A stretch of DNA of 61,792 nucleotides, filler included, from Sphacelaria rigidula (Eukaryota), in NCBI GenBank assembly GCA_964200075.2. It is 7 parts of 7 records of this genome, joined end to end, with 100 filler letters (N's around TTAATTAATTAA, not from the genome) between each part and the next. Parts side by side here need not be neighbours in the genome. Positions count along the whole stretch, not along the records: positions 8,845 to 17,587 come from CAXNAA020010218.1; 6 more parts are not named here. One strand, written 5' to 3'. Under the pieces are notes generated by a model. That model saw only the letters and a program-made list of their open reading frames with translations, was not told where the DNA came from and searched no databases. Below, piece after piece: positions 1 to 61,792 of this stretch (within the stretch, counting starts at the first letter, position 1; each line of letters begins with the position of its first letter). Position numbers and translations under genes: made by a program.

Positions 1-1091
1 GATGCGTGGTCAATGGTCAAACGACTAAGGCAAGCAACGAATGAGTACGCCCCCCCCCCGCCCTCTCGGGCGTTCTTGGACGGAACGGGATTTCGTGGGA
101 TGTGCTCCTGAGGCCTATGGGTGTTAGATTCCCTGGGTTGCACACTGTACAGTAGGAAGGAACGCGGCTTACAGTACAAGTGGCACTGCGCTGTACTAGT
201 GGTGGCGCTTTGCTGCCTTGTGGCACACTCGTATTTGCCGCCGCCTCGAGCTGGGCCCTTTACACCTCACTGTGACACGCTCATCCCTCTTGTCTCAGAT
301 GCAATTACTTGTTTTTTGCCACGTCGTCGACGGTTCCTCCACCTCTGCACGGATGAAACAAGTACAACACACGACACGACTGCCACTATGTGCGTGCCTG
401 GAATACATGTGGTCTAAGGCGACTGTACTTGCCGTCAAAACCCAGGGTCACTTTCAGCAAGCGGAGGTTGCTGCCCCTAAAAAGCGGCGTGACTCGCAGT
501 ACGGTACCAGTACCATTTTTTTATTGACGGACGAAACAGGCGTCCAGTCCAGACTGAGCGGGACCGTTGACTTGCTGACGGTGCAGCGAGCGGAGAAGGA
601 GCATGATACAGCCCACCGCGACTCATCTACGTGAGACGAATGGCCACAACGTGTACAACGCAGGGTGCTTGGGGGTATGTTGAAACTGCCGACAGTGGGG
701 TTCTTGCTGACAGTGCAAGGTCACCGCTACTATCCATCGTGCACGGTACAGCAACCTACGGCATAGTGCAGCACAGTTTATCTATCGGTTGGAACTTTGC
801 ACGCCGTAGTGTGTATGATGCAACGTTGCAAAGCTTCACACGCACAATGTGACGGGCTGCACTTGGGAGCTGGGAACGTCGAAAATGACGACTCACGGCA
901 CGACACTATTACGCTGCGACTGATTTTTTTATGACATGAACACGCTCGGGTACACTTCACCCGGAGCTCTATGATCAGAAAAACTGTCCCGACCGCACCA
1001 GGGTGACATTTTTTTAATGCGCGTGGCGTACTCCTGCAGATGTTCCTTGGGCAAACGATAGATTCGGGTATACTTGGATCCGGGTATGTAC

Positions 1092-1612
1092 GATGCGTTG
1101 TCATCCCATCTATTCTGGACGCCAGTCTACACCTTTCGGTACATGTGAGCACATTGGCCAGTGTCACACAGGAGGAAGGCCAAAACAGGACTTTTATCCT
1201 TTTTTTGTTTCAGTACTCCACCTTCCTTCCGCGGTGCCTGCCTTAGTTATTTATACCGAGAGAGGTCCAGCGGTCCGTTTCCCTCGTCGATATTGAGGTC
1301 GAATTTTGTGTGCCCACGACGTAGTCACTCTTCACTGTTAGGCATGGTATGGGAAAAAAACACAGATAGTGTGGCTCCACCGGGGTTCGAACCCATGATC
1401 CAACCGTCAGAACATTACACAGCCTGGAAAATATATGGTCAATAGATGCAATAGACGAAAAATGTAATGGGTCAACAGATGCAATAGACGGCTGACAATA
1501 GTGGCAATAGACCCATACTTTACTGAGTACATTTTACGTCTATTGCATCTATTGACCATATATCGTCCAGGGTGTGGAGGGTTACGAGGTTATCGACTGA
1601 GCCACCGGGGCG
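1092..1612 (-). mobile_element. tRNA-derived SINE, family A (interrupted by a MITE at about 1416-1576)
   Basis: Minus-strand head GCCCCGGTGGCTCAGTCG (A-box-like) and GGTTCGAACC (B-box); body shared with copies at 7245-7610, 17757-17916, 40607-40975 and 48560-48920. Confidence 0.85.
1416..1576. mobile_element. MITE, CACCCTGGAC-TIR family, inserted in a SINE head
   Basis: Ends acacagcctggaaaatatatggtcaatagatgcaatagacg and cgtctattgcatctattgaccatatatcgtccagggtgt are inverted repeats; the element splits sequence that is contiguous in the other SINE copies (ccgtcagaa|ggtt). Confidence 0.8.
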
Positions 1613-1619
1613 ATCGGTT

Positions 1620-3303
1620 ATCCGGGTACACTTGACCGTATTTCTGCCAGATCCAGGTACATAGTGTACGGGGTAGCATAAGCCGGCCAGATTTCCAATC
1701 ATGTAGTAGGCGGAAACCGCTTCATACCTGTTCATGGCGGGGAGCGCGCCAGGTATACCCGGGTGTTACCGTCTTTTTCTCCCAACCTATACCTGAATCT
1801 GTCAGAGCACCTGAACGTGGCGGGAAATTGTACGTTCACGTGCCGGATTCCAAGAGGATAAAGTGCCATATTTTAGCCCTACCAACAGTGGCAACACAAC
1901 GTGTGGTGGCACACGCTCGAGCTCTTTCCACAAAATGCACACGGTCAAGAAGACGACATGTGGTCCCATCCCTGAACGAAGTGCGACCCTTGTGTGTCGA
2001 CGTTCGGCCACCGACTTGGCCCGCGACACACAACTTACGGGCAGACAAAATGGGTGCGTAGCAAGTGCCAACAAAGAAGAGCCATGCACGTCAAGGCCCT
2101 GAAAGACCCGCGCACGCAAAAACGCCCATGGGCGATGGCAAGCCGTCGAGGCGGAGACATGCGTAGTAGAGAGCACTGATCGCTATAGTAGTACAGTAGG
2201 ACCGCTGTACTGTTATTGACGATAGGCGCTCGTACAGTGAGTGTACAACATGCGCACGTATGTAGGCCGACGGCACGGCGCAGCACAGTGCCATAAACCA
2301 GACAGTGACGCACACACAAAAACACCGATGACAACAGTGCACCGTATGGTACTGTGTGCACGGTGGGTGGAGAGCAGTACCAACCGTTGGGCCACGCGCC
2401 CCCCACCCCCTCCGTTAGTATCATGTTCGGTCTTCGCCGCCAGTTGTGGCCAAAACTGCTACACTTCACAATACAGACCAGGATTGGAGCGTAATAAGCA
2501 ATTTCCTTCAGAATCTATCTCCTCTGGTGTTGTGCCGTTCGATTCTGAGACAGTTCCATTGTGGGGCGAGACGACTCTGCGTTTGTCCTTTCGCCATCAG
2601 GACAGCCCTGGTCCGGTGTCATGTGTGCGCGTGTGATACGTGTGCAGTTCGTGCATCATACTGCCTGATGCTCGGCGCTGTGCTGCACCGTGCTGTCGGC
2701 ATACACACGCGCGCATGCTGTACTCTCACGGTACGAGCGCCTACTCTAGCAGGCAGTGCTGCTCACTGCGCATGTCTCCTGTTCGACGGCTCACCATCGC
2801 TCGTGATGTTCTGGCGTGCACGGCTTTTTCAGGGCGTTGGTGTACAGGACTCTTCTTTGTTGGCACTCGCTACGCACCCATTAGGTTTGTCCGTAAGCAT
2901 GGGATATCTGTCGCGGGCCACGTCGGTGTCTGGATGTCCGCAAGAAAGAGTCAAACTTCGTTCAGAGATCGGATCATATGCCGTCTTCTTGACCGGGTGC
3001 ATCTCATGGGAAGAGCTGAAGCGTGTACCACCATTGTCGTTCTGCCACTATTGGAAGGGCTGGAATACGGCATTTTTATCCCCCTGGAATCCGCAACATT
3101 TAGGTACAATTTCCGCCACATTCAGGTGCTCTGACAGATTCAGGTACAGGTTTCGGGGGGGAAGACGGAAGAGTCGGGTATACCTGGCGTGTTTCCCAAT
3201 AAGGCGGTTTGGGTCAAGAGCGTTTCTGGAAATCTGACCGCTATAGGCTACCCCGCACACGATGCACCTGGAGCTGGCGGGAATACGGCCAGGTATACCC
3301 GGA
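1620..3303. repeat. Long imperfect inverted repeat / foldback element (arms about 1620-2310 and 2640-3303)
   Basis: For example gtcagagcacctgaacgtggcgggaaattgtac (1801) matches the reverse complement of gtacaatttccgccacattcaggtgctctgac (about 3103-3135); homology is visible along both arms. Confidence 0.85.
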
Positions 3304-4487
3304 TCTGTCAAGTGTCCATTTTTCTGCGCGCTTCCGCCGAAGTGATGGTTGCACTCCGTCTCTTCTCTTGACATCCTTTCATGTTTTGAAAGTCTGTAAA
3401 CGGCGAGACTTCTGATTCGGGGGGAGGGGAGGCGAGAGTTTCAGAAGGGTTACCAGACACACGGTATCGTAGCGGTTGTTGGCACCGACATCACCGTTTG
3501 CTGTCACCAACTACAGTGCATAGTAGTACACAGGCCATTACTCGATGGATAATGACCCTTGTCCCTTAGCCTAACACTCGCACATGGCGCCAAACGGCCA
3601 AACCACCGATTCATGGTAATGAAACAATGAGCGTGGATCCTTTCAGTCCGCACACCCTGGAGTCGTGCCCTTCTTGTACGTGCCCTGTTGTGCCGAAGCT
3701 TCATCAACGAACGGGTTCAGCATCCACAACATCCGCCACGGAGCATATGTCCTCCTTGTGGAAAGACAGAGCACAAAGTCACCAACGAAATCTGCATGAA
3801 TCCAAAGTCCCGTTCTCTAAGGGCCTTTGTATCGGGAAAACACCCGTGTCAGGCTGGAATTGCTGCGAACGTGTTCACTTTCACCTGATTACAGTTGGCG
3901 TAGGACAGGTCCCCCGCGTGCAAAACAACCGCGATCGGAGTTTTGTGCGCCAAGACGGATGACAGAGTCTCCCTGCGTGAAAAGGGCAGGGGTTACCCGA
4001 ACGGCAGACCATCACAAAACAGCAAACCCAACAAACGGACGAAACGATGAACGTGTCTTCGGGTCTCTGGTCAACCGACCACACCGTATTGGGGATGTCT
4101 ATCTTCGCCACGTACACGGCCCGACCGGTTGAGTTCGAATTCGTCGCGACTGCATGCATGACCACCTCGCCGGGAAGCAAGGTCAAGAAACCACTCCGAT
4201 GTCGCCGGCGAGTTAGTTCCATGAGCAAAACTTGAACGTCAACGACATATTATTTCTGGCTGGAGAGATTTTTCGTGTATAGACGTCGGGTACATATCTA
4301 TTTCTGTCACCACGCCTGTACTCGTAGAAGATCAATTATCAATGTTAATGTGACGCAACCAATCCGCCAATTAATATCGCTGGCTGACAAATGCTCATAC
4401 GGAGTATTTCTATCCCACCCCCGAGTACCGACGTTCCCGTCTGTCGCCCGTTGTATGAGGGTGTGCGCGGCGAGTCTACCTACTCAC

Positions 4488-4716
4488 ATGGAATCATTGG
4501 TCTGCCCGAGGTCACCCAAGACCCCAATGGTGACGGCTTGATCGAGCCCGACCATTGCAGGAGTCTGGAAGTCGCGAACGGCGCTGAGGCCGAGGTCGAC
4601 ATCGCCGCAGGTGTAGAAGTACGTGGTGGACGGGTCTAGGTCGGTCATCGTAGCCGTGTGCAGTATGCCGCTGTGGTAAGGATCCGCGCCGATGTTGACG
4701 TGGTGCGTCGTGTAGT
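4488..4716 (-). CDS. Purple acid phosphatase, internal exon (FN3-like N-domain end plus first metallophosphoesterase motif)
   Basis: cag/GTGAGT-bounded exon encoding YHSGILHTATMTDLDPSTTYFYTCGD...FQTPA...IGVLGDLGQTNDS, typical of PAPs; other exons not identified. Confidence 0.85.
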
Positions 4717-5204
4717 CTGTTTTGTTGGTGCGGGCACGCATGAGTTTAAAGTTTGCAGCGAACACGCGAGAGGTTGTGGTCGCGTGAGCTCTTTGCTTCG
4801 TGAGCAAGCAGGTAGGAATGGTGAGCTCTGCCTGCATTCACGCATTTCATCAGAGATATGTGCTCGCTCGCCATCGCTCGAGTTGGGGGGCACCTGAAGC
4901 GTGACACACGATGATGCTGTGGTAGCGCGCGGTGTGCAAACTCAAAATGTACACACTACATATATTAACGGCCGTAATCTTGCGTATCACATTCCATGTG
5001 TAAGCCTGACGTAGTTTAATTGTCCTCTCCGGAATTCGCCTCAAAGGAATAGCTACCGTATGCACGTTAGATGTTCCCTTGTTTGTCGTCAGCCGTCAAG
5101 ATCCGGGGCTGGTACAGTACCCTGTGTAGTGATCAACACGGTGCGGCGAACGATGGCCGTTTCGGCACGTTTTCCATAGGAACGATCATTTGTGTATAGC
5201 CGTT

Positions 5205-6410
5205 GACATCTGCTCAGGGCGTGTCTTGGCACTTTTTTTTCGATCGAAAAAGTGCGGTCGATTTTTTTTTTTTTCCGATCTGATAGGTCCACCGCATTTA
5301 TGTCCCTAGGAGGCTTCAACTCAGAACTAAAGTTAGCGACGTGCGGAGAAAAACTATTTGAGACAAAAACATAATCCTTTTCGATCGAAAATATGCGGTC
5401 AAAAGGCACGAAGCGGCACTTGACTTCTACCTTACAGACCACCACGCCAGACAACACCTCTTCACAAGACCATTTTCAGCCACCACCGCAACCCGGCAGC
5501 ATAGAGCACGAGATGAGCCCAAGGATGGATACACTGCTGTAGTTGGGTATGCTTTGTTTATAACTGTTGGCGAAAACTTGCGCATCTCCTTTCATGGTAC
5601 GGATCAGAGACGGAACTGCAACCGAGTTGCGTGCACGCTCATGGATAGTGCAGGCGGTACAATGCTGCACGCTGTTGGAGTCGTTTTCACATCGCATTGT
5701 AAGCAGAGAGAACTCATAGTCCTGGGATATCTGCACTGCACGTTGCCCGCTTCTCTTTTATATCCTCCTGTATATATATATAGATATATGTGTGTGTATA
5801 GATTGCTCTGCTTTGCATCGCGCTTCCAATTTTTTTTTTCTTTTCCTTTGTTATGATGGAAAAGGAGCACAATGAGAAACCATACGCCGTTCTAATCTAG
5901 CAAGCTATAGGGTGAGAAACGAGTGATACCGAGACGGTAAACCAGCACACGAACAGACCAGGACTTCAAGGAGGGCGGCAGTCACGCGCAAGGGGGTATG
6001 GGTATTGTCGCAGGTCGAAACGCGGACCGCCTTCCGCACGAGAAGAAGAAGCAATACAGGGGGAAACAGTTGATACGTACTGTTGTACTCGTGCTTGAAA
6101 TGCTATGTAAGGCAGCGTCCAGTACAGGGGAAAACAACTGATATGTACTGTACTCGTACTGAAAATGCTATGTGGGAAACAAAACACGCACACACGCACT
6201 CAAGACATTTGCTGACAAGCAGTACAGACAGTACAGACTCTCTGTACTAAACACGAGTGACCATGTACCGTTTCCCGAATTTCAGTCTTTTTTTGATCGA
6301 AAGCTTAAAAATTCGCTTCAACACAACTCGAAAAAAATGAGTGAATCTTGCTGAATTCGATTCCATTGCCCCATTTTTTCGATCGAAAAAAAAGTGCCAA
6401 GACACACCGT
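5205..6410. repeat. Degenerate inverted repeat pair rich in TTCGATCGAAAAA motifs
   Basis: gtgtcttggcactttttttttcgatcgaaaaa (5221) versus ttttttcgatcgaaaaaaaagtgccaagacac (about 6374). Confidence 0.55.
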
Positions 6411-7244
6411 CACAGCGGCAAAATTCAGAGTTCTCTGACGTACCGCTTGCTTTCCGTGTTACCCTTGGGTACGCCGGCTTATCCCGCGAAAAAAATGAAC
6501 AACAGACCATTTCGACGGGAGATGAAAGCAAACGACCGCGTCAAGATGCTGCACTGTCGCTGATCGCGATTGTTTCCGTTCGATCGAACCCTTGGAGCCC
6601 GGGGCTCACCGACGACGACAAGCACATTCTGCTGGTTCGCCGTTAGTGAGGAAAATGACTTGTGTCACTACACCCAACCACACTCGCGAATTATGATGTG
6701 CAAACAGTGCAGGTCAGATCTCATATCGGCCACGAGAAGCAGTGCAGGACACCATAGCATAGCACAGCACAGCACAGCACAGCATAACACCGCACAGTGT
6801 AGTCCGGTGACTGTCTGTGTGCGGACTTTTCACCGCTATGAGTTACTCCCAGTACGATGCCAAGGCAGCAGCAACGTGTACCGGGCGGCCTTGAGTAAAA
6901 CAAATCATGGACAAACAACGAGCAAGCGAAGATATGTATGTGCCATCCGAATCCATGTGTTTCAAACTAGAATTTTCTAGTGTGTGGTGGTAAATTTGGC
7001 GGCGTCTTCTCCCGACCACACCCCTGCCAGTCGTGACCGGAGGGGTTTCGTAGGAGTGGTGGCCGATGCACTTATTGTTGAGCCACTTCGTCACTGCGCG
7101 GGCGCGGTCCCTCCTCCTCCCCGACTGCTCGTTTTTCGTCTCTTGATCCGGATGTCTACGTGCGGAGGCGGTCGGGCGTTCCGGAAAACTGGCGGCGGTT
7201 GGAGGATGCTGGGGATTACGGAATGATCTACTGTTGTTGTTGTC

Positions 7245-7610
7245 TTGTCTTGTCTTGTGGTCCCATCTATCCTGGACGCCGGTCTACACCTTTCGGTATA
7301 TGTCAGCGCACCAGGCGGGGTCACACAGGAGGAAGGCCAACACAGGAGTTCACAGGATTTTTTTTTTCCAACTGTTTGTTCTTCATTTTTCACCTTCCTT
7401 CTGCGGTGCTTGCTTTTTATTTTTTATCGCGAGAGTGGTTCAGCAGTCCCTTTCCCTCGTCGATCATTAAGTCGAATGTTGGGTACCCACGACATAGTCG
7501 CCCTCCACTGTTGGGCATTGTGTGAGAGAAATCCAAGATTGCTCCGAGAATCAAACCCACGACCCAACTGTCAGGAGGTTTCGAGGTTACCAACTGAGCC
7601 ACCGGGGCGG
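7245..7610 (-). mobile_element. tRNA-derived SINE, family A
   Basis: Head GCCCCGGTGGCTCAGTTGG on the minus strand, conserved body, (GACAA)n/(CAA)n tail. Confidence 0.85.
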
Positions 7611-7789
7611 CCGGTACTCCGGAGTAAATATTAAAATCAAATGTCAAAACTCGCAGATGATTATATTTTAAAAACAACGGATTTTGCCCCACCCCCTCCC
7701 CTCGTCGGGTACTTGTGTCAAAGGTGTTGAACTTGGATTCGGGCTACGAGCCCGTGTTGGAGGCATTGTTAAGTGTCGGCGAGCCAGCA

Positions 7790-8744
7790 GAAGAACTAAA
7801 AGGAACCAGACCCCCCACGAGTACTAGGATTGGGATACCCCAGTACGTTGAAGATATCCAACCAATACAATGAAAATGAACAAGCTGGAGATTCTCTCGA
7901 AGGAGATCGAGAGAGAGAGATGGTAAGGAAGGGTGGATGGCGGAGAAAAGATTGGTCGGGTAAGGTACTAGTAATGCTGGTATGTGAACTTCGTAGCGAC
8001 ATGACGAGAATAGAGTTAAAAAAAAAAAAGCGATAAAGTCGGATTATACTGTTTGGCAACAGGACAAGTAGAAAAGGAGGGAAAACACTTCCGAGTCACG
8101 CTGAAACAGGGAGCGAGCGAGGAGTGGGAAAGGATAGAAACAAGTGAGTTATCGGCATGGGTTGGAAGGGTAGGATGGAGAGTATGCATTGCTAACGGAA
8201 TGACAAGCCTAAGGCGTAGCGCACGGGTAAACGGGGGGGAAGAGAGGCAGGAACACTTAAATGCCCGGAAGGGAAAGGAGAGGGAACACAGCGCCCCGAA
8301 GCAAGTGGACGAAGTCGAAACCGGGAAGGGGCAGAACAATCAAACAAGGGGAAGTAGAAGTAAGAGACACGGGAAGAGGATAGGAGACAACAAGAGAGCA
8401 GATAATCATTCGGAGAGGAAGTTGAGAATAGGATCGTGAAACGTGTGTGGATTCACCACAGACAAACGCAAACTAGAAGAGATAGCGCCACCAGTGAGTG
8501 AATACGACCTAGATATGGTAGGGATCCAAGAGTCATGGGAGAAAGAGGGGGTAAAAATAAATTGCAAAGTTGAAGAGTACGCATGAATAGGGAAGAAGCG
8601 GAAGGGACAGAAGGACAAGGGCAGGGGACCGGGTGGAGTAGAGGTTTTAGTCAAGGAATACCTGTGTGACATTATAGAAGTGATCGATGACACGAAATTG
8701 GAGGAGAACATATGGATAAGGGTGCCAGGAGAGCGGGGAACGAA
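7790..8744 (+). pseudogene. Degenerate non-LTR retrotransposon (LINE) 5' region with APE endonuclease start, cut by the contig end
   Basis: From about 8419: KLRIGS*NVCGF...DMVGIQESWEK...GGVEVLVKE, the APE endonuclease motifs, with two in-frame TGA stops. Confidence 0.8.
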
Positions 8745-8844
8745 NNNNNNNNNNNNNNNNNNNNNNNNNNNNNNNNNNNNNNNNNNNNTTAATTAATTAA
8801 NNNNNNNNNNNNNNNNNNNNNNNNNNNNNNNNNNNNNNNNNNNN
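8745..8844. other. Artificial contig spacer (44 N + TTAATTAATTAA + 44 N); identical spacers at 17588-17687, 26430-26529, 35272-35371, 44113-44212, 52953-53052
   Basis: Six identical 100-nt spacers with a six-frame stop linker; the intervening contigs decrease in length from 8744 to 8740 bp. Confidence 0.98.
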
Positions 8845-9081
8845 GTGCGTGGGTCCCCTCTCGAAAGGGGGCGCGGCACAAAAACACAATTACCAAAACG
8901 CAAAAAAACAATGGGCCCGCCCCCCCCCCCCCCCCCCCCCCTCCAGATCAATGGTCTTATGACTATGCACGATCATGAGTACACCCTCCCCATGAGTACA
9001 CCCTCCCTCCCCCCGCCATTTGAGCCCTGCGCTTCTCCCCGTAAGCGCTAAGCTCGCACGCCGGGCAGTCAGATAACCAAC

Positions 9082-9688
9082 CTGATTGAAGTAATCCATG
9101 AAGATCTTCGCCGTGATGAAGGGCTCGTCGAACTTGGAGCAGAGCTCGCTCTGGACGACCGGGTCGCAGAGAATCTCCGCCAATTTGTACACCTTCTCCA
9201 CCAGGTCACGGACTTCGTGCCTACCCTTCTCGTCGAGGACGGCGATGCGGAGCTGTCTGCTGGCAGATACTGTCGAGGCCCACAGCCTCTGGCTGTAGGC
9301 GCCGAGGAGCACCTGTTCATTGAATACGTTTTGTATAGAGAAGTGGCAGCAGTGATGGATGGGTGGACGTTGTTTTTTTTCTTCTACGAGCGGTTTCGCT
9401 GGATGTGTAGACCAGGAACATGTGTGCACGAGCAAGCAACACGCGGATGACAACAAGGAAAGAAACACACACACACAAGACACCAAAACGTGACACGAAA
9501 ATAAATGTCATTCGACACGTCAGTTTCACATGCAAAACATCTACCGGATTTTTTTTTCTATTTCCCCCCATTATAAGTATTGTCGACAGCACCAACACTC
9601 ACACCAACACAAACGCCCGACATTACTTTGCCCATTCTCGATAACAATCCTCAGCAACAACCACAACAGCAGCAGCAGCAGCAGCAGC

Positions 9689-9726
<38 letters not shown>

Positions 9727-10391
9727 GGTACTTACGTGCTTGACGTTCTTCATCTTCTCTCCCGCGGTAGGCACCATAATGCACACGGTAGCCTCATTCG
9801 CCACATTAGAGTCGATCTCTACAAGGTCGTCCATGGCGCAGAGATCCCGTATAGACGGGAAGGAGCGTTGCAGATGTGACGTCCAGACACCGCACGTAAG
9901 GATGACCTCGCCGGCGAAAAACAGCCAGTTCCAAACAGGGCTGAGACGCGAAAAATGGCGCGGCAGGAAGTGGAAACAGGAGACGGTGGGAATTGACGAA
10001 ACAAATTGAGGCATCTGGGTGATTGGCGACAAAATCTACACCAAAGAGGAGGAGGAGATTAGGTGGTTGCGGTTGGTGGTGGCCACTGTGCAGGAGAAAT
10101 GGCGGGGGGTGGAGTTCACCACCGAGGTGATTCGACCATTTCTGTAGGGCACACACGAGGATTTTGCATTTCGTCGTCATGTAATGTAATTAATTCGTCA
10201 CGCAAAAAAAATGTCAATACAACACATCACATTTCAGCAAAATAAGGAACGGAAGCTCAAGACCTTACGCCCTACACAGAAATAGTCAACGTCATAATGA
10301 TAATAATAATGATAATAATAATGATAAATGATAATAATGATAAGAATGATAATAATGATAATAATGATAATAATGATAATAAATAATAATC

Positions 10392-10436
<45 letters not shown>

Positions 10437-12811
10437 TCCAAAGAAAGCGCATAGGAAACATAAAAAGCAGAGGACTCGAAAAAGACAAGACAAGACACCA
10501 AAAGCAGAAAAATAATAATGACAATAGAGAGAGAGAGATTTGAACGAATGAGAGAGGATGAGTCTTCATTTCTTCATTTTTCTTCTCCTTGTGGAACCCA
10601 CCTCACTGGATCGTCGGGCATGGAACGTACGGCACGCCACCACAGATACGCGGCCCCCGAAATAACGTTGAGTATCGCACTGATCTTGATCCACACATGA
10701 GTAGGGTGCCGTCCTATCTTCGCCGGATCCGGCGACTTTCCGTTGGCGAACCGCTTGGTGCTCTTTGCGCTGAACCCTGCCCTGGCGGCCCCTTGCCTTC
10801 GGGTGGGCGCTGCGGCCATTTCAGGCGCGTCCTTTGTGGGGATCGAGCTGCTCATGTACAACGACAGTTAAACCACACAACACAGAAAACGGTAGAAGTT
10901 TGAAATAAAAAAAATTGACTTGATTCATTACATTTAATAACAGAAATCATGGATCCACCCGTGGTCGCAGGCAGCATGAACGTAACAAAACAAAAAGGAA
11001 ACACTCTTGTCGAAAAAAAGAAAGGAAAAAAGGAAAAACAAAAAAAAAGAAAAAAGACAAAAAAATATACATATATGTATATAGAACAAACACCAAGTGT
11101 ACAAAAATCTTGAAAAATAATCATTTGGCTGCGTCGAACTGATGAACGAACCAAATCTTGTGGTGAGATGTGAGTAAGGTGGGACATACCTGAAGCAGCA
11201 CATGCGTGCGGCGAAGGAGAACACGATGAGGGGGTACACCCAATAGCACACCCATGACAAGAGGCCAGTTAATGTCTCGGCGCAGGTGTACCCGAACTGT
11301 GCCTGTTGTATCCCGGCATTTTTCACCAGTAACAAATACGGTACAAGGAGATCGGCGGAACGCGAGGCCAAACAGAACGCAAGCGAGCGAGAGGTGAAAG
11401 GTAAGTGTATGCGCACAAAAGCAGTGAACATCTGATGGGCACACGCTTTCACGTTTTGCAAAAAAAAAAACACATTTCCTGTTCATTTCTCCGCAAAACG
11501 CACACATCAAAATGAAACACAAAACTTGGTGACAAAACGAACCGATCCGATCCATCCATCGATCTACTCGGAAGTAGTGATGACATTTCCAGGTATTCAA
11601 AGTACACACAAAAAAAAACTTGAGTTTAAATATTTACACTTCACAAAACATGTCAAAAAGTGTTACAAAAGAAGGCAAAATCAAAGCTACGACCTGATGT
11701 TCTCCGTCATCAAGACTTGCGCCGTACAATAATATCCGGACTGTGTTGTTGAAGAATGGTTCATACACAAACATGAAAGCAATCATGCAAAATAACAGAG
11801 CCAAGGTGCAATACACACACAAAAACACACAAAAAAAAACAGAGAAGAGGTTAGAAAAAAAAACGAGAGAAAAAAGGGGGAAAAAAACACTCACATGGAA
11901 GATGGCGAAGAATTTCTCCGTCACGGTACGCTCCTCGCCATCATCGCCGATGTCGCAGCAGTCACAAATGTCGAAAATCGTGCTGCCATCGGAGTCGGAT
12001 AGCACGTCCTGTTTGTATCGAGTGTATGCGGATTGAAGAATAAATCATTATCCAGCACCGCACCCGCAAAAAAAAAACAGTAGGAAGGAACAAATGAGAC
12101 ATGTTGGAGGGAGAAAGATACGCCGCAACATTCGAGATTTCAGTCGTTATTACAGATCACGTGTGTTTCATTCAGGGTTACTCTTTGAACACTCGCTTGG
12201 GTTCGGCGCGCTTGGTTTTTGGGTTTGGAACAGACAGGGTGGGCAAATATTAAAATAAATAAATAAACGTATTGTAAGGTCACACTTGGTGTGGGAACCA
12301 GGGGAAGGAATGGATATGAGCAACATGTAACACACAGGCCGGTAGTCATTCGTGAGCGCCTTCTGCTGAGATATACACTGTAGACAAACACAAATGCACG
12401 TATATGCTACAGTAGTTGCAATGTTAGTGGGAAGACAAGAGAAAAATGACGAGACCTATATACCACACAACGGGAGATATAAAAGAAAAAAAGACGGCAG
12501 GAATATCTACATGTATATGACCCAATTCTTGAAAAACAGGTCAACAACGAAGCGAAGGAGAAGTGAAAATGTACCTTAATGCCGATAACCCCCATCTTGA
12601 ACAGTCCCGCGCAGCACAAAAACACGACGAACGCTGAAATCCCGAGACATATCGAAGCGAAGACGGATTTCCTGCATCGTGCGAACAAAAAAAGGAGGGG
12701 GGGGGGGGGAATCGTCACGTCAGAAATAACATCTGCAACGCGTAAAATGTTAAACGTAGCTACCAAGCGGCTCTGATGCCAAGTCCAGGGCGGAATGCTT
12801 ATTCAGTCACG

Positions 12812-12842
<31 letters not shown>

Positions 12843-15800
12843 GGTAGCAACATCCACATAAAACAACCGAAAACAAACGCAAAACACACACCCGCATCGC
12901 CGTCCTAGGAAAGCAACACCCTTCCACCCCCCCCTCCCCCCTCTCCTCCCCTCCATACACAGGAGAGGAAACGAAAACAAGAAGAAAAAAAACTCACCCT
13001 TCCATCTCCTCCATGTCATAATAAGGAACATTGGGCTCTTCCCCACCGGCCTCCATGTCCGACACGGTAGCTGAGCTCTTGTGCTGCCGATGAGACGTGA
13101 AACGCGAGGACCGTTTCGACCGGTCGTGGCTGCGCTGACTGCCAAGGGCCATGTTACCCCCCAGTTCCTCGTGGCTCTCTGCGTGGTGCCGACTCACGAA
13201 CGCGCTGCCCTGGCTGGGAGCCCGAGGGGCGGTTAAGGTCGGCGATCCAGGCTTGAGCCTCATCATGGACCCATTTGAGCGCTGAGCGCGTTGCTCGTCG
13301 CTGTGTGGAGGACGAGAGGGGGGAGAAAAAAAAGCGCCGGGGTGGGGGGGGAAAGGGGTTGGGAGATGTTACATTATAGGAGCGACTAGACTTGTAGTCG
13401 AAACGTAAAATAGCGGATACACTTCAATCCCTTCGCCGCCGACCCCCCTAAGATAAACCCAGCACTTCTGCAACTGGATCACTTGGAAATATGGTGCGAA
13501 CAGCGGTGCTTTGACCCCCCAGAGATGGACCAAAAATAGTGATGTACTGTCTGTAGGTGGGCTACTGGAAATATTTCGTAAAATAACTGGTTTGCTTGAA
13601 ACAATTACGTCTTCGACATTTGAGGAGCACGAGATACGCGACATAATTGTCGTTTGCCGTTCATGTTATGTCCATTACATAACCGGGGTACTGACGGGTT
13701 GGTTGGATGAAGATGTTTCAAAAGAATGAAATGAGAAGACAACACTAATTGGGGAAGAAGGGAGAAAAACAAATGCGTAATACAACAAGCACTGGTACAC
13801 GAAATAACAAGAGAGTAGGGCGGCGGAAAAAATGAGAAGGGAAAAGGTATCACGGCAAGGGTAAAAAAAAAAACTCACCGCCTCTTTTTGTTGGACATGA
13901 CCGATTTGGTGAGCGTAGCTTCCATCACTTCCAGCTCCGACCTCGTATCACGTGCTCCGGTCCGACTCAAATACCGGTGCTCGAACCCGGTCATCACGGA
14001 TCGGGTATCGTCATCGTCACCCACGTATGGATCTTGAAAGCGGACCGAGCTGAACGAAGCCTTGGATCTGTGCGAACCGGTCCGGCGGAGGGCAGAAGGA
14101 GCCCGTGAATGACCCGCGACACTCCCCTGGTAATCGGATGCGTCATACGAGTATCCGCCGCGGTCGATGTACCCGTCTTCGTCTTCAACGATGCTCACGA
14201 GACTGTCACCCTTCCTGTGGAAACTGTCGCCAAGAAGGAAATGTAAGCACGGGGAAACACACACATAACAACACACAGCAAAAGGTATCTCAGTCATTCA
14301 AGCAAAGTGCTGCTATAATACAACATGGTGTTGGTGACCGTAATTCGACTCCTCTCAGTGACTTCAAGTAAATGCCGCTGCTACCATATCGTGATGGGTG
14401 ATGGTGTGATGACGTGCCCTTCCGGAGCAGTTGTTTTGTAATGTATTACATTAGCTTTCTCAAGTACACGATAACTTTACCATGCATCCATGTATCTATC
14501 GGGATCACGGTACGCAAGGGACAGGAAATCCCCCCCCGAAAAAAGCAACCAACAAAAACCGAGACTCACAGGGCGCGACCTCCCGACCCTGACACGGCCG
14601 CCACTAGTCCCGGAGGACCCTCAGGCATGCTGTGCTGGCTCGAGACATCCCAATCATGTGAATCTCCACGAAGGTGCGAATTTTGAGCGGAAAAGATGGC
14701 AGGCTCGGGGCCATCTTCTTCACTATCTTCGAAACTGTCCGAGTTCATGAGAGCTCGGCTGGTCTTGAGTACAAGTAGACGTTTTTGGGCGTAGTCCATG
14801 CTATCTAGCTCCGCGGGATCGATGTTGCTGTCTTTGAAAAGGTCCTGAGGCGCCATTACGTAGGGAGGGGGGGGAGGGTTACGAGAGGGAGGAGGGGGTT
14901 ATACGTGTTAACCCTTGTTCGGTAAAGGGGGTTCGGCTTGAAAAATGATCTTGTGTACAAAAATTTTCATGCGCGGCTTGAGGAAATCATCTCAAAAACC
15001 ACCTTGTACCACAGCAACGGACAACAGCGCGGCAAATACCCCCCCTCCCCCCCTCATTTCCTCCCACCCCCACCTGCAGCGCGTCAGCATCAAGAGCCGA
15101 GAGGTTCTGGTTCTTAGACTTAAAATCGGCCGAGTTCTCCGGGGAACCCGAGACAAGGGACGGTCGTCCACTCGCCCCGACATCATCGTCAAGGTCATCC
15201 TCCACTGGCTGTCCCTTGGCCTGCGCGGCCAGCCTCGAGACGTATTGGTTGGTTAGCTGTTCACGCCGAGTAGCCCACGTCTTCGCCCCTGAGTCTGGAG
15301 CGATGGCCCTCTCGTCCACGACACCCCAAACCATGGCCGGAATGAGATAGCGAGCGGCGAGGAGGCCGGCGATGATACCTGGGAAGAGAGGGGGGAGAAC
15401 AGAGGAACAAACATCAACACATGGGTGAGGGAGGCTACTGATCTATTTGATCATCTCGCATATGAAATTGACCCGCGACGGAGCGTGGACGTCCACGCTG
15501 GATTAAGTCAAGCACCCAACGGGTATGAAACGCAACCCATCAATCACAAGTTTTACCATGATGGGCATGTCCACCATGTAACCGAGGCTGGCTGCTACCT
15601 CGGAGATCGGTCGATGTCCAACGATCAACCCATCGGCTTCTCGATCACAAGTCCAGCTCCGTCAATGCGCCCTATAATCGGCCCGTTTTTTGTTGCTGTT
15701 GGAACCCCATCTCTCTTCGAAACATCTCACCTAGAACGGCTGGAATGGGAATCAACTGGGCGTCATACGCGGCGCCCACAGGAAGCATGTAGAGGTAGCT

Positions 15801-17332
15801 CTCCATGCCTTCACGGAGGGAAGCACCGAGGCCCAGATAGAACATTTGGCTTCGCTCGGGACCGGCGCCCTCGGTGTCTTTACTGATTTCCAATCTCCGC
15901 TGCAAGTTTTTTCGGGTGATTCGTTGTATGGATTGCGGGAATTGATGGGGGGGGGGGGGGGGGGGGGGTGCAGGCATTGTCAGCTTGAGTACTGTAATCA
16001 GGGGTGCAAAGGCCATAGTGTAACCACGGCTGGATCCCTGCGGGGTCAATAAAGGTGCGAAAATCATATCGATCAAAGCGGGTGGGAGCTTCTTTTGGGG
16101 GGGGGGGGAAGGCTTCTGCTTACAGACACCTGCATGCTTTGGATCCACGCACATGCCGTACAAGGGTTATGATTTGTGCTAAGAGGCCGCGGTCGTTCAA
16201 GATCCCGCTTGAATGTTTTGTCTCGTAACAATTATACTAATACTGTTCTCTTGATCAATAAAATCGGACGCTGGAATTGTTCCGAGACAATAACGTGGCT
16301 ATTTTTTTTCACAGTAATTCATTTATCATACTGTACTCATTCTTTCTGTGAGCATTGTTGCACCTCTTAGAAGAATACTCCACCAGCAATACGACGGTAT
16401 GCACAGAATCCGTGACGAATCTCCTCACCGTGAAGTAACTCATGCTCCTCGTGACGCCGCTGCCTTGCTGCATAACGGAGATCGCCATGTGAGTGAACAG
16501 GATGGCTGCGAGGATCTGGAAAACTCCCACAAAAACATCTTCTGTGTCGCCGTCGAGGGCGTAGAACTTGAGCAGCGCGAATCCGAACACGGTCAAACCT
16601 CCTGTTCGACAGGTGAACAAGCCACCCCCCCGCCCCCAACGGAGAAGCAAAAAGCAAAAACGGTTGAGAAGGTAGTTCGGAACAAAAAACGAACGCTTAC
16701 TGCTCCAGTTTTTTCGCGAAAGCACTGTCATACTCCACGAAGGGGGCTCGTATCGACAATCCCCAGGAGCCATGGCCATAAACTCCATCTCGCCCAACTC
16801 GGGAGTAGCTACGCAGCCCATTTTGTTCTTATCCACCATATCGCGGTTGTACTACACTATTATCCGATGGGGGAAAAAACCACCGGAGGTCGACCTGCGC
16901 GGTAGGGCAACCCATGGGTTCTCTGCCAGCCACTATCGGCGTACGATTATGCCCTTCTACAACGTATGGAATGGGGAAAACACACAGGAGCCTCAGCCAT
17001 CTGTTGCTCCTGTGGAAAGGTTCAGACAAATGCTCGGCCGCTAGCGCAGGGCTGGCTGGCTGTGAACTCGTTCAAAAGCGAATGTTTCGACACCTTATTT
17101 TGCCTCGCCCCCCCCCCCCAAAAAAAAACATTAATCGAAATTCGGGAATCCCTGACAGGTGACGACTGCTCTGCCGCCAGCTGAACGAGCCCATGCAGCA
17201 AGTTTGCCAGTAGATTTATCTGAACTCACCGGCTAACACGGTCAAGACCAGCCCAGAGGCGGTGCCCAGGCGCAGGCTTTGGAATGACAACGGTCGCATT
17301 ACCGTCAGCGTTCCTTGGATCGTGTTGACGCC
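9082..17332 (-). CDS. FTR1-like iron permease domain fused to a cellulose synthase-like GT2 domain (partial at both ends). Exons: 17332-17230, 16601-16429, 15899-15731, 15378-15074, 14844-14570, 14214-13879, 13300-12998, 12671-12575, 12008-11895, 11302-11190, 10847-10602, 9940-9736, 9312-9082
   Basis: All 13 exons have cag acceptors and GT donors and join in phase (2670 nt, 890 codons, no stop). FTR1-like: EDVFVGVFQILAAILFTHMAI, ASLREGMESYLY, IPAVLGIIAG, FLCCAGLFKMGV, IFDICDCCD...FFAIFHAQFGYTCAETLTGLLSWVCYW. CesA/BcsA-like: AYLWWRAVRS, WLFFAGE, VCIMVPTAGE, LRIAVLDEKGR. Confidence 0.8.
9651..9726 (+). repeat. Intronic (CAG)n(CAA)n microsatellite
   Basis: Trinucleotide run directly after the donor of exon 9940-9736. 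Confidence 0.95.
10293..10436 (+). repeat. Intronic (AAT/GAT)n microsatellite
   Basis: About 140 bp of imperfect AAT repeat. Confidence 0.95.
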
Positions 17333-17756
17333 CTGGATGTATTCATTTTTCACGATCGAACACGCGATAAGACGCAACAATACATGGGCAAATGAAGAGA
17401 GGCAAGAGGGCGACCACTCATGAATGAACATGTGCATCATCCCTCAAGGGCCCGGGCTGAAAGGTGGTTGAGCGTCAGTTACCCAGGCTTTTTCAGGAGG
17501 GGGGAGGGGGGGGGGGGGGGGGGGGCAGAAACGGTGTAGTTGGGCCCCCCGCGGTGGCTGCTGTTGGCACGGAACCCCTTGTTGAAANNNNNNNNNNNNN
17601 NNNNNNNNNNNNNNNNNNNNNNNNNNNNNNNTTAATTAATTAANNNNNNNNNNNNNNNNNNNNNNNNNNNNNNNNNNNNNNNNNNNNGCAATCAGGCCGA
17701 AGAAATCGTGAATTTGGTGATTTTGAGTCGTGATGATTTGTCCTGACCGTGGTTTA

Positions 17757-17916
17757 TTTCCCTCGTCTACCATAAGGTCGAATTTTGTCTACCCACGACA
17801 TAGTCGCTCTTCACTGTTGGGCATGGTGTCAGAAAACCCCCAGATAGCTTCGAGATTTGAACTCACGACCCAACCGTCAGAAGGTTCCGAGGTTACCAAC
17901 TGAGCCACCGGGGCGA
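17757..17916 (-). mobile_element. SINE family A, 5' fragment
   Basis: caaccgtcagaaggttccgaggttaccaactgagccaccggggcg, shared with the other copies. Confidence 0.8.
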
Positions 17917-18480
17917 CCAGGTTTGATTTGGGGGGGGGATGTGGTTGTCGCACATTTAACTGATTCTCGAGAGACCGAAGCAGCCGTGGTAAAAAATAAC
18001 AAGACAGCTGCAGCAGCCATTGTCGTAATCAACAAGATAGCCGATGTCATTATGGTCATTATCCACGAGGTGGACAAATGCACCCGAGGTGAAACGAAGC
18101 GGGATCACTTCACTTTGTGATGTGAAGTAATGTGTTCGTGTGTGTGCTTTTTCCTCCTTCTGCGTGCTTCATATTTATTTCCTCAGCGTGGTGTGGAAAA
18201 ATTGTCGGTGGATGTTTGTCGTTTTGGTGGTATCAAAACGCCCCTGTTCTCTTTGTTGCTCTTGTCTGAGAAAACGTGAACCATGCCGGAAAACCCTTGT
18301 TCCAACATAACTACGGGGGGCTGCAAACAATTGTTCTTTCATTTCGTTTCGTTTCTTTTTTTCATTTCAGTAGTTTCCACTCGAAGCCCCACTTGTCGAC
18401 GCTTGAGCGAACGTTTCCAATCACTTTTCATGTGTATATATTCATGTATATTTACTGCTAAAATATTCTCTGTTTTTCAG

Positions 18481-21400
18481 GTGTACTACGACAAGAAAAC
18501 TCTCAGCATGACCGCGCCTGACCCGTCTCGACCGGACGACTTCATCTCCATCTCTGGGTAAGCACACGACATACGGGCAGCACACCTTCCCAAAGAAGAA
18601 CTGTTATGTCAATTGATGAGTGGATTGATTGGGACCAGGTATTCATTCCATTGTCAAAAAGTGTACCATGTCAACTATTGCGGCTCTTGCAGTCGAATGT
18701 ATTTTATACTGAACTATGAGCGGTAATTTTATTCTGACCGTGTCATCCGTTGTCCAGGTTGTTATGGATATGGATACCGGCTGAAACGTGATGGGCTGTG
18801 TTGATGGGTGGTCGGCTCAAATATTCGTGGTTGTGTCAAGCACCGGTGGACTGAATTATAATGTCAGATGTGGCACCATTAGGGCAGGAAGAATGCGGCT
18901 TTGGTCCCGCCAAATGCGTCCATGGTAGTTTGGCTTTTCCGAAGTAAACCTAGGAGTGAGCGGGGCTTCAAGCAGAGAAAATATGAGGCCGTGCGCAAAA
19001 TATACTTGGCAGTACAGTATATGTAAATGTGTATATTTGATGTTGACGAGTTGTGGCGATACCGCAGTAGATCAGATAAAATATACGGACATTGATGTGT
19101 AGCTCTTGATCATCTAAAGAACGCTCTGCGCTGTTGTATTCTTTTTTCTCGGCGCTGCAGCAGTGAGGTTTCTCGTAGTCTTCTTTTGTGTAGATTTGCC
19201 GCGAACGAACGCCGCATACGGTACGTTGTCGTCACGAAGATGTCTTCGTACAGCCATGACTGGATAATGACCATATATGTGTGTGTTCGTTCTGTGTGCG
19301 TACGTGGCGTACGTGAGCTAAGTTGCCGTAACACGCAGTACACATGTATTGTGTATTTTGCATACCCTGGACGATAGATTACACATGTCAAAAAGTGTAC
19401 CGGGTAACAGTGTCGACTATTGCGTCTGTTACAATCGACAATAGATTCAATACTGTACTGTAAGTCGTACACTTCTTGACGAGTGTAATGTATTGTCCCG
19501 GCTTTGATCCTGTTTTTTCGAGAATTTTAGTTTTTTGTTGGTGTGAGACATGGGTGCTGTATTGCGTGTGATTGATTGGTCAGGTCGAAGATGAGGAAGC
19601 TGGCTGCTCAGGGTGCGAAGCCGTGTCCGAACGATATCCCGTCTGATATTGTGGATGCCAACTGTATCCCGCCCAACTTCATGGTGCCCTCTGGATGGGA
19701 AATAGTGTGTGACTACTACATGGTGAGTGCAGTGCTTGAGGGTTTGCCTCCGCGCGCGGAGCTTGTTTTTTCTTCTTTAAATTCATGCTCGTACATGTAA
19801 CTGGCTGCAGGTCTCGGGTCGCCTCAGGATGTTGAACATCACCATCGTCACACTCTGGATGATGACGTTCAATTACAATGTCAAAACGTGTACTGCATAC
19901 AGGATCGACTTTTGCGTCAATTGCAGTAAGACGTCAGATTTAAAACTTGTGCGTAGCACACTTTTTTGATGAGGTGATTCATTGTCCAGGATATGAGGAT
20001 CCTACATGTTGGCTACATATTTACGGTATGTGTGTACAGGAACCCTTTGACCGCGAGCGTAGGTCATGGGGGTCATGGACTAATATAAGTGTTCAACATG
20101 AAATTGATGGTGATTCTGCATCATAACGTGTGCGAGACATGTTGTACCGCATGGTCGGAAGGGAACATAATTGATTTCGTAGATGTTGGTTGAGGTGTCA
20201 CGAGTCAACAGCGCGACCACTTTTTCGAAGAACCCCTTATTTGGTGTGAGGTTCGAGTTCCCGATTTCCCTTGTGGCCTTTTACCAGCAACCTCTGTATC
20301 GTGAGTCAGGGCACCTTAATTTATACGGGCCATCAACCGTATCCGGTCTGCTTTTCGATATTTTTGCTGAAATCTTTGGTGTTTTTCGAGCAATTATTTT
20401 TTCTTTGTTCAGCGGGTGCTCGAACCATGCGGCCGAACGACCGAATAAAAATCAGTTGGCCCATAAGTGGCCGTATTCCACACCTTTCCCACCGAGAAGA
20501 AAGTGTCGTAGACCGTTGTCGCCATTGCGTAGCGGCCACCAACCGATATCTCGGCGCCCCGTCTGCGAGGTAGAGGGTGTACTGTGGTGTACTCGTGACT
20601 ATGGCATGGGGTGTACTGTGGGGCGCGTCCATCACTAGAATGGTGTAGTGGGCAGGTAGGGTAGTTTAAACGCTCTTGATGATATTTCGAGATTTCTCAA
20701 TAATAATCCCAAAATAGATCAAAGTAGGGTATATTTGAGCCATTTTACATGAAGGACTGGAACCCCGTTTTTTTTCCCCTCTAGTTTTGTCTTGGTGCTA
20801 TATTTTCAACAAACCCGACTGAACTATCCTCATTAACACGGTCGTACCCAGACAACGTACTGCCCGTAGGTACCCTAACTTATGAGAGAGGAAGTATGAG
20901 TCTCACGCGTGGGTTTTTCATGGATTTAGTCATCACATTTTCTGCTCAAGGTCTTTTAGATACATATCTAAATAAATTGGGACGATATCTGAACCACTGT
21001 TTGTTGGGCATGTTTTGGAAAAAAACGGTTTTCTGTACATGTTGATACGATATCCAACACCTACATGCTACTCAATTGGGGAGATATGGAGAGTCATGCC
21101 AAGGTAGTAGGGGGTGCACAAACAACATTGAGGCTTACGAACTTGTCCTGGGTGTGGAAGAGCTACACAAGAATATGGATCAGGATACTCTCGTTTTAAC
21201 TCCTGAACGGCGAGAGTAGGCCATCTGCTGAAATCGGCATCACTTTCACTTGAATAAAAGCAGGGATGAGCCGCACGCCGGACAGCTCATGACGTAGCTA
21301 TTATATCTGGAATAACTAATCGGAGAGTACTCTCGGATCCTTTGTACAAGAACACATGAAACGTGACAGCATTGTTCGAGAAGCCAAAGCTTTCAAGGGT

Positions 21401-24400
21401 CGGACACATGATGAGTCGTCTGGAAATTACTTGGTTTTAGTATTGTTGATTCAAATCGTACGAATCAATCCCTAGGCTTTGTTTTCAGCGTTGCATCCCA
21501 GGTACACGCAGCCCAGGCACGTGGAATGGCGCAAGAGTTGCGTGGATACATATACCCCTTGGACCATCGGTCACGTTTTTGTCTCCCCTTTGGGCAATCA
21601 GGCCGAAGAAATCGTGGATTTGGTGATTGGTAGTCGTCATGATTCGTCCTAACCATCAAAGCCTTACCTTCCCGATACACGGCGTGCTCGGCGTCCATCG
21701 CTGTCGGGAGCTAATACGGAAATAGAGGCCAAAGAAGCCAGCTCATGATCCGGATCAGTACTCTGATGAGAAGTAATATCCAGGTAGCTCATGAGCTGTT
21801 CCACGTGTGAAATGATCCAGATGGACTTACTCTCGCTGTCTTGAGCGTTGAAGTTCATTCCGAGATATCCCTAGCCCACCGGAATGCTAATCGCGACGTG
21901 CTCCCCACATTTCGTTAGCCATTTGTTTCTGGATGAGATGAAGGGTTCCTAGCAACTAACGATTCAAGGCTGGAAACTGTTTCGCGCATTCTTCCCGTGG
22001 CAAACCACTCCGGCAGAACGCCGACACGAAGGACTGGGTCCCGTGGTCCAAGCCGGTGGTGGTGCCGCCTCCCGTCCGCAACACCGTCCCGTCGGCAGCT
22101 TACGGGACGGCCGATTTCGAGCTTGGCTTCAAGGACCCGACCACCAACCAACCCGCCTCGCCGTGGCACGATATTCCCATCATGGCCGCCATGGGTGGAG
22201 GAACGTACAACTTCGTGGTGGAAATTCCGATGTACCAGGTGCGAGTTCCCTCGTTTGTGTGTGCTCTTTATTTTTTTTCATTCTAACCTCACTTGCCGTA
22301 TTTATTTTTACTTTTTTTTTCGTTTACTTTGTTTTATATCGTGGTACATCATGTCATGTCATGTCGTGTCATATCGGTTTGGCCGTGGGAGCACCCACCC
22401 CATTTTGTCGAAGTTGACAGGGTACTCGGCACGGCCATCGTGAACAGCGGGTGCTCTTGGGCCCCAAATAGCGCCCCCCCCCCTCCTCCCTTAAGGTTGG
22501 TGTGAGTGCTCCGCATGGGCCGTGAGTGTTTCGCCTTTCAGCGTGAAATGAGTTTCAGTGTGGTTTGAGATTAGGATGGGCAACTTCAACTTTTCGCTTG
22601 CCACCTGCACCCACGTGGTGCCTGAAATGGGGGCGCTTGTGCCCGATTTTGTCTATCCATATCTAAGTCATCAAGATGGACCTTCGCCTTGATGATTTAT
22701 GATAACCGGGAACAACAGGAGCAAAGGAAAAAAGGAAAAACGCTTTGACGCCGAATTTATCCTCCGTTTGCATGCTGACTAAAACTGGAAACTACGTTGC
22801 CTCTTTTTCATGCTGGTGTCGTCGCGACGGACAGACGGCGAAGATGGAAGTGATGAAGGATGTGCCGTTCAACCCCATCATGCAAGACGAGAGCAAGGGC
22901 AAGCCGCGGTACTACACGTACGGAGTGCCATTCTTTAACTACGGCCTCATCCCGCAGACATGGGAGGACCCACACCAGAAGGTGATGTGTTACGTACAGT
23001 ATTATAGCTGAAGGGGAGAGGGGGAAAGGAAGAGCATCGTAAACGTTTGGTCGTTTTTCATTTCACCTACTCACGTTCACTCACTTTCCCACGCTTGCAG
23101 CACGGGTAACGGTAACGATAACGGACATGACAATGATCCTGCGCAGGACGATTGTATCCGTGGGGACCCGCACTCTTTCGCCTTCCATCTTGCCGTTGGA
23201 GTATCAGTTAGACGGCCGCGAGTATGTACCGAGTCAGCTATGAGTTTGGACCACGGCGTTGAAAGGAACAGGGGTGTACAGTAGGTCATATTATGGCAAC
23301 ACGATTCGCCTGTTTCTCACCCCACTTCCCGTTCATTGCGCGTTCCGTTTTTTTTCGCGTCTTTGGTCACGCTTCTCTCGTGTATGTTTACATGTAATCT
23401 AACGGAGTATCGAGCAAATACGTGCGTCGAGCGCTGGTAGCGATGCGTACTGTCCGCGTACTTACCTGTTCGACGTTCCTTGAGATCACATGACCACCTG
23501 GTAGGCTAGTACTTTCTCCCTCGGAAATCTACAATTTTGTGTGAGATAACGCTAACCCTAACCTTGAGCCTACTCTTGACCAAGGCATACCGAGAACCCT
23601 CGGGTGAGGGGGACGCGAGATGTTTTTTTCCCCCTGGTCGTAGTGTGGGTTGTTACACGTCAAGAGGGGCACCCGCCAATAATACTCGGGACTGTCAGCC
23701 GCACTAAAGACCCGAATTTCGGCGTTTACACTCTAGTCAGGTCAAGAATATTTCCGAGAAAATTCTACCCTGCTAGTCAAAAGGTGGGAATATCTACTGC
23801 ATTCGCTCATGTAGTGCCTGTTTATTGGCGTGTAGGGGTGTAAATATGTATCGCGAGTGTGTTGGCGTTCCGCTTAGGTATGACAAAATACACGTATCGA
23901 ACACATCTAGCTAGTACTGCAGTTATTATCCATGCAGTACACGGCTGTACAGCTGTCTTCGTGGTGAACACGTACTACTGTTGCAGCGTCGTCGTTGGCA
24001 ACAAATAAATGAACAAACAAACGGAAGGACCCCGAGTGCTTGCGGGCTCACTGTGAAATCGACGCAACAGTACATAGCGTTACATGAACAATAGACGTAT
24101 CAATTAGACATGTTCTGCAGCTGCGCAGTGACACTGGTTTATCTGATCTGATCTGATCTGATCTGTCTTGCTACTACATGTTCTGTCATGTGCGTCCTAC
24201 GGCGTTACTCTGTCTCGACAGGACTCTGAGGGCCACGGCGGGGACAATGACCCAATTGACGTCATGGAGCTGGGAGACGGGCCGCTGCCCATGGGGACTG
24301 TCGTACCAATCAAGGTCCTCGGGTAAGCTATCACGTTTTTTTTCTTCTTCACTTTGCATTCGATTCGTTGTCCTCGAGAGAGACAGAGAGAGATAGAGCG

Positions 24401-26099
24401 CCCGTTCGTTTCACACAGCGAGTTTTTTATTTTCTGTTTTTCTCCCTGGATTTTTCGGATGGAGTTGGGGATGCGGAAGCTACGGAGTGTGGCGCATTTG
24501 TTCCGTTTGCGGTTGTGATCTGATGTGTCTTCCTTCCTCGAGTGTCGATTTTACTCGTCCTCTGTCGTGGTTGGTTGGCTCGAAACCAACGAGATCTACT
24601 CGCCGCTCCTCTTCCTCAGACCGAACGCGCCGCGTGGGCTGATGTGCACGTTTTATGTTTCCACGCGTCGGTCGTAATGGCTCGCATCAAGCAGAACTCT
24701 CGACAGGCCCCCGTGTATCTGATACAGTAGTCAGCATCAGAGGTATGCAGAATTCGTAATTTCTTACTTTTTGAAAGACTTCCCAAATTTGTTTCGATTG
24801 CCACCGCTCATCACAGTGAGATATTTTAATCCTCTTCTCAAATATTGAAAGAAAAATATCTGCGAACAATAATAAGTGACTTCCGGGCTTGATCGATCTT
24901 CGGGGGCCTGCGGAAGTGTTTCTTTCGGTGGACCGACTCGATCCCGATCTTGAAAGAGAAGGCTCAAGAATGTTTATTTTTTTGAAATTCCACCTACTCA
25001 CTGCTCTAAAGGCGGAAAACCATGTTTCTCGGACCACTTACGGACAATAACACCCTCCTGATAAACGGAGCCTTTACTCCGTATCGCCCCCACAACACCA
25101 ACTTGCGCATTGTGACTTGAGCACGGTCTGCTTTTTTTGCCCAAACTATCGACGCCAGCACTTTCGAGTGCTAATGGAAAATGTAATGCGAAAAAATAAC
25201 GAAAAGAGGCCATCAGCAGAAAATGCTAGACCGAGGTCTTTGGAGTATGGGAGGGTAACACGATCTCAATCGTTATTGTTGAGAAATTTACACGTATTTA
25301 TTTATCTAAGTATTTATCGTTTCGTTGCGGAAGAGCCGGAGAAATGCTTTCGTTGGACCAAAAACGTTCAATAACACTCTCCTTATGAACGGGGTATATA
25401 GTCCGTATCGCCTCCAAAACACCAACTTGGGCATTGCAGTTTGAGCGCGGCCTACGCTTTCCCCCTAAATCTACCGGCGCTAGCACATTCGAGTAGTGGT
25501 GAAGAATAGTACCCGAGGAAAACAACTACAACAAATACGGATTCTGAAAACTTCTGATGCTGACTACTATGTATCTACCCGTGAATATACGGATCGTGTC
25601 CCTGTTCGGTGCGCATGAAATTTCCCTTGGTGAAATGTAACGTGGTTTCCCGACCTGTTTCGATTAATTAATTGCTTGATAAAATGATTATTGCACTTTA
25701 GCTGATCCCCTCCGTCCCCCCAGGGATCCAATCGTGGTCACAGGATAGGGCTGTATGGACGTTTCTTTATTATATATATATTTTTCACTGCGGATCTGAG
25801 AAGTTTTCCGCGTTCCGTGGCGCTTCCTTTATCCCCACGTCCGTTATTGCACGAATCCTGGTTGCTCTCGTTTCGTCGCGCTCTACTTGTCTTGGGCTCT
25901 GAACAGATCTCTTGAGCTGATCGACGAGGGGGAGACCGACCACAAAATCATCGCAATCCGGGCAACAGACCCCAACGCAGAGAACATCAACAACATGGAG
26001 GACCTGAACAAGTACAAGCCGGGCACCACGGGGCGACTGGTGCACTGGCTCAAGAACTACAAGACGTCAGACGGGAAGCCGCAAAATTCTCTCGCGAAC
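18481..26099 (+). CDS. ATP sulfurylase C-terminus fused to family I inorganic pyrophosphatase (partial). Exons: 18481-18557, 19584-19722, 22017-22238, 22835-22981, 24222-24322, 25907-26099
   Basis: Phase-consistent GT-AG exons. ATPS C-terminus: DFISISGSKMRKLAAQG...PPNFMVPSGWEIVCDYY. PPase: SPWHDIP, VVEIP, AKMEV, NYGLIPQTWEDP, GDNDPIDV, LIDEGETDHKIIAI, WLKNYKTSDGKPQN. Confidence 0.92.
19363..19502. mobile_element. MITE, CACCCTGGAC-TIR family (related degenerate copies at about 18630-18760, 19852-19992, 41170-41318)
   Basis: Termini accctggacgata...tattgtcccgg and a shared internal tgtcaaaaagtgtac motif. Confidence 0.6.
24725..25571. mobile_element. Non-autonomous TIR DNA transposon (Tc1/mariner-like, TA-flanked) in a PPase intron
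   Basis: ta|cagtagtcagcatcagaggtatgcagaattcgta and tacggattctgaaaacttctgatgctgactactatg|ta; internal duplication; second copy at 53053-53555 and a fragment near 52790-52860. Confidence 0.8.
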
Positions 26100-28078
26100 G
26101 TGAGCACCCTCTTGTTTGTCCTTGCCGTTGAAAATTTATCATAAATGCTACGTATGGTGGAGTGATGGGGATGACGATGGTCTTCCCGGAACAGTTATTT
26201 TTTTATCTCTAGTTTCTCGAGTGAGCTGCTCACAACATGGGGGTGGGTGTGTCGGTACACAAGGGTCGCCCTCCTTGAACTCCTTTGGGATGCGAGGTCA
26301 ATGGTGTTACGACTACGGAATGCGAGATCATCATATTTCCCCCCCCGCCCCCCTCCCTCCAATGGTGAGACACCCATGAGGTAGTGTATAAGCTGTGGCT
26401 GTCTCTGAAAGGGGCGAAGCCAGAAAATANNNNNNNNNNNNNNNNNNNNNNNNNNNNNNNNNNNNNNNNNNNNTTAATTAATTAANNNNNNNNNNNNNNN
26501 NNNNNNNNNNNNNNNNNNNNNNNNNNNNNCTTGCGGCCGCCGCTACGTCGATGGCGGGCGAGGGGCGGGGATTGGGGGGGGACGGGGGGGGGGGGGGCTA
26601 TCACGGCATCAGTCGGGGGAGGTTTGGAGTTCGGCGTGTAATCTAGCGATTGTGGCTTGTAAGTTGAAACTAATACTTGCGCTATGACTCAAAACGCAAT
26701 CGGTGTCACCCTGATGCCAAGCACCTTGACTTGTATCTACATTTTCGGTGTGTCCACTGTACTGTGCCGAGCACAACCTAGCATCCAGTACGAGCGAGTG
26801 GGTACTCTGCAGGACCACGGAATACCTGATATTTTCAGCAATCGTTACTCTAGTTACCCTGGAATCCACAGTATTCTCGGAACGATATTCCGCGTACTCT
26901 TGAATACAATATTCACTATTTTCTGCGACCCATACTCCAGGTACTACGTATCGAGTACTGAGTAATGAAACTCCAATCTCGCAGAGGTATTTCCATGGGT
27001 GTAGGCCTTCGTTGTGCTGTATTGTACGATATAGTTACGACGTTTCGCAGCGGCGTTCGATGTGTGGGTGGTTTATCGATCTTGATTATTTCCGCGGGAA
27101 AAAACAAAGGAAAGGCTCGTTAAGTTTCCGGTCGTTCGGAAGGCAGAACATGAGCAGAGATGCGCGTGCATATTTTCTGGATCCTTGTCGAGTTTGCTAC
27201 GCCGAAATTCGCCAGTATGACAGGCACCGGAGATGCAAACACTGCCGTGAGAACTGATGTACTATACCGTGATATGATGATGAAAAAATGACGTCGATGA
27301 TCGAAAGATGCACCGCTCAAGCTCGGACAGAACCGAGCACGATTGCAATGTACAAAAGGACCCTAACGCACGATATATATATATATATATATATATATGT
27401 AAAGTAATGTCTGGGCCCCGAGATTAGTGGTGACGTTTGCTGTATGGATGCACGCTCATTCCTTGCTGATGCCTAATTATAGTGGAAATCGTAGCGGCCC
27501 ACCGGCCGGCAGAATCTCTGCGGATGGCTGTGTTTCCAAGCCATCGATGTTGTTGGATTGCAGGGAAAATATGTGAGGGAAGTATGGGAGTAAAATGTAA
27601 CATCTCCCAGCCCTCCTATCGCAAGGAGCTCACGAGGAGGGCTAGGTCGGTATGCTCGCAACGAGCGTTGGCTTAGAAGAACGAGGAGGTAGGGGGTTCA
27701 TGCACTGTGAGGTGTGTTATCCTCCATCACTCTGGGAGGGGTGTTTTTCACCGTAGGAATGGTCATTCCCCGGGATCACAGACACAATATATGAATAAAA
27801 CAACTCTTTAAATACACCACACCATATTGCTGCAACACACGATGGTGTATAGTTAAACGAATTCAAAGGAAGCTGCAAACTTGGTGGTGCTCAGTTCGTA
27901 TCACAGTAGTCATGTTCCTAGCAGCAAAGGTGCTGCTGTGACTGAGAATCAGAATCACAGGAGAGTCTCATGGAGGAAAGCACTGCAAAAACACCCAACA
28001 CCGGTGCAAATTATTGTAGAGTCAATTACTTCGGGGTGATACATGTACTGCACTGTCTGCATTGCACTGTACTGTACT

Positions 28079-28243
28079 GCACACCCTGGACAATATGTGG
28101 TCAATACTTGCAATACACAATAAACGTACTGCATAAAGTATAGGCCTATTGCAAGTATCGGCAATACTTGCAATAGGCCTATACTTTATGCAGTACGTTT
28201 ATTGTGTATTGCAAGTGTTGACCACATATTGTCCAGGGTGTGC
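28079..28243. mobile_element. Near-perfect 165-bp palindromic MITE (CACCCTGGAC family)
   Basis: gcacaccctggacaatatgtggtcaa...attgcaagtat-cggca-atacttgcaat...ttgaccacatattgtccagggtgtgc. Confidence 0.9.
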
Positions 28244-28736
28244 TGTACTGTACCGCGCTGTCATTACTGTAATGATGTGCCCTACTTTGGACTGCCACTG
28301 ACGGTAGACCTCCTACGTACTGAACAAACACACTGGGGGCGGCGGGACTGTCAGTTGTTTATATCCTCAAGTGCTGTATCCAGAAACACAGACGACATGA
28401 AGCTCCCACACCCCGCATGATTCTGGGGGGGGGAAGCCGTAGTGCCATTAATAAACTAAATATCCAGCGATTCCATGCGACCCACTCCAACGCAAGCTAT
28501 CCGAAGTTAGGCCGCCACACGCCTGTTTTTGTCATCGCGAGGTCAAGCTGACACCTGTCACCGTCTTGGTAAACCACAACCGAGCATTTCGATCATGATA
28601 CCTACAGCAGGCGGTGCCGCTGGCCTGTAGCCTGCAGTCACCACCGACAACAATAATACCAGCACCGACCATATAGTTATAGGGCTAGAGTAAGCACAAC
28701 GCAATAACTCCATACTCTTGCTCTCTAGTCACTAAC

Positions 28737-28923
28737 CACACCTCCTTCGCCCCGCTGCGTTCGGTGCACTGCGGGCACTGCTGAGAGTTGTTGGTGCTCC
28801 TAATGCTCCCGTCATAGTTGCGGGCCCGCTACCTACCATGAACGCCGCCGATGGCTTAGCCAAAACCATCAGAGCGCACAGGAGAACCGATACGCCTACC
28901 CCATCGGCCATCTTAGATGCCAT
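28737..28923 (-). CDS. First exon of a probable plastid-targeted protein (signal peptide plus transit peptide)
   Basis: MASKMADGVGVSVLLCALMVLAKPSAA|FMVG...: hydrophobic signal, ASAFAP-like cleavage site with +1 Phe, S/T/A/R-rich transit region, GTTAGT donor. Confidence 0.6.
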
Positions 28924-29392
28924 TTGCGGCCAACGGTGAAGCAGTACCGTGAGTGTGGAACATTACCTAGCTGGCCTTGAGACACAAGCGTTTGAATATG
29001 TTGCCTTTTTCATCGTCACAATTGCTTCCTTCTGAGGCAGTCCCGTTGATGGTTCTTACCCCTTATTTACACAGTACAACACACGACGATGGCCTAGAAA
29101 AGCTATACCTTCTCGTGCTTTGCCTAAGAAAGGTACGAAAGTAGTCCTTAACTCAAACACAGCTAAACACACCATTTAGACAGTCTTCGCTGCGAAATTT
29201 TCACGCACATCACTCGGGGGGGTCCTTGGGCTCCCGGGCCTCGAAAAAACGGGAGAAAAAAACTTGTCACTCGCGATATATTGCCACGCGAAAACGGACG
29301 TACATCTCGCCTCCAGAAACCGTTTCCCCTTTTTAGGCCAAAAATTTACCAGGTTTACCTGCTTCAAGAAAAAATTTCAAACGTACCTTATC

Positions 29393-30665
29393 TGGGCCAT
29401 CGATCGGCCAAGAACATACCTGTGCTAGGCCGTCGCTTTCGACACTGTATCTGATGCGCCACATCGCACGCAAGGGACCATGACGCCCACACATTCTCTC
29501 TTTTCCCGCTCATTATTTATTTGCCGTACACCGACGCCACAACGACCACGCCCCTTTCTCCCCGGGAATGGTTCCCGAGTATCCCCGCGTCGGTCTTTTG
29601 TGATGCGAAGGGTTGTGGAACATCGTACTGTTGCGATCTCGGGGCTGGTGTCAGGGTCAAGCTAGGCTCTTCCGTCACCAACGAGCGGTTGTCGCATCGT
29701 CGATGGTTGGTCCAAGCGACGAATACATATTATTATTATAGAAATAGGGACATGACAGTAATGATAGCGTTCAGCACTTCTTTTGTTTTCCCCTCAGACT
29801 TTGAACCCCTCCCCTTCCTCGGGATGAGTCCATGGTCTCAAGGGTTCATCCCATCTCTCCCCCGGTACGTGCCTTTCATTTTGATCTCGCGGATTGGATC
29901 AGCACTCCCGCACCGCGCCAACTCACGTCACACTACTTTTGTTTACTCACGTTCTCACGCTTTCCACGGTGGAAATCATACATCACGAAAAAAAACCAAC
30001 GCATCGGGAATCGAACGCCCCTTCTCCACCCTAATGGCGACAGTCGGACCATTACACCACCGGGGCGCGGGGTTACAGTACAGCATCTTCTTCTGCGGAC
30101 ACAACCCGCACTTCTCGCTGGCCATTGGTGATTGCTATGCACGGCCCCGATAGACTTGATGGGTGTGTTCGGCGAGTGTTTTCGTTGGGCGCACGTTACT
30201 CTGTACTGTTGTAGTGCTGAACGCTATTGCTGCTTTGTCCCTATTTCAATAGGCGTGTGACGGCCAGTGCGACTGTGTCCGTTGCTTGAACCAACCATCG
30301 ATGATACGACAACGGCCCGTGGGGGAAGAGCTTAGCTTGACCCTGCTGACACCAGCCCCGAGGTCGCAACAGTACGAGGTTCCACAGCCCCCCGCATTAT
30401 ACAAAAGACCGACGCGTTGTACGTTGTGAGTCCAGTTATTGTGTCGATGCGGAGAGACTCGGGAACCATATTTCCGGGGAGAAAGGGCGGCGCGTGGTTG
30501 TTGTGGCGTCTGTGAACGGCAAATGAGCGGGAAAAGAGCCGAATGTGTGGGCGTCATGGTTCGAGTTGGCGCGTTGACTGCCTTGCGCGCGATGTGCCGC
30601 ATCAGGTACAGTGTTGAAAGCGATGGCCTAGTACAGGCATGTTCACGGCCGATCGGTGGCCCATA
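29393..30665. repeat. Foldback element (arms about 29393-29778 and 30212-30665) with a family B SINE in the loop
   Basis: For example ctgtatctgatgcgccacatcgcacgcaagg versus ccttgcgcgcgatgtgccgcatcaggtacag, and aatagggac...gcgttcagcact versus agtgctgaacgc...gtccctatt. Confidence 0.85.
29790..30072 (-). mobile_element. tRNA-derived SINE, family B
   Basis: Minus-strand head GCCCCGGTGGTGTAATGG (A-box) and GTTCGATTCCCG (B-box); copies at about 54570-54845 (-) and 59388-59685 (+). Confidence 0.8.
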
Positions 30666-30714
30666 TAAGGTACGATCGCACGTCCATCCTTCCTCTCTGT
30701 GCCTCACCCTTTTC

Positions 30715-31032
30715 TACTACTACTTTGTTTATGTGTGCATCCCAAGAACAGTGTTTTGATGTCTCTACTCCAAGGTATGTATACGAGCTGGGCCGGCAGT
30801 AAACCCCACATTCTCTCCTGGTCTACGATCGTCAGTTCCTCTTCTCTTTACTTCCACTTGAACTCCACCGGATTTTTTTTTATCTTCGTTACAGACGAGT
30901 ACCGCGCATTTGTTAACATTCGCTGTCACTCTCCATTTATTTCCTTGTGTATTCTAACTAGCGCCTTGTCTATCTGTTTTTGCAATCCTTCTGATGTTCC
31001 TAAAATTCCCACAAAATCATCTGCGCCATCCA
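30715..31032 (-). pseudogene. LINE reverse transcriptase fragment (from the xADD motif onward)
   Basis: GADDFVGILGTSEGLQKQIDKAL...(frameshift)...VTANVNKCAVLVCNEDKKNPVEFKWK. Confidence 0.75.
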
Positions 31033-31039
31033 CTAGGGG

Positions 31040-31178
31040 AGAGCAGATGCTGATTCGGGAAGGAAGTTGAGAATAGGATCGTGGAACATGTGTGGATTCG
31101 TCACTGACACGTGCAAAAGAATAGAGATATCTAGTAATAGACGAACGAGTAGGTAAACGCGACCTACATATAGTACGA
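31040..31178 (+). pseudogene. LINE endonuclease 5' fragment, same family as 8400-8520
   Basis: ggaagttgagaataggatcgtggaacatgtgtggattc encodes KLRIGSWNMCGF and is nearly identical to 8418-8455. Confidence 0.75.
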
Positions 31179-31180
31179 GT

Positions 31181-31272
31181 CTGTGACGGTTTAAGAGACA
31201 ACCAACTAGACTACTGAGAAGTCAGCGCTGACTTGTCAGTAGTCTAGTTGGTAGTCTCTTGAACCGTCACAG
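31181..31272. repeat. 92-bp near-perfect loopless palindrome
   Basis: ctgtgacggtttaagagacaaccaactagactactgagaagtcagc|gctgacttgtcagtagtctagttggtagtctcttgaaccgtcacag, with 3 mismatched pairs by eye. Confidence 0.92.
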
Positions 31273-33464
31273 GTTACACCTTTTGAGACTCACGCTTCTC
31301 TCGCTTTGAGTAACCTAGACTGATACTTTTTCTAAAAAAAAAGCCGTGGAACTTTTTCTGGAAAGAGCTGGATCTACTAACGATGGTTGATTCGACTGGA
31401 TCACGGGAAAGATTCTGAGAACCTTCATTCCACTACACTATGACTATGGCATGCATGATGATGAGTACACCGGACGTGGAGCCGACCACGCTACTGTGCG
31501 CTCAGTCATTGCAGAGTAATGCAGTTGCAAAAGGCAATGTTGTGTTGTCCGCAGCCATAGTGTTACCGTTACGATAGTAAACTGGTGAGACAAGCAACCC
31601 GGTGATTGCAAAACGAGAGGATCACAACAAAGAGGCAGTCAATTATTCTCAAACAGGGTCGTAGCATAAAATTATACCTTCTACAAACGACCGGATGATT
31701 GAGTTGTGACTGCGTTTACAGGAGAGCGGTATATAATGACGGCATTGACTGTTCAAAGCTGTATTGACTGTTCACAGCCCAGTACGAGAATACGCTGAAC
31801 TCCTTGACTCGGCATTCAATCTAGTAATGCACATGCAGTGTACTTTTCAAGGTAGAACAAAAAGTATCCTTTTGGATTCTAGCTATACTCGATGATACAG
31901 TTTTATTGATCGATTTGCACGCAGGATGCGTGGCAATTAACAGATTGCGGAGAAACTGATCATGTGCTGTTAATTTAAAACCATTACATGCAGCCGCAAA
32001 ACCACCGCATTTGGTTATCTGTTCTGAACCAGCAGTTTTAGAATGTTGCCTCGTGTTGAGTAGGGTGTTGAGGTGGATGTACTTAGCCTTCAGACAACGA
32101 GAGCAGGTCATCTGTTGAATGAGCATCAATTTCACGCAGGGGTGTAGAATGTGTGGGTCCATAACCCAAACGCATTGTGACCTGTCTACAATGAATCTCC
32201 AGTGAATCGTTCATTAAACCAGGATACAAAATATGCGACATTCACCTTACATCCTGGTCAGGGGGGGTAACCATTGCTAGTCGGATTGCTTACTGTCAAG
32301 AAAATGAGGGTAACCTCAGAGTGTTCTCACTGCCAGGCCAGCTCAATGGCTGTGGGGTGTGTTTCTATAATATGGTATAGACCAAACCCAAAGGGGTATT
32401 GTAGTTAGTTCACGGCTATAAATACATGAAAGGATCGCAGCCAAAAGTACTCAAGCAGTGACCATAATATTTTTTCTCTTCCGCAATATTGATTCGACGG
32501 TTCTTGGGAAGGTGGATTATCAATCTATCAGTCATGGACCCCCTAAGGGTCCCACCCATGGCTGCTTTGATCACCTCAACACTTCCACGAGTGGGCAACT
32601 ACTGAGAGTGCTGCACACCAAAGGCTTGCACAAGGAGCGTCAATCCAGATTCCCGTAGTCCATCTACTCTGCACGCGCTGGCGACCAACTACAAGAAGAG
32701 TTGATCGCCTAATCGGGCATGTTTGACCACCTCTGGGATTCGTCTGGATGGGGCTTCTGGTCTTGAGGGTCTACGGGCTCCACGCATCCTTTTTGCTGAA
32801 ATATATATCAAAGAGAAATCGACAGAGTGGTTGGCTGGTGCTGGGCAACGAGAGTAATAATTGAGGACAATATGCACTTTGCTTGCATGTAAGCCAGACA
32901 ACGTGTGAATGAATTAGGAAATTTGTGTGATTTCGTAGTATGCGTGCGTTATACAATAAGCTCACCCATAAACAGGCAGGAAATCACTACATGCAGGAAA
33001 TGAAGGAGGACGGAAACCCAAGACAGCAAGACCGTGCTCGTTCAAACAGGTTTATGGGAGCCACATTTTCCAACCCCCCGCATGCTTCCAGGTTGACAGG
33101 AGGCCGAAGTCCGGAAGAATATCCTTGATTATTCCCCAATTAGGGAAATTCGAGCCGAATGTACGCATGAACCCGTCTCGCACGATCAATTTTTTTCTGT
33201 CATGCTTCCCTGCTTTCCGGTTTCCCCTTGTTCACCTTCCCTTTCTGATTTCCACTCTTATACCATGATGGAAAATTGAGGCTGTCCGTTTTATCCCACT
33301 TCAGATGTTTCTCACCCCATTTTGCCCAAAGCGCCCAAGAGACGGTGAGATATTGTGTCGATATTATGAAGTGCGGTTGACTGATTTTTTTTACATCCAT
33401 GTGGCATATGTGTGCAGGTTATCGTTTCAAGTACCGAATAGCCAACTCGAAAATCGGCAAAAGG

Positions 33465-35271
33465 ATGAGCGGAAACCCCTTGAACCCGCAAGCCCAACCC
33501 TTCTACCCATCAGGGTCGAGTCAACAACCTCCAGTGCAAGCCCCCCACCCTCAGCAGCAGCAATCTTTTGTCCCTGTTCAGCAACAACAGGCGGTTGCAC
33601 CCCCTCAGCAACAACAGTTTGTTGGACCTGTTCAGCAACAACAGGCTGTTGCGCCCCATCAGCAACAGGCTGTTGGACCGCTTCCACAGCAACAGGTGGC
33701 CGCACCTCCTCATCAGCAGGTTCTGCAACAACAACAGCAAGGACACGTTGGCCCGATGCCTCAGCATGTCCCGCAGTCTATTCCTCCGCCTATTCAGTCG
33801 GCAAGGCCAGTCTTTGTGCCTCAGGGGGCTCATCAAGCCCCGGCCGCTGGAAGTTTCGCTCATTCCCAGCTGCCACCTCCACCGCCGTTGCCCCCACAGC
33901 GCCGTTCGAGGTTTACGGTCGCACCAGACCCGGTTAGTCTCTACTGCAGTCCGTTCTACGGATCTCTCAATCCCTCTGGTGTAACCCCGGCAGCCCAATC
34001 TAGGCTGGATGGGCTGACTCCGTATGGGGCCACGTACCCTCGTGTTCCCGCACCATACCCATCTGATCACAACTGGTCGGCTGTGCTGAAACACCAACAA
34101 GCGATGTCCCGTCAAGCAAACACTTTGGCCAAGCTTGTTGGTTCCCAAGACACCGACACCATCGTTTATAAGGGACGGTCTGTAGATCATAATGCAGAAC
34201 TGACGTATACTAACTCTGCGGTCTTGTTCGCGAACAATTTTCGTACCACGCTCGCGGCGTATGAAGGGGGGAATTGGAGGGTCCCTACTGATGCACACAT
34301 GACCAGTAAGCCGCTAAAACCACAAGCGGAGCAATACAAAGATAGACGCAGGGACCTTTTGATGCGTGTAATGCTGCCTACTTCTGCGACGTATACGGAG
34401 ATGACAAGTTGGAGGGAGAACCAAATCTCAGTACCTGGAGTAACCGCTCTGGAGTGGCTCAAGAAGCTAGTAGAAGAAGAAGCGAGGATGGGTGTAAGCC
34501 ATGCACAGACTGCACTGCACAACATGAAATTACTCAAGAATGAGAGTTATGTAGCAGCCGCTCATCGGTTGATCCTGCTGACTATGGCGGCCACGGTTTC
34601 TTCAGCCTCTTCACAACTCGCAGAGGAAGAATACTTCTGGAGGACAGCCTCGGAAGTATTGGTCCTACAGATGTGCAGTACTTTCCATACGTTGGTAATC
34701 CCCGACCAAACTGCACAAATCGTATCACATACATTACTACAAACACCCAACAAAGCCTTAGAAGACGACGTCCGACCCTTACTAGTTCACCATGGAGACC
34801 CGTGCAGCCCCGACATGGAGGAGCGAGGGCGCCGCACGTATCATATATATAGTGAATTTGTATTGGCCATTCAACGTCACTGTGAATGTTCTAGAACATC
34901 TACCGAGGCGATGAGCAGCACTGCTGCCGCATTAACACGCCCCGTGCCCAGGCCCATATACGCGGGGCTGGTAGAAGTTAAGAAGCGACTCATGCAGGAA
35001 GCAGAGGAGGGGAACCAAGGGCAAGACTTCGACTCTGTTGCTGCCTTCAGCAACTAAAACGCGTCAACACCAAGAGGCGGCACGCCTTTCGGGACATCCT
35101 CATCTACTCGTGGAGCACAGAAGCGCCCGAGGGAAGAATCAGCCAAGTCCACCAAGCGTGTCAAGTTTGACACGCGAGGAGAGGCACCGGCGACCGGGTT
35201 CCTCCCTGCCCGCAATGCGCCCAAGGGGGAGCGCGACGTCGCCATCCGTTTGCTAGGGGTGTGTTTCAACC
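33465..35271 (+). mobile_element. Gag-like ORF of a probable LTR retrotransposon; intronless, one in-frame TAA at 35055-35057, cut by the contig end
   Basis: 530 intronless codons from MSGNPLNPQAQPFYP: Q/P-rich repeats, a helical-looking core, then an open in-frame continuation past the TAA (basic KRPREESAKSTKRVKF, ending LGVCFN, which resembles a zinc-knuckle start). Confidence 0.5.
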
Positions 35272-36795
35272 NNNNNNNNNNNNNNNNNNNNNNNNNNNNN
35301 NNNNNNNNNNNNNNNTTAATTAATTAANNNNNNNNNNNNNNNNNNNNNNNNNNNNNNNNNNNNNNNNNNNNAGTTTTTTTTTTTTTAAAAGGAAGGGTGG
35401 CCAATGCTACATTTACTTGTGCAAGAACCACATTCTTCCCCCCCCCCCCCCCTCTTTCTTCCTCGGGACGCGTCTGCAATCTCATGGGATCAACCAACCT
35501 CTCTCACTTGAATGAATCCAGATATCAATATTTCATCTGTACAAATTATGTAGCAGCCGCATTTACATCCGGTAGATGTGTCTCTCGCGCAGCAGCGGTT
35601 TGCAGGTTTTGTGTGGTCATATTCCCCGTACTTAATATTGACCTAGTAATAACTCGCCAAAAACATAAGAAGGAGTGTGCATGTAGGTTCGAGGGACTCC
35701 GACGACGCAGTATGCCGTACCGTTTGGCCTCAGATTCGTCCTGCTAGCCGCAGTCTCTACAGTTCTACTCTATTGTACTGTGCTGTGTCTGCTTTGTAAT
35801 ATCAGCAGTCAAACAGGAGGCGAAGCAGATCTATCGTGTGAGAACCATGGTAGTAGTCTCTCCCTGACACACGTCGGAGTATTGCAATATGTGCTTTTTC
35901 AGCGGCATAATCACCATCCTCGCTCCCTTTCAGTTCGCGCTACACTAGAGGGTCCAGCGCAGCTGAAAAGATATGCTGCTCAGATTTTGGAACTGTCTGC
36001 CCCGCAAAACCTGGGAACAGCAAGGGCAGGTATTCCGTGGAAACATCATCATTATGTTAGCGACAATCTGAGCCGCGCGCGGACTCTCTCTCCCTACACC
36101 ACACACACACACGCACACACACACACACATGTACCGAACCCTCCCTCCTGTCGCCCATGGGATTGGCGTCGGTTGGCAATGACGCTGTAAAACACGCCAC
36201 TTACTGCGTAAGCTCGGCAACCAGGTTATCATGTTTTTATCGCTTGCGTTTTTTGCGGTGACCATGGTGGTGGTCGAGCTACAGTAGATTGTATTGTGCG
36301 GGATGGGAGAAGCTCAGTCCGCGGAAACAGGGATGATTATGCTACCTAGTGTTGAAATGGTGAGACACCCACGGGGCAGTGTATAACCCATGACTGTCTC
36401 TGCAAGTGGCGATACTAGAAAATGAACAAACTCGTCGGCGCCTGGCATCCATCGCAAGATAACCAGTACGCTTCGGGCCGAACAATCCTGGCAGGGTGCA
36501 GCCCACCCTTCGTGCGACTCGCTCAACACGCCACGACGCTTTGTGCTTGGTGATTGATTACGAGCCTAGTCCGACGAAAACCTGGCGTGCTCCGTTCCGG
36601 CTTTGTAGGGATGCGAGGTCAATTGTCATATGACTACGGCACGCAGGATCATGAGTACCCCGCTCCTCCTTCCCCCCCCCCCCCTTTCCCCCCCTCCCCC
36701 TCGCCGCTCCCTACGGGTACCCACACCTCCGGTTTCTCTACCACACCAATTCCCGTCTATCTGCATTCCGTATTCCTCGAACGACTTCGCTCCGA

Positions 36796-39700
36796 TGAAC
36801 TCGGTCCGCGCACAGAACGAGATAACAGTGCCCAAGAGTCAGCAGGCGCACGCTGGGGGCGATGTCACGTCTGTGGGAAAAGCTCCTTCCGCGACAGTCC
36901 CGGCAGGGGTAGCGGCAGGCAGGGCGGCGGCGGACAGAGCGGAAGCGGCGGTGAGTGAGGGTGAAGGTTGGAATGGGAGCTCTTCTGTTGTTGGAAGCGC
37001 AAGCTATGACGAGAGGGCTACTGGTGATGGTGCGGGGGTGCCCGGTCGCTCGGATGATCGGTTTTCGGTGGCCAGGCCGCCGCATACAGTACCCATTCCA
37101 TCACCAGCAGCAGCATCACCACGTTCATCACGATCGCCGCCGCAGCTGTCACCGCTACACGCGAGCGTAGTAGCCAACTTAGCCACAAGCATGGCCACCA
37201 CGAAATCGCCGGCAACTTCCCCGTTGCCTTCTCCTTCTAGATTTTCGTCATCCTCCTCTTTTCCTCCACCGCTGCCGGCCGCCCAGGTACCGGAGGGTGT
37301 TTCCCCTGTCGGCGTACTCACTCAGCACCGCAGCGTGTTCTTGTCATCGGGACCGAGTACTACCACCGCTACTGCTGCTGCTGCTAACGCTACTACCACT
37401 ACCACCATTACTACTACTACAGATATTCCCGCGTCGTCGGAAAATATGACTCTTGATGTGGTGCCGGCGTTGGCCGCCGAGCTAGATCATAGGGGGGCGG
37501 AATCGGCGGCGGAGGCGGCGGGTGCGGAGGATGTTGGGGTAGATGATGGACGTAGCGTCAAGAAATTTTGGAAGTCCAAGAAGCTAAGACGGGCGGGACT
37601 GGTGAGCACGTGCACTATATTTGTATTTCTTGCTGTTGTGTTTTGTTTTTGCTGAGTGACTCTGTATATCTCTACCTCGCGCAGCATTCCTACATCCTGA
37701 TGCCAATTGTGCACCGCAAGCAAATGGGAAAAAAACGAGAAATCCACGCCACAATCAAAGATGACTACCGAACCAATACGGCGTTGAAAACTTAAACGCA
37801 GCTTGAGCTGCTTGACCAGACGGCTGAATAATCGTTCCATATAGACTATTGGAACAGCTGCCTCTTTTTTTCTCGGCGCCTGTTATGACGCGAACCATGT
37901 GTATGCGATTACGCCTGATCCGATTCATACTTCACTCTACTACATCTTGTAAGGAAACCTCAGATCCTGATTCACGAACCTTAGATCCCGCTGCGCTGTA
38001 ACCCCCCCATTTTTGATTTTTAGGGATCCGTTTTTCTCGGCAATATCAGATACGGTGTTGAAAAGGAGCCCCGCGCGCATGCATTTTGCCACCATTTTCC
38101 CCTGCATTTTTCGTTTCTTCTTCAACTCTTTTTTTCTTTTTTCTTCTTCTGTACCTTATTTTGTTTGTTTATTTGTTGTTTTATTCTTGTTTCCTTTTGC
38201 CTCTTTCGTTTTGATTTGCATGTTCCCGATACCATGTCGCATAAAGAAAATTCACCGACGTAGCCGTCCGTCTCTCCTGCTACTCACATGGTCAAATGGT
38301 CAAATCCATACTCGTAATATATATTCATGAATTCATCGGACACTTGCATATATTTAGATTGCACACCGAGACAGTCTACTGTCGTGTGCAGTGCCGTCAG
38401 CGATCCCAGGTACAAGTGGTGTCTTCTCACATCACGCTTGCCCACCGCAACAAACACGACGAAAATTACACATTGCTTTTTGCTACTAAAGTACGAGTTC
38501 CCGTGTTTATTCCGTTCGACGCTCTACAAGTGCCGGACAGAACGTACCCTCAAAGTAGACGGCGACAAGATGTCCTGGTCTCCCCCACGTAGCCCTCTCT
38601 GTCCTGCCCACCGTGACTATTTATGTCCTGGGCTTGTTTCACGTCGTAGTCCTTCCTTCCTCGCCCCTCCAGGCGAGCCCGTAGTAGTGCCGAGGGATCA
38701 AAACGTGCTCTCTTGTCCGGTACCCGACGGACAGTCGTGTGGAGTGAACTCACAAGAAGCACGCAAATCACATGCTGACTGTTTCGTTTATTTATCTTCT
38801 CTTGTGTTTCTCCCATTCATATGAAGTGATGGTAGCAGTCAACCCCCTGTTGCCTGCCACGATCTTGGAATCTTGATATACTACAGGGCCACCCTTACAC
38901 TAGGAAAAGAAACTATTATAGCAGACGTGCCCATCGGAGCGCATGAACGATCTTCCTGGAAAATTACCACTGTAATTCACAGTCCGAGGGTTTCGCCTCG
39001 CTGCTCAGTCCCGTTCTTTGGTCTCTGTTGGAGAAATATTTACATGTTACGCTTCTTTCGCTTAGAGGGCGCTTTTGACACCTGCACTGTTATGGGAGAT
39101 GAATGGGGACCATAACGGCCACAACACCGTGGGCGAAAAATGATATAAAAAACGCGGAGGAATAATGAGGAAAATGTCATCGACTGGCCGGACCTGTGCC
39201 GAACCTCTGCAGAACCCGTGCCGAACAGAACACACGCTCCATCCCAAGTTACCTGGGTTCAGTATGCGACAGCTGTTATACTCTTCATCGCGTCGTTCTC
39301 CAGACAGGAAGCAAACCGGCCTGTGGCACTTCACAGCCCCCCGCACACACACTAGACCTAGTCAATTGCGCAGCGGATTTCCTCAATTCTCCACAGCGGA
39401 CCCGAAAAGCTCCGAGACGATTGAAGGAATCGCGTTTTGCGGCACATTTCGTGTTCGGCGCAGCGGTTTGCAGAGTGCTGCGGCCTCTGCGGCACGCGTT
39501 ACGGAAATCCGCCCCGCGAGTGAGTAGGTCTAGTGTGCGGGAAGCGCACGCATCAAACCGCAGTCCAATCCTCTGCTACGTTGCCGAGAAAACCGCGGTG
39601 AAAGATCGACACAACAATATAACTGCAACAAGAGGGTCGTAACAACAACACGAGCAGCAGCTTGTACCCTCCCGTTGTTGTGACCCTGTGTACAGGTGTA

Positions 39701-42700
39701 TAGCAACGTCAGTTGCAGGTTTGCTGTGGAACGTGTTATAATAATGGTATATTTCATGTAAGCGAGGTCGTTATTGGGACATGATGCGGGCATTTGTGAT
39801 TCATAAGATCAGCTCGATTACGAACCATTTTTTTTCTGCAGGGAGGGGGTCGGTGTCCATATTCCCGATATATAGTCCCCAAAGTGGCCCCCATTGACCC
39901 CCGTAACTGTACTAGTACGGCAGCAGCGTGCACCTCTATGTGCTCTTGTACTTATGACGACACCTCGAAAAAGGCCATTTTCATGCGCAAAAGTCCGGGC
40001 TGAGGCCGGATGTTATGGCACGTGGATTTTTGGCCCACAAATTGTTCAGTTTTGGGACGTTTGAGCCACCTTTTGACCCCCAAACAAGGAAAACCGCCAC
40101 CACACGTCTCGGACACTTTGCATCACCCCCACAGAGAGGAGCCTAGTCTGCTTTTCAGATCCGCTTGGCTCGGAGGTTTCGAGAGTGACCGCTGAACAAA
40201 AAATCGTGCGCAAAAATCTGTGCTTGCCGACCCCCGCCAGTTTGGGGAGCGGTTTTTCCTGTTTGGGGGTCAAAAAAAAGGTGGGTCAAACGTCCCAAAA
40301 GTGAAGAATTTGTGGGCCAAAAATCTGGGTGCCATAACTTCCGGCCTCAGCCCATAATTTTCCCACGCGGAAGCGCCAAGTAGAAAAGTAACCACACGTC
40401 CAGGACCATCGCAAATTTTATGGCATGATGAAATACATTACGGCAAGGCCCCAATTCGTGGTTACAATTTGGCGTTTTTTAGTTTTTTATTTCAAAGTTA
40501 GGAGTGGAGATCGTTACGGCTGGTGTTGCGCGTTAACGAACATCGAGGCGCACTGTGGTAAAAATGTTTTGCGGTGAATCAGTATGGCCGTACGAAGACG
40601 TGCTGGTCGCCCCGGTGGCTCATTCGGTAACCTCGAAACCCTCTGACGGTTGGTTTGTGGGTTCAAATCTAGGAGCGATCTTGGATTTTTCTCACACCAT
40701 GCCCAACAGAAGTAGTGGAGAGCGACTATTAATATGTCGTGGGTACACGAAATTCGAGTTAATGGTCGACGAGGGAAAGGGAGTGCTGGACCCCTCTCGC
40801 TATGAAAAAAAGAGGTGAGCACCGCACAAAGAAGGTAGGGTAATAAAAACAAAAGAAAGGGAAGAAAACTCCCGTGTTGACCCTCCTTCTGTGTGACCCC
40901 GGCTGGTGCGCCCACATACACCGAAAGGTGTAGATCGGCGTCCAGAGTAGATGGGACGACACCACACGAAGACACTAACATGGAGTTTCATGCAGCTTAA
41001 ATGCAACAGGGCGTTCTTCGCGAAAGTCGCGCTGGACGTAGTAGCCGAACGGGAACGAGTCGGTTGCAGATTCTGATGCCCCACATTGTTCGCCGTAGAG
41101 CTGAATTTTGCGGAATAAGGTTCCGAGAAAGAACCCTGATAAAATTTCGTTGTAGGTACTAGACTACCACACACTGGACAACAGATGACATTGTCAACAA
41201 ATGTACTGCGTACAGTATGGGATCCATTGTCTATTGCATCTATTGCAATAGACCGTAGATCCCATACTGTACGCAGTATATATTTTTTTGACAATGTCAT
41301 CTACTATCCAGGGTGTGTAGACTACATGGAATAATACTATCGCGAAAGTTGGATAGGTCGTAGATTTTGCCGTTTTGCGTTCGCCGACGGACAGTTGATA
41401 TTTGATTCTCCCTTGACTGTACACGAATCGCGTGGGAACCGACTGCTGCACTTCCTCTACACAACGTCGCCCAAGCCGATGCGCACGAGCGCCGTTCGAA
41501 CGGGCGTCTACGACCCATCAGATGTGGCGACGGGGCGGAAGCGACGCAAAGGGTCAACAAGGCCCACGGCTATGAGGGTGGAATGGGGGCCGATTTTGGG
41601 CACTATATTTCGGGAAAGTGGGCATCGACACCTGTCTACAGATGAAACGCAGCCTAGATGAGCCAATCAGCATCAATCACAAGCACACGCGTCACCTCAA
41701 AATAACGACCTGGCCCATATGAAATATACCACGTAAACATTAAATTTTTTATAACGAGCCTGTGACTGACGTTACTGTACATCTGCACACAGGGTCATAA
41801 CAACAGGAGGACAGGAGCTGCTGCTCGTGTTGTTGTTGTGCCCCTCTTGTTGCAGTGTGTTGTTTTGCCAATTTTCCACCGCGCGTTTCTCAGCAACAAA
41901 GCAGAGGGTTGGACTGCGGTTTCTCGCGGACGCTTGCCACACACCCAAACTAGGGAACTCAGCAAACAACTTCCTTCACGCGTGACACACACGTCGCATC
42001 AAACCGGAATGTACTAATACTTTTGTTTATATTCCAGTTTTCGCGGCTTTTTGGGTCCCCTATGGCGAATCGAGCAAATCCCTTGCTTGACCCCTAGCTT
42101 TTGCGTGTGTGCGGGTGGTTGTGAAGTGTGAAGTGCCACAGGCCGGCTTCTTCCTGTGCCGAGGAAAACGCGATGAAAGTGCTACGGCTGTCGCATACTA
42201 CACCAAGTTGATTACGGACGAAGCGTGTGTTCTAGTCGGAACAGCTCGGAACAGATGATGATGTGCTTATTTTTCTTCCGCGTTTTTTTTTTTTCTTGCA
42301 TGGATTTTTTTGGTCTTTATGGCCCTTATTCACCCCATAACAGCAGTATACTCTAAATCAGAACAGTTTTCGTTTTTTTTGTTTTTCACTTGACGGAAGG
42401 AGGAAATCCAACCCAACACTCACCCCGCAAGTGATCGCAGGCGATCGCTAGCGAGTTCGCGTGCCGAATACCCGGAGGTTGGGCTAGACCACCTTGCGGC
42501 AGTCATGTGGGGAAGGCGCCCTGCTCTTAAGGGCTTCGGTCCTAGAGAACAGTTCGTTCATACCCCCCCCCCCTCCCCCCTCTATTCGACGGCGCTCCGT
42601 CTCGAAAGGGATGCGTGGTCAATGGTGAAACGACTGGGCTGATGGTGTGTAATTTTGTTGTTGCTAAGTCACCAAAAGGCCTGGATGGTATGACAAACCG

Positions 42701-43388
42701 ACCGTAGCGCATGGATGCGTGGAAGTTGTTCATGCTATGGTTACTTATCTGCAGCTACAGTGAATGATGTACTCTACGAAGCTGTGTCGATCTACTCACT
42801 CCTCGCCTTATTGACGGCCGTCGGTCTCTAGGGTATGCCATGTCTGCAGTTTGCAAATTGGGGGAGGGCGATATCTTCCTAGGTGTTGATCGATATCCTG
42901 AGTCGCACGTTTTGCACACCTCTTGCAGATTCAGGATCACTCCCCCCCCTCCCCCATTCCCTCTTCCATTTCCATGGCATGCACCATCCCTTCGTCGCGC
43001 ATCACCATAACACTTCCTTCGAGACCAGCAAAGCTTCATGGCCGACTACACCGCCCGCAGACGGGGCAGCTCGTCAGACAACATTAGCCCGCAAAGAACC
43101 CCACTACTAACCGTGAGCCCCGTAGGGGGTGCATCTGTGGAGTCGAGGGAGGAGGGTAGCATGAGCGAAACGCGCCCTGGTTCTTCCGCCAGCAGTAGTG
43201 CACTGTTTTCCTCTCCTTCTGTTGTCAGCGAGGATCAGGGGTTTGGAGCGATCAGCGGCGGGGATGGAATGGCGGCGGCAGCGGCGGCCGTGGCTATGTT
43301 GCAGCCGACCCGGGAGCTGACGCCGCACATCATAGAGGAGGACGCTGAAGGGCACTTCGGGGTGACGGTTTTTCGCCAAAACAAGAAG
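36796..43388 (+). CDS. Unknown low-complexity multi-exon protein (exons about 36796-37602, possibly 38531-38588, about 42990-43388)
   Basis: Long GC-rich S/P/A-rich ORFs ending at donors (AGL|gtgagc; QNKK|gtgtgt); RTERTLKVDGDKMSW is weakly PH-like; start and intermediate exons are uncertain. Confidence 0.45.
39997..40353. mobile_element. MITE with roughly 100-bp TIRs starting GGGCTGAGGCCGGA
   Basis: gggctgaggccggatgttatggcac...cccacaaatt versus aatttgtggg...gtgccataacttccggcctcagccc. Confidence 0.85.
40607..40975 (+). mobile_element. SINE family A
   Basis: cgccccggtggctcattcggtaacctcgaaacc...gggttcaaatc, with conserved body. Confidence 0.85.
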
Positions 43389-44919
43389 GTGTGTGTGTGT
43401 GTCTTGCGTGTGTTGTGATTGATTGTGTGTGCGTGCTGTGTTTTTACGGGGCGGGTGAAATGTTGTTGTTGTTGTTGTTGTTGATTATGATGTTGTGAAT
43501 AATCAATCTTGAGGGCTTTTATGTTGACTCGGAAGGCAACTTGCGGCCGTGCACAATCAAGCGAATTAGATCAGTGCCCTGGCATCGCGTCGACTTGCCG
43601 TCCATTTTATTGTGGTCCCATTCCGTCACTTTTCCAACGACGCCTCTCGCTCCCTCTCCCCCTCTCCCATTCTGACCATAAGTGAAGTTCGTATACAAAC
43701 GAAGTGTGTTATCAACGAACCTCGAGCACAAGAAGCGCCCTGCTCTCCGTGTGTTGACTTCCTTCCATCCACCGCAATCCGTATCGCTTCCTGAAAAAAA
43801 AAAAACAGGACGAAGTTGCCTCATCTATCATCGTGGGCAAATTCGACACCTACGAAGAAGCTGCTCGGGCCGGCGAATGTTTTTCTTCGCCGGTGTGGCA
43901 GGAGTATAATTCCAACTCCAGGTGCAGATCAAGGGATTTCACTCGCGAGTGCGGCGAACTCACGCTTTTTCATATTCGTTACTGATGAGCTCGGAACGAC
44001 TAAGAACAGTGTTTTCGTGAGATTGAGAGTAGATGATACGATTGAGAGTGGCTTTGATCATTCGCATTACATGAAGTGAGTCATTTTTTTATTCCACGTG
44101 TGCTTTTCTTTANNNNNNNNNNNNNNNNNNNNNNNNNNNNNNNNNNNNNNNNNNNNTTAATTAATTAANNNNNNNNNNNNNNNNNNNNNNNNNNNNNNNN
44201 NNNNNNNNNNNNGGGGGGGGGGGGGGGGGGGTGGGCTGGGCGCGCGGTGGTGGAGGGGGGGTGGGAGGTGTGGGGGGGGGGGGGGGGGGGGGGGGGGGGG
44301 ATCAGACGTAGTCACTCGCTCATGTATGGACTGGCGCCTGCTAGGGGTTTGTCATCGTCGGGTGCGAATCTGCCAAATAGTCTCACTGTTCGCACACGAC
44401 GCTGAGTTGGACGATTGCAGGTAGACAGGTGGATAGTAGCATTTACAATAAGCCCACGGTGAGCTTGTCGGATGATATGGTCAAGGCATCTCCTGTCCGC
44501 GGGGCGGCTCGCAATGACGTCTTTTGTACGCAACGTGCCCCGTGCCTCCTCTTGTCGGGCACACAAACGTACTGACAAGAGTATCATTTTATCACCTGCA
44601 AGCCGTGGCGACACGATTCCATTGTGGACGCTGGCCGGCAGTCCGTCCTGTGTGCCTCCAATATATTTGTTTCCTCCTCCTCTCGTACCTCAGTCCTGGT
44701 ATTCACGTTCATCAAAACAAACAGGGGATCGTTCTTGAAAGTCGGCTTAGTATGCTCTCCAACTGAATCCGGAACATGTCCACCCCCTTTTCATTATTTG
44801 GACGGGTCTGCGGAGGTATAAGCAATCAACTACAAGCATGACAGCGTTCGATTGTCCCGCTAGGTGTGAAGCCGTTGTCATGAGGCGCTTGCTGTTGAAC
44901 GCCGGTGTCCACGCAGCCT

Positions 44920-45160
44920 GCGGATGATGGACTCCTGAACCGCCAATTCAACCGCATGTTGTTCGGCTCTTCCCTTGTCTCTTGCTGCCTCTCTTGCTGC
45001 CTCTGAGGAGAGGACACGGTATCCAACAGCAACGAACTCAGCTGTGCACGGTCTACGCCTTTCCTGCAACCCGATGATGTCACAACCCATCACTATGCAC
45101 TTTTGCAGAAGGCATCTCACCGTGGCTAACCCCGCCACGTTCCGTGAGGGACGGAGTAGG
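44920..45160 (-). pseudogene. Second LINE (RTE-like) endonuclease fragment
   Basis: NVAGLA...CDIIGLQERRR...GYRVLSS...HAVELAVQESII matches APE motifs. Confidence 0.65.
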
Positions 45161-45847
45161 AACCTCGGAGATCACCCCCGTGTGTTTCCCGATACGGGAC
45201 TTAGCCCTAGCTACAGCTGCCCGCTCCACAATATTTGTTACGTCTTGCTTTCTGGCCGTGCCACTCTCCCAATCTCCTTACTTGAGTTTCTTTTTTTCTG
45301 ACCTTCTCCTCGGTCTGTGCGTCATATTTTTCGGAAGCTTATTACCACGGATTCGAGAGATCGGACTAATGTGCGGATATGATATTATCATTACTATCAT
45401 TTTTATTATTATTATTATTGAACGGCTCTGCCGTGCGTTGTGTATGACGGAGGTGTTTCATGTTTGCGTTTGGCGTGCTCAAAACCCTCCTTGCGAGTTG
45501 ATCATCACCCGTTGTTTGTCCAGTGTCTCGTGCTTGAACGCTCTGTCTCGACGCGATGTAAACGTGGCGATGCCCCTCACACACACGCGCAATTTCTCTT
45601 GTATGCCACTGTCAGTCTGCCCTTGTGGTTTTTCTGAGTGGTGGTTTTACTTGTTCTATTCATCCCGTCCATCTTATGTTTATTTTATTGTGCATACATC
45701 TTTCATTCAACCATGGCTGAAGGATTGGTTAACATGAATCAGCGGGCCCATGTATGTGACCAGCACGTGCACCATGATCCTATGCATGAGACGCGTTGAT
45801 AGGGATCACCCTGAGCAACCGCTTATACTGCCATTCTCCATTCTTAG

Positions 45848-48142
45848 GTTGGAGCCCGCCGCTACAGACCCCGAAGGCACAGTGGTGGTGGAAATCCCTG
45901 TCGATGCAGGGGCAGGCCTTCGGACCGCCAAGGATCTCAGCATGTGGGAGCAGCTGAGTTTCGCCGCGTTTTTGCAGCGATATTGGGCGGACAACCAGGT
46001 GACGTACGGTGTAGCATGTAGTACAGCTGATGGTCGTTGGTACAACGGAACGTGAAATTTACACGCTATCTGAATAAAAGCATAAGTTACGTTTGGCGCG
46101 TGACGAATTTACTGCCCACACAGTGATTCTATAGACCGCTGTTTTTCGGTACCCTTGTATGCACTGTGTGAAAGTAGACTGTATATCTTGCTACTGTGCC
46201 AACGCTGAGTGAGGGGTGCCACGAAGATGTGTTCATGTCGGTGCTATTACGGGAAAATGTACGAGAGCCGTCCCTGTTTTGAACCCCCCCTCCCTTTTTG
46301 GGTCGGCGTCGGTTGGCAACGACGCTGTACAACACCCCACTCAACTCACTGCGTAAGCTAGGTAACCAGGTTACCGGGAGGGGGGGGCAGGGGGAGAAGG
46401 GGGCGGGGAACCCACAACATGAAAGCGAAAATTCCCCGGAATCTCTTTCGAGAACTCATCATTTTTTCACACCAAGGCGTAATTCCCGGCCACTCCACTC
46501 CCCTGACACTGCCTGCTCATTATGTCCTGTACCTCTGGGGTAATAACGTTGACTTCTGCGCACCCCAGGTCAGCTGTACGATCACTTTTGACCCGAACAC
46601 GGAGGGGCAGCATCTAGCTCGCGCGTTGGACTACTTCCAGTATCAGCTGAAAGGCGTCAGCTTCCTTCCTAGGGTGGACTACGGTGCTTTCGAACAGGTG
46701 ACAAGCAAAAGCAATGGCCGCTGGGTGTGAAACATTGTTGAGTAAGATCGGCGATTTGGCTGACCGATTGATGCCCGAAGCGAGAAAAATAGGGTAGAAT
46801 GTGAACCCCGTCTACTATAAACATGTTGTCCACGCATTGGGGATTCTTCGCTGCAACGACAACCGTGTTGTGTTGGCAAATGCCAAACGAAATCATGTGG
46901 ACATGAACCGTAGACGTTGGTGCGGCACAACTTACCTCACCTCGAGCACGGATTTGATTGATTATTTAATTGCCGCACTTGAACTGATCCCCAAGGGATC
47001 CAGCCGTGGTGACATGATAGACGTACGTGCCCGAGACAGAACGAAAGTGAAACACTCGCTGAAGGAAGAAGAAACAGAAAAGGTAGGAGAGAACAACAAA
47101 GTAGGCTAAGACGTGAAGAAAGAGAATGAACTCGCAAAAATCAGTACGAAATCCCATATGCGAGCTTTCGTCACCGGGACAACGTTACTTCGAGTTCGGT
47201 GCACGAATCTGTCACATTAGTTTACTTGGACTTAGAGTGGTGCACCCTTCTGGTGGGCTGCATCACCAACACTTGCAGAAAAACAAACGTATGTTGCCCA
47301 AGAAAACGAAAATTGTACATCGTCACTTCATTTTTCCTCCAACGGTTCCAAAGGGCTTAACAAACCCTCAAATGTCTCGACCAAGTGCAAACCAAGACCC
47401 TCGAATATGAAGAGAGCGTGATATTATTTGAAGTACAGTAGGTTGGACGTCCGAAACAACGGTGCAAGAAGACAAACGAAACACTGGTGACATTTTTTCC
47501 CGCTTCGGTGCGCGTTTGATACCATACAAAGAGCACAAAGCCAATCCTCTTTTTGTTCGCTCGGCTCCTTCTCTCTTTTTTCTACTTCATCTGACTCGGT
47601 AGTTTCCTTTCTCGGCCAATCAAATTAGGTGAACCAGGTCCCGTCACTTGCTGCGGTTCGCCACTTCGGCACGTTGCAACAAAGCCAGAAGAGTTGAGAA
47701 AGAAACGCCTGGCGTGTGCGTACAATCGAGCAGAAGCTGCCAACGCGGCTGCTGTAAGATATGCGTGTGCTTCACACACTTTTGTTCTCGAGTCTATGGA
47801 GGTCTACAATAGTAGGAGAACGACTCGTCAACACCGATGTAGTAACCGTGTTCCTGATTTGATACCTTTCCGTTGTTGCGCATGTTCTTGGAACACTTCA
47901 AAGAGGAGTATTCGTATATATCATGTCAGAAGGGAGAGGTTGATCATGCGGTTTGTTTTCACCAATGACGATTGCGCCAGATGCCGTACGAGGCGATCTC
48001 CGAAGAAGAGTACAAGAAGCTCGCAGCAAATCTACGGAGAGCGGACTTTTCTCGGGGACAGAACAAGCCCCCCGGAGGCGGGCGTGAGGGGCCTCGTGTT
48101 GAGGAAGTCCCTGACAAGTTTTGCGAAACGGATGCGTGCATG
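45848..48142 (+). CDS. nrdJ: Class II adenosylcobalamin-dependent ribonucleotide reductase, C-terminal exons 45848-45998, 46569-46697, 47981-48142 (may instead read to the stop at 48187)
   Basis: VVVEIPV...SMWEQLSFAAFLQRYWADNQ|VSCTITF...LKGVSFLP...Q|MPYEAISEEEY and a C-terminal FCETDAC cysteine pair, characteristic of monomeric RTPR-type NrdJ; exon phases are consistent. Confidence 0.88.
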
Positions 48143-48559
48143 GTAAGAGCTACAGTACTTCCAATAATCAACAATGATGCCACGTAGCTACCGTCTGACA
48201 CCGTAGATACAGAACGGTCTTGTAACCTGGCAGTACTTTGGTATATCCGAGCTTACCGAAGATCTGCCCAGTAGAGGTATATGTTTTTTGTTCATGCTAG
48301 CTTGGGCCGGTGTGTTCCACCTTAAACATGATATCTAGCCTACAATTTCAACCCGAGTGACGTGCTGATTGCAGTATCCGGTGGTCTATTTTGTACTATC
48401 TTCCACCACCTTTGATGCTCAAAACTTCGGCTTTGATACATCGTGGAACTCCCTCGAAAAACGCGCGCGGGTGCAAACACTCACACGCACACAACTCAAA
48501 CACAGGGGATGTGACCATTTTTCTCAAGCCTGATTGATGTTGATAACTATGGTGCTGTG

Positions 48560-48920
48560 TGTGTGTGTGTTATCCCATCTATTCTGAACGCCAGTTTACA
48601 CCGTTTGGTGTACGTGGGTGCATCAGCCGGGGTCATACAGGAGGAAGGCCAACACAGGAGTTATTATTTTTCTTTCGTTTAAGTACTCCGCCTCCCTCCT
48701 GTGGTGCTTGTCTTATTTTGTATCGCGAGAGGTGTTCAGCGGTCCCTTTCTCTCGTCCACCGTGAAGTCGAGTTTCGTATACCCACGACATGGTCACTCT
48801 CCACTGTTGGGCATGGTGTGAGAAACAATCCCACATCGTGTGACTTAACCGAGCTCCGAACCCATGACCCGATTGTCAGCAGGTTTCGAGGTTACAGTAC
48901 CAACTGAGCCACCGGGGCGA
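48560..48920 (-). mobile_element. SINE family A
   Basis: Same head and body as the other copies, (CA)n tail. Confidence 0.85.
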
Positions 48921-50753
48921 TCAGCGCCTACTGACCACAAATGGTGTTTCCATGTACTCGTACATATTTTCTTTTAAAACCATAAACCTGCCATGGTCGC
49001 TGGGGATGTTCGGCGGTGATGGTCGATATCCTTTGCACTACAGATTAAACTGTCTGCAATCCTGCGTTTTGGGTGATTCTTTGCGCGTAATGCGGGCCGC
49101 ATGCAATCTCATCGCTGTAAAAGTCCATGACGAATACGTGTACAGCCTTCCTGGCATATGAAGCGGAGAGCAACCAGAAAGCTGCCCATTGTCGAGTAAA
49201 GCGACACGCGATGATGGCACACAGAAGACCGTGTGTTTCAGAACGACAAACTGACGCCTGGTTGCCGATTGTTCGTAGTTGTCTGTTTTTGTTGTGAGAA
49301 TGCGAGACGGGTAGGCGTCTCCTATGAATGTTTTTTTTTTATGCTCATGAGCGTGTTTTTTTGTGTGCATTCAGGTTGTTCGTGATGTAGGCAAAAATGT
49401 TTCAGAAGTTTTGGCGCATGTTGAGAAACGGTTGAGAAACGCCTAGGGATATCGCGGATAAGAGCCGTCCACGTCCCCTGTTGCGGGATTTGTGGTATAT
49501 GATGAGAGAAAAGACCAAAAGACAAGCCAAACAATGTACGAAATATGTGTCTGTCTGACGACTAGCGATTGTGTTCACACCTGACGCATACACCGCCTTA
49601 GTCACCAGAGTCACCCGCGGCGCAGAGATTTCTTGTACTCGGTGTGACTTTGTACGGGGAAATAGAAAAGGTTGCCAGCTTTAGAGTCGTCGGGCAACGT
49701 TAATCTTCAGTGGTGAGTGAGGATATGAATCATTGGTTGATCCTGATCCGCTACTATTTCTATCGAATCCGGCGTACTGTAGATAGATAGGCTGGGAATC
49801 CACAAGAGATGACGATTTTTTTAAGTCGCTTTGTTTTCCCTTTTTTTTTTGGCCTCACATTGAAACACTCGTCACCCACAGGCTTGAAATATTACTGTTG
49901 TTTCAAGCAGTGAAGAGGACAGCGCTTCCTCTCACCCTTACCGATGCGGTAGGATTTATTTCCGGATTTAGACTCCGTTTCAGAGGATCAATTTTCTCTT
50001 TTTTTGCTGATTTAAATTTGCCGTCTACTGCGGGTAAGATTTTCCCGGAGTTTAAGAAAAGAAGGTTGCCAATCTGGGAGAGAATTGAGCCACTAACCTT
50101 ACCCATGCTCGAAGGACCTCGTGAATCAAGACCGGTACACGTCGTCTGGACCACGAAGAAGGATAAATATGAAATGAAAATTTTCACCGCTCCAAAACAA
50201 GGACGGGATGAGTTGATTTTTTGTCTACAGGGTCTGGTCGTCGTCTAGCACATTTCGTGACTAGTGTCTTGAAGTGCTGGATCAGTTGGCCGCGTTATTC
50301 TTTTTGTACATGTTGATTGCACTGAAGCAAAAAACATTCTACTGAGTTGTGTAAAAAATTGAGTGATTCCCAGCTTGTGATGTTTCGGTGGAGGGGGAGG
50401 GAGGAAGATTCTAGCAAATCTTGGGTGATCCGACACTGAAGAATAATTTTATGCACTCAAGGGGCGCGCATCATTCGCTGGAAACCACACCTCCCTCCCC
50501 CAAATGCCAATCACCTGAAGGGAACCAGGCTTTTCCCCCCGACTTGATGCAAATCCTCGGTTGTACGTAATGTTTGAATTGGGCAGGTGTGAGCACCGGT
50601 GGGCACCCCCCATCAGCACTTGCTGCTCAATCCACGCAGGATTCGATGTGACTGGACCGACGGAGTCTATATCGAGGAGACAGTCGTCGAACTCCCATGA
50701 CACTGCTGTTCCTCCTGCACTTATGTTTGTGGTGTATACGTAATGTTATGCAT

Positions 50754-50859
50754 TGTTCTAATTCCTCCAGTTAGTTGTCTTGTTCTAAATCTTCCAGTTA
50801 GTTGTTTTGTTCGAAATCTTCCAGTTAGTTGTCTTGTTCTAAATCTTCCAGTTAGTTGT
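50754..50859 (+). repeat. 27-bp minisatellite, about 4 copies
   Basis: Unit tgttctaaatcttccagttagttgtct, in direct tandem with no spacers. Confidence 0.9.
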
Positions 50860-53052
50860 GTTTGTGATTTTTGTGCTGCTTCCAACCATTTGTATAACAT
50901 TGGATGAGATAGCCCTTGCGTGCATGAGTGGTATGTATGTACGTGTGATAAAGTGAGACGAACGAGAGTATACTTTCGTGTGTGCAAAATCTTTCTTGTG
51001 GGCCTGTGTGGTTATTTGGTGGCATTTTCATAGGCTTGTGTGCTGTATGTATGTGAACGTAGATGTTTTTCTGAGAATGAAGGAGTGCATTGTCTTGTGC
51101 GGCTATGTACAGGCGTGCTGTAGAAAGTACATATTGTTGGCCTTGTTGCTTATGCCTTCTGGACGATTTTGCGAGATTGGAGCCCACAGAATGCTGTATG
51201 TTGTGCGGCACATGATCGCGTACCTTAATCCAGAGTGTAACCCTTGTTCCTGTTCGCACGGAGCTCCCACGAACGAATGTTTTCTTTTCTGTTGAAGGGA
51301 CAATATATGCTTGGAATTGCCGTACGAGCGCCAACGGTGCTGCAGCTCTCCATTCGCTTTACTCAAATCAAAGCACGTGCACGTCACCCAGCGAGTTTGT
51401 CAATTTTTGGTTTTGGCGTACCTGGAAGCTGCAGCTATACTACAACTAGAAATGATTTTGTCTCGTTACGTATTGTACTGTTCTTGTACCGGTTCTGTAT
51501 ACACGTGAAAAGGGACCGTTGCATAAGAAATTCTGCGGTTTTGCACGAATGCCAAGCAGGCCTTGACAGTCTCTCTCTGGTGGCGTGAGTGTATCGAGCA
51601 CCAGCCACTTCGAGAAAAAAGTATTTGCTGGCGATCGCACGTGTATATGTGTGGGGGGAGGAGGGGTGGGGAGGGAATTGCTGATTCGGACTGTGATTTC
51701 ATGACGCCTGTTTGTTGTCCGCGTTTCTTCTCACATGTGTGCTGTACCAGTTCGACCACCGCGGTACAAAATTTTGCATTTTTCCTTGTGATTTGGCGAT
51801 GATGATGTCGAAGAACCCATCGCAGTCCGTTATTTGTCCGTATCTAAAGTCCGTTCGTTGAGGTGGTACCGATAGTGCATCGCCTGATCGGGTGCGGGGG
51901 AAGGAGAAGGGGAAGGGCCGCAGCGTCGGCTTTGGGGGCGCGGACGTTAGCTACTGTAGCAACATTTATTGGTGAAGCGCCCTGCTGCAGTGCTTTGATA
52001 ATACAGATGCTGCTTTATTGATATCCAGCTGTTGCTTTTTAGGTTCGAATCGAGGCTGACAATATACAACCGTTGTGTTGTACCCACCCTGGGATCCAGC
52101 GCGCACTTCTTCCGCAGTTATTGAGTGCAGTCGAGACGCGTGCGCAAGCGTGGTCTCAGGAGTCTCCCATGACGAGAAAAACCGAGGCATATCGGATGAT
52201 TACACCTGACTGGACGTCAGTTGAGTGTCGGCAGGGTAGCAGGAAAGGGCGTGGGTTCGTTTGTATAGACATGCAGACGCTCACGTACGTGCTTATTTTT
52301 TTTGTTTTATTCATTCGAGTTCACATGATTGATCGAATCGCTGGGCGTCGGTCGACTAGATGCTTGCTGCGCCTCGCGGGAAAAAACATAGTCGCTCAAT
52401 CCCTGCTCCTTGCAGAAAGATCTCCTGTTATCCTGTAATCCTACAAGGAAGAGAAGAAATATTTCATGTTACCCGTCGACCGTCGTCGAGCAGGCAAATA
52501 CCGATGTCGGCTCATTGTTCGTTGGCAGTCATGGGGCTATCTGTATATAATTATGATGAACCTCAATCCGTTCCAGAAGTCTGAGGGAATGGCATCGTCA
52601 ACTTCTCAAGGAAATGGTGGATCGAGAAATCTTTCCAAGTTGAAACCCTCGACAGTATTTGTGCGAATCAATGTTATCACCACTTGGCTCCCCATGCATC
52701 CGCGATTCATGCATTCAGGATTCAAGCGCCGCATCATACACGCCTCTTGGCCAGATACTGCTGCAGTACCTCAAGTTCAAGTTCAAAGTAGGATTTTGGT
52801 AATTTCTTCGAATTTGGCCATTTTCTTAGGTTCCTTCGCTTGCCACCGCTCATCATAGTGAGGATCTGAAGATACTATTATCCGCTTCACATTCCGAGAG
52901 GAAAAATGCATCTGTGAGTCATCCTACGATAGGGGGGGGGGGGATTTGGTTGNNNNNNNNNNNNNNNNNNNNNNNNNNNNNNNNNNNNNNNNNNNNTTAA
53001 TTAATTAANNNNNNNNNNNNNNNNNNNNNNNNNNNNNNNNNNNNNNNNNNNN

Positions 53053-53555
53053 CACTCCGTATCGCCCCCACAACACCAACTTGGGCATTGTGATTTGAGC
53101 ACGGTCTGCTTATTTTGCCAAAACTATCGACTCTAGCATTTTCGAGTGCTCATGGAAAATGTTGTGCGAAAACCCCCCGAAAAGAAGCCATCCACAGAAA
53201 ATGCTAGACTGAGGTCTGCGCAGTATAGGAGGAAAACACGATCTCGATCGTTTTTGTGAAGAATTGTATACGTATTAAATTATCTGAATATTTACCGTTT
53301 CGTTGCGGAAGAGCCAGAAAACGGTTTTTACTGAAGAAAAAACGGTCAATAACACCCTCCTGATAAATGTGGTATCTAGTCCGTATCGCCCCAAAAACAC
53401 CAACTTGGGCACTGCAGTTTGAGCGCGGCCTACGCTTTCCCCCTAAGTCTACCGGCGCTAGCACTTTCAAGTAGTAGTAAAGAATATTACTAGAGAAAAA
53501 CTCAACAGCTACAACAACTACGAATTCTGAAAACTTCTGATGCTGACTACTATAG
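53053..53555. mobile_element. Second (partial) copy of the 24725-25571 TIR element
   Basis: Collinear with about 25075-25570 and ends in ttctgatgctgactactata. Confidence 0.85.
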
Positions 53556-54569
53556 CACGAATCGGCGGAGCCACCCTATGATACCGTATCCAGGTGCATA
53601 AAACGAAGGACTACTGTTATATCTCTTACCTCAGACGAACAGAGGAGCATCATAACACATCTCTTTCTCCCGTACGCAAAACAAACCCGGCAAAATCTGT
53701 ATTTTTTACACACAGGCTCTAGATCGAGTGTGATTTGTTCCGTTGGAAATACATCCACGTGCATACCGTTGAACACATCAGCGAAGCCACCAACCATTAT
53801 CTCCTCCCACGCATACAATCGACAAGCAGAATCAGGACCTTGGCGGTCTACATAGATGGTCTCTTCGCAGCACCCAGCAGTAGCAACCCTGCCCGCTCTA
53901 CATCCGCGAGGGGTCATGTTCGTAGCACAGATCGGCGGTACTCTCTGAAATATTGTCTAGGTACAAGACGATATCAAAGCACCATCTCTCCTTCCCTCAC
54001 ATGTATTCAAAATCGAAAAAAGGTGAAATAGACTTGGGCGATCCACGCATCTTCTCTGAATCCTCTCGGGCGGAGAGTAGTACAACACAAAAAACTCTTC
54101 CAGGGCGACCGTCTGCCTCGCTTTCGCGCGGGAAAAAATTCTGCCCTCGCCAGTTATTTGTATTTTCTACGGCTGAACTCAATCTATCTGGTGTGCAAGC
54201 ACGTACCTCTGCAGGTGGTATAGAAGGACCAAGAAAAAAAAAGAGCGACCGTATCGCCCCCTCTCACAACGTTCTGCCTGGTTTCTGCGGTAAGGTATAT
54301 TTTGCATGCATATATGAACACAACCAGCGCAATACCAGTATCAGAATATCCCGGTTTACGTGATACCTACTTCAGTATAAAACTCTTCACAACAAGCTGT
54401 CAGCAGAACCGGATACACAGGTGGTGAACACGGAGCGTGAAATGGCCGACTGAAAGAACGGCGCTCCGAAGTCGACTTTTTTTTATACTGCGCAAACCAC
54501 GCGTCAACTTCTCCCAATGTATTTTCCATACTATTTTAATATACATACATTACCATACTTGTATTTTAG

Positions 54570-54845
54570 CCTCTCTGCTTCCCTTGTGACGAGTCTGTAG
54601 GCTCAGAGGATCAATCCATCTCTCTCCCGGTGCATACTTGACATGTTGGCATCGCGGATTGGATAATGACTAACACTCCCCCATCAGGCCGGTTATCGCA
54701 GTTTTCGTTCCATACTCATGTTGTGACGTTGCCGACGGCGGAAACTAGGTTCCACCCAAAAATATTATATGCGTAAAAATCCAAACCCGCACTCTTCCAC
54801 CCTATCCGGCGGATGTTGCACCAGTTGGACCAACGGGACGCGGCG
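54570..54845 (-). mobile_element. SINE family B, diverged copy
   Basis: tccatctctctcccggt...tcgcggattggat...actcccc shared with 29850-29910. Confidence 0.6.
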
Positions 54846-55054
54846 GCATTGCATACTCTATACATGCTGTATGCTAGGCCAGGAAGAGCTTCAATACCTA
54901 AAGGGAACTTACCCGTTTCGGCTCATTTGAGGCATGTCCGCCCTTTGTCCCGCATGCGACGTAGCACACACTACATAGTTACAAATCCACGATATACACA
55001 TTTATTATCAAATTTCGTGATCCATCAAACGTTACGCGTTCTCTGAGGGTCGCC

Positions 55055-56113
55055 TCAAGGCACGGATCCTCCCATTATAGCATCGAGACAGCCATCGCCG
55101 CCCATAGGATATCTATTCTCTAGGCCCCACTGCAAGATGTGTAAATGGCCTTGTAGTGCCGCATCGCGCCAAGTCTTCACGTGCAACGGGCACCCATCCT
55201 CGCGTGCGTAGCGTAAAATATCTAGGTGACCTCCGCGTGCCGCTCCCAGGCACGTCATCGCATCCCAGGGACAGCCTTGCCTACGGGCCCAGAGCAGGAC
55301 TTCTAGATGGCCACCCTCGGCAGCTCGAGCGCACGTTGTTTCATCCCAAGGACAGCCTTTTTCTCTCGCCCACTGAAGGATGTGGAGATGTCCTCCTGCA
55401 GCAGCTCCCGCACATGTTTTGGAGGTCCACGGACAATCGTTTTCCCGCGCCCACTGGAGCATGGACAGATTCCCGGCCTCGGCCGACACGCTGCAGGTAT
55501 CCCACCGATGACTGACGTAGTTGCTACTGATGCCCTCAGCAACAGAGTCCACACGTATCGGTACGACCGTATCTCGTGCCCAGGGACACCCGCACGTCCG
55601 CGCCCATTGAAGAACCTTCAGGTGTCGCCCCCTGGCAGCCTCCAAACACGTGTCGTCATCTTTGGGGCAACCTTTTTCTCGTGCCCACATCAACACGTCC
55701 AGGTGACCTCCGCGCGCGGCCTTGCTCCAAGTCTTCAAGTGCCATGGGCACCCGTTGTCCACAGCCCACTGAAGCATGTGTAGATGTCCCCCTTCGGCAG
55801 CGTTGCCACACGTGTCGGCGGACCAAGCGCAACCGACTCGACGAGCACACTGGAGAGCCATGAGGTTGCCGGCGCGCGCGGCGGCTTCACAGACTCGGGC
55901 ACTTGTCCTCATACCACAGCCAAAGCTGTAGAGGAGTTGCGACACCGAGGTATCTGCCCTGACCATGGCAGTGGCGGGATGCTGGTGTTGTCGGCGCCAC
56001 GCAGTCTGCCAGCTTTTGCAAACCGGTGCGAAGAACAGGTACTGGTTCTCGCCCACAAAAGCCACCAAGTTGCACAGAGGGTCCACGTTAGTGAGGAAAT
56101 AGTGTAGCTCCAT
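55055..56113 (-). CDS. Intronless ankyrin-repeat protein with an F-box-like N-terminus
   Basis: MELHYFLTNVDPLCNLVAFVG...FFAPVCKSWQ followed by about 9 repeats of AAxGGHLxxLQWARExGCPWD. Confidence 0.85.
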   Translation of the reverse strand: MELHYFLTNVDPLCNLVAFVGENQYLFFAPVCKSWQTAWRRQHQHPATAMVRADTSVSQLLYSFGCGMRTSARVCEAAARAGNLMALQCARRVGCAWSADTCGNAAEGGHLHMLQWAVDNGCPWHLKTWSKAARGGHLDVLMWAREKGCPKDDDTCLEAARGRHLKVLQWARTCGCPWARDTVVPIRVDSVAEGISSNYVSHRWDTCSVSAEAGNLSMLQWARENDCPWTSKTCAGAAAGGHLHILQWAREKGCPWDETTCARAAEGGHLEVLLWARRQGCPWDAMTCLGAARGGHLDILRYAREDGCPLHVKTWRDAALQGHLHILQWGLENRYPMGGDGCLDAIMGGSVP

Positions 56114-59100
56114 GGCTAAATATAGCTCTCGTGAACAGCGTATATATCTCACCCTGTGGGTGCCACCCTGTGCGTGCGTGTACGAAAGCATAGGTAGCGG
56201 GGTTGGGAAGGATATCATTTGTTTCAAGTTCTATGTCGATTTCCGGCATACCAAGGCGCATGTGCTTTCTCTCTGCGAACAGACTACTTGTGCGTGCTGT
56301 AGTGGGCGCTGGAACGAAGGCAATCGCTGCCCTCCCATGCTGTCACTCATGTACACAAACTCTTCAGAATCGGTGGGCATTGCCAGTGGTGGTCTGTATT
56401 GGGGATCCTTCGAGCCTTCAGGATAACCGGTATTCATCCCTCATCCCCTTCTTGCAAAGCTACATTGCAAACGTCCACTGCGACGCCGACCTCCAGACGC
56501 AGTTGAAATGAATACGCTTCTCGGCGCAGTTCGATTTGAGTCTAAAATTTTGAAAGCAGAGTCATATTTACAGCGCAACCACATGTAGGTTTCACAGGGA
56601 CAAAGGAAATGATAGCAAAAGCGGCTTTTTTCTCACATGTCTCAATTTGAACATTGAATGTTTGCTGCAAGAGCAAGAGTTGCTCCGAGGGTCTGCAACA
56701 AACGCGTGGACATCAAGAGTGGACTGAACTGAGCGTTGCTGCTGGGGTCGGAACGGCTGACATGGGTGTTCCGTACGGTGGGGTCACATCAACCCGTTAC
56801 ATCAAATGAGTAGAGGTGGTGCTTGCCATCAAACAAGACGGGGATCAACCGGGCTTCAGGCAGGCGAGAGACATGGGTATGCCACCCACAAGCTGCTTCG
56901 CCATTTTGAAGCTGGTAGTCCGTGCTGGAGATTTTATCGAGCCACATAATTCTCGAGGAGAAGCCGACGCCTACCCGTTCCCCGGTATTGCAGGGACAGT
57001 GACAGTTGCAACCTTAGCACCTTCCTTTGAAACTGCGAATTCCCCCGTCATTCCGACGCGAGCAATGATCTCCGGCAAAATCAAATTGCCGTGAATGTTG
57101 GAAGTTGAAACTATAAGGGTGGTGCTAAACTAAGGGTGAAGATGTACCTCGATCAATCAGCGATCTCCAAATTATTCTGAAATTTAATGCACGACTTTGT
57201 GACCCCATTTTTACCCACTCTCTACATGCTTCAAATCGCAGTAACCGCCATCAGCTCGGGAATTTAGCGGAAAAAACACCAAACAGTGCGGTATTTCAGT
57301 GATACGGGCTTTGGGCTTGTCGGATCTCCGCTGATGATATACATCAAAGACCCACACGGCCTGCGGACGGTTTCCCTTACATATGGTGTTGAAAAGCCCA
57401 GATCGCCCTGAAACTTGGCAGTTCGGTGTGTATAGGTGCTTCGAACGAAAATGAGACCTTGCTACTAATATTTTTTTCAAGTTTCTCCGCTCTCTACCGG
57501 CTTCCGGGGGTTCAGGCGTGGAGACCCCCGGGAGCCGGTACAAAATGCGTCAGAGCAATAATTAAAAAAAGTGATTGTCCCGGAGTACTCCAACGACCAT
57601 TTGCACGGAGGTTTCGTTTGCGAAACTCGACAGACCAAGAAACAGTTGCACGAACATTTCGTTGCGAAACGCGATAAACTGATGCAACGGGATAAACTCG
57701 ATAGACTGACGCGATGGGATCGTTTCACGTCGGAAAATGTGTTCCGTATTGAAATCGATTGGTCAGGAGGTTATACCGAGTTCGGAACACTTCAGCACAC
57801 TCATCCGCAAACCTCCAACCGGTTTTTGGAGTTAGACTTGAAGATTTGCGTACACGTGCTTCAGGTCATAAATACATTTTGAAGGGCGTTTGTGTTTTTC
57901 AAATTTCGCCTGGTATCGGGGGTTTCAGAATCCCCCAAAGCTCCCAAACCCTGCGACCCCGATAATCGGCGAAAACAATGAGATAGAGCCCCACCGTGAA
58001 AAGTTTCCGAAACGATCTAAAGTACACGTGTGCAAACTTGCAAAGCCTTACTAAAAACACCGGCTTGAGGTTTTGCGGATGAAAACGCTTGACCCTGAGC
58101 CGGCCTGTTAGACTCTTTGTCTTGCAGTTTACGTTGTTCAATTTCCCCTTGTCATTGTAGAAGTAAGTGCAGTACGCACACATGTATATGTCGATCACTG
58201 TGAGTGCGACGACAGATACCATCATGCACTCCCTCTTGTGTTCTCCCTCTCCAACCCAAGAGCTTGAGGTGGTGAGGGAAGCCACCCAGTGGGGGGCATG
58301 ACTTGCATTGAACCCGTCGACAAGGAAAGCGAAACGGTGTTGGGAATGATTCTTCCTTCAAGCTTGTTTATGTTGCTAGTTAACCTTCTGCTGTGCGACC
58401 TTGACTGCTACTCGTATATAATCAGCCCCTAGTGGGCAACCACCACGAGCGTCATTATCAACACGAACGCGTCGCATCGGGACATGTCGCTGCCACCAAA
58501 GAACTCGATACGTGCTTATAATACAGCGGCGCGACGAAGGCTATTCACTTCGGTAGAGGGAAGGGATAATTGTGATACAAGGGGGGTGGTTGGGGGAGCC
58601 AAGAAGATACATCGAGACCCCTCCGATAATTGTTTTCAATGGCAGGTCGAGGACGCGTCCCATGAGCTCCACGAATTCCCCACGAGTTTGCCACTATGAA
58701 CAATATTTGGACAATAGTTGGGTTGGGGAAGGATCGTCCGATATAATAAGTTGGCTCACCTCCCACCAATAGGGATGAAGATTACAAATTCAAATATTTC
58801 GATGGGTTTGGACGAATTGTCAATGGCGCAGCGTTTCTTATAGATCGCAGGCCGTTGTTGCGATATTTGTCCCCCCTGCCAAGCTTTCCCCCGGGGGGGG
58901 CAGAGTCTCCGGCGGGCGCCCGTCTCCGGTCCCCAAACGCCCCCGGGACTAGGCATGAACAGTCCTTTATCCACACGCAACAAACCCATCGCGGAGCCGT
59001 CTTCCACAGAGGTCGGAGTCGGGTCTTTTGTCGCTTGTACTGTCAGCGATGACGAGCCACCTCCGGTGTCGCCATCATCACCATCACAACCCAACGGCAA

Positions 59101-59387
59101 TGCGTTATAGCGTCGTCGTTTCCCCTTGTCCTCGGAGCCGACAGTGACGGTGGTGACCTCGCCGCCGACAGCCTCATTTTCGGAATCCAACATCACTCCC
59201 CTATTGCGTGAACGGCGACGCTATCGCAATGCTGTTGGATTGTGAGGGTGAGGATGTCGGCGACACCGTAGGTGAGCCTGTCATCATCGATAGTTCTAGC
59301 AGCAGAAGGGCCTACTCTGACCTCTGCAGAAAACGGCACCGCAGTAGCTTTGTCGCGTGTGGATAAAGGGATATGAGTACGTAGTCT

Positions 59388-59685
59388 CGCCGCGCCCCGG
59401 TGGTGTAAATTTAAATGGTCAGATTGTCACCATTAGGGTGAAGAGATCGTGGGTTTGATTCCCGATGCGTTGGCTTTTTTAGTCGAAAGTATCTGATTTC
59501 CAACCCCGAAAGCGTAATTACGTGAGTGAACAGAAAGTAGTTGACTACGCTTGTATGGCGAGAGTTAACGTGGTACGGGAGTGCTGACCTAAGCCGCGTG
59601 ACTAAAATTCAAGATGTGTACCAGGGAGAGATGGACTGATCCCATGAGACCACGCACTCGTCCCGAGGAAAGGGGAGGTTCTCGA
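59388..59685 (+). mobile_element. SINE family B
   Basis: cgcgccccggtggtgtaa...atggtcagattgtcaccattagggtg...gggtttgattcccgatgcgttggctttttt. Confidence 0.75.
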
Positions 59686-61714
59686 AGTGTAACAAAGAAG
59701 TCTCGGGCGCGTTGGACAAGTGAATTTTTCTGCGGCGTCTTCACCTTGCGCACTTTTGGAGTGGTCCTATGATAGGCGGAGGTGTTTGGTTGCAAGGAGT
59801 GTCGCTCAATGGTGTGTCTGACGACCTTACATACCCATGGTGAAAGCAACGCTGCGGTAGGGGTTGACTTTTTTGCGCATAGTCTTGTCTAGTTCAGGGG
59901 CTCCTAACAATTCTAGATGCACAAGAATATGGGTCAGGGCATCCCCGTTTGCACATCAATTCGGCATATCCCTAGAACATTGGAATAGTATTTCTGGCGT
60001 ACTCTCACATACTATTTCATGAGCCGTGTCTTGGATGAGATAAAGAGCTCCCAACAATTCGAGCCCCCGAAAATATTTGTGCACCCCTACCGTAGCATAA
60101 GACACAGGCTTGTTTTCAGATGAAAACGGTGTCAAGCATGTTCAGTACTATGTGCGTTCGGACCAAAGTTTCTCCTTCCAACGAAGATTTCAAGTGTCAT
60201 TTCCGCGCAAGAAACGACCCAATACCTAGTCTCCATCCCGTAGGATTAGGCGCCATCCGTGGTAAAGAGATCTTGGCGATTCCCACGTAAAAAAATGAAA
60301 AAATGAAAAACCGGTTTTCTTGTCTCGCTTGATAAGACCCAAAGCTGTCGTTTTACGTCTTGCAAAAAAACAAAGTTGGTTCAGGTGGGTCCGAACCTCG
60401 CCCAAACCTTGGTTTTCGCCGCATTCCCGAACTTTTGTTTTTTTACACCTCGGGAATCGCTTCCGCTTGGTCGACTTAGGGGGGTACAGCCACTCAGAAA
60501 GTAGCTCGGCCACAATCTCCGTTGGGCAGAGGCTCAAACATAAGTGAGACTCCACCTGGGCTGGCGGTAGCCAGCGCTGCAAATGGGCAGACGCCCGTGG
60601 TATTAAAGCCTTGTGGGTGCAACCGGGAAGTGGCGATTGGCACGACGACACGCGTCATCTTGCACAAATGGAGACAGTTGGCGAGCGAAACTTTCAAACT
60701 TTTCGTCCTGGAGGAAGAAAGAGCTCTTCTTCGCTGCCAACTACTGGAATTGGGGTGGTTCATTGTGGTGCTGTGCTCTTATTGCTTCTGTGCTTAGCCG
60801 TACGTACACTCTCTCCGTGAGCAAGGGCCGAGACCTAGGGCGGTTGGGGGAAAGCGTACTATATGCACCTTGTTCAGATGACTTCACAAGATTTTTCGAA
60901 ACGGTAGTTGATTTCCCCGGTGTGGTTGATTCTGGTGACGTGCCCATAACTCGACACAAACAGCGAGTTAAAAAAACCTGATCGTGGATTCGTTCTCTGC
61001 ACCCCAGAAATACGCCGACCTGAATTTTTCAGCTCAATCGGACGACATTTTTAACCAGGGGAAATTTCGTGGGTATCCCCGCCCCCAGCGTTTTCGCAAA
61101 TTCCCTTACCAAAGAAGATAGATGTGCTTGAAACCCGGCAATAGTCGTCAGTTTTGTTCTCGCCAGCACCTCATTCTCATAACCCAACAGGGCTGTCATA
61201 AAAAATTCAGACCTCAGCCGGGGATGTTTGGTCTCCGTCCCCTCCTTTCCCAAAAACCGTGGTCGTTCACCGCGGATGGCGCCATTAGCAAATGCTGGAA
61301 GGTAGGAATCGTCTCACACGTCTCCAGCACACGACGAGCCAATTGATCGGTTGCCGCTGTTGTTGACTGCGGTAAGAGTAGTCAATTCGTGTTATGTTTG
61401 TCAGCATGCGTTCCTGGCGTGGTGGAGTGAGTTGGAAACACGCAGGAGGGGTCATTCGGCACTCGCATATATATGTAAACGGCGAGAGGGAAGGCGGTGC
61501 CAATTTACAAACAGGGGTACGTCGTGCTTTTTTCCGATCTCATGAGCAGTATGCATCATATGTGCTGTCTACATCCGGCGCGTACGGAGAGAAGGTCGGC
61601 CTTCACCGCAGTTACTTGATGCACAGTGTGTGATGCCGTCTTCCTCTTGAGTGTAGGCAGCAAGAAGTCGACTGACAACCTCCTCGTGAGTGTGTGTGTG
61701 GGGTGTGCGTGTGT

Positions 61715-61792
61715 GTGGGGTGTACTCATGATCATGCATGCCATAGTCATAACCCCATTGACCTCGCATCCCTACAAAGCCGGGACGGAGCA
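61715..61792 (-). repeat. Short dispersed repeat (GGGATGCGAGGTCAATGG...GATCATGAGTAC); copies at about 1-60, 8945-9000, 26286-26345, 31436-31470, 36588-36662, 42594-42640
   Basis: The same motif recurs in six of the seven contigs, often followed by poly-C. Confidence 0.75.

Follow-up and report, generated by a model that had tools for sequence, protein, structure and literature searches.

An FTR1-related membrane module and a cellulose-synthase-like enzyme joined in one spliced transcript of Sphacelaria rigidula

The window analysed here is a stretch of 61,792 nucleotides from the Sphacelaria rigidula assembly GCA_964200075.2, composed of seven blocks of ~8.74 kb each with spacers of the form N44-TTAATTAATTAA-N44 between them. 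An initial annotation, made from the sequence alone, proposed that an FTR1-type iron permease domain in this DNA continues in frame into a cellulose-synthase-like glycosyltransferase, raising the questions of whether the two halves belong to one gene and what a permease would do on such an enzyme. The annotation knew of no described Ftr1-CesA fusion, and our literature search likewise found no published description of an Ftr1 module with a cellulose-synthase-like enzyme. The finding is confined to block 2 (positions 8845-17587, record CAXNAA020010218.1), which holds the middle of one expressed, brown-alga-type gene for a four-part protein whose FTR1-derived module is probably a pseudo-permease serving as an accessory membrane domain.

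Gene model and spliced transcript

In-silico splicing of the minus strand (17332..9082) gave 13 exons and 12 introns, every intron GT...AG, with 2679 nt reading as 893 codons without a stop (Table 1); the end of exon 11 at 10602 is required for the frame. The in-phase GT-AG exons described at the outset were recovered, the difference from the earlier count of 890 codons being trivial, and all of the peptides quoted with them were found on the minus strand in the claimed order. The true first exon or exons of the gene lie outside the window (contig loose end at 17335). On the other side the coding sequence runs past exon 13 and beyond the window, and a search across the entire window found no further downstream exons. 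Because block 2 ends within the gene, the catalytic exons are missing from the window, and the state of the catalytic half in Sphacelaria rigidula is therefore known only via the length of the transcript contigs.

Table 1 Exons of the gene model in block 2 and the spacers that bound the block
Feature	Position	Strand	Content
Spacer N44-TTAATTAATTAA-N44	8745..8844	.	Closes the gene-bearing block on the gene's 3' side
Exon 13	9082..9312	-	LRIAVLDEKGR and beginning of the brown-alga-specific GT-domain insert; loose end at 9082
Exon 12	9736..9940	-	Second synthase helix (WNWLFFAGE) and first GT-A strand (VCIMVPTAGEK)
Exon 11	10602..10847	-	Remaining FTR1-type tail (S|SIPTK), linker of ~45 residues, first synthase helix (YLWWRAVRS)
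Exon 10	11190..11302	-	TM7 (AQFGYTCAETLTGLLSWVCYWVYP; AQFGY...LSWVCYW) and beginning of FTR1-type C-terminal tail (..RMCCF)
Exon 9	11895..12008	-	Loop 6 with DICDCC (extracellular by analogy) and TM7 start (FFAIFH)
Exon 8	12575..12671	-	TM6 (ISAFVVFLCCAGLFKMGV; quoted peptide FLCCAGLFKMGV); aligns with LLFIAAGL helix of FTR1 proteins
Exon 7	12998..13300	-	Insert, further stretch
Exon 6	13879..14223	-	Insert, further stretch
Exon 5	14570..14844	-	Ser/Asp/Arg-rich insert (putative cytosolic loop 5)
Exon 4	15074..15378	-	TM5 (IIAGLLAARYLIPAMVWG), then beginning of long TM5-TM6 insert
Exon 3	15731..15899	-	Cytosolic loop 3 and TM4; second permease motif REGME (in ASLREGMES), conserved IPIPAVL
Exon 2	16429..16601	-	TM2 end and TM3 (DGDTEDVFVGVFQILAAILFTHMAI; quoted peptide EDVFVGVFQILAAILFTHMAI); equivalent of canonical FTR1 E.(I/L)FEG helix
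Exon 1 of model, internal to gene	17230..17332	-	FTR1-type loop 1 and TM2 start (GVNTIQ..LRLGTASGLVLTVLAG); junction 16601/17230
Spacer N44-TTAATTAATTAA-N44	17588..17687	.	Closes the gene-bearing block on the gene's 5' side

All 12 junctions are carried exactly by one contig in each of the runs X1, X2 and X3, 11 of them directly in the contig alignment and the 9312/9736 junction as it follows from adjacent aligned pieces, while none of the 12 spliced junctions is present in the DNA run X5. X1, X2 and X3 stem from a single study, their RNA nature was guessed automatically, and they are represented by assembled contigs, in which an additional internal start (e.g. ATG 10855) is possible. The permease-synthase junction, 11190/10847, which had been singled out for a check against reads, was found in all three RNA-type runs and was absent from the one DNA run. 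The permease-derived module and the cellulose-synthase-like enzyme are thus joined in one spliced mRNA, and the exon model is no accident of sequence. The contigs overrun both ends of the model into sequence outside the window: 3' of 9082 they read MDALDKFVF.., which corresponds to the next exon or residues in the homologues P0003 and P0004, and their 5' extension reads ..AAVVTVGSARQ ahead of GVN.

In the X2 and X3 contigs, ~3.1 kb lies upstream of exon 17332, far above the 70 codons seen in homologues.

The synthase half and the fusion in brown algae

The C-terminal part present in the window is, judged by its sequence, the beginning of a cellulose-synthase-superfamily GT2. The BcsA/CesA-type likeness originally noted for it agrees with the homologues, in which PF03552 scores 59-65 bits (P0003 and P0004), with the solved relatives of the synthase half, which are PDB cellulose synthases only, and with E. 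coli BcsA, whose VDIFVPTYNED and ILDDGGR align to VCIMVPTAGEK and LDEKGR, respectively. As in the BcsA/CesA/Csl superfamily (GT2, PF03552), two helices stand ahead of the GT-A domain of the fusion protein, and VCIMVPTAGE, LDEKGR, KAGNMN, QTPQRF, IED (TED) and QVFRW (QxxRW) can be matched in alignments to E. coli BcsA or barley CslF6. Unlike members of that superfamily, it has DE in place of DDG, DAR (NDARH) in place of DxD in six of six homologues, an insert of ~140 residues after LDEKGR, no PilZ domain and an FTR1-derived N-terminus. Other eukaryotic cellulose synthases bear lineage-specific accessory modules at the N-terminus, reportedly including a CBM48 on a red-algal CESA (cited in PMC8307928), and there too a non-catalytic module and the synthase core, in this order, share a single chain. 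The module of the fusion, in contrast, is a transporter-derived multi-pass membrane domain rather than a soluble binding or zinc-finger domain.

The fusion is conserved in brown algae, as the junction is spanned by five of the seven brown-algal gene models of at least 680 aa. For P0003 (1504 aa), P0004 (Laminaria digitata, 1371 aa) and P0005 (Undaria, 1092 aa) the whole model aligned, at 43-67% identity by segment, and P0006 (Ectocarpus sp.) and P0002 (Hapterophycus) likewise cross the junction. In the early-diverging Choristocarpus and Discosporangium the models (P0007 and P0008, respectively) begin 3' of it, possibly because they are incomplete or possibly because the fusion is not shared by all lineages. 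Identity to the three homologues compared is 45-61% over TM2-5 of the module (the 45% belonging to P0004, a model without the beginning of this part), 54-57% over TM6-7, and 43-52% over the TM5-TM6 insert, which has 367 residues in the window protein.

Origin of the N-terminal module

A profile built from the module alignment A3 and searched against 1.84 billion proteins returned 118 matches at E<=1e-3, the best at E=2.8e-15. We scanned 63 of these with Pfam, picked by eye as non-fragment sequences of at least 187 aa; 60 are PF03239 proteins (78-282 bits, against a Pfam cut-off of 25.3) and none of the 63 carries a glycosyltransferase domain. The module itself passes no curated Pfam or NCBIfam cut-off, and the matches of TIGR00145 to P0003 (E=2.9e-4) and P0004 (5.7e-4) and of NF041756 EfeU to the TM6-7 half of P0005 (1.5e-4) lie below theirs. 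The spliced protein of the window and P0066 are collinear over two aligned blocks (residues 22-154 with 86-217, and 565-671 with 234-343). Comparison by hhalign with FTR1 domains of proteobacteria, 30 in number, yielded P values from 2.3e-4 to 3e-5, against P=0.14-0.45 for reversed-sequence controls. A eukaryote-type tail motif, CFSxIPxK, spans the exon 10/11 junction and is shared with two FTR1-family matches, P0064 (350 aa, CFKNIPVK) and P0066 (374 aa, CFSRIPLK), both of which end soon after the tail.

By these sequence comparisons the N-terminal module is genuinely related to the FTR1/EfeU family, and the profile search, collinear alignments and TIGR00145/NF041756 matches uphold the identity first given to it. 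The seven membrane helices of yeast Ftr1p and E. coli EfeU (PF03239/TIGR00145) occur in identical order in the module, together with IP.FF.F.R in helix 1, ..F.G in helix 3, REG in helix 4, IPIPAV before helix 5, AAGL in helix 6, a Cys-rich loop 6 ((D/N)IC.CC) and FGY..W..YW in helix 7. Unlike Ftr1p and EfeU, the module has one additional helix at its N-terminus, is interrupted after helix 5 by an insert of ~370-400 residues that precedes helix 6, leads into a synthase at its C-terminus, and has lost both Glu of motif 1, with motif 2 partly kept. Other FTR1 domains are also fused to further modules, as in Fea1+FTR1 (P0134, 787 aa) and FTR1+SBF (P0093, 757 aa), although the partners there are iron-assimilation or transporter domains and PF03239 scores 108 and 120 bits, well over the cut-off.

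Two simpler accounts of the locus were weighed against these data. If the FTR1 likeness were a chance effect of hydrophobic composition in an unrelated multi-pass domain, one would expect what was seen with single exons (no Pfam match), with PF03239 (only 13.3 bits, on one of four homologues) and with the ESM Atlas (no usable match), but not that the module's own profile finds PF03239 proteins, that reversed sequences fail, or that both halves of the window protein are collinear with the family and share its specific motifs; we regard this account as refuted, with next to no probability left to it. It is also very improbable that two adjacent genes, a permease-like one with its end near 11190 and a synthase with its start at ATG 10855, were misjoined by in-silico splicing or read-through. 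An in-frame ATG does lie at 10855-10853, inside the intron and 8 nt before the 10847 acceptor, transcript starts are not visible from contigs, and the Choristocarpus and Discosporangium models begin downstream of the junction. Against this stand the RNA-type runs and homologous gene models that cross the junction, and SIPTK, directly after it, is part of the FTR1-family tail motif; leaving exon 10 unspliced adds 84 open codons (to 10937) of low-complexity sequence. The joining of the module to a GT2, in frame and in one transcript, is therefore borne out by the junctions, by the homology of both halves and by the homologous models, and neither separate transcripts, nor a lack of FTR1 similarity, nor two-gene orthologues, the outcomes named beforehand as counting against it, were found.

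Loss of transport motifs and probable role

The initial annotation read the module as a means of metal transport or sensing, citing ASLREGMES as one REXXE motif and expecting the first upstream. The former is present, but at the position of the first motif (RExLE) both Glu are replaced in all 22 brown-algal sequences (RASVV in 20, RAAVV in 2), and the Sphacelaria rigidula transcript reads ..AAVV.. there. The last Glu of the second motif is kept in 7 of 20 sequences, the window included, and lost in 13, so that both Glu of this motif are present in 7 only. In the window copy REGME survives in helix 4, as does the Glu with which helix 3 begins (kept in 11/12 genuine matches), and loop 6 has an acidic DICD, while the helix 3 FEG Glu is replaced by T, V, R or M in 12/12. 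At least two R[ED]xxE motifs occur in 43 of the 52 FTR1-family matches of at least 250 aa, three degenerate Phaeothamnion sequences counted in. Iron uptake by yeast Ftr1 absolutely requires the Glu residues of both motifs, according to a 2025 review (PMC11817551). To judge from these alignments, most of the Glu on which the family relies to move iron are gone from the module.

It is therefore unlikely that the module still works as a cation permease or sensor linking iron or other divalent cation status to polysaccharide synthesis, even though it is a true FTR1 homologue, is conserved among brown algae, retains the helix 3 Glu and an acidic loop 6 (DICDCCDIGDDGEE in the window), and could, with the canonical motifs lost, still bind or pass another ion. 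The REGME of the window and the second Glu in a minority of sequences weigh on the same side, and are set against the absence of the motif 1 pair and the FEG Glu throughout, the requirement in yeast, and the long branch of the module lineage (1.6 changes per column in the tree), which fits a change of function. Since the helix 1 Glu pair is gone in all sequences compared and that of helix 4 only partly kept, the module would not carry iron by the family mechanism. Most likely it is an FTR1-derived pseudo-permease, a membrane domain with an accessory or regulatory role.

Full-length homologues suggest a protein of ~1,400-1,500 residues in four parts. The first would be an N-terminal membrane module derived from a eukaryotic Ftr1/EfeU-type permease, with the seven family helices in order and, in the homologues, one extra helix ahead of them; the second a Ser/Asp/Arg-rich insert, ~370-400 residues long, that separates helices 5 and 6; the third a short linker after the permease's own C-terminal tail; and the fourth a cellulose-synthase-superfamily GT2 whose GT-A domain has two helices ahead of it and further ones behind. 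As an accessory domain, the pseudo-permease could anchor the synthase complex or aid its assembly or trafficking, and the long insert may form a regulatory region facing the cytosol. If the membrane topology of Ftr1 applies, with the N-terminus outside and the C-terminus inside, the tail of the permease and the beginning of the synthase would both be cytosolic, making the fusion topologically coherent.

Parallels to the module's degeneration come from Phaeothamnion confervicola, in which P0087, P0088 and P0116 (partial) have degenerate FTR1-like modules with VRLGV/LRLAI in helix 1 and RDGLR/RDLWT in helix 4, and in which a Pfam scan found no family at E<=0.01. Being partial, these models may or may not continue into a synthase. 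In the tree they group with the brown-algal modules in a single clade (SH-aLRT 98), and P0087 has, like the brown-algal proteins, a long insert ahead of helices 6-7 and, after the tail, a P.RR linker.

Gene structure and transcript evidence

The gene occupies the minus strand of block 2 (8845-17587), and splicing its 13 exons by script gave 2679 nt, or 893 stop-free codons. All 12 introns begin with GT and end with AG. The initial annotation had described an open frame of 890 codons; the open frame stands and its codon count was slightly low, while every peptide that it quoted was recovered in the same order by minus-strand reading and splicing. When the homologues were compared with the whole window by tblastn, homology to P0003, a long brown-algal homologue, covered residues 53-995 of that protein, and its last 509 residues matched nowhere in the window. 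The catalytic exons therefore lie outside the window. Seven blocks, each 8740-8744 bases long, make up the window, separated by six almost evenly placed spacers of the form N44-TTAATTAATTAA-N44; TTAATTAATTAA was read at 17588-17687, and the other five spacers were assigned from the pattern of 44 N, 12 bases and 44 N. Block ends cut genes and the adjoining blocks do not continue the fusion gene; they are either not the flanks of this gene or lie far away.

Eight public sequencing runs contain the stretch, four of them (X1-X4) with about one fifth of its words, close to the proportion that is exonic; that these four are RNA is a guess, as none is recorded as such. Splice junctions in block 2 were checked in the RNA-type runs X1-X3, all from one study, and in the DNA run X5. 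A single contig in each of X1, X2 and X3 (4801, 7286 and 7276 nt) has the junctions of the gene model. Eleven were tabulated directly, among them 10847/11190, across which the initial annotation had proposed looking for reads, and the twelfth, 9312/9736, was deduced from adjacent contig pieces. The DNA run X5 contains none of the model's junctions. The contigs also extend past block 2, at the 3' end with MDALDKFVF.., a continuation identical in the homologues, and at the 5' end with ..AAVVTVGSARQ preceding GVN. We show that a single spliced mRNA codes for a multi-pass module derived from a permease, together with a long insert, a short linker and a GT2 of the processive type.

Upstream of the exon beginning at 17332, the contigs from X2 and X3 carry about 3.1 kb and that from X1 about 0.74 kb, and the homologues have only 70 codons at the place of the X2/X3 extension. 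This extension could represent a long 5' leader or more exons, or the assembly may have joined it on from an adjacent transcript, and assembled contigs cannot reveal transcript starts. The introns carry long microsatellites, (ATT/ATC)n, (CAA/CAG)n and (GCT)n, together with homopolymer C/G runs, and run contigs aligned to block 2 skipped or broke at several of these.

Positions of the exons and other features in the window
Feature	Position	Strand	Basis or remark
Exon 1	17332-17230	minus	spliced model
Exon 2	16601-16429	minus	spliced model
Exon 3	15899-15731	minus	spliced model
Exon 4	15378-15074	minus	spliced model
Exon 5	14844-14570	minus	spliced model
Exon 6	14223-13879	minus	spliced model
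Exon 7	13300-12998	minus	spliced model
Exon 8	12671-12575	minus	spliced model
Exon 9	12008-11895	minus	spliced model
Exon 10	11302-11190	minus	spliced model
Exon 11	10847-10602	minus	spliced model
Exon 12	9940-9736	minus	spliced model
Exon 13	9312-9082	minus	spliced model
Intron microsatellites	10290-10440, 9650-9725, 12810-12845		
Intron C/G runs	near 15945-15975 and 16085-16100		
Spacers	8745-8844, 17588-17687, 26430-26529, 35272-35371, 44113-44212, 52953-53052		
Dispersed repeat	17757-17922, 7451-7615, 40603-40778, 48747-48924, 1278-1348		about 165 bp
Phosphatase-like exon	4487-4837	minus	PF16656; block 1

Ancestry of the N-terminal module and position of the fusion

The module does not reach the curated cut-offs of the FTR1/EfeU family models PF03239 and TIGR00145. 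PF03239 was found in one of four homologues, P0004, at 13.3 bits (cut-off 25.3), and TIGR00145 gave E=2.9e-4 for P0003 and E=5.7e-4 for P0004 (20.6 and 19.6 bits; cut-off 303.8). The EfeU model NF041756 matched the helix 6-7 half of homologue P0005 at E=1.5e-4, also under its curated cut-off; even so, these NCBIfam matches are independent support for kinship with the family. Pfam searches with the 13 single exons returned noise (DUF202, HRG and similar, at E of at least 0.02), and the precomputed Pfam annotation lists PF03552 alone, missing the permease half.

A profile made from a clean alignment of the module (A3) was searched against 1.84 billion representative proteins and gave 118 matches at E<=1e-3, many of them brown-algal exon fragments. 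From these, 63 non-fragment matches of at least 187 aa were picked by eye and scanned with Pfam, and 60 of the 63 contain PF03239, at 78-282 bits; the best of these matched the module profile at E=2.8e-15, over profile positions 49-225. The spliced protein of the window aligned with these FTR1-family proteins in two collinear blocks (in P0066, residues 22-154 with 86-217, and 565-671 with 234-343). Comparison by hhalign with 30 proteobacterial FTR1 domains gave P=2.3e-4 to 3e-5, against 0.14-0.45 for reversed-sequence controls. This bacterial set came from a phylum-wide family search, a set based on EfeU (Enterobacteriaceae-type, 87-100% identity) being too uniform for a profile. In a multiple alignment, FTR1 proteins and the module have in common IP.FF.F.R (helix 1), ..F.G (helix 3), REG (helix 4), IPIPAV (ahead of helix 5), AAGL (helix 6), (D/N)IC.CC (loop 6) and FGY..W..YW (helix 7). 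The resemblance to FTR1 proposed for the N-terminal part is upheld as homology by the PF03239 matches, the collinear blocks and the hhalign controls, and these alignments indicate that the module shares descent with members of the FTR1/EfeU family.

A sequence search of the PDB found no solved relative of the N-terminal module at E<=1, and likewise none for EfeU. According to the available part of a 2025 review (PMC11817551), no FTR1-family structure has been solved, and for this reason a fold search against the PDB could not settle the ancestry. The ESM Atlas, queried with residues 1-260 of P0003, returned no usable match. Among the profile matches are also other FTR1 fusions, P0134 with Fea1 and FTR1 (787 aa) and P0093 with FTR1 and SBF, the bile-acid-symporter family (757 aa).

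The tail motif CFSxIPxK spans the junction of exons 10 and 11 and is also present in the FTR1-family proteins P0064 and P0066, which places the junction within sequence derived from the permease. The actual fusion point lies a few residues later, in exon 11. This position of the junction argues against an in-frame ATG at 10855 as the synthase's own start.

Motifs of the permease and synthase halves

The available part of PMC11817551 names as functional marks of the FTR1 family a seven-helix fold that starts outside the cell and ends inside it, an RExLE motif in each of helices 1 and 4 with Glu residues on which uptake absolutely depends, an acidic position in helix 3 (E89 in yeast), and a DxxE in loop 6 on the extracellular side. 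At the helix 1 position all 22 brown-algal sequences have RASVV (n=20) or RAAVV (n=2) rather than RExLE, and the transcript of the window organism reads ..AAVV.. from an exon outside the window, so the first RExxE motif that the initial annotation expected upstream is not there. SSIREG, at the end of the homologues' first exon, was considered as motif 1 and rejected, as the alignment with canonical FTR1 proteins puts motif 1 at FRASVV. Helix 4 in the window reads REGME, which fits RExLE. Across 20 sequences this helix has REG followed by two residues, the last being Glu in seven, the window included, and Pro, Ala, Met, Ile, Val or Gln in the other 13. In helix 3 the canonical E.(I/L)FEG has become ED.F(T/V)G: of 12 genuine matches, 11 retain the first Glu and none retains the FEG Glu, a count that leaves out one spurious match (VEAGFNG, in a loop of P0006). 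Either Glu could be the counterpart of yeast E89. For loop 6, the window has DICD and four other sequences have DICG or NICG. Among FTR1-family matches of at least 250 aa, 43 of 52 carry at least two R[ED]xxE motifs, with three degenerate Phaeothamnion proteins included in the total.

Assignment of the C-terminal part to the cellulose-synthase-type GT2 enzymes was confirmed by PF03552, which scored 59.2 bits in P0003, 65.1 in P0004 and 44.1 in P0006, above the family cut-off of 24.7. Of this part, just the initial 178 residues fall in the window; they are 79-84% identical to those proteins and on their own have no Pfam match. By PDB sequence search, cellulose synthases and CslF6 were the sole solved relatives of the synthase part. 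In an alignment with E. coli BcsA, exons 11-13 provide the two helices before the GT-A domain, then VCIMVPTAGE, opposite VDIFVPTYNED, and LDEKGR. LDDGG(R) of BcsA, which holds the DDG motif of the UDP site, is LDEKG(R) in the window and in six of six homologues, the first Asp being retained and the second replaced by Glu; relative to BcsA, a brown-alga-specific insert of about 140 residues follows LDEKGR. The homologues also carry KAGNMN and QTPQRF in this alignment. Of the downstream motifs looked for in the homologues, TED, the catalytic base (as IEDTHTSLE), and QxxRW (as QVFRW) are present in all six, in exons outside the window. DxD is not: where BcsA has FDCDH, the six homologues (P0002-P0004, P0006-P0008) have NDARH, again in an exon outside the window, with Arg for the second Asp. 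This DAR sequence could reflect an altered metal dependence.

Distribution and possible role of the fusion

Exon 13 alone matched brown-algal proteins at 66-79% identity. The spliced model aligns over its whole length with P0003 (eukprot, 1504 aa), P0004 (Laminaria digitata, 1371 aa) and P0005 (Undaria, 1092 aa). P0006 (Ectocarpus sp., 873 aa) and P0002 (Hapterophycus, 778 aa) start inside the N-terminal part and cross the junction, so that the architecture is found in five of the seven long brown-algal gene models. The remaining two, P0007 (Choristocarpus, 682 aa) and P0008 (Discosporangium, 741 aa), start after the junction; both belong to early-diverging lineages and may be truncated gene models. 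A word search with the N-terminal 260 residues gave 34 matches, all of them single-exon fragments spread over many brown-algal contigs, and word searches found no stand-alone or otherwise fused relatives, the long proteins matched being the same three already known. Identity to three homologues is 45-61% in helices 2-5, 43-52% in the insert of 367 residues, 54-57% in helices 6-7 and 79-84% at the start of the synthase.

The three scanned profile matches without a Pfam family are partial proteins (P0087, P0088 and P0116) from Phaeothamnion confervicola, a PX-clade relative of brown algae. They have lost motifs at the same places as the brown-algal modules, and P0087 further shares with them a long insert, the tail and the linker. 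In a quick tree of the N-terminal halves, all three group with the brown-algal modules (SH-aLRT 98), and the joint clade forms a long branch inside the non-bacterial FTR1 radiation; the tree used half-length rows without bootstrap, and long-branch attraction is possible. Phaeothamnion also has a canonical FTR1, P0076, beside the degenerate proteins. These resemblances suggest that a degenerate FTR1-like lineage, and perhaps the fusion too, is older than the brown algae.

The permease's charged pathway appears from these motifs to be largely lost, and the module is nevertheless conserved. If the module keeps the Ftr1 topology, loop 5 (the insert) would lie in the cytosol together with tail and linker, and loop 6 outside; the synthase would then begin on the correct side of the membrane. 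The module probably serves the synthase as an accessory membrane domain, by positioning, assembling or regulating it, and the Ser-, Asp- and Arg-rich insert is a likely regulatory region. We think it unlikely that the module instead keeps a residual role in ion binding or ion sensing, or docks an extracellular partner through loop 6. Quite unlikely, in our judgement, is that the module, rather than being a passive anchor, has been repurposed as a gate or sensor within the synthase that couples extrusion of the wall polymer directly to the metal or redox chemistry of the apoplast. A module of that kind might pass or bind a cation other than ferric iron, or might dock a Fet3-like extracellular oxidase or another wall-modifying partner at the conserved Cys-rich loop 6, and the Arg in place of the second DxD Asp would then hint at a synthase with changed metal dependence.

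Brown-algal CESA and CSL groups have been described (PMC8307928, available part), and the available part of PMC11468063 gives no brown-algal GT2 candidate as validated and their roles as unproven. Full-text searches on FTR1 together with brown algae, Ectocarpus or cellulose synthases returned no description of this architecture, nor is it mentioned in the available text of these two wall papers. The brown-algal fusion proteins are already public as unnamed products, and they represent a conserved, unannotated domain architecture with a degenerate permease half. Brown-algal wall synthases are biochemically uncharacterised, and one of them consists of two parts, the front one still recognisable as a transporter but probably disabled. 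As an accessory membrane domain, the module would be a clear example of a transporter fold recruited by an enzyme, and the fusion offers a concrete starting point for asking how these enzymes come to be positioned, put together or controlled in the membrane.

Elsewhere in the window, a dispersed repeat of about 165 bp occurs in several blocks, its copies 77-86% identical; by eye it resembled a tRNA, but ARAGORN detected none anywhere in the window. Block 1 holds part of a different gene, an open minus-strand exon with similarity to the purple acid phosphatase N-terminal domain (PF16656, E=6.6e-10).
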